Source: Candidatus Hodarchaeota archaeon
GTDB taxonomy: Archaea > Asgardarchaeota > Heimdallarchaeia > Hodarchaeales > Hodarchaeaceae
Direction of reading: 5' to 3'
NCBI GenBank assembly: GCA_029856365.1
Contig: JAHQWW010000062.1
Span: 1-21,784, forward strand
Length of the DNA: 21,784 nt
Shown here: positions 1 to 21,784 of the stretch, piece by piece
Layout: each line of letters begins with the position of its first letter
How positions within the stretch are numbered: position 1 is the stretch's first letter
Program-made: the position numbers and the translations under genes
The notes under the pieces: model-generated
What the model was told of the DNA's origin: nothing
Databases searched by the model: none
What the model saw: only the letters and a program-made list of their open reading frames with translations

Positions 1-3000
1 GCTTCCTTGGCGAAATTAATAGTTTTACTCACCGCATTGTCTACCCCTGATGTTTGGAATGCTGCTTGCATTCGGACATGCCACTCAGGGGAGAAATCAT
101 GAGCTGTGACAAAAATTTGGCGTATTTCTTCAGGTATCTCTGTAATTTCTGCTATTGAACCAGTTTTTGCAATCATTTCCATTAGTTCTTGTGAGTAGAA
201 TCCCTGATTTTTAGCAGTCTCTATGAAGAAGGGATATCCTTCCACTAAAATATCATCATCCAAAACTCGTCGTTCATAGGTCAGCATAAATAATGGTTCA
301 ATTCCACTTGAACAACCTGCAATGATCGATATGGTACCTGTCGGTGCTATTGTAGTTAATGTGGCATTTCGCATCATTGGATACTTTTCAGCAAAAATAC
401 TCTGGTCAAAATTGGGGAATGATCCCCGTTCTTGAGCCAATTTCTGAGATTCTCGAATCGCAATAGTATAGATGTATTTCATAATACGTTGTGCTAGCTC
501 AATCCCTTTTTGAGAATTGTAAGGAATACCTAATTTGATGAGTAAATCAGCAAAACCCATGACTCCTAGTCCAATCTTTCGGTTTGCTTTTGTCATTCGC
601 TCAATTTCAGGGAGTGGAAAGGTGGAGACATCAATCACATTATCCAAAAAACGCACAGCAAGGGGAACAACTCGTTCAAGCTTGCTATAATCGACATGGG
701 ATTTCAATGGATCGATATTATCCTTCTTTATCATCTTACTGAGATTGATAGACCCTAAATTACACGATTCGTACGCTAACAGAGGCTGTTCTCCACAGTT
801 CTGTGTTTTGACGAATTTGATATTCGTTCTCTCTCCAACTTGCTCTTCAAACCCTCCAATGAAAAAAGAGTGAAATTCATCCACTGTACCATTATAAACA
901 TCCTCCTTTCCTAGATATTCAACTTTTACAACTTTATGATTATACATGGTTGAGTGTTCTTTAAGCTCCCTATAACTTTTAAATCCAAATTTTGTTCCTA
1001 ATCTGAACGGGATAGAAGATTGTTTGCATAATCTTTCCCATTCCTTTTTAAAAGGTTCTCTGTCTAATTTTTCCTTCAATTCAAGATAACATTGTATTTG
1101 TTTCGTTCTTTTTTCTTCAGCAAGATTTTTGTATGTATTTTTTACACCAATAGTTCTTTTGATGATCATTTCTTTTTCTGAATTAAAATGCTTCATGAAA
1201 CATTTTCTGTTACAATAGCTGATTTCTCTTTCGTTAAAACTGATATGAAATACCTTACCACAATGCTCACAAGTCTTTTCAACCATAACACTATTGCCAT
1301 CTAAAAAGCATTTGAGATCTGTTTTTTGTTTACATTCTTTTAACTTTCTTAAGGCTCTCTGATGAAACCCTATTTGAGCTTTTTTGATATATGTCGGATC
1401 CTTCCATTTTTCATGAGATATCTTTGAGAGAAGGAGTTTTTCTTCTGGATTATTTTTATAAGATTGTATCCGTGATAAACTTATTTTTCTCTTTGTTTCT
1501 TCTGAAACTTTAACACCATATCTTGGGTTATTTTTTCCAACGGGGTGATAAAAGAGATTTTCTTCTTGGTACTTTTTCCACTTCTTCGGATCAGCTTTTA
1601 TTTGGAAGATGGGATTCTTTCTCCCTTTCATGGATATACTGTGTAAAGCATCATGTTCATCAACATGCATTATCTGAAGATTTTCTGGTGAATTATTTTC
1701 AGAATCAAAGTCTAAATGGTGAACTATATGATCTTCAGGTATTGGTTCATCGTTATTATGGAAAAATTTTGCAATTACTGTATGTTCTGATTTTTCAGAC
1801 CGACCTCGATTATACATTCTCATGTATTTCTTGTGGGGATTAACTGAAAATTTCCCTCTTTGAAATTGTAGTACTTTTGTTAAGATATGTAAACTGTCTC
1901 CAGATTGTAACTCATCTGTTCGTTTTATCGTTCCACTTCTAAGATAAAATCTATGGTTGGCCGTTGTTTTTAAGATCTCTCCTGAATCAAGATGTACTTG
2001 ATATACATGCACTTTTCTACCTGTTAATCTTGGTCTTCTCATTGACCTGACTGTTATTTTACCTTCTTCATCTTCTGTAAATACAGGAACATCACTTCCT
2101 TCCTCTGCTAATTGTTTTATTGGAACAGCTGACCTACCATCAGCTGTTGCTATCAATGTATCCCCTGTTATACAAGGATTTGTTGCCTCAATCTTACCTA
2201 CTTCAGGGGTTGGGTTAGTCCCATTTATTCTATCCAAAAAGACTATGCCTGGTTCTCCATTGGAATGAGCCATCTTGACGATTTCATCAAATACTACTCG
2301 AGCTCTCAATCGAGTAACTTCTTGGGAATTACGGGGATTGATGAGGGGATAATCGTCGTCATGAATTACTGCCTCCATAAATGCCTCAGTGAGCCCCACA
2401 GAGATGTTAAAATTATTTAAAGTGCTTAAATCTTCTTTACACCGAATGAAGGCCATGATATCAGGATGATCGACCCTTAATATTCCCATGTTGGCTCCAC
2501 GTCTTCGGTTATGAATGAGAATGCTATTAGCTACAAATTGATTTGAACCTGGAACTTCTATATCCATCGTATACGCTTTTGCCCATTCAACACTCTTAAC
2601 CTGCGTAAAATAATACTGGGGATCAGAAATCTTAGTAAAATGCTCATTATTACTAATAATATCAAATTTTTCTTGAAGAAATCTCAGTCTTTTTCTTGTT
2701 AAATTTCTTCTATGAGATGAATCCCCTATGTAATGCTGAATAGCTCTATAGAACCTTCTATCAGCTCCTCTCTTTCCTCTTCCTTTACCTGATCCTCTCC
2801 CAACATATTTGTAAAGTTGTCTTAATTTTTCTCCTTGGTTTGGTATTATATCATTGTACTCGAATGCTTTTTCATGGTACCTTGATTGAAATGTTGCTGT
2901 CTTCCTTTTTGATATAAATCCTATTTCCTCTTTAAATACTCTTAGACTTCTATCTGAGATGATTTTTAAGGTATAAATTGGTTTTTTCCCGTAACTATTA

Positions 3001-4367
3001 TCTCTTTTCTGCCGTACACTATAGCTAGATACAACATTTAATCCTAGTAATAACTGTTGTGTTTGTTCTATTAATTTTCGAGATGTGGAGTAGAATCTGG
3101 GATAACTGTTTGTATGTATATTCCCGTCTCCCTCAAACAAACCTTTTACAAAAGCTTTAGCTACTTCTGGATGAGACTGAAATATTTCTCTTGGAATGAA
3201 GGCTTCAGCTGATGATTCCTTCTTCCACCCCATATTTTCAAAAAATCTGTTTAGATCGTGAGAATAGAAAATTAAATCGCTCCAAGAAACATTATCCTCT
3301 TTCCTTCCAATTTTCAGGCCAAAAGAAAAAAGCATTAAATCTTCAATTCGATGTATTAAATCAGAATCTCTGTTATCAACACTAAAAATCATTCTTCCTC
3401 CAGTACTCAAGCAACCATCGGCCATATATAATCCTAAAATTTCACCAAGCTCAGGTGTCATCTTTTCTGGAATTTTAATGGGAGTAGCGTTGAAATGCTG
3501 TTCATCTATTTTTGGGAGGTGAATCTCTTGGCCATTATGACCTCCTAGTACAACAGTTACCCAATCTCCTTCTCGAATTTCATTAATAGTTTTCCAAATT
3601 TTTCCCCCTTTTTGATTGATACAAGCAATTTGATGATTATAAGTTGCTTCTAGATTTAATCCAATATCAGTTTTAAGCTTAAGAACTTCAGCTATACCAT
3701 TATCCATTGAAATTAAGGCATTATTATATGAATTTCCATCATAAACAAGCTCTCTTGTGAAGTTCTCTCCCATTGGGGGACAATCAAGTAATTTACCGAG
3801 TTTAATAACTCCTTTTGGAGTTCGGATGAAGCTATCAGCTGATACACATCCTCCTTGTTTAATGATCTCTGTAGCGGAATTGAAGACAGTCATGAAACTG
3901 ATCGGACCACTGGCAACTCCCCCAGTGGTTTGAACTTTATCATTGGCAGGACGAAGATGAGAAAAGGTAAAGCCAGTCCCTCCGCCTGATTTATGAATTA
4001 TTGCTGCATTTTTAATAGCGAGGAAGATAGAATTCATATCATCATAGACAGGCAAGACAAAACAAGCTGAAAGTTGATTGAGCTCTGTGCCCGCATTCAT
4101 CAAACAAGGTGAATTCGGGAGAAATTCTAAGTTAACCATCATGTTATAGAATTTTTCCTCATATAAAGTTGGATCGCTGCCATAAAGTGCTTCATTTGCT
4201 GCAATAGCCTTGGCTACTCGCTCAAAAAGTTGACCAGGTGTCTCAATAACCTCTCCTCGTTCATTCTGTCTCAAATAACGTTTCTCTAGGATAATTTTTG
4301 CGTTAGATGTGAGAATTGGCGGTTTTGGCTTCATAGACTTCTCTGATTCTTCTGAGATGAGAGTCAT
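1..4367 (-). CDS. nrdJ: Class II (adenosylcobalamin-dependent) ribonucleotide reductase precursor with two inteins; 3' end runs off the window
   Basis: Hand translation from ATG at 4367 is open to base 1 (at least 1455 codons). Motifs: ILEKRYL, FLPNSPCLMNAG, QLSACFV, HKSGGGTGF, ASGPISFM, KQGG/RRRGANMG, NFNISV, GEPGIVFLD, ATNP/CGEQPL, ESCNLGSINL, RKIGLGVMG, TIAPTGTISIIAGCSSGIEP, VDNAVSKTIN. No N-terminal ATP cone. Absent from the ORF track, presumably because no stop lies in the window. Confidence 0.96.
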   Translation of the reverse strand, partial: MTLISEESEKSMKPKPPILTSNAKIILEKRYLRQNERGEVIETPGQLFERVAKAIAANEALYGSDPTLYEEKFYNMMVNLEFLPNSPCLMNAGTELNQLSACFVLPVYDDMNSIFLAIKNAAIIHKSGGGTGFTFSHLRPANDKVQTTGGVASGPISFMTVFNSATEIIKQGGCVSADSFIRTPKGVIKLGKLLDCPPMGENFTRELVYDGNSYNNALISMDNGIAEVLKLKTDIGLNLEATYNHQIACINQKGGKIWKTINEIREGDWVTVVLGGHNGQEIHLPKIDEQHFNATPIKIPEKMTPELGEILGLYMADGCLSTGGRMIFSVDNRDSDLIHRIEDLMLFSFGLKIGRKEDNVSWSDLIFYSHDLNRFFENMGWKKESSAEAFIPREIFQSHPEVAKAFVKGLFEGDGNIHTNSYPRFYSTSRKLIEQTQQLLLGLNVVSSYSVRQKRDNSYGKKPIYTLKIISDRSLRVFKEEIGFISKRKTATFQSRYHEKAFEYNDIIPNQGEKLRQLYKYVGRGSGKGRGKRGADRRFYRAIQHYIGDSSHRRNLTRKRLRFLQEKFDIISNNEHFTKISDPQYYFTQVKSVEWAKAYTMDIEVPGSNQFVANSILIHNRRRGANMGILRVDHPDIMAFIRCKEDLSTLNNFNISVGLTEAFMEAVIHDDDYPLINPRNSQEVTRLRARVVFDEIVKMAHSNGEPGIVFLDRINGTNPTPEVGKIEATNPCITGDTLIATADGRSAVPIKQLAEEGSDVPVFTEDEEGKITVRSMRRPRLTGRKVHVYQVHLDSGEILKTTANHRFYLRSGTIKRTDELQSGDSLHILTKVLQFQRGKFSVNPHKKYMRMYNRGRSEKSEHTVIAKFFHNNDEPIPEDHIVHHLDFDSENNSPENLQIMHVDEHDALHSISMKGRKNPIFQIKADPKKWKKYQEENLFYHPVGKNNPRYGVKVSEETKRKISLSRIQSYKNNPEEKLLLSKISHEKWKDPTYIKKAQIGFHQRALRKLKECKQKTDLKCFLDGNSVMVEKTCEHCGKVFHISFNEREISYCNRKCFMKHFNSEKEMIIKRTIGVKNTYKNLAEEKRTKQIQCYLELKEKLDREPFKKEWERLCKQSSIPFRLGTKFGFKSYRELKEHSTMYNHKVVKVEYLGKEDVYNGTVDEFHSFFIGGFEEQVGERTNIKFVKTQNCGEQPLLAYESCNLGSINLSKMIKKDNIDPLKSHVDYSKLERVVPLAVRFLDNVIDVSTFPLPEIERMTKANRKIGLGVMGFADLLIKLGIPYNSQKGIELAQRIMKYIYTIAIRESQKLAQERGSFPNFDQSIFAEKYPMMRNATLTTIAPTGTISIIAGCSSGIEPLFMLTYERRVLDDDILVEGYPFFIETAKNQGFYSQELMEMIAKTGSIAEITEIPEEIRQIFVTAHDFSPEWHVRMQAAFQTSGVDNAVSKTINFAKE
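798..2174 (-). mobile_element. Intein 2 of NrdJ (459 aa) with HNH-type endonuclease, inserted at TNP|CGE immediately before the thiyl-radical Cys
   Basis: Starts CITGDTLIATADGR; KTTANHRF (block B); HNH motif HHLDFDSENNSPENLQIMHVDEHDALH (1641-1721); NUMOD3-like GKNNPRYGVKVSEETKRKISLS; C-x2-C-x15-C-x3-C (1200-1271); block F DVYNGTVDEFHSFFI; ends KTQN then +1 Cys. 1377 nt, in frame. Confidence 0.95.
2508..3848 (-). mobile_element. Intein 1 of NrdJ (447 aa) with LAGLIDADG homing endonuclease, inserted at KQGG|RRRGANM; +1 residue is Arg
   Basis: Starts CVSADSFIRTPKG (block A); EATYNHQI (block B TxxH); LGEILGLYMADG (3414-3449) and FVKGLFEGDG (3123-3152); ends YTMDIEVPGSNQFVANSILIHN. 1341 nt, in frame. 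Removal restores KQGGRRRGANMG. Confidence 0.95.
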
Positions 4368-4800
4368 AATTTTAGTCACTTTATTTAAAATGAAATGAGG
4401 TTAGGTTACAATAGTTCTATCTATTGAGAGTGAATTAGTCTTCCAAGAGGAGTCCAAACTAGAGTGTCTTTCCATTAATTGATTATGAAATATCATTTAA
4501 GAACCCAAAAAAATGATGGTGTACTAATAATGATTAAGCGGTTAGGAACAATAACAGCTCAAACCATTTTTGCTCCTCAAATCGCAGACTTGAGAACGCT
4601 CGATACTAATTAAAAAATTAATTCATTCCTTAGTAGTACGCAAAAATGTCGGATTTGATATTGGATAAAGATAATTTTTATGTGTATCACAAATTTTCGT
4701 TTTGACATGAAATAAGGTCGGATTAAAATGACTAGAAACTGATTGACAATTAGATGTAATAATCAGTAAGTACTGGGATATTACCTCGGAAATATGCTTG

Positions 4801-4850
4801 TTTTAAACCATCCATAATATCAAGTTCTTCAACCAACAAAAAGAGGTTGA
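4801..4850 (+). promoter_or_regulatory. Putative TATA box and ribosome-binding site of the RHH gene
   Basis: TTTTAAA at 4801-4807, about 55 nt before ATG 4860; GAGGTTGA at 4843-4850 resembles the archaeal SD GAGGTGA. Confidence 0.4.
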
Positions 4851-4859
4851 TAATCCAAG

Positions 4860-5045
4860 ATGATGAAACTTATAACAGTGCATCTACCAAATGATCAGGT
4901 ATTAGGACTTGACGAGTTAGTGCGCAGTGGACGGTACCCTAATCGGAGTGAAGCTATCCGCTTTGCTATCCGTGATATGCTGAAAGACGAATTGTGGAGC
5001 CTTCGTGCTAGTTCATTGATTCCCCAATCTCGAGAGGTTTATTAA
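4860..5045 (+). CDS. Ribbon-helix-helix (CopG/Arc/MetJ family) transcriptional regulator, CdrS-like
   Basis: 61 aa: alternating beta strand KLITVHL, helix A, then GRYPNRSEAIRFAIRDML typical of small archaeal RHH proteins; SD-like sequence upstream. Confidence 0.9.
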   Translation: MMKLITVHLPNDQVLGLDELVRSGRYPNRSEAIRFAIRDMLKDELWSLRASSLIPQSREVY

Positions 5046-5230
5046 TCCCACTATTGATTTCCAAGATAAGTAACTGACCAAAAGTGGGAGAAATAATCCT
5101 ACTATCAATAAGAGCAGTATATGATCAATGCTGTTTTTTCACAAAGAGCTAAAGATTCTTGATTAGTGTTACTCATTCCGAAACTGCATTTTAAGTAGTT
5201 GACTTTATTTAGTCTATTTTGGGCATTCTA

Positions 5231-5836
5231 ATGAATGAGAAAAGAACAGTTAAGCGTTGGCGAACTGTCAAGTCGAAAACTCCCATAATCGGAATTGATG
5301 ACGGGGGATTTGATCGGTTTTCTGAAGAAGATATAAATATCCCAGTTTTTGGCGTCATCATGAAAGGATCAGCATATGTTGATGGCATCATCCAATGTTA
5401 TCTTAAGAAAGATGATCCTCAAGCCACTACCACCATCACTCAGATGATCTTAGATTCAACGCATAAAAATCAGTTAAAAACAATATTTTTACAGGGGATC
5501 ACGATTGCTGGCTTTGGAGTTTTAGATATTGTTGAAATGTATGAAATAACGGGAATTCCTGTTATTGTTGTGCTTCGAAAATATCCCGATTATTTAAAAA
5601 TTAAAAGTGCTTTAGATAAGGCCTTTCCTACTGACCAAGATAGATGGCAAAGTATATTGCGTGCTGGAGAGCCGATAAAAGCGAAGAAGGATCCTATTCT
5701 TTTCCTCCAACTAGCTGGAATTCATCCAAAAGATGCTTATCTACTTATTAAGGCATGTACGGCCGTTGGTACTATTCCAGAAGCTTTGAGGATTGCTCAC
5801 TTCATTGGAGCAAGTTATTTTCATTATTCATATTAA
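5231..5836 (+). CDS. DUF99/UPF0215 family protein (endonuclease V-like fold)
   Basis: IIGIDDGGF, GVIMKG..VDG, D..AT, GITIAGFGVLDI, TGIPVIVV, IPEALRIAH. ATG 5231 preferred over TTG 5219. Confidence 0.88.
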   Translation: MNEKRTVKRWRTVKSKTPIIGIDDGGFDRFSEEDINIPVFGVIMKGSAYVDGIIQCYLKKDDPQATTTITQMILDSTHKNQLKTIFLQGITIAGFGVLDIVEMYEITGIPVIVVLRKYPDYLKIKSALDKAFPTDQDRWQSILRAGEPIKAKKDPILFLQLAGIHPKDAYLLIKACTAVGTIPEALRIAHFIGASYFHYSY

Positions 5837-5838
5837 AT

Positions 5839-5859
5839 GAAGCTTAAGCTTTAAGCTTC
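5839..5859. terminator. Inverted repeat between convergent DUF99 and GT2 genes, possible bidirectional terminator
   Basis: GAAGCTTAA-GCT-TTAAGCTTC: perfect 9-bp arms spanning most of the 14-nt gap and the GT2 stop codon. Confidence 0.4.
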
Positions 5860-7395
5860 TTGATGCCCTTTTTCTATCTGGGGAGTAGATATTTCCTCGT
5901 ACAGGAGAACAGCTGGTGCTAATAACCAGCTAAATCCGCCTCCAATTACAAATAAAGAAAAACTGCTTGATATGCACAAGATTCCGATTACAATTAAAAT
6001 TCCAGACAGACTGAAAATCAAAATGGAATTTCTAATCACATGTATTTCTCGATTCCAAACACTCCCTTCACTTAAAGGAGTATTTTTAAGTAATAATCCT
6101 TCTATTACACCAGAGATAATGAAAAGAAAAGCACCTAATGAGAATAAATAGAAAGGTATCAGCTGTAATAATCGTATAATCAAGTTTTGTTCCCTCTTCT
6201 CCCAAATAATGGCTAATAGAGCTGCTAAGGTATAAGATATACTTACCAGCGTCGGCATCAGGTATCCTAAATGAAATCCAAAGAACTCGCTTCGTAAAAA
6301 AGGGATATCATTTAGCATCATTATTGCCAAGAGTGTCACCAGAAAAACTATACTAATTCCTGAAAAAAAGGCCATTGCATTCAGGATCAATTCAAATTTT
6401 TTTTTCCATCCGAGGTAAGGTGAGGATAGGATCGATCGTAATCGTATTCGGAGGATATTACAAGCACCATGTGCCCAGCGCCACAACTGAGCTACTTGGG
6501 CTTTAGCTGTCTCAGGAACAAGTCCATACGACCCAATAAAATCTAGATATCTTCCCTCATAACCCAGCGATAGAATTTTCATTGATGTATCGATATCTTC
6601 AATCAATGTATCTTCAGAAAAGCCACCAATTTGAATTAGAACTTCTTTTCGGAAACAGCCTGTTGTACCATTAAAAAGTACAACCCCCCGTTGTTCTTTC
6701 GCTGCCTCAAAAACTTCATAAAACTGGGAATATAGAATAGAGTTGGCAGCTTGATATAATCTTTGTGTGTTTCTATAAGAGACTTTAGCTTGGATGTAAC
6801 CAACTTTTTTATCCGATATTGCCTTTGAGAATTCCGTCAATAAGTTTGGGACTGGGATGTGATCAGAATCTAAAATTACTATAAAATCCCCTCGAGTTAA
6901 ATTAAGCACAGCGTTAATATTTCCAGCTTTAAAGCCTCGTGTGTCTGGTTTATGATAAAATTGAATCTGATGTTTTTCGCAAAGCTCCTTTAACTGCTTA
7001 GTAACATTGGGATCCTGCCCATTGTCACTTACAATGATATCATAATGTGTATATTCTATTCTTAGGGCTCCCTTTATAGTCTTCTTAAGTACCGAATAGG
7101 GAGTACCATGGGAAGGTATAATAATAGTAAAAGACGGAGCTGTTATATAATTTTGATCTTGGGAGATAGATTGATACCGAAAATGAAACGCACCAGAAAT
7201 CATGTAAAAAAGATAGAATGCAAACAAAAATCCAAACAGTTCAATCATAAGAAGAAATACGTTAAGTAATATGGTTACAAAGTCTATATGAGAGAGGATC
7301 ATAATAATACTAGATATTGTATAAATAGGAATCACGATCAGAATAAGAACAGAGATGACAAGAGTTATCCACGATAAAAAGCGATATACCCACAT
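5851..7395 (-). CDS. Membrane-integral processive GT2 glycosyltransferase (cellulose synthase-like)
   Basis: D, DxD, D, QxxRW signature: VSDNG, FKAGNIN, LDSDH, FNGTTGCFR, TLIED, QLWRW; two N-terminal and about five C-terminal hydrophobic helices; no room for a PilZ domain. Confidence 0.9.
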   Translation of the reverse strand: MWVYRFLSWITLVISVLILIVIPIYTISSIIMILSHIDFVTILLNVFLLMIELFGFLFAFYLFYMISGAFHFRYQSISQDQNYITAPSFTIIIPSHGTPYSVLKKTIKGALRIEYTHYDIIVSDNGQDPNVTKQLKELCEKHQIQFYHKPDTRGFKAGNINAVLNLTRGDFIVILDSDHIPVPNLLTEFSKAISDKKVGYIQAKVSYRNTQRLYQAANSILYSQFYEVFEAAKEQRGVVLFNGTTGCFRKEVLIQIGGFSEDTLIEDIDTSMKILSLGYEGRYLDFIGSYGLVPETAKAQVAQLWRWAHGACNILRIRLRSILSSPYLGWKKKFELILNAMAFFSGISIVFLVTLLAIMMLNDIPFLRSEFFGFHLGYLMPTLVSISYTLAALLAIIWEKREQNLIIRLLQLIPFYLFSLGAFLFIISGVIEGLLLKNTPLSEGSVWNREIHVIRNSILIFSLSGILIVIGILCISSSFSLFVIGGGFSWLLAPAVLLYEEISTPQIEKGHQEA

Positions 7396-7428
7396 TTGAT
7401 GTGTTCTTCCAAGTTCTAACAGTCTTAG

Positions 7429-8274
7429 CTAAAAATCGAGTTTTCCAGCTAGGAAGTCAGACCAACCCTTCTTATATTTCTCAGGACTGTTTATATGATT
7501 CCAATAGACTGGAGGTTCTGGAAAATATCCATAAAGGAGCTCTTCTTTAGCTAGAGTAGGAAACACATCCTTCTCTAAGGATGAAACTTGTTTCTCTATA
7601 TATGTGAAAATCTCTGGTTCAAAAATGTAAATACCTGCATTAATGAAATTCAATCCTTTTTTTCCACCAGTGATAAATCGTGTAATTTTTTTACTTTTTT
7701 CATCAAAATCAACTTGGCCGTTACTATTTTCAAGAATAAACATTGTGGCTATTCCACCCTCTTTGATTTTTCGACGATGGAATTCTATTAATAAACCAAG
7801 ATTCAAGTCAGTGATTAGATCTCCATTCATAACTAAGAATGTAGACTTAAACTGTTTCTGGGCATTTAATACTGCTCCTGCAGTATCCAAAGGTGTATCT
7901 TCGGAAATAAATCCAATTTCGACACCTGGAATCTTTTTCTCTGAGAATTGCTGTTGGATGTGTTCTTGAAGATATCCTACTGAAAGAAAAATATCTGTTA
8001 AAGCATGCCGTCGTAACAAATCTATAGAATATTCAATAATTGGTTTATAGCCAATTGGTAACATAACAGCTGGAGTTGCAACAGAAATCGGACGAAAGCT
8101 GGTTCCTCGACCTCCGCATAATATCAGGGACTTAATAGTGTGAGCTTCTAGTGCAACCTTTAATGCTTGGATAATAAACTGCTTAACATTGCCGTGTCCC
8201 GCTACTTCTACCAAATTCAGCCAGAAAGTGTTTGAGAACTCTATCGTATATTTATGAATGTCCTTATTTTTCAT
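7429..8274 (-). CDS. Sugar-phosphate nucleotidyltransferase-fold protein (mannose-1-P guanylyltransferase-like), catalytically degenerate, with N-terminal RHH-like extension
   Basis: LILCGGRGT, LPIGYKPII, EDTPLDTAGA, FLVMNGD, INAGIYIFEP, SLEKDVFP. Catalytic Arg, Lys, the EKP motif and the late Asp are substituted. About 45 extra N-terminal residues; no C-terminal beta-helix. Confidence 0.85.
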   Translation of the reverse strand: MKNKDIHKYTIEFSNTFWLNLVEVAGHGNVKQFIIQALKVALEAHTIKSLILCGGRGTSFRPISVATPAVMLPIGYKPIIEYSIDLLRRHALTDIFLSVGYLQEHIQQQFSEKKIPGVEIGFISEDTPLDTAGAVLNAQKQFKSTFLVMNGDLITDLNLGLLIEFHRRKIKEGGIATMFILENSNGQVDFDEKSKKITRFITGGKKGLNFINAGIYIFEPEIFTYIEKQVSSLEKDVFPTLAKEELLYGYFPEPPVYWNHINSPEKYKKGWSDFLAGKLDF

Positions 8275-8311
8275 TGAAAATCATTCTCAATACTATTTGA
8301 AAGGGTAGGGG

Positions 8312-9316
8312 CTATTTTTCTCGTTCGGCAAGAAATTGGACTAAAATTTTTAGAAAAATAAACAATTCACTTATTTGGCTATCTTCACTATTCTGTGCCG
8401 CTTGGATGGCTTCTAATTCCTGTATACAGAACTTGGCATACTTATCTCTAACCTCTCTTACTTTATGATTTACAGAACGGAAGGCTTCTATAACAAAGTT
8501 TATTTCTTCTTCTGTTTTCTCTCCAACTGGTTTATTATAAATCTGTTTAATCTTAGAAGCATATTTTGTTTGTAAAACGAAATACAGAAATAAATTCCGC
8601 TTTGATTCTTGAATATCCCAATATGGGACTTTTCCGAATTGTTCTGGGTTTCCTAGTATGTCTAAGTAGTCATCTTGAATTTGAAATGCAATACCAGCAG
8701 CAACGATAGCATCATGTAATCTATCAGTAAAAATATCTCCACGGTTGGCTGCTAAACAACCTAATTTGACACAACCAGCAAAAACAATAGCTGTTTTCAG
8801 CTCCATAATTTTGATAACATGATCCATGTCAAAATCAAAATTGTGATTTAATCTATCTTCTAATTCAATAGCATTGCCTAAACTGACTTGATATGCATAA
8901 TCAAGAACAAGATTTAGAGTAGGTTCATTCTTTAGTAAGGTCAAAGCATAAGCATGAAGAACATCCCCATCATGAAGTGCACGATCTGCTCCATGAAGTA
9001 TATGAAAGGCTTTTTTTCCGCGTCTAATGGGAGCACCATCAATTAAATCATCATGAATCAAGGTCATGTTATGTAGAAGTTCAATGGCAATAGCAGCATT
9101 ATACGATCTCTCCATTGCCACTTCACGATATTCAGTGTCTCTAACTAACAAATCAGTTGTTACTACTATGAATGCTGGACGAAGTCGTTTTCCTTTGGTT
9201 GTTAGAATGAAATTATGGATTCGCTCTCTTGTTGGACTAACAAGTCCATTTATTGCTTGAGTGAGTTTTTTGTTTAATTGTTCCATAATTTCTGCATCTA
9301 TGAACTCTAGTACCAC
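8312..9316 (-). CDS. trans-Polyprenyl diphosphate synthase (IdsA/GGPP synthase family)
   Basis: GKRLRP, first Asp-rich motif LIHDDLID..RRGK, KTA, second motif FQIQDDYLD. GTG 9316 preceded by GAGGG is preferred; the track start is TTG 9346. Confidence 0.9.
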   Translation of the reverse strand: MVLEFIDAEIMEQLNKKLTQAINGLVSPTRERIHNFILTTKGKRLRPAFIVVTTDLLVRDTEYREVAMERSYNAAIAIELLHNMTLIHDDLIDGAPIRRGKKAFHILHGADRALHDGDVLHAYALTLLKNEPTLNLVLDYAYQVSLGNAIELEDRLNHNFDFDMDHVIKIMELKTAIVFAGCVKLGCLAANRGDIFTDRLHDAIVAAGIAFQIQDDYLDILGNPEQFGKVPYWDIQESKRNLFLYFVLQTKYASKIKQIYNKPVGEKTEEEINFVIEAFRSVNHKVREVRDKYAKFCIQELEAIQAAQNSEDSQISELFIFLKILVQFLAEREK

Positions 9317-9370
9317 GAAAAAAGCCCTCTTTTTCGCATTACACAAAATCTTGTGTTTCTTCAGTGCGCT

Positions 9371-9395
9371 GTTAAAAGATCACAGCTGTGTGACC
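9371..9395 (-). promoter_or_regulatory. Palindromic operator-like site 1 abutting a TATA-like element upstream of the prenyl synthase
   Basis: GATCACA-GCTG-TGTGACC at 9378-9395; on the minus strand it is followed directly by TTTTAAC (9377-9371). Confidence 0.55.
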
Positions 9396-9650
9396 TTCTA
9401 TCATCCTGTAGGTTCAATTTTTTGGACAGTATTTAATAGATTTCCTGTATCTTATAGGGAAGTCGAGATCAAGACTTGAAGTTATTTTGAATTGAATTAG
9501 TTTTAAGTGTTGAAATAAAATCAGTATAACAATTTGTTGAAACTATCGCATAATACTGTTTTTTTCATCTTGTATTGTCTTAAGAAGTCTCAAAATATTA
9601 TTATTTCATATTACACTAATATACCTGTTTATTGAGAGAGGATTATTACT

Positions 9651-9671
9651 TGTGATCACACACTTGTGATC
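9651..9671. promoter_or_regulatory. Palindromic operator-like site 2
   Basis: GATCACA-CACT-TGTGATC at 9654-9671 (perfect 7-bp arms), overlapped by the palindrome TGTGATCACA at 9651-9660. Confidence 0.55.
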
Positions 9672-9839
9672 TACGACACATGATTAAAAAAAAACGAAAT
9701 TTATCTTATTTTTTTCGGAATTTGAGATTCGGAGGTCTCACAGGAAATCATTTCCTTTGGTTTATGGCAATTCACTAGGTTTCCTAAACCAATAGGCTTT
9801 TTTAATATAATCGAAACTCTCACATGGATGATCTAACAA

Positions 9840-11066
9840 TTGCTTTTTCAGTTCTGTCCTTATTGTGGTAGGAAAACTCCAGAGAAGAACTTTTGTGTCT
9901 ATTGCGGAAAACAATTATCAAATACTAATATTTGTCTGTATTGTCACTCTCCGATTCCTATGAATGCCACTTCCTGTCCTTTTTGTGGCTTTAATGGCTT
10001 CCAATCGAGATTCAACAATACATTGGAAGATTTTTCATATCTCAACTGGGTTTGTACTAATCTCCGTTTAGCAATTTTTGTCATTTTTCTTCTTTCAACA
10101 TACTCCCTTACCCAATTAATGGTTGGATTTGTTTTCATTATCTTTTTTTCAGCTGATTTTATTTATGATAATGCTAATTTTCCCTTTTTTTCTCTGGTCA
10201 TAATGCTAGTTAGTAGTGTAATACTGATTGTGATTATAAATAAATGGTTAATATTCTCATCGGGAGAAAAACCTCCTAAAATAGACCAGGTTAAAGTCCT
10301 TTTCCTCTTACTCATCGTACTCATAGCATCTATCTCTATCATTGAAATTCTTGTTACACTCACCGATTTTGGATTGGATCTGATTAATGTAGATCCTTCT
10401 CTATCTTCTCCTTATGATGATTTCTTTAGAACTCCTCTTAATATTCTCGCTTTCACAATTTTGGTTACTATAATTGGCCCGATTTTTGAGGAGCTCGTTT
10501 TTCGCCATTTTGCAATATCTATGATGTTGAAACAATGTCAATCGAAGATTTTCATAATTAGTACAAGTGCATTAATCTTCAGTCTTTCACACACAACAAC
10601 AAACTTATTAGAAAGCCTTCGTTATACAATTTTACATATGGTAGCTACCTTCTCTATAGGAGTTATTTTGGGCATAATTTTTCTCCGCTGGGGATTAAAA
10701 TACGCAATTATTTTTCACTCTTTTTGGAACCTATTTTCCCTCGTAGTCCAATTACTGATTATTTATGAATCAGTTTTGTTAATAGATCTGATTTTATTAG
10801 TCTCCATGGCTATTACTTTCATCCTTACAGTTTATTTTCTTTTTTCGATTCGAACATCTCTACGTAGAATTATTTCTGAAATTACTCTCCCAACAAGACG
10901 TGAACTTCTTTTAATTTTAGTAAATTTCTTTCTGATCTTAACTTATGAGCTTTTTTTGCCTTTAATATTGTTAACTGCTGGTTCTAATTTTTTAACTGCA
11001 GGATTCACCTTCTTATATCAGTTTTGCGGTTTTTCAATCGGATTAATGTTAATTAACCGAGAATAA
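9840..11066 (+). CDS. Double zinc ribbon + CPBP (Abi/Rce1-like, CAAX protease type II) intramembrane protease
   Basis: Four CxxC pairs (CPYC, CVYC, CLYC, CPFC); FEELVFR (EExxxR), FSLSH (FxxxH), HSFWN (HxxxN); about ten hydrophobic helices. TTG start with TTTAATATA about 30-40 nt upstream. Confidence 0.9.
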   Translation: MLFQFCPYCGRKTPEKNFCVYCGKQLSNTNICLYCHSPIPMNATSCPFCGFNGFQSRFNNTLEDFSYLNWVCTNLRLAIFVIFLLSTYSLTQLMVGFVFIIFFSADFIYDNANFPFFSLVIMLVSSVILIVIINKWLIFSSGEKPPKIDQVKVLFLLLIVLIASISIIEILVTLTDFGLDLINVDPSLSSPYDDFFRTPLNILAFTILVTIIGPIFEELVFRHFAISMMLKQCQSKIFIISTSALIFSLSHTTTNLLESLRYTILHMVATFSIGVILGIIFLRWGLKYAIIFHSFWNLFSLVVQLLIIYESVLLIDLILLVSMAITFILTVYFLFSIRTSLRRIISEITLPTRRELLLILVNFFLILTYELFLPLILLTAGSNFLTAGFTFLYQFCGFSIGLMLINRE

Positions 11067-11262
11067 AAGATATTAAGCAATTTGAGTTGTGTTTTGCCAG
11101 TTAATTCTTTACATGACAGGCTAGGGGATTGTATTGAATCTATTGGTACTCTAATAGAAATGATTGTTGACTGGTTAGATACTCCTAAAGAATTTCAAAA
11201 TTGATCACTAATATGTATGTAACGATTCATGAGGTTTATTGTAGTTTTTTATGAAATCAAAT

Positions 11263-11270
11263 AAAAAAAA
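11263..11270 (-). terminator. Oligo-T terminator of tfb
   Basis: T8 on the minus strand, 14 nt after the tfb stop; oligo-T tracts are the usual archaeal terminator signal. Confidence 0.45.
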
Positions 11271-11284
11271 GGTAGATATTCATG

Positions 11285-12298
11285 TTAATGCCCCTTAAAG
11301 TGTGATTTTGGATCCTCTATAAAAACTGGAACTGCAGCTGCTCCTCGTTTCACTTCAATGTCATTCATTCCAAGAACCCGCACGATCTCCTTGAATCTAT
11401 TTCGAATTGTCACTGGTGTTGTTTTTGCAGCTCTAGCAATTTGCTGTTGTGTTCGTCTTTCCCCTGTTTTGACTCCTGCGATATATAGGCAAGCAGCAGC
11501 AATGGACATGGGGTTTTTTCCAACAGTTATGCCATATATTTTTGTTTTTTTTGCAATATCGACTGCAATCATGCGAGTTGGCATAGAAAGTGACAATTCC
11601 TCGCCTAAACGATGTATTAGAGCTTCGTGTCTTCCAGAGTCAGGTTTCGTATGGAGATGCTGGGCTATTGTCCTGACACATCGTCCTAGCTCTTTGAAAG
11701 AAACATTTGTATTAGTTGATACATCCTTTAAAGTAAGGGGGATCTTAGTTTTACGACATGCTAAATATAGGCTTGCTGCAATCATCCCATCAATTGATCG
11801 ACCTCGGATAAGGTTCTTTTTTAGACACTGACGATAGTAAGAACTGGCCATTTGTGCTGTACGATCTGGTAATTCCATTTGACTTCTTAGTCGTTTTAAC
11901 TCACGTAAGGCGATTCTAAGATTTCGAATTTCGCTTTCATGGGCGTGGTTATCGACATTAGTTAAGCGATTGTACACTAATCGTTTTGATGAAGAAAGTT
12001 TCCTTCCTTTACCGTCCTTTCGTGACCTGCTTATCTGAGTTTTGATACCGAAGTCTGGTTGGAGTAAAGATAAAGGAGACCCCCCTCGTGAGCGATCCTG
12101 TTCCTCTTGATAATTATATGCACGCCATTCGGGTCCTTGATCAAACATTAAAGAGTCAACCACTACCCCACAACATGCGCAAATGAATTGTCCTGACCGT
12201 GGATCAGAAACTACATTATCTAAAGTACCACATTCAGGGCATTTTCTGTAACGACTGATATCATGCCTTTGTACCATAGTAATCGTGGTTTCCTCCAA
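11285..12298 (-). CDS. tfb: Transcription initiation factor IIB (TFB)
   Basis: Zn ribbon CPEC-x16-CACC, B-reader DQGPEWRAY, cyclin repeats IRGRSIDGMIAASLYLACR and GKNPMSIAAACLYIA, HTH TQQQIARAAKTTPVTIRNRFKEI. Start TTG 12298 or ATG 12277. Confidence 0.96.
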   Translation of the reverse strand: MEETTITMVQRHDISRYRKCPECGTLDNVVSDPRSGQFICACCGVVVDSLMFDQGPEWRAYNYQEEQDRSRGGSPLSLLQPDFGIKTQISRSRKDGKGRKLSSSKRLVYNRLTNVDNHAHESEIRNLRIALRELKRLRSQMELPDRTAQMASSYYRQCLKKNLIRGRSIDGMIAASLYLACRKTKIPLTLKDVSTNTNVSFKELGRCVRTIAQHLHTKPDSGRHEALIHRLGEELSLSMPTRMIAVDIAKKTKIYGITVGKNPMSIAAACLYIAGVKTGERRTQQQIARAAKTTPVTIRNRFKEIVRVLGMNDIEVKRGAAAVPVFIEDPKSHFKGH

Positions 12299-12469
12299 TA
12301 TTAACTTTTAATGACTTTCTAGATAAGTTCCTCGCAATTTTTATTTTTGGCTTAATGACTGTAAATTAAGGTAATAATGTTTTTATTATGTTAGATACTT
12401 TAAAATGCGATCTGTAGTTAAAATTAATCCTTGAAACCTGTGATCTCACCAATGCTTGAATTTGTGGAT

Positions 12470-12508
12470 TCTAGTTAATTCATCCGAAGTAAGGATATGT
12501 TAACTAGA
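12470..12508. repeat. Inverted repeat/hairpin between lipA and tfb
   Basis: TCTAGTTAA (12470-12478) and TTAACTAGA (12500-12508) with inner ATCC/GGAT pairing around a 7-nt loop. Confidence 0.6.
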
Positions 12509-12598
12509 CGATAATAGAATACATCGAGTACTGTCACAATAAAAGAAAATTTGCTGAATTATTTTTTTCCAGAGGAATAGATAGACGGAGACAGGAAA

Positions 12599-13483
12599 CT
12601 ATTTTGCCATCACGCTTTTTTTCAAAACATTTTCAATATAAAATTCCCCAGCACGATAAGAGCTTCGAACAAGGGGCCCTGATACTACATAAAGAAATCC
12701 CATTTTTATAGCTTCTTTTTCCCAATACTCAAACTTCTCAGGTTCTATATAATCAACAACATCTAAGTGTTTTCGTGAGGGTTGAAGATATTGTCCTAGT
12801 GTTACTATATCCACTCTTACACGTCTCAGTTCAAGAAGAGCAGCTAAGATTTGTCCCTCGGATTCACCAAATCCCAGCATTATCGAAGATTTTGTTAATA
12901 TTTGGGGATTAAGCTTCTTTATGTTTTCAAGCACATAAATTGATTGTTTAAAGCTTGCTCTCTTGTCTCTGACTATTGGTGTAAGTGCTTCTGTAGTTTC
13001 GATGTTATGGCCTATAACATCAGGTTTACTTTCAACGAGGGTCAGAAGAGCGTCCAAATTTCCTTGAAAATCAGGAATGAGGATCTCTATTATCACTTCA
13101 GGATTTTTTTGTCTCACATTCTTTATACATTGGCTTAAATGCCCTGCTCCCCCATCAATCAAGTCATCTCGAGTTACAGATGTAAGAACCACATATTTTA
13201 ATCTCAATTCCTTAACAGCTTGGGCTAAGTTTTCAGGTTCCTTGGTATCTAGATATTTGTGAGGGTTCCGAGTTCGCACATCACAAAATTTACAATAACG
13301 AGTGCAATAGGGGCCCATGAGTAAGAAAGTCGCGGTACCTGATTCCCAACATTCGGTGCAGTTAGGACAGAATGCTTCTTCGCAGACCGTATGGAGATTT
13401 TGATGCTTGAGTAGTCTTCGCATTTTTCCATATTCTTTCTTAGTTGGAAGTTTTGCTTTAATCCATTTTGGTTTTTTTTTCAC
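12599..13483 (-). CDS. lipA: Lipoyl synthase (radical SAM)
   Basis: CEEAFCPNCTEC (Cx4Cx5C), CTRYCKFC (Cx3Cx2C), TSVTRDDL, HNIET, GQYLQP, VRSSY. Confidence 0.97.
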   Translation of the reverse strand: MKKKPKWIKAKLPTKKEYGKMRRLLKHQNLHTVCEEAFCPNCTECWESGTATFLLMGPYCTRYCKFCDVRTRNPHKYLDTKEPENLAQAVKELRLKYVVLTSVTRDDLIDGGAGHLSQCIKNVRQKNPEVIIEILIPDFQGNLDALLTLVESKPDVIGHNIETTEALTPIVRDKRASFKQSIYVLENIKKLNPQILTKSSIMLGFGESEGQILAALLELRRVRVDIVTLGQYLQPSRKHLDVVDYIEPEKFEYWEKEAIKMGFLYVVSGPLVRSSYRAGEFYIENVLKKSVMAK

Positions 13484-13641
13484 TGTAATAACGCCTACAC
13501 TTAATAATCAACTCAATTATGCTAAAAAAAAACAAAAAAATTGAAAAATAAATAAGTTGAGATTATGCAGAGTAGCCATTTTAAATATTAATAGTTTTCG
13601 CTGATTAGAACAAGATATTCACTGACAAGCCTTAATTTTAG

Positions 13642-16062
13642 GTGAAGAGGCCTTTGAATTTTCAAAATAAGCTACAGAATTTTATAATCGAAATTCCTCC
13701 CGAGCAGCTTCTCGCAGGTGTCATTACTATTGTTTTAGCTGTAATTTTCTTTCTAGAATTGAGAAAATATTTGAAATACCATGCTTTTCCCGACCTCATG
13801 GAACTTTCGGGTATTGGTGTTATGGCCACTGGACTTTTTTCTTTAACTGGTGATATTCTTCTTGCGGGTTTAGCGGGAATCCTGGCGTTAATGATAATCG
13901 GTTCTTTCGAAGTGCGAGAAAACCCCATATGGTTTCGAATGATGGTAACTTTTACAATTAGTTATGGGTTTTTTTTCTTAATGGTTGCTTTAGGTTTTCT
14001 CACAACTAAGGTATTTTCTTTATTAGGAGTTACAATCAAAGAATTTCTACTTTCTCTGGGATTATCCCCCAATATCGATATACAGCAGTTTTTTGTAGGA
14101 ATTGGATATAATCTAGTCCTCTGGATCATGATCTTAACAGCATTCTTAGTATTTGGTAAGAAGTTTATTGTTGTAACCCGATTCATTAGTCCTCAAATGG
14201 TTTATCTTGTGCTTTACTTAGTAGCATTACTGGTAATCCTACAAATTGATCTTCCCGAAATTACAAAATATTTCGCCATTTTTATTGTTAATATTCTTAT
14301 TTACTTAGTTTCAGGTCCATTATTATCCTTTTTATTTGGAATACAACCCCTAGAAGATGAGAGAGTAGAAAATATAATCAATGAAGTACAAACTAAGGTA
14401 CAAACACCGATTCGAAAAATCGGCATTGTTAAAGCGCCAATCCTTAATGCATTTGCATTTGGACCATGGTTTGATCAAAGAATTGCTTATATTGCCTCAG
14501 ACCTAAGTCAATTCACAGATGCGGAGATACGTGGAATAACCGCACATGAGCTGATACATGTTCAGAAAAAACATACCCTTTGGTTATTAGGCCTTACTGC
14601 TGTTGAACTAGTAATCAAGGCTGCGATTGATGCTCCATCTACATATTGGGAATTTGTTTTAGGAATGAGTCAAACTTGGGATTTTCTAAGTTTTTGGTTA
14701 TTCAATATAGCATTATTCGCAGTTTTACTTACTTTTGTGAAGATAATGGAAGGACAGGCTGATAAGATCACGAGGGAAAAGGGTTTTGGCATTGATTTAG
14801 CGGAATCTTTATTCCGCTTGGAAGGTTTTTACTATGGAATTGCAGGGGAGATTGGTTTCAATACTCAATTAATGACTGGAAAAACACGGTCTAAAGATGA
14901 GAATATTCGTTTTATGGGAGACCAAGCCTATTATCTCTATCGTAATCTTGCTCCAAGTCGGATGACTTGTTTTATGAACCTTATTGCATCACATCCTCTC
15001 ACTTCCATTCGCCTAGCATTGCAGTTGGACCATTCCATTGGGGCTATTAAAGCGGGATTTATGATATGGTTCCTGTTAATTCCAGGATTGCGAAAACGAA
15101 CTATACGTAGACTCCAGAAAAGCCACCAACAAATGGCTGAACTGCTATCTCAAAAATATTCCAGAGATTTCGGTACAATAAATGACTACTTGGAAATAAC
15201 ATTTGAGGAATATTGGGCTAAATACTTTGTAGGACATTATGTGTTAGCTAAACCATGGTTATCTGAAGGTAACGCTTATTGGGGTAAAATAACAAGTTTC
15301 TCTCCCACTGAGAATATAGTATCTCCTATTGAGTTTGAAATGGAAATTTCTAATGGAAACATTGTCAGAATTCCTAAAAGCGACTACAACTTTATTCTAG
15401 CAGAACCACAACACAAATACTTCACAAAAAAAGGGAACACAGTGATTTTAGATCAAGTGCAAATAGAAAAAGGTAAATTTCGAAAATTTCATTTCATTAA
15501 AAATGGAGAAGAAACTTCATCACGCTCCATAGGATTGGATACATCAGAATTTCAACAACGAACATATTGGTTGGTCTATAAAAATGGTATAATACAACCA
15601 TGGAGTTTGAAAGAGGTACGTTTAGCAAAGGATTTCAAAAAAACTGTATTTATTTTTGAAGATTCTATTCAAAATGAATATCAATTTTTAGGCAAGGAAC
15701 TAGTTATTTCATCCCCTCCTTTAGTGCAAATGATTAATGCTAAAAATTGGGAAAAAGAAAAGAGCTTTTTCCAACTTTTACAAAACTTAAGTGAACCATT
15801 TATCCTCTATGATAAAGAAGACATCGACATTGGTGCTCCCTGTAAAGTAAATACTGTCTTGGAAGATAATACAATAGAACTCTTGGAAGGAAGAACCCTC
15901 CGAACAATTAAACCTAATATGATTGATGCATTAATTCTAGATTATCCTTTTTATCTAATTAATTTCCGAAATGAAATGGGATTTGGCAACATTCTCACAT
16001 TGAAATTGTTTAATAGAGGCTTAAAGACAAAATATGTAGGTCTTAATAGTTATCTTTTTTGA
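13642..16062 (+). CDS. M48 family (HtpX/Ste24-like) membrane zinc metalloprotease with N-terminal multi-TM region and long soluble C-terminal region
   Basis: NAFAFG, AHELIH (HExxH), MEGQAD (third ligand Glu), SHPLTSIRL; about 230 hydrophobic residues before and about 320 polar beta-rich residues after the core. Confidence 0.85.
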   Translation: MKRPLNFQNKLQNFIIEIPPEQLLAGVITIVLAVIFFLELRKYLKYHAFPDLMELSGIGVMATGLFSLTGDILLAGLAGILALMIIGSFEVRENPIWFRMMVTFTISYGFFFLMVALGFLTTKVFSLLGVTIKEFLLSLGLSPNIDIQQFFVGIGYNLVLWIMILTAFLVFGKKFIVVTRFISPQMVYLVLYLVALLVILQIDLPEITKYFAIFIVNILIYLVSGPLLSFLFGIQPLEDERVENIINEVQTKVQTPIRKIGIVKAPILNAFAFGPWFDQRIAYIASDLSQFTDAEIRGITAHELIHVQKKHTLWLLGLTAVELVIKAAIDAPSTYWEFVLGMSQTWDFLSFWLFNIALFAVLLTFVKIMEGQADKITREKGFGIDLAESLFRLEGFYYGIAGEIGFNTQLMTGKTRSKDENIRFMGDQAYYLYRNLAPSRMTCFMNLIASHPLTSIRLALQLDHSIGAIKAGFMIWFLLIPGLRKRTIRRLQKSHQQMAELLSQKYSRDFGTINDYLEITFEEYWAKYFVGHYVLAKPWLSEGNAYWGKITSFSPTENIVSPIEFEMEISNGNIVRIPKSDYNFILAEPQHKYFTKKGNTVILDQVQIEKGKFRKFHFIKNGEETSSRSIGLDTSEFQQRTYWLVYKNGIIQPWSLKEVRLAKDFKKTVFIFEDSIQNEYQFLGKELVISSPPLVQMINAKNWEKEKSFFQLLQNLSEPFILYDKEDIDIGAPCKVNTVLEDNTIELLEGRTLRTIKPNMIDALILDYPFYLINFRNEMGFGNILTLKLFNRGLKTKYVGLNSYLF

Positions 16063-16112
16063 GAACCAAAATGTTTTAAACGTCCTCCAATTATGAATAG
16101 AAGAAAAAAATC

Positions 16113-17360
16113 TTAATCTTTGATTTCTAATACTTCTGTTGCTATATCCTTAGCTCGTTGGCGCCTTTCGCTAAGGGATTCGGTGGTTTGAGTCAAATTT
16201 TTCTTGTTAAGAGTAATTTCCTCCTCTTTCTCTGTCAAATTTGCTCTTAATGCTACTATTTTCTCCTCACACTGCGTTAGCTGATTATTAACTGTTTTGA
16301 ATTCTAATGATTCTTCTATCTCTTCTTTTTGTGTTAAATGGCCTTTCCATTCGTCTTTCCATAAATCCATTTTTCCTTGTTGTAGAGCTTTTAGCTCATG
16401 GGTTAAGTTATTGATACTTTTTTGTTTTAAATGGAGATCAGATTTGCCAACTTTGATTAATTCCTCCATTAGAGCAATAATTTCAGGATTACCTTCTTCT
16501 TCTTCAAGAAAACTTTGAACAGGTTGCTTCTCATAGGCCAATGCGGTGTTTACCAAACCAAAATCTCCCGAGACCGATCCACGTTGAATTTCACGCGCAT
16601 ATTTCTTGAAAGTCTTTTTGAACGAGTTTAAATGCCTACCTATTTCAATTTCCAGTTCTGTCATACGGATCCCACGTTGTCGTGAGTCTTTTATCAAAGG
16701 ATTCTCTAATAAGCGGGATTTTACTCTCTCTGCTTCTATTATTGTCTCTTCAAGGGCGCTCTTTTCAGTTTGAAGTTGAGTTTGTTCTTCTTTGTATAAT
16801 GAGATCTTTTCTAAGAGATCTTTAACATCCGCATTCAAATCATTTAAATCCTCTAGAGATTTAATTATACTATATTCCTCTTTTTGAAGATCACGTAGGT
16901 TAGCCAAATCAGATCCTAATTTACCGAGCGGATTATAAAATGTTCGCTTTTTGAGCATGAAATCAATGCCCATTACTGAGTCAGCAGCACTCTTCTCACG
17001 ATTAGTATCAGTTAGCAATCGAGAAACAATTCGGATAAATTGGTTCAACTCAATTGAGGTTAATTTTTTTGAAGCATCAGGAACCTGAAAATCGGAAAAC
17101 TGTTGGCTAATATAGTGTGCTAATGCATTAATAGCTTTTAAAGATTCAAACTGTGATCGAAATTTTATTTTTTTCATCCCATCCTCTGTGAGCTTTGGTT
17201 CAGTTTCCTCAATAATCTTTTTACAGCCTTCCTTGACCTTCTCAGAATTTTTATGCATTGACTGGAGGAGCTTCTTACTTTTTTCATAAGCTAATTGAAT
17301 GATTTTCTTTTTTTGTGTTTTTATTGATTCAGCAAGGCTTTGAATTTCATCTTCAGACAT
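16113..17360 (-). CDS. Hypothetical coiled-coil protein
   Basis: 415 aa, E/K/L/Q-rich heptad segments; AGGTGA SD 4 nt before ATG, overlapping the upstream stop codon; T7 tract just after the stop. Confidence 0.85.
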   Translation of the reverse strand: MSEDEIQSLAESIKTQKKKIIQLAYEKSKKLLQSMHKNSEKVKEGCKKIIEETEPKLTEDGMKKIKFRSQFESLKAINALAHYISQQFSDFQVPDASKKLTSIELNQFIRIVSRLLTDTNREKSAADSVMGIDFMLKKRTFYNPLGKLGSDLANLRDLQKEEYSIIKSLEDLNDLNADVKDLLEKISLYKEEQTQLQTEKSALEETIIEAERVKSRLLENPLIKDSRQRGIRMTELEIEIGRHLNSFKKTFKKYAREIQRGSVSGDFGLVNTALAYEKQPVQSFLEEEEGNPEIIALMEELIKVGKSDLHLKQKSINNLTHELKALQQGKMDLWKDEWKGHLTQKEEIEESLEFKTVNNQLTQCEEKIVALRANLTEKEEEITLNKKNLTQTTESLSERRQRAKDIATEVLEIKD

Positions 17361-17368
17361 TAAATCAC

Positions 17369-17767
17369 CTATTTATTTGAATAATAGATCGATGAAAGAA
17401 AAAGCTCATCTAGTCGTGTTATCATCATTTCTAGGGCTGGTGAAACATTCTCTTTTTTCGTGAAGCCGACAATAATATGATTAATTTGGCTTTTATTGGA
17501 AATTAACTGCATACTTTCAGAAGTTGGGGTAATGGTTTCCCATATCTGAGGAAGAATTGCGCTCATTTGCTCGAACTCATCAATTTTCATTTCAACGATA
17601 GATCCATCCCTTCTCTTCAGCCCCGTCAATGGAAAACCACTATCATCACTAATAAATGAAGCTATCATATGATGTTTATCTCCCCCTCCAGTCATTTGTT
17701 TCGATAAAATTGCTCTAAGAGATAAGCGCATTTGGTCTTCTAAATTTCGTCCCATTTTTCGTCTCAT
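17369..17767 (-). CDS. Roadblock/LC7 (MglB/LAMTOR)- or profilin-like small protein
   Basis: Helix, then MIASFISDDSGFPLT beta hairpin, helix EFEQMSAILPQIWETI, then three strands; ends without a last helix. Start ATG 17767 or 17755 (track TTG 17770). Fold call is by pattern only. Confidence 0.55.
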   Translation of the reverse strand: MRRKMGRNLEDQMRLSLRAILSKQMTGGGDKHHMIASFISDDSGFPLTGLKRRDGSIVEMKIDEFEQMSAILPQIWETITPTSESMQLISNKSQINHIIVGFTKKENVSPALEMMITRLDELFLSSIYYSNK

Positions 17768-17976
17768 CAACTTAACTGTTAACGTTTCATCATAAGAGAG
17801 ATCAAATTTCTGTTATTAATTTTTTTTGAATTTTCGACCAGACTTTTCGATTAGTTCGAAAGGATAATATTTTCAAAGAAGCTCAAAGTGAGATGGCAAG
17901 GTTTCATCAATCAAAATGTCTCCAACCATTATTCAGCTTAAAATTACTTTCAGGTACCAATCTATGTGAAAAAGCG

Positions 17977-20900
17977 ATGAAAATTCATAACAATATAGTA
18001 AACATAATATATCACTCTGGTGTAATCGTATTCCTCCTCATGTTGGTTATTCTATCTACGTCTGTTACACTTAATGTAGATACCACTGCATTCACAGATG
18101 AGGAGAAGATACAAGATGTGTCGCCAGATATAACACCTAATAATTTGAAAATAAAACTTACTGATGATGATATTCAGGTAGAAAATATTAGTTTTGACGT
18201 TGAAGCTCTATTTAACTATGTAGCTTCGCTATACAGAAAAGAAGGGATATTTTTAGAAGCATATGGGGGATATGCTACGTCTGTTGGTACTTATAAAGCT
18301 CTCTCTATATTAAGGTTCTTGGGTTTGGATTATTATCAATTTGGTTCTGAGTGGGAAGATAAAGAGGTAACTATTGCTGATAAATTGCTAGATCTTAGAG
18401 ATAAAGCTGGTTCAGGAGGGTATTATCTTTCCCCAGAAACTAATTCCCCCTCGTTAGAGGGAACATTTGGGGTGACCACTTCTCTCTGGATTATGAATGA
18501 ATTGCCTTTGAAACTAAAGCCGATTACACCAAGATTGCTAGATTTTGTATATAATACAACTTTTGATAATGAAAATTTCGGTTTTCATGAAGTTGGCCAA
18601 GAAAACTGTTCAATCAAAGCAACATTTCAAGCCTTAACAATTTTGGACTTGATTCGTAAGATTGTTATTATTCCCGAATTATATGATGAAAAAAATACAC
18701 CTTTAATCAATAAAACTGTTTTAGATTTTATGACAGATTATTCTTTAAATATCTTCAAATTTCTCAACAGTTCGTGGATTAATAACTCATATTTTTATTC
18801 AAACACCCCTTACCAAACTAAAATCGAAGATACATGGTACGCACTCCAATCAATTAAGATCTTAGATGATTATGGGAAATTTTTAAACGTAGATTTACCT
18901 AAAAACCTCACTGATTACCAATATCCTGTTATTAATTGGCTAAAATCATTACAAAAGACAAAAGGGCCCACCAAAGGAGGTTTTGGGACATCAGAACATG
19001 CAAATGTCTCTGAGACTGGTTTAACTTATGCAATCCTAAATCTTTTCAATTCCACTAAAGAAATAGATGTCAATCATACTGAAACAATATCGTTTATTTA
19101 TTCATCTCAATTTCTTAAACGGGAAAATCGAACTTACCGTTCTTCGGAATTACCTCATTTAGGAGGATTTGGTCCTAACAATGCAACGTACCGTGATAGT
19201 GAATCAAGTAAACGGGTAAACGTCCATGATACATATTATGCTGTATTAACTCTTCTTCTATCGGGTGATATTTTTAACTCCATTAACCTCACCTTAGAAA
19301 CAACGCACTATCAGGAGATTATATCAAAATATCCTGCTAGCATAAATAATTCAAACTATATCGTTCAAGGAGAGCTGGGTGTTATCGAACAGTATTTCAA
19401 AATCTTTAATTACAAGTCTCATGGATCCCTAGAATTAACAACTATTGTAGACAATTGGAATCTTACTCATCCAGACTATACTGAAACTAATGAAAATTTT
19501 TATGGGAAATCTAATGCACAATATGTTGTAAACTTAGAGAATGATTCACAAGCTAATTTCAATTGGACATTAGGTTCTCATAAACTTATTAATATACTTT
19601 CAATTCGAAACTTACCAATCATTCAATCACCAGTATATTATCTCAATTCATCTTTGTATGTAAGTTATACAAACGAGGTGAAATTTAATTCAACACTCAT
19701 CAAACCAGGAGGTAACATCAATACAACGATTTTCTTTCAAAATCGTTCTCTAATCACCTATTCAAAGCAAAATATTACAGATGGAACAGTTAGTGTATAT
19801 TTAAAATCACCAAATAGGGAGACTTTTATTTGGTTTGATTTAGTACCAATCAATACCACCATAGAAGCGATAACATACCTCTGGAAAGTTCCTGATCAAG
19901 CTCTATTAGGAACCTGGGAACTTACTCTAATTCTTAATCAATCCAATTTTTCAACCACTTATTCACTTCAAATTGAAGTCACAGATACTGTATTTTTTTA
20001 TAATATGTCCCAAATGCCTCAATACTACCCTGGTGAGGATATGAACCTAAATGTTTCATTGAAATATACAAATGGTAACTTTACTCCGAATGCAAACGCA
20101 TCAATGGCATTTACTAGCAATTTAACCCAAAAAGAAGTTTTCAATTTTACACTACATTATTTGGAGGGTAATATTTATACAACAAGTGGTATCAATTGTC
20201 CCACTCGCTTCTTATATGGATTCTATAATGTTTCTATCAGATTAACATGGAATTCATCTTCAGAAGTGCTAGTTAACACCGTTTCTAATAGTAGTCTTCC
20301 AGTTATCTATATTAAGGGTGTTCCAACTGTATCTGAGGCTTTCTTTAAAACTGATTACCGAGATATTCTTCCATTAGTAGAAAATAATTTGTTTTATTAT
20401 GGGGAAACTCTCAATTTGACTTTAAAAATTGGTTTTAAATCCAATTCTACCATTAATAGTGTTGAAAATGCTGAAAGTGTGACTGTGAAGGGAGGATTGA
20501 TTAACAATAGCCACCCTTCATCTTTTGTTCAGCTATTTCAAATCTCTCATCGTAAGAATATCCTTTCTTTAACGGGTCTAATTAACACCAATTTTCCTAA
20601 TGACACCCTAGGAACACGATTCCAAATAAAATCAGAATATAACAATTCCTATAGTTACATTAGAAACCCAGTGGACACAGTTAAGCATGCAGCTTATAAC
20701 TTTTCTCTGATTGGAACCTTTGAAATTAGAGACATTAATTATGTAGCAACAGAGATATCCAATGGCCTTTATCAGTATGCTCTTGATACAACTTCAGTTA
20801 TTTCAGTTTCATTTAAAGTCTACAATAATGAATTAGATGATACCCCTATTCAAGTCCCGAGTCTAAATCTTTACGGTATATTAGACATTCAGAATAAAAT

Positions 20901-21195
20901 TGGGACTTTAAATCAGTCCTTACCTGGTGTAACATCAGGAGTAGATCAAAATGGAACAACAATCTATTTTCTATCAATACCAACTTCAGGTTTAAGTACA
21001 AATAAATATGAAATTTCGATTTACACTTGGACTGCAATCAGAAACCATTTAAAAATTGGTAATCTGTATCCAGGTTTTTCAATCATAAAGACTTTTTCTC
21101 CACAACCGATAATTCAAGTACATGAGGTATTAATTCTCATTTCAGGGCTAGTTTTGATTGTACTAATTTATTTGAATGTTAGGAAATTTTGGTAA
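17977..21195 (+). CDS. Large cell-surface protein: signal/anchor, prenyltransferase/squalene-cyclase-type alpha-barrel repeats, beta-sandwich stalk, C-terminal TM anchor
   Basis: Six repeats such as VINWLKSLQK..GGFG..NVSETGLTYAIL and ISFIYSSQ..GGFG..NVHDTYYAVLTL; Ig-like segments (YLWKVPDQALLGTWELTL); roughly 40 N-x-S/T sequons; C-terminal VLILISGLVLIVLIYL-NVRKFW. ATG 17977 places the hydrophobic segment at a normal signal position (track start 17893). Confidence 0.8.
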   Translation: MKIHNNIVNIIYHSGVIVFLLMLVILSTSVTLNVDTTAFTDEEKIQDVSPDITPNNLKIKLTDDDIQVENISFDVEALFNYVASLYRKEGIFLEAYGGYATSVGTYKALSILRFLGLDYYQFGSEWEDKEVTIADKLLDLRDKAGSGGYYLSPETNSPSLEGTFGVTTSLWIMNELPLKLKPITPRLLDFVYNTTFDNENFGFHEVGQENCSIKATFQALTILDLIRKIVIIPELYDEKNTPLINKTVLDFMTDYSLNIFKFLNSSWINNSYFYSNTPYQTKIEDTWYALQSIKILDDYGKFLNVDLPKNLTDYQYPVINWLKSLQKTKGPTKGGFGTSEHANVSETGLTYAILNLFNSTKEIDVNHTETISFIYSSQFLKRENRTYRSSELPHLGGFGPNNATYRDSESSKRVNVHDTYYAVLTLLLSGDIFNSINLTLETTHYQEIISKYPASINNSNYIVQGELGVIEQYFKIFNYKSHGSLELTTIVDNWNLTHPDYTETNENFYGKSNAQYVVNLENDSQANFNWTLGSHKLINILSIRNLPIIQSPVYYLNSSLYVSYTNEVKFNSTLIKPGGNINTTIFFQNRSLITYSKQNITDGTVSVYLKSPNRETFIWFDLVPINTTIEAITYLWKVPDQALLGTWELTLILNQSNFSTTYSLQIEVTDTVFFYNMSQMPQYYPGEDMNLNVSLKYTNGNFTPNANASMAFTSNLTQKEVFNFTLHYLEGNIYTTSGINCPTRFLYGFYNVSIRLTWNSSSEVLVNTVSNSSLPVIYIKGVPTVSEAFFKTDYRDILPLVENNLFYYGETLNLTLKIGFKSNSTINSVENAESVTVKGGLINNSHPSSFVQLFQISHRKNILSLTGLINTNFPNDTLGTRFQIKSEYNNSYSYIRNPVDTVKHAAYNFSLIGTFEIRDINYVATEISNGLYQYALDTTSVISVSFKVYNNELDDTPIQVPSLNLYGILDIQNKIGTLNQSLPGVTSGVDQNGTTIYFLSIPTSGLSTNKYEISIYTWTAIRNHLKIGNLYPGFSIIKTFSPQPIIQVHEVLILISGLVLIVLIYLNVRKFW

Positions 21196-21559
21196 TAATT
21201 TGTTCTCCGATATCTATGGCCCATCCTTCAAAAAAACGAATAATTGCATTCAATTGATGTTTCTTTAGTTCAGGAAAATGAACACCAAGTATTACCACTG
21301 TATAATAGCGTGTGATTTTTGCGATGTTCCGTGCAACATAAGCTGCGAGTTCTCCATCCCGATGAGCTGGGAGGGAAATACAATGGTAATTTGCTGATTT
21401 TTCACCATTCTTACGAATGTATGGAACTCCAATGCCAACGCCGCCTAAATGATCGTTCGGGCCAGTTATATCAATAATTAGCCCACCCTCTTTGAAAAAA
21501 ACTGTAGCGATGAACTCTTGTGAAGAATATTTAGCCTTAAAAGTTGCAATTTCTTTCAA
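21179..21559 (-). CDS. LpdD-like protein (prenylated-flavin chaperone / proteasome assembly chaperone-like fold)
   Basis: LIIDITGPNDHLGGV, HRD, VVILGVH, LKKHQL match my recollection of LpdD motifs (TGG..HIG, HKD, AGIH). Overlaps the convergent surface protein gene by 17 nt. Confidence 0.7.
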   Translation of the reverse strand: MKEIATFKAKYSSQEFIATVFFKEGGLIIDITGPNDHLGGVGIGVPYIRKNGEKSANYHCISLPAHRDGELAAYVARNIAKITRYYTVVILGVHFPELKKHQLNAIIRFFEGWAIDIGEQIITKIS

Positions 21560-21619
21560 AGTATAAAACCTTTAAAAGTGAAAGGAAAGAATTAAGAAGA
21601 GTAATTTTCTCCAATAATC

Positions 21620-21784
21620 TCATTCATCAGCTTCAGAATTGGGATCGATCTTAGATTCTTCCTCACGCTGCTAACGCTCCTGTTCCTCACGCTGCCGACG
21701 CTCCTGTTCCTCACGCTGCTGACGCTCCTGTTCCTCACGCTGCCGACGCTCCTGTTCCTCATGCTGCCGACGCTCCTGTTCCTC
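21620..21784 (-). CDS. 3' end of a gene with EEQERRQR repeats; in-frame TAG at 21671-21673, further TGA at 21620-21622
   Basis: Reads EEQERRQH EEQERRQR EEQERQQR EEQERRQR EEQER*QR EEESKIDPNSEADE*; start lies outside the window. Confidence 0.65.
21661..21784. repeat. 24-bp tandem repeat, five full copies plus a partial one, running off the window
   Basis: Unit CCTCACGCTGCYGACGCTCCTGTT at 21661, 21685, 21709, 21733, 21757 and partial at 21781; no spacers. Confidence 0.97.

Follow-up and report, generated by a model that had tools for sequence, protein, structure and literature searches.

A lineage of mobile archaeal inteins in ribonucleotide reductase loop 2 with no nucleophile at the +1 position

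The class II ribonucleotide reductase (RNR) gene nrdJ of a Candidatus Hodarchaeota archaeon is interrupted by a LAGLIDADG intein (intein 1) that is followed directly by an arginine codon. We are nearly certain that intein 1 is a real and intact intein that has moved recently, that it occupies loop 2 of the only RNR detected in the organism, and that the loop-2 inteins of this kind form a single old lineage whose C-exteins start with K, R, I, M or V, in each case the non-nucleophilic residue native to the host. Based on these sequences, a way of maturing RNR outside textbook splicing probably exists. Reviews describe Cys, Ser or Thr at +1 as a requirement in every intein class. A search of the full-text literature returned no description of true inteins without a +1 nucleophile, and no characterised Arg or Lys +1 intein at this site, a case the original prediction had allowed for.

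The nrdJ gene lies at one end of the window, the whole 21,784-nucleotide stretch of DNA that was analysed, and its coordinates and those of its inteins are collected in Table 1. The reading frame runs off the contig end and the 3' end of the gene is missing; the probable true start is the ATG at 4365-4367, and the full-length product is represented by the protein P0002 (1684 aa, 100% identity). The host protein possesses the RNR all-alpha and barrel domains and matches Thermotoga maritima NrdJ (1xje) with an E value of 8e-38. Alignment to this structure places the insertion of intein 1 between residues 205 and 206, in K202-Q203-G204-S205-R206-R207-R208-G209, a stretch which we take to be RNR specificity loop 2, in agreement with the location originally proposed. 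Intein 2 has a canonical Cys at +1 and its excision re-forms NP/CGEQ (slashes mark junctions), the NPCGE thiyl-radical motif. No conserved neighbouring gene is apparent for nrdJ in the window.

Table 1. Location of nrdJ, its exteins and its two inteins, in window coordinates, with the evidence for each assignment.
Feature	Position	Strand	Evidence
nrdJ, class II adenosylcobalamin-dependent (B12) ribonucleotide reductase	3..4379	-	PF00317 and PF02867 matches
N-extein, ending ...TEIIKQGG, Gly-Gly at -2/-1	3849..4367	-	Alignment with T. maritima NrdJ through residue 205
Intein 1, 447 aa, HINT splicing domain and LAGLIDADG homing endonuclease, Cys1 to His-Asn	2508..3848	-	Motifs, PF14528, AF2 model, Foldseek
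Cys1 (TGT), block A nucleophile for N-S acyl shift	3846..3848	-	Cys in all 75 clade members compared
Block B TYNH, intein aa 69-72	3633..3644	-	Clade: Thr 100%, His 96%
LAGLIDADG motif 1, LGLYMADGC, intein aa 138-146	3411..3437	-	Catalytic Asp in 95% of clade
LAGLIDADG motif 2, GLFEGDGN, intein aa 236-243	3120..3143	-	Catalytic Asp in 97% of clade
Blocks F and G, YTMDIEVPGSNQFVANSILIHN, with block F Asp and terminal His-Asn	2508..2573	-	Clade: Asp/Glu 97%, His 100%, Asn 100%
+1 residue Arg (CGA); Cys/Ser/Thr expected	2505..2507	-	Reading of sequence; Arg in relatives and intein-free alleles
Middle extein RRGANMG...ATNP, between the two inteins	2175..2504	-	Sequence
Intein 2, 459 aa, HNH/NUMOD3 endonuclease, NP/CITGD...KTQN/CGEQ	798..2174	-	Sequence and domain match
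C-extein CGEQPL..., cut by contig end	3..797	-	Sequence

Intein 1 was compared with the features that define class 1 inteins. Cys1, T69-Y-N-H72, D429 within block F (YTMDIEV, aa 426-432) and H446-N447 at the end of the C-terminal ILIHN (aa 443-447; codons CAT AAC at 2508-2513) are all present, and with both LAGLIDADG aspartates also kept, the earlier description of the intein as intact is confirmed. The insertion is in frame and occupies a conserved host site, and its N and C junctions read AAA CAA GGA GGA/TGT and CAT AAC/CGA AGA CGT, corresponding to KQGG/CVSAD...ILIHN/RRRGANM in the protein, just as first reported. Exact excision gives KQGGRRRGANM, and the intein-free alleles of close relatives have this very sequence (KQGG-R-RRGANMG), as had been anticipated. 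What intein 1 lacks among these sequence features is the +1 Cys, Ser or Thr through which trans-esterification gives the branched intermediate. Assignment to class 2 (Mja KlbA type, Ala1, with the +1 Cys attacking the N junction) was rejected, as intein 1 has Cys1 and no +1 nucleophile. Class 3 (WCT, block F Cys, no Cys or Ser at position 1) was rejected as well, given Asp at block F position 4, Cys1, and Ile/Val instead of Thr before the penultimate His. Sliding both junctions in either direction cannot yield a +1 nucleophile and at the same time keep the 11-residue KQGGxRRGANM.

An AF2 model of intein 1 (pLDDT 90.4, pTM 0.91) predicts the HINT fold with an inserted LAGLIDADG endonuclease domain that is characteristic of class 1 inteins. 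Its best Foldseek matches are complete HEN-bearing inteins, namely TliVMA (7qss, E 2e-27), PI-PfuI, PI-TkoII and PI-SceI. The same two-domain fold is thus predicted for intein 1 as is found in the HEN-associated archaeal inteins (TliVMA/PhoVMA, 7qss and 7qst; PI-PfuI, 1dq3; PI-TkoII, 2cw7) and in PI-SceI, with E values from 2e-27 to 1e-11, TM-scores of up to 0.72 and identities of 10-19%. The endonuclease domain additionally shows sequence similarity to structurally solved HEN inteins, while a PDB sequence search returned no close solved relative of intein 1. PI-PfuI is itself an RNR intein; the solved HEN inteins, however, occupy other hosts or sites than intein 1. To our knowledge, TliVMA, PhoVMA, PI-PfuI, PI-TkoII and PI-SceI all have a Cys, Ser or Thr nucleophile at +1.

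Could the true +1 residue be Thr, Ser or Cys, masked by an error in sequencing or assembly or by a departure from the standard genetic code? Only the oddity of the +1 residue itself speaks for this. The codon is indeed CGA, which is at least two substitutions away from any Thr, Ser or Cys codon, so that the more-than-one-step distance from Thr noted originally was correct. Arginine at +1 is encoded by AGG, CGC and CGT in three relatives, giving four Arg codons in four genomes. CGA is read as Arg in the source organism, where it occupies the invariant extein Arg positions 54, 1267 and 1337, and an identical protein, P0002, is also recorded on a 145-kb contig. P0122 is one of the close alleles that are intein-free at the loop-2 site, and its extein segment between the two intein sites is 95% identical to that of the window. 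Together with a whole lineage carrying K, R, I, M or V at +1, these observations bear out the initial judgement that a simple error is unlikely. We regard the explanation as refuted for practical purposes and would assign it a negligible chance.

Tabulating the +1 residues at the loop-2 site showed that the Arg, first taken for a single odd allele, is instead what is regularly seen in a monophyletic lineage that counts more than 120 inteins. We mapped 126 homologous inteins whose +1 residue is K, R, I, M or V, and 43 in which it is T or S. The non-nucleophile inteins all fall into one clade (FastTree SH-like support 100; IQ-TREE mixture-model SH-aLRT 99), and the canonical Thr/Ser inteins of the same site branch apart from it. 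Conservation was counted over 75 non-redundant clade members, in which Cys1, the block B Thr and the terminal His-Asn are invariant, followed by the block F Asp/Glu (97%), the block B His (96%) and the two LAGLIDADG aspartates (95-97%). The hosts comprise Asgard archaea, DPANN, Thermoplasmata, Methanoperedens and Bathyarchaeia, and include the DPANN member Nanobdellota archaeon YN1, which is grown in co-culture with Sulfurisphaera and has a closed 773-kb genome and a Lys +1 allele (P0245). A pattern search of genome contigs recovered three true relatives and no more.

The intein shows signs of recent transfer: between relatives, synonymous sites differ less in the intein than in its exteins. 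Within the same genus, about 4 of 20 genomes carry it, and intein-free alleles with an uninterrupted loop coexist with it. At the same time, the host gene seems indispensable to its carriers. We found no second RNR in the source MAG (PF02867, PF13597 and PF00268; 83.6% complete) and none in six other carriers (PF02867 and PF13597), which are five better Asgard genomes and the closed genome of YN1; the intein-bearing gene is the sole RNR found in them. The six Asgard genomes, source MAG included, are of the free-living type and 84-99% complete. Where estimable, extein dN/dS is 0.05-0.09, which indicates strong purifying selection, and intein dN/dS is 0.12-0.16. Neither frameshifts nor stops were seen in more than 120 homologues.

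The closest comparison is provided by the canonical class 1 inteins at the NrdJ loop-2 site (P0239, P0100, P0106 and P0121, among others), which have the form QGG/C...[VI][ST]HN/[TS]RRGA. They share with intein 1 the host gene, the site, the HINT and LAGLIDADG domains, Cys1, TxxH, the block F Asp and His-Asn, and are 35-40% identical to it. In contrast to intein 1, they have Thr or Ser at +1 and lie outside the non-nucleophile clade. Further, the penultimate His is preceded by Ser or Thr in the canonical inteins but by Val or Ile in the clade of intein 1, position 438 is Tyr rather than Phe, and position 9 is not the Arg of the clade. The clade-specific intein positions are R9, N71, G103, F438 and L444-V445; no obvious catalytic novelty was found among them, which counts against the special splicing route considered below.

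Another point of comparison is the bacterial intein-like domain of type A (BIL; Amitai 2003, Dassa 2004, Aranko 2013; structure 2lwy), which resembles intein 1 in its N-terminal Cys, its C-terminal His-Asn and the lack of a +1 nucleophile, and for which the same mechanism has been proposed as is put forward here. BIL domains are small, are not known to carry an endonuclease or to act as homing elements, and occur in bacterial proteins, often secreted ones, within variable stretches. Intein 1 differs from them as a 447-aa homing intein with intact LAGLIDADG motifs, placed in an essential enzyme of archaea and there in a conserved loop, and the pretoxin-HINT model PF07591 gave no match in it.

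We consider BIL-type aminolysis the most likely route for intein 1 and would give it about an even chance. Cys1 would form the usual Gly(-1)-S-Cys1 thioester, and the terminal Asn would then cyclise without a branched intermediate, freeing the alpha-amine of Arg+1. This amine, positioned by the intein active site and by exteins that we assume to be already folded, would attack the unhindered glycyl thioester and give the native Gly-Arg peptide bond directly. We infer both the order of these steps and the formation of the peptide bond itself. Since the +1 side chains vary among K, R, I, M and V, the alpha-amine is the only nucleophile common to all members, and attack by a Lys or Arg side chain was rejected because members with I, M and V are nested in the same clade. 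A hidden internal nucleophile in the style of class 3 was likewise rejected: the splicing domain contains no conserved extra Cys, and the sole clade-specific Cys, at position 146, lies in LAGLIDADG motif 1. Of the mechanisms suggested originally (alpha-amine aminolysis, a two-chain enzyme, a conditional switch), only aminolysis has an experimental precedent: type A BIL domains are described as splicing through a thioester, cyclisation of Asn and attack by the amine thus released (PMC4031507, reviewing Dassa et al. 2004 and Aranko et al. 2013).

The conservation of Cys1 and His-Asn that fits aminolysis would be equally consistent with double cleavage without ligation, in which the N junction is opened by thioester hydrolysis or thiolysis and the C junction by Asn cyclisation, leaving a non-covalent two-chain RNR nicked at 205/206. 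Canonical inteins mutated at +1 usually undergo cleavage alone. In BIL domains, which lack a +1 nucleophile, cleavage products exceed the spliced product (PMC7664689, PMC4031507), and a natural functional two-chain RNR exists in phage Aeh1 NrdA-a/NrdA-b (PMC3045599). However, the Aeh1 enzyme is split elsewhere in the protein and requires special tail sequences, and the finding that 0 of 1200 nrdA genes are split points towards strong pressure for a single chain (PMC3045599). Loop 2 relays the effector signal to the substrate site, where new charged termini would presumably be costly; none of the sequences that we retrieved resembled an nrdJ split at the loop-2 site, and the intein-free alleles in the same genus are uninterrupted. 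We view a two-chain enzyme as unlikely, though a serious competitor. Maturation might also depend on an outside factor, such as a ligase or protease of the cell, a thiol relay through small molecules, or redox state or temperature, in which case the intein would switch the supply of dNTPs conditionally. Only indirect points speak for this: in other inteins the thioester chemistry of Cys1 responds to redox state (PMC6195587), and the lineage occupies very different archaea. The latter cuts both ways, as a dedicated helper shared by hosts from Asgard archaea to Bathyarchaeia, the small-genomed YN1 among them, is improbable, and the neighbourhood of nrdJ in the window offers no candidate. We rate such dependence as distinctly improbable.

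Even less probable, in our view a slim chance, is that the intein stays in place, either in an RNR that functions while keeping all 447 intein residues in loop 2 or in a non-functional gene, with dNTPs obtained from elsewhere. DPANN carriers such as YN1 do rely on their host for many metabolites (PMC11420986). Still, without chemistry there would be no explanation for the invariant Cys1, block B Thr and His-Asn or for the near-invariant block B His, and the strong purifying selection on the exteins, the intact frames of the homologues and the failure to find another RNR in the six Asgard genomes all argue against it. A dead gene, allowed for in the original prediction, is now very unlikely given the selection on both exteins and intein and the sole-RNR status of the gene in its carriers.

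Taken as a group, the loop-2 inteins may constitute a fourth mechanistic class, an assignment from sequence that we hold tentatively, at slightly under an even chance: mobile, HEN-bearing, resident in the sole RNR of many archaea, and ligating through the alpha-amine on the template of the folded barrel at Gly-Gly. The +1 requirement constrains intein-based protein engineering through the scar residue that is left, and a large natural lineage without a +1 nucleophile in an essential single-copy gene would mean that the rule admits exceptions among true inteins. If ligation does occur, natural traceless ligation would need no Cys, Ser or Thr at the junction, and the lineage would be a basis, taken from nature, on which scarless ligation at Gly-Xaa junctions could be developed. 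If it proceeds by aminolysis, a BIL-type route would be at work in an essential gene, within a true homing intein. Should the product be two chains instead, these archaea would possess an RNR of new and widespread design, with its nick in the substrate-specificity loop.

A point against aminolysis comes from a nested branch of the non-nucleophile clade (P0244 type), in which the junction has moved by one residue and Ser thereby comes to lie at +1; this suggests a continuing preference for a nucleophile where the host supplies one.

The nrdJ open frame codes for a class II, adenosylcobalamin-dependent ribonucleotide reductase (RNR; PF00317 and PF02867 matches) and is interrupted by two inteins. 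It belongs to a MAG of 4.24 Mb that is 83.6% complete, and the full-length protein was recorded as P0002 (1684 aa). The contig starts inside nrdJ (window 1-3), about 225 codons short of the P0002 stop, probably at an assembly break. DNA and protein readings agreed in every detail with the original prediction regarding the junctions, the CGA-encoded Arg at +1, Cys1 and the motifs of intein 1. Based on an alignment with Thermotoga maritima NrdJ (1xje, E 8e-38), intein 1 is inserted between residues 205 and 206 of K202-Q203-G204-S205-R206-R207-R208-G209, a stretch that corresponds to specificity loop 2. Intein 2 carries an ordinary Cys at +1 and is inserted directly before the Cys of the RNR motif NP/CGEQ. 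Its endonuclease is of the HNH/NUMOD3 instead of the LAGLIDADG type, and its C-terminal end is Gln-Asn (KTQN), without a penultimate His.

Features of the nrdJ frame and of the neighboring genes in the window (slashes mark splice junctions)
Feature	Position	Strand	Details
nrdJ open frame	3..4379	minus	one frame, runs off contig end
Intein 1	2508-3848	minus	protein residues 178-624; TEIIKQGG/CVSADS...NSILIHN/RRRGANMG
Intein 1 motifs			block B TYNH; LAGLIDADG LGLYMADGC and GLFEGDGN; block F YTMDIEV; block G ILIHN
+1 codon of intein 1	2505-2507	minus	CGA (Arg); C-junction DNA CAT AAC / CGA AGA CGT
Intein 2	798-2174	minus	protein residues 736-1194; ATNP/CITGD...VKTQN/CGEQ; HNH/NUMOD3 endonuclease; 459 aa
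Polyprenyl synthase	8312-9346		
Rce1-like CAAX-type protease	9840-11066		double zinc ribbon
M48 (Ste24-family) peptidase	13642-16062		806 aa
1100-aa protein	17893-21195		weak match to prenyltransferase alpha-alpha toroid

The Arg at +1 is kept at the protein level, since three related genomes (loci L001-L003) encode it with AGG, CGC and CGT. By comparison with homologues CGA is an ordinary Arg codon in the source organism, being also found at extein positions 54, 1267 and 1337 where all homologues have Arg. The synonymous codons in relatives and the use of CGA at invariant Arg positions together rule out a sequencing error or a recoded codon; the original prediction had called a simple error unlikely. 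It had also held that exact excision would give the normal host sequence, and indeed the native sequence is restored, because intein-free alleles of close relatives read KQGG-R-RRGANMG. One of these, P0122 (778 aa), is 95% identical to the window's protein in the extein segment between the inteins. Intein-free NrdJ proteins as a whole have R, T, K, M, V or F as the host residue here. Judged against the intein-free alleles, no sliding of the intein 1 junctions puts a nucleophile at +1. Gene decay is contradicted by Nei-Gojobori dN/dS values of 0.12-0.16 for intein 1 and 0.05-0.09 for the flanking extein where synonymous sites are unsaturated.

A protein search with intein 1 and its flanks against 5.8 billion proteins yielded 744 matches. 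All except four of the best 120 carry a non-nucleophile at +1, with Lys in most, Arg in the Asgard ones and Ile or Met in some; Thr is confined to the four most remote of them, which share 35-40% identity and end in ...SHN/T. Further members, among them one with Val at +1, emerged when 1.84 billion cluster representatives were searched exhaustively with HMMER. Tabulating +1 residues at the same insertion site, as had been proposed initially, gave K/R/I/M/V in 126 and T/S in 43 of the 169 inteins with both junctions mapped. FastTree analysis of 174 inteins, with redundancy removed at 85% identity, unites those without a +1 nucleophile in one clade at an SH-like support of 100 and places the canonical Thr/Ser inteins of this site in other clades; on this tree the +1 trait changes twice compared with a shuffled mean of 56. 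With 63 sequences and the LG+C20 mixture model, IQ-TREE recovered the same clade (SH-aLRT 99). On this phylogenetic evidence the lack of a +1 nucleophile is a trait of a lineage, not of one allele; the initial interpretation stands with regard to an intact intein and the improbability of an error while its view of a single odd allele does not. Named carriers include Heimdall/Hod-group Asgard archaea, Micrarchaeota, Woesearchaeota, Aenigmarchaeota, Nanobdellota, Bathyarchaeia, Methanoperedens and Thermoplasmata.

The second trait change is nested within the non-nucleophile clade and is represented by four metagenome assemblies (P0244, P0409-P0411) reading KQG/C...LLVHN/SFRRGAMMG. Here, an upstream shift of the junction by one residue places a host Ser at +1; T. 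maritima NrdJ likewise has Ser at this position (205). The P0244 type seems to have reverted naturally to a canonical junction. Some relatives have nrdJ frames of 2400-2750 aa (G211:C52, 2581; G127:C5, 2758; P0006, 2426; P0023, 2495), a length that implies four or five inteins within a single gene. These long precursors contain canonical inteins alongside the non-nucleophile one.

Conservation was scored over 75 non-redundant clade members. Cys1, the block B Thr, the penultimate His and the terminal Asn are kept in 100%, the block B His in 96%, the block F Asp or Glu in 97% and the two LAGLIDADG Asp residues in 95% and 97%, a pattern indicating that splicing machinery and endonuclease are maintained. 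The window's intein, earlier described as intact, has all of these elements (Cys1, TYNH, block F Asp, His-Asn and both LAGLIDADG motifs). No extra conserved Cys, Ser or Thr was found in the splicing domain of the 75 members. Compared with canonical relatives, clade-specific positions are Arg9, Asn71 (giving TxNH), Gly103, Phe438 (Tyr elsewhere) and Leu444-Val445 before His-Asn (Val-Ser/Thr in sister groups), and none of these residues stands out as a novel catalytic group. Modeling with AlphaFold2 on a 61-sequence alignment gave a confident structure (pLDDT 90.4, pTM 0.91), whose top structural matches are complete endonuclease-bearing inteins, namely TliVMA (7qss, E 2e-27), PhoVMA, PI-PfuI, PI-TkoII and PI-SceI.

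In the source MAG, at its completeness of 83.6%, nrdJ is the only RNR-barrel match, with no NrdD or R2 subunit found, and no other RNR was found in five further carriers that are 92-99% complete, two of them single-contig. The same holds for the closed 773-kb genome of Nanobdellota archaeon YN1 (AP031373), whose NrdJ (P0245) reads KQGG/C...LIHN/KRRGANMG with Lys at +1. Its gene lies at 1001-5950 of locus L013, and the product also has an ATP-cone. YN1 is cultivated together with Sulfurisphaera ohwakuensis (PMC11420986) and, with a closed genome and a sole RNR bearing a Lys+1 intein, is a ready experimental system. The gene is needed: for a functional RNR, these organisms depend on a precursor in which textbook trans-esterification is not available to the intein.

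In the textbook splicing scheme, Cys, Ser or Thr at +1 is needed for steps 2 and 4 (PMC4031507). Intein 1 has all defining features of class 1 except this nucleophile; class 2 is excluded by Cys1, and class 3 by the lack of a WCT motif and by Asp at block F position 4. For type A bacterial intein-like (BIL) domains, a route has been proposed in which an N-terminal thioester forms, Asn cyclisation follows and the amine so released then attacks the thioester (Dassa 2004, Aranko 2013, reviewed in PMC4031507). Since the alpha-amine is the only nucleophile common to K, R, I, M and V and is freed only after Asn cyclisation, such a route is best supported. Intein 1 would then form a thioester at its N junction, Asn cyclisation would free the +1 alpha-amine, and this amine would attack the thioester to yield the ligated product; we give ligation by aminolysis about an even chance. 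The -1 residue is an invariant Gly, and Gly at -1 gives the least hindered thioester, which should favor aminolysis. The location of both junction residues in one short loop of a barrel able to fold around the intein should favor it as well, because the new N-terminus would stay beside the thioester.

As the chief alternative, double cleavage would result in a two-chain RNR, which we consider rather unlikely. Cleavage dominates in BILs and a functional split class I RNR is known from phage Aeh1; however, that enzyme is split at another position and needs special tails, and 1200 nrdA genes are unsplit (PMC3045599). Sequence data do not separate aminolysis from the two-chain model since both need Cys1 and His-Asn. 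Maturation that depends on a helper or a condition appears improbable, and the remaining options carry even less weight taken together.

While its working mode would be like that of type A BILs, intein 1 differs in being a 447-aa homing intein that occupies a conserved position in an essential gene of archaea, and a domain search detected no pretoxin-HINT signature in it. In the open-access full texts searched, we came across no account of true inteins without a +1 nucleophile. The finding contradicts the textbook requirement for such a nucleophile and is directly testable. The precedent of the BIL domains lessens its weight, as does the putative nature of the ligation.

When the window is compared with L001, the fraction of conserved residues with identical codons is ca. 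0.65-0.96 in both inteins versus 0.4-0.65 in exteins, and intein dS is 0.47 with extein synonymous sites saturated. Likeness at synonymous sites is even higher for intein 2 than for intein 1. Within the genus, 4 of 20 species-level genomes carry intein 1 and 15 have no match; the remaining one (G250) has a match at 29% identity only, probably a different intein. There are also intein-free alleles whose exteins are nearly identical, and by these comparisons intein 1 is mobile.

Elsewhere in the window, the four genes at 8312-21195 taken together resemble a set for prenylation and CAAX processing of the eukaryotic style, here in an Asgard archaeon.

Follow-up and report, generated by a model that had tools for sequence, protein, structure and literature searches.

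A ribbon-helix-helix head on a catalytically eroded sugar nucleotidyltransferase fold in Hodarchaeales: a candidate nucleotide-sugar-sensing regulator

Ribbon-helix-helix (RHH) proteins are intertwined homodimers that insert a two-stranded sheet into the major groove and touch DNA via the strand face and the start of helix 2. In NikR, the nickel-responsive repressor (1q5v, 2hzv, 2bj1), an N-terminal RHH is followed in one chain by the sensor, an ACT-like metal-binding tetramerisation domain. In PutA (2rbf) the RHH is fused to proline catabolic enzymes, forming a bifunctional enzyme, fully active, that alternates between the membrane and DNA; like BirA and NadR, PutA is an enzyme with DNA-level autoregulation. 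The NDP-sugar pyrophosphorylase fold, for its part, has non-catalytic members, among them eIF2B gamma and epsilon. In GMPPA, KONJAC, GalF and these eIF2B subunits catalysis is lost or weakened, and they act on a partner protein, mostly via a C-terminal beta-helix. GMPPA binds GDP-mannose and controls GMPPB (PMC11228364; PMC9168903), and GalF is without the Thr-Arg of GXGTR (PMC4643126). As to the active enzymes, NDP-sugar pyrophosphorylases conserve GXG(T/S)R (PMC4643126), and in VTC1 Arg13 and Lys23 bind PPi, while Asp111, Asp219 and the Glu195-Lys196 pair are catalytically critical (PMC9168903). In GalU, T20M/R21H lowered Vmax by three orders of magnitude, and K202A raised S0.5 for Glc-1P about 40-fold (PMC4643126).

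The window, that is, the whole stretch of 21,784 nucleotides analysed here, contains a gene whose product combines elements of these systems. Its fold of the NTP_transferase type starts directly after the head, with no linker. As in NikR, an N-terminal RHH is followed by a predicted ligand-binding domain in one chain, whereas that domain is here a degenerate NTP_transferase fold (PF00483). As in PutA, an RHH is fused to an enzyme fold, whereas this fold is unrelated to that of PutA and has lost its catalytic signature. The fold, and the erosion of its residues under purifying selection, are shared with GMPPA, KONJAC, GalF and eIF2B gamma/epsilon; unlike them, the protein carries an RHH head in place of the beta-helix domain.

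Table 1. Features of the locus in coordinates of the window.
Feature	Coordinates	Strand	Basis and remarks
Whole gene, RHH head plus degenerate NTP_transferase domain	7429..8274	-	281 aa plus stop; ORF and translation, Pfam PF00483
RHH head, residues 1-47	8134..8274	-	Strand about 7-13, helix 15-25, G-x-G turn, helix 30-45; AF2, VIA-align, hhalign
NTP_transferase (GT-A-like) fold, residues 48-281	7432..8133	-	Pfam, Foldseek, phmmer; without C-terminal beta-helix domain
Degenerate PPi-binding loop, residues 54-70	8065..8115	-	Ser59 for Arg, Ala69 for Lys; alignments
FITGG in place of F(V)EKP, residues 200-204	7663..7677	-	Sugar-1-phosphate-binding Glu-Lys replaced; alignments
WNHINS in place of WxDIG, residues 258-263	7486..7503	-	Second metal-binding Asp to His260; alignment to VTC1 Asp219
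trans-Polyprenyl (GGPP-synthase-like) diphosphate synthase, upstream gene of unit	8312..9346	-	Pfam polyprenyl_synt E 3e-49; 37 nt from RHH gene
Membrane-embedded processive GT2, BcsA-like, downstream gene of unit	5851..7395	-	Pfam GT2 families; 33 nt away
Divergent promoter region of unit	9347..9839	.	Operator candidates 9378-9395, 9654-9671 and 9778-9790, none established

We prefer to read the protein as an undescribed one-component RHH regulator that senses nucleotide-sugars, a reading in which we place about half of our confidence. The head would dimerise and read DNA, while the body, formerly GDP-mannose-pyrophosphorylase-like, would have lost nucleotidyl transfer and would still bind a nucleotide or nucleotide-sugar. 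Ligand held in the dead active site would alter the presentation of the RHH heads to DNA, and transcription of the protein's own unit (polyprenyl diphosphate synthase, the protein itself and the BcsA-like glycan synthase) would be tuned to the supply of activated sugars, through a target promoter that we infer. As for the ligand, E125 and the closest relatives suggest a guanine nucleotide-sugar, which is only a guess.

The three genes of the unit occur in the same order in 13 of 13 relatives, and the RHH fusion protein evolves more slowly than either neighbour protein. For the upstream neighbour, GGPP_syn is the best NCBIfam match, under its cut-off. The GT2 neighbour has the QLWRW motif and no PilZ domain; it matches BcsA in the PDB (7lby, E 8.5e-25), and its best NCBIfam matches, CelA and PgaC, are both under their cut-offs. 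No PF00483 paralogue is adjacent to the RHH gene. The gene lies in the middle of its unit rather than at its head, which is less typical of an autoregulator and counts against the regulator reading.

This association with the GT2 gene could also mean that the protein is a non-catalytic partner of the synthase, whose dead domain takes up the sugar-nucleotide donor and, at the level of the protein, gates the GT2 or feeds it, the RHH serving mainly for dimerisation or as a second, DNA-level output. We consider this unlikely. The constant adjacency and the tight spacing, 33 nt here and 23 nt in one relative (L001), speak for it, and so does the BcsA-like GT2 without BcsA's regulatory domain, PilZ/c-di-GMP being what gates BcsA. 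In addition, the fold has known non-catalytic partner regulators, GMPPA and KONJAC (PMC9168903) and GalF (PMC4643126). However, the pseudoenzyme regulators known so far form pairs with a catalytic paralogue by way of the beta-helix domain that is absent here, a GT2 neighbour is missing from the more distant fusions whose head is homologous, and pure dimerisation would not demand the invariant strand-face residues of the head described below. A combination of partner and regulator, in which the RHH sets transcription of the unit and a GMPPA-like dead GDP-sugar pyrophosphorylase body directly gates the PilZ-less synthase, would make the protein a dual-output sensor and a prokaryotic forerunner of the eukaryotic pseudoenzyme homeostasis of activated sugars; we regard this as a long shot.

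The identity of the body as a member of this fold is well defined. Its PF00483 match spans residues 48-266 with 95 bits against a cut-off of 21.2 (E 7e-27), the best phmmer match is human GMPPB (7d72_K, E 5e-31), GMPPA is also matched in sequence (E 1.6e-11), and the best NCBIfam match of the protein is man1P_GTase. Foldseek placed VTC1, GMPPB and HddC at the top, with E-values down to 2.6e-19 (VTC1). The GMPPB, VTC1 and ManC-type GDP-mannose pyrophosphorylases are closest by sequence and fold, and have in common with the body the base-contact Glu, the NGD motif, the sugar-contact Asn and the Glu-Lys pair. The body differs from them in the loss of the PPi-loop Arg and Lys, of the F(V)EKP Glu-Lys and of the WxD Asp, in a deletion of four residues, in the extra RHH and in the absence of a beta-helix; no hexapeptide or beta-helix domain follows PF00483, and the protein ends at residue 281. 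The deletion shortens the sugar-side loop in the alignment, and the ligand may therefore differ from a classical NDP-sugar, a point against the regulator reading.

In active relatives the PPi-binding loop has the pattern GGxGTRLRPLTxxxPKP; here its residues 54-70 are GGRGTSFRPISVATPAV, and in the AF2 model the loop 56-75 has a pLDDT below 50. When aligned with VTC1, R13, K23, E162-K163 and D219 correspond to S59, A69, T202-G203 and H260, and PLDTAG stands where relatives have PLGTAG. Catalytic hallmarks of PF00483 are absent at three places: the Arg of GXG(T/S)R together with the Lys of P-K, the Glu-Lys of F(V)EKP, and one of the two acidic metal ligands. On the other hand, the Gly loop, NGD (150-152) and INAGIY (211-216) are preserved, base and sugar contact residues are retained, D152 preserves the first metal Asp and E234-K235 the VTC1 Glu195-Lys196 pair. 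We predict that the body is a no-longer-catalytic nucleotidyltransferase with a preserved ligand pocket.

The preliminary description of this DNA had listed the substitutions at Ser59, Ala69, FITGG, WNHINS with His260, and PLDTAG beside a kept Gly loop, NGD and INAGIY, and the alignments bear out every one of them. It had also proposed checking whether homologues share the substitutions: the losses in the PPi loop (Arg, Lys), in F(V)EKP (Glu-Lys) and in WxD (Asp) are fixed in all 51 members of the clade. Its wider statement, that catalytic residues were lost selectively from an intact scaffold, is right for Arg, Lys, EKP and the WxD Asp and calls for refinement as regards D152 and E234-K235, which are kept. 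Invariant among the 51 members are G54, G55, E125, T131, G133, N150, D152, N212, E234, W258 and H260; K206 is 94% conserved in the clade and R61 also remains, while positions 202 and 203 are hypervariable, with 7-10 residue types.

The body is under purifying selection (pN/pS 0.05-0.13), and the catalytic erosion is fixed clade-wide under this selection. A decaying pseudogene is ruled out by the low pN/pS, by conservation exceeding that of the neighbours and by the single stop-free copy of the gene in 19 of the 21 other genomes of the window's GTDB genus. The same genome encodes eight other PF00483 paralogues; the six that were aligned all keep the Arg and Lys, which argues that the protein is not needed as an enzyme.

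Some residual or altered activity is nevertheless conceivable, because D152, E234-K235, R61 and the conserved K206 remain, which counts against the regulator reading. The protein could still be a sugar-1-phosphate nucleotidylyltransferase, or a related transferase or hydrolase, that uses a site rebuilt around His260, Lys206 and Arg61 to feed donor to the GT2 while its RHH autoregulates. This explanation, which we find distinctly improbable, is consistent with the invariance of H260, with the GT2 adjacency expected of a donor-supplying enzyme and with the residues Arg, Lys, Asp, Glu, Lys and Asp (RKDEKD) that form the full catalytic set in 81 of the 195 fusions of the wider family. It has to contend with the loss of both PPi-binding residues and of the F(V)EKP pair, whose positions 202 and 203 drift freely; single losses of such kind cost GalU 2-3 orders of magnitude (PMC4643126). 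Moreover, the six aligned paralogues can supply NDP-sugars, and the clade sits on a long stem of 0.47 changes per site.

The regulator reading depends on the head being real and being an RHH. The preliminary description had allowed that the true start might lie near residue 46. That start is ruled out: the reading frame holds no ATG, GTG or TTG near codon 46, and the ATG at 8274 is preceded by an in-frame stop three codons upstream. In addition, the 47-aa N-terminal extension is conserved among full-length homologues and is under purifying selection (pN/pS 0.02-0.08 against seven relatives). On these grounds the extension is genuine coding sequence. The head is in fact the most conserved part of the protein, with 17 of 40 positions invariant among the 51 clade members compared with 52 of 234 in the body.

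Modelled alone by AF2, the head reached a pLDDT of 85, and about 90 in the helices at 15-25 and 30-45; the strand was not formed in the monomer models. The head combines an extended N-terminal segment, two helices of about 10 and about 15 residues and a Gly-containing turn. When the model was compared exhaustively with 48,161 PDB chains by VIA-align, the top 50 were almost all RHH DNA-binding domains (Z 5.2-3.3, 40-47 aligned residues), and the alignments covered residues 4-47, the extended segment included. The best match was PutA in its DNA complex (2rbf; Z 5.2, 2.1 A, 42 aa); NikR (1q5v; Z 4.7, 1.8 A, 41 aa), TacA, AmrZ-DNA, Arc, omega and ParG were also matched. Foldseek with the same model gave no match at E 0.001, its weak top matches being NikR and ParD.

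Profile comparison by hhalign aligned the head profile A6 with A5, the RHH_1-type heads of homologous fusions, in register and strand-to-strand (E 1.6e-5, probability 79%); profile A4 against A5 gave 57% and E 1e-4, and a profile of the clade heads only was not significant against the RHH_1 heads. The head of the Nitrososphaerota-type fusions is clearly homologous to that of the clade (E 2e-10). By the structure search the modelled head has the RHH fold, and the match to Pfam-positive RHH_1 heads leans the same way. What the preliminary description had seen as an RHH pattern in residues 1-44 is upheld by the structure search and, less clearly, by the profile comparison; the Pfam RHH_1 model does not recognise it. 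The strand face and the beginning of helix 2 carry the invariant non-core residues H7, K8, T10 and K31. A dimer prediction with two copies of the head scored 0.38, against a mark of 0.42, and counts neither way.

Pfam RHH_1 (PF01402) gave no match to residues 1-50 at E up to 10, Pfam RHH models none to nine homologous heads of the Asgard, Nitrososphaerota and Bathyarchaeia types, PDB sequence searches with profiles A4 and A6 nothing meaningful, including no NikR match, and an ESM Atlas look-alike search with residues 1-47 no usable match. That Pfam and PDB sequence searches miss the head counts against the regulator reading, and so does the lack of significance of the clade-only profile. The head might, then, be a lineage-specific helical extension that does not bind DNA and has some other role, for instance in keeping a degenerate enzyme remnant stable or oligomeric, as would agree with the missing sequence matches, with monomer models that form no strand and with modest Z-scores (at most 5.2), which are expected for a 47-aa two-helix unit and equally permitted. 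We think this very doubtful, given a structural match list that is almost purely RHH over residues 4-47, the in-register profile match, the Pfam-positive RHH_1 domains at the same position in homologous proteins and the extreme conservation of the exposed strand residues. A toxin-antitoxin origin (RHH antitoxin plus nucleotidyltransferase toxin) is ruled out: the body is a GT-A-like sugar-nucleotidyltransferase and not a Pol-beta-type MNT, and the parts are fused, not paired.

We searched the promoter region for an operator of the proposed regulator. The palindrome GRTCACA-N3-5-TGTGAYC occurs three times in 4.24 Mb, twice in the promoter region and once within a gene. The two promoter-region copies read GATCACA-N4-TGTGAYC and are nearly unique in the genome; among relatives, site 1 is kept only in G012, and site 2 lies inside an insertion that varies. 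The element GGTTTAGGAAACC adjoins a conserved TATA, is kept in most relatives and has one other copy in the genome, which is intragenic; it could be no more than promoter core. In seven relatives, the long gaps before the gene have no motif in common, inverted-repeat scans of the Bathyarchaeia and Nitrososphaerota loci gave nothing comparable, and no operator conserved across the clade was found. That the upstream palindromes are kept in one relative only, though the clade shows no variation at the DNA-facing positions of the head, counts against the regulator reading. The earlier proposal of a pseudoenzyme ligand-binding domain joined to a DNA-binding head gains from the RHH fold, the fixed losses, the invariant base and sugar contacts and the intact paralogues, and falls short at the operator.

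The architecture extends well beyond this locus. The clusters of the RHH::nucleotidyltransferase family number in the hundreds, spread over DPANN, Bathyarchaeia, Nitrososphaerota and Asgard archaea, and their annotations name plain enzymes throughout; the DPANN, Bathyarchaeia and Nitrososphaerota fusions are listed as sugar phosphate nucleotidyltransferases. We found no description of, or experimental work on, any fusion of an RHH with a sugar nucleotidyltransferase in the literature. Heads of homologous fusions (P0134, P0137, P0138, P0189, P0234) pass the Pfam RHH_1 cut-off of 20.5 bits, as heads of the DPANN type do, in contrast to the Hodarchaeales-clade head, and the DPANN RHH_1-type head profile matches NikR in sequence (E 4e-5). 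The fusion is old and widespread in archaea, and many members keep the full catalytic set, which places the Hodarchaeales clade at the eroded extreme of a series rather than by itself; the ancestral protein was probably an enzyme with an RHH. In Bathyarchaeia, homologous fusions share an operon with GAPDH and PGK; in Nitrososphaerota they lie divergently to them, and DPANN fusions stand at the head of polysaccharide loci, a context that points to regulation.

The ligands of archaeal transcription regulators are known in few cases, and no such regulator is known to use a dead nucleotidyltransferase for sensing activated sugars. If the regulator reading is right, the family would add a new class to the one-component regulators, one that couples sugar-nucleotide pools to gene expression, and many annotations, as well as metabolic reconstructions that count such genes as NDP-sugar synthases, would be corrected. 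The family would offer a series from enzyme-plus-RHH to pure sensor, and nowhere in it does full catalytic erosion go with strong purifying selection as cleanly as in the Hodarchaeales clade. Since Hodarchaeales are placed near the eukaryotic root, the parallel with the eukaryotic GMPPA and eIF2B pseudoenzymes is of interest as a likeness; we do not claim direct descent. Within the archaea, the DPANN, Bathyarchaeia and Nitrososphaerota fusions resemble the present protein in their two-domain architecture, in a length of about 275-300 aa and in their homologous heads, and differ from it in their gene neighbours (gap-pgk, polysaccharide loci) and in that many keep RKDEKD. In the tree, whose backbone is weak, their bodies cluster nearby, apart from most unfused relatives.

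The protein belongs by fold to the NTP_transferase superfamily, yet it is without the catalytic signature. A Pfam search places PF00483 at residues 48-266 (95 bits, E 7e-27), while the best NCBIfam matches are mannose-1-phosphate guanylyltransferase and its relatives, all far below the equivalog cut-offs. The nearest solved proteins in a PDB sequence search are human GMPPB (E 5e-31), Leishmania GDP-MP and Arabidopsis VTC1, and Foldseek recovers the same group from an AF2 model of the full protein (pLDDT 80), with E values down to 2.6e-19. The C-terminal beta-helix domain is absent from the protein. Organism labels on its homologues assign the window to Hodarchaeales, in the Heimdall group of Asgard archaea. 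The N-terminal extension is a real part of the protein. An in-frame stop lies 3 codons 5' of the ATG at 8274. Between this ATG and the enzyme domain, the one further canonical start is the TTG of codon 21; none was found near codon 46, where the preliminary description had allowed that translation might begin. The extension is kept in full-length homologues, and against seven relatives codons 1-47 show many synonymous changes and a pN/pS of 0.02-0.08, the body having 0.05-0.13.

Searches with the head itself found no match in Pfam or in PDB sequences, and the head profile of the clade alone (51 Hodarchaeales-type fusions with eroded catalytic residues) was not significant against RHH_1 (ribbon-helix-helix) heads. 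Homologous fusion proteins occur in Nitrososphaerota/Aigarchaeota and Bathyarchaeia, and very numerously in DPANN archaea. Heads of several DPANN-type fusions exceed the Pfam RHH_1 cut-off, and their profile matches NikR (E 4e-5) and CopG. Compared as profiles with hhalign, the Asgard-type and Nitrososphaerota-type heads are clear homologues (probability 97%, E 2e-10), and a combined profile lines up in register, over 45 columns, with heads of the RHH_1 type (probability 79%, E 1.6e-5). The head modeled alone with AF2 (pLDDT 85) has helices at 15-25 and 30-45. In one-by-one alignments of this model with 48,161 PDB representatives, nearly all of the best 50 matches were RHH DNA-binding domains, spanning residues 4-47, among them the PutA-operator complex (Z 5.2, 2.1 A over 42 aa), NikR (Z 4.7, 1.8 A over 41 aa), TacA, AmrZ-DNA, HP0222, CopA, Arc, ORF56, omega, ParG, MazE and FitA. 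The Z values are modest because the head has only 47 residues, and the weight of this model-based search lies in the uniform list of RHH matches. The head proposed from sequence is an RHH by structure, not by Pfam model, and the homologous fusions and the combined profile point the same way.

The reading that we favor, at about even odds, is that the protein is a one-component regulator. Its RHH heads would pair as a dimer and bind DNA, the dead enzyme domain would take up a nucleotide or nucleotide-sugar that modulates this binding, and the unit for carrier lipid and glycan synthase would thereby come under its control. Past the folds and the conservation pattern, the whole of this scheme is something that we infer. 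We rate one-component regulators with enzyme-derived sensors as the nearest known class. The likeness to NikR lies in the would-be function, an RHH with a ligand domain, and the protein is not a NikR-family member; GMPPA, GalF and eIF2B-type pseudoenzymes resemble it at the level of the fold. PutA is a known example of an RHH joined to an enzyme, and our literature search found no paper describing RHH::sugar-nucleotidyltransferase fusions.

The order polyprenyl diphosphate synthase, RHH gene, GT2 is found in the window and in 13/13 relatives examined, and the RHH protein is conserved above both neighbors (in one relative's locus, L026, 90% vs 86% and 69%). The GT2 protein, a BcsA-like processive synthase embedded in the membrane, carries a QLWRW motif and lacks a PilZ domain. 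A protein-level partnership with GT2 would suit this constant adjacency; we regard it as unlikely, and other branches of the family have different neighbors. In Bathyarchaeia (L006-L008, 3743-6852) GAPDH and PGK precede the fusion gene in the same operon, and the gap after PGK is 6 nt; in Nitrososphaerota (L003-L005, 4531-6837) the fusion gene and GAPDH diverge, and PGK is close by. This adjacency in two phyla points to a link to gluconeogenic genes for those branches. In a DPANN genome the fusion gene is first in a polysaccharide locus, and the other fusion members examined have neighbors without a clear link.

Of the 21 other genomes that GTDB places in the window's genus, 19 have the RHH gene as a single copy free of stops. 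At the same search threshold no match came from two more families of the class; a further family gave matches at 37-39% identity, full-length in two genomes. One homologous protein, P0051, carries the NCBI label Thorarchaeota, which looks wrong; its contig is G001:C2, from a MAG (GCA_048882505.1) that GTDB assigns to the window's genus, and therefore the fully eroded form is so far confined to one lineage. The corresponding locus, L001, matches the entire gene order of the window: M48 peptidase, lipoyl synthase, TFB, Rce1-like, polyprenyl synthase, RHH gene, GT2, Endo_dU, CopG. The last pair, kept in L001, consists of an endonuclease dU gene (5219-5836) and a stand-alone CopG-type RHH_1 gene of 61 aa (4860-5045). 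The product of the gene divergent from the unit (9840-11066) joins a double zinc-ribbon to an Rce1-like intramembrane protease of the CAAX type, and this gene lies beside the polyprenyl synthase in L001 too. The polyprenyl synthase itself probably starts 5' of the ATG at 9286 (region 9287-9346), since relatives conserve the protein sequence of the 20 codons preceding this ATG (KKRAFFVVLEFIDAEI).

Features of the window, and catalytic positions of the body mapped onto VTC1 by sequence alignment (residue roles from PMC9168903)
Feature	Position	Strand or state	Remark
RHH gene	7429-8274	-	ORF, 281 aa
GATCACA-N4-TGTGAYC palindrome, site 1	9378-9395		within 490-bp divergent promoter region
GATCACA-N4-TGTGAYC palindrome, site 2	9654-9671		within 490-bp divergent promoter region
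Inverted repeat GGTTTAGGAAACC	9778-9790		between two divergent TATA boxes
VTC1 Gly9, Thr12	G55, T58	kept	PPi loop
VTC1 Arg13, Lys23	S59, A69	lost	PPi-binding
VTC1 residue 80, acidic	E125	kept	base contact
VTC1 Asn109, Asp111	N150, D152	kept	metal site
VTC1 Glu162-Lys163	T202-G203	lost	F(V)EKP motif
VTC1 Asn173	N212	kept	sugar contact
VTC1 Glu195-Lys196	E234-K235	kept	termed catalytically critical
VTC1 Trp217	W258	kept	pocket
VTC1 Asp219	H260	lost	second metal ligand

All motifs quoted in the preliminary description were found at the residues it gave. The selective loss of catalytic residues that it proposed holds as selective and not as total, since D152 and E234-K235 are kept. Beside the sugar site, one loop has 4 residues fewer than its counterpart in active relatives. 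NDP-sugar pyrophosphorylases share a conserved GXG(T/S)R; in GalU, T20M/R21H lowers Vmax by three orders of magnitude and K202A raises S0.5 for Glc-1P about 40-fold (PMC4643126). The window's genome has nine PF00483 genes, and the other paralogues aligned keep Arg and Lys in 6/6 cases. An enzyme still active through a rebuilt site, with the head autoregulatory, would accommodate the retained residues; with both PPi-binding residues and the F(V)EKP pair gone, we judge it quite improbable. For the regulator we would guess a guanine-based ligand, since the base-contact Glu is kept and the ancestry is that of GDP-mannose pyrophosphorylases.

Six positions (Arg, Lys, first Asp, Glu-Lys pair, second Asp) were read in 195 fusion proteins: 81 have RKDEKD, 39 have RKDEK with the final Asp replaced, and about 51-55 have [S/G][A/P/S]D..H. 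The substitutions are shared within the last group, which forms a single clade (SH-aLRT 99, stem of 0.47 changes per site). Its closest neighbors in the tree are fusions missing just one or two of the six residues, so that the erosion looks stepwise. Across the clade's 51 sequences, which are 59-93% identical, conservation is highest in the head, where 17/40 positions are invariant vs 52/234 in the body. Invariant in the head are the hydrophobic core (Y9, I11, F13, W18, L21, F33, I35, L38, L42), the turn glycines G26 and G28, and H7, K8, T10 and K31, which are exposed on the strand and the start of helix 2. Both of these places are where RHH proteins contact DNA; that the head has a role apart from DNA we think very unlikely. 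The body keeps G54, G55, E125, T131, G133, N150, D152, N212, E234, W258 and the new H260 invariant, while positions 202 and 203 of the old EK site hold 7-10 residue types. Such a pattern is to be expected of a pocket in which something still binds and the classical reaction is no longer catalyzed.

Searches of the unit's promoter region and of relatives found no operator for the regulator, a failure that weakens the regulator reading. Across the genome's 4.24 Mb, GRTCACA-N3-5-TGTGAYC occurs three times, against zero control matches; two copies lie within 9347-9839 and the third is intragenic (contig C86). Site 1 recurs only in one relative's genome (G012). Site 2 sits in an insertion of ~330 bp that only three of seven close relatives have, with a different sequence at site 2. 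The insertion (about 9440-9775), perhaps a duplication or a small mobile element, lies between two AGGAAAYCTA copies in the window and in relatives L038 and L042; the close relatives L037, L039, L040 and L041 have a compact bidirectional promoter without it. In most relatives a conserved GGTTWAGGAAACC adjoins the polyprenyl synthase promoter's TATA, itself conserved; this GGTTWAGGAAACC may be simply promoter core. Variants of GGTTTAGGAAACC adjoin a conserved TATTAAATA in about 13/17 relatives; this repeat, with one other genome copy only, intragenic, could be an operator or mere paired BRE elements. In the GAPDH-side spacer of the Nitrososphaerota locus L003, an AAACTAA-N4-TTAGTTT palindrome stretch is present twice (5566-5597 and 5793-5824) around a run of N, probably an assembly artefact.
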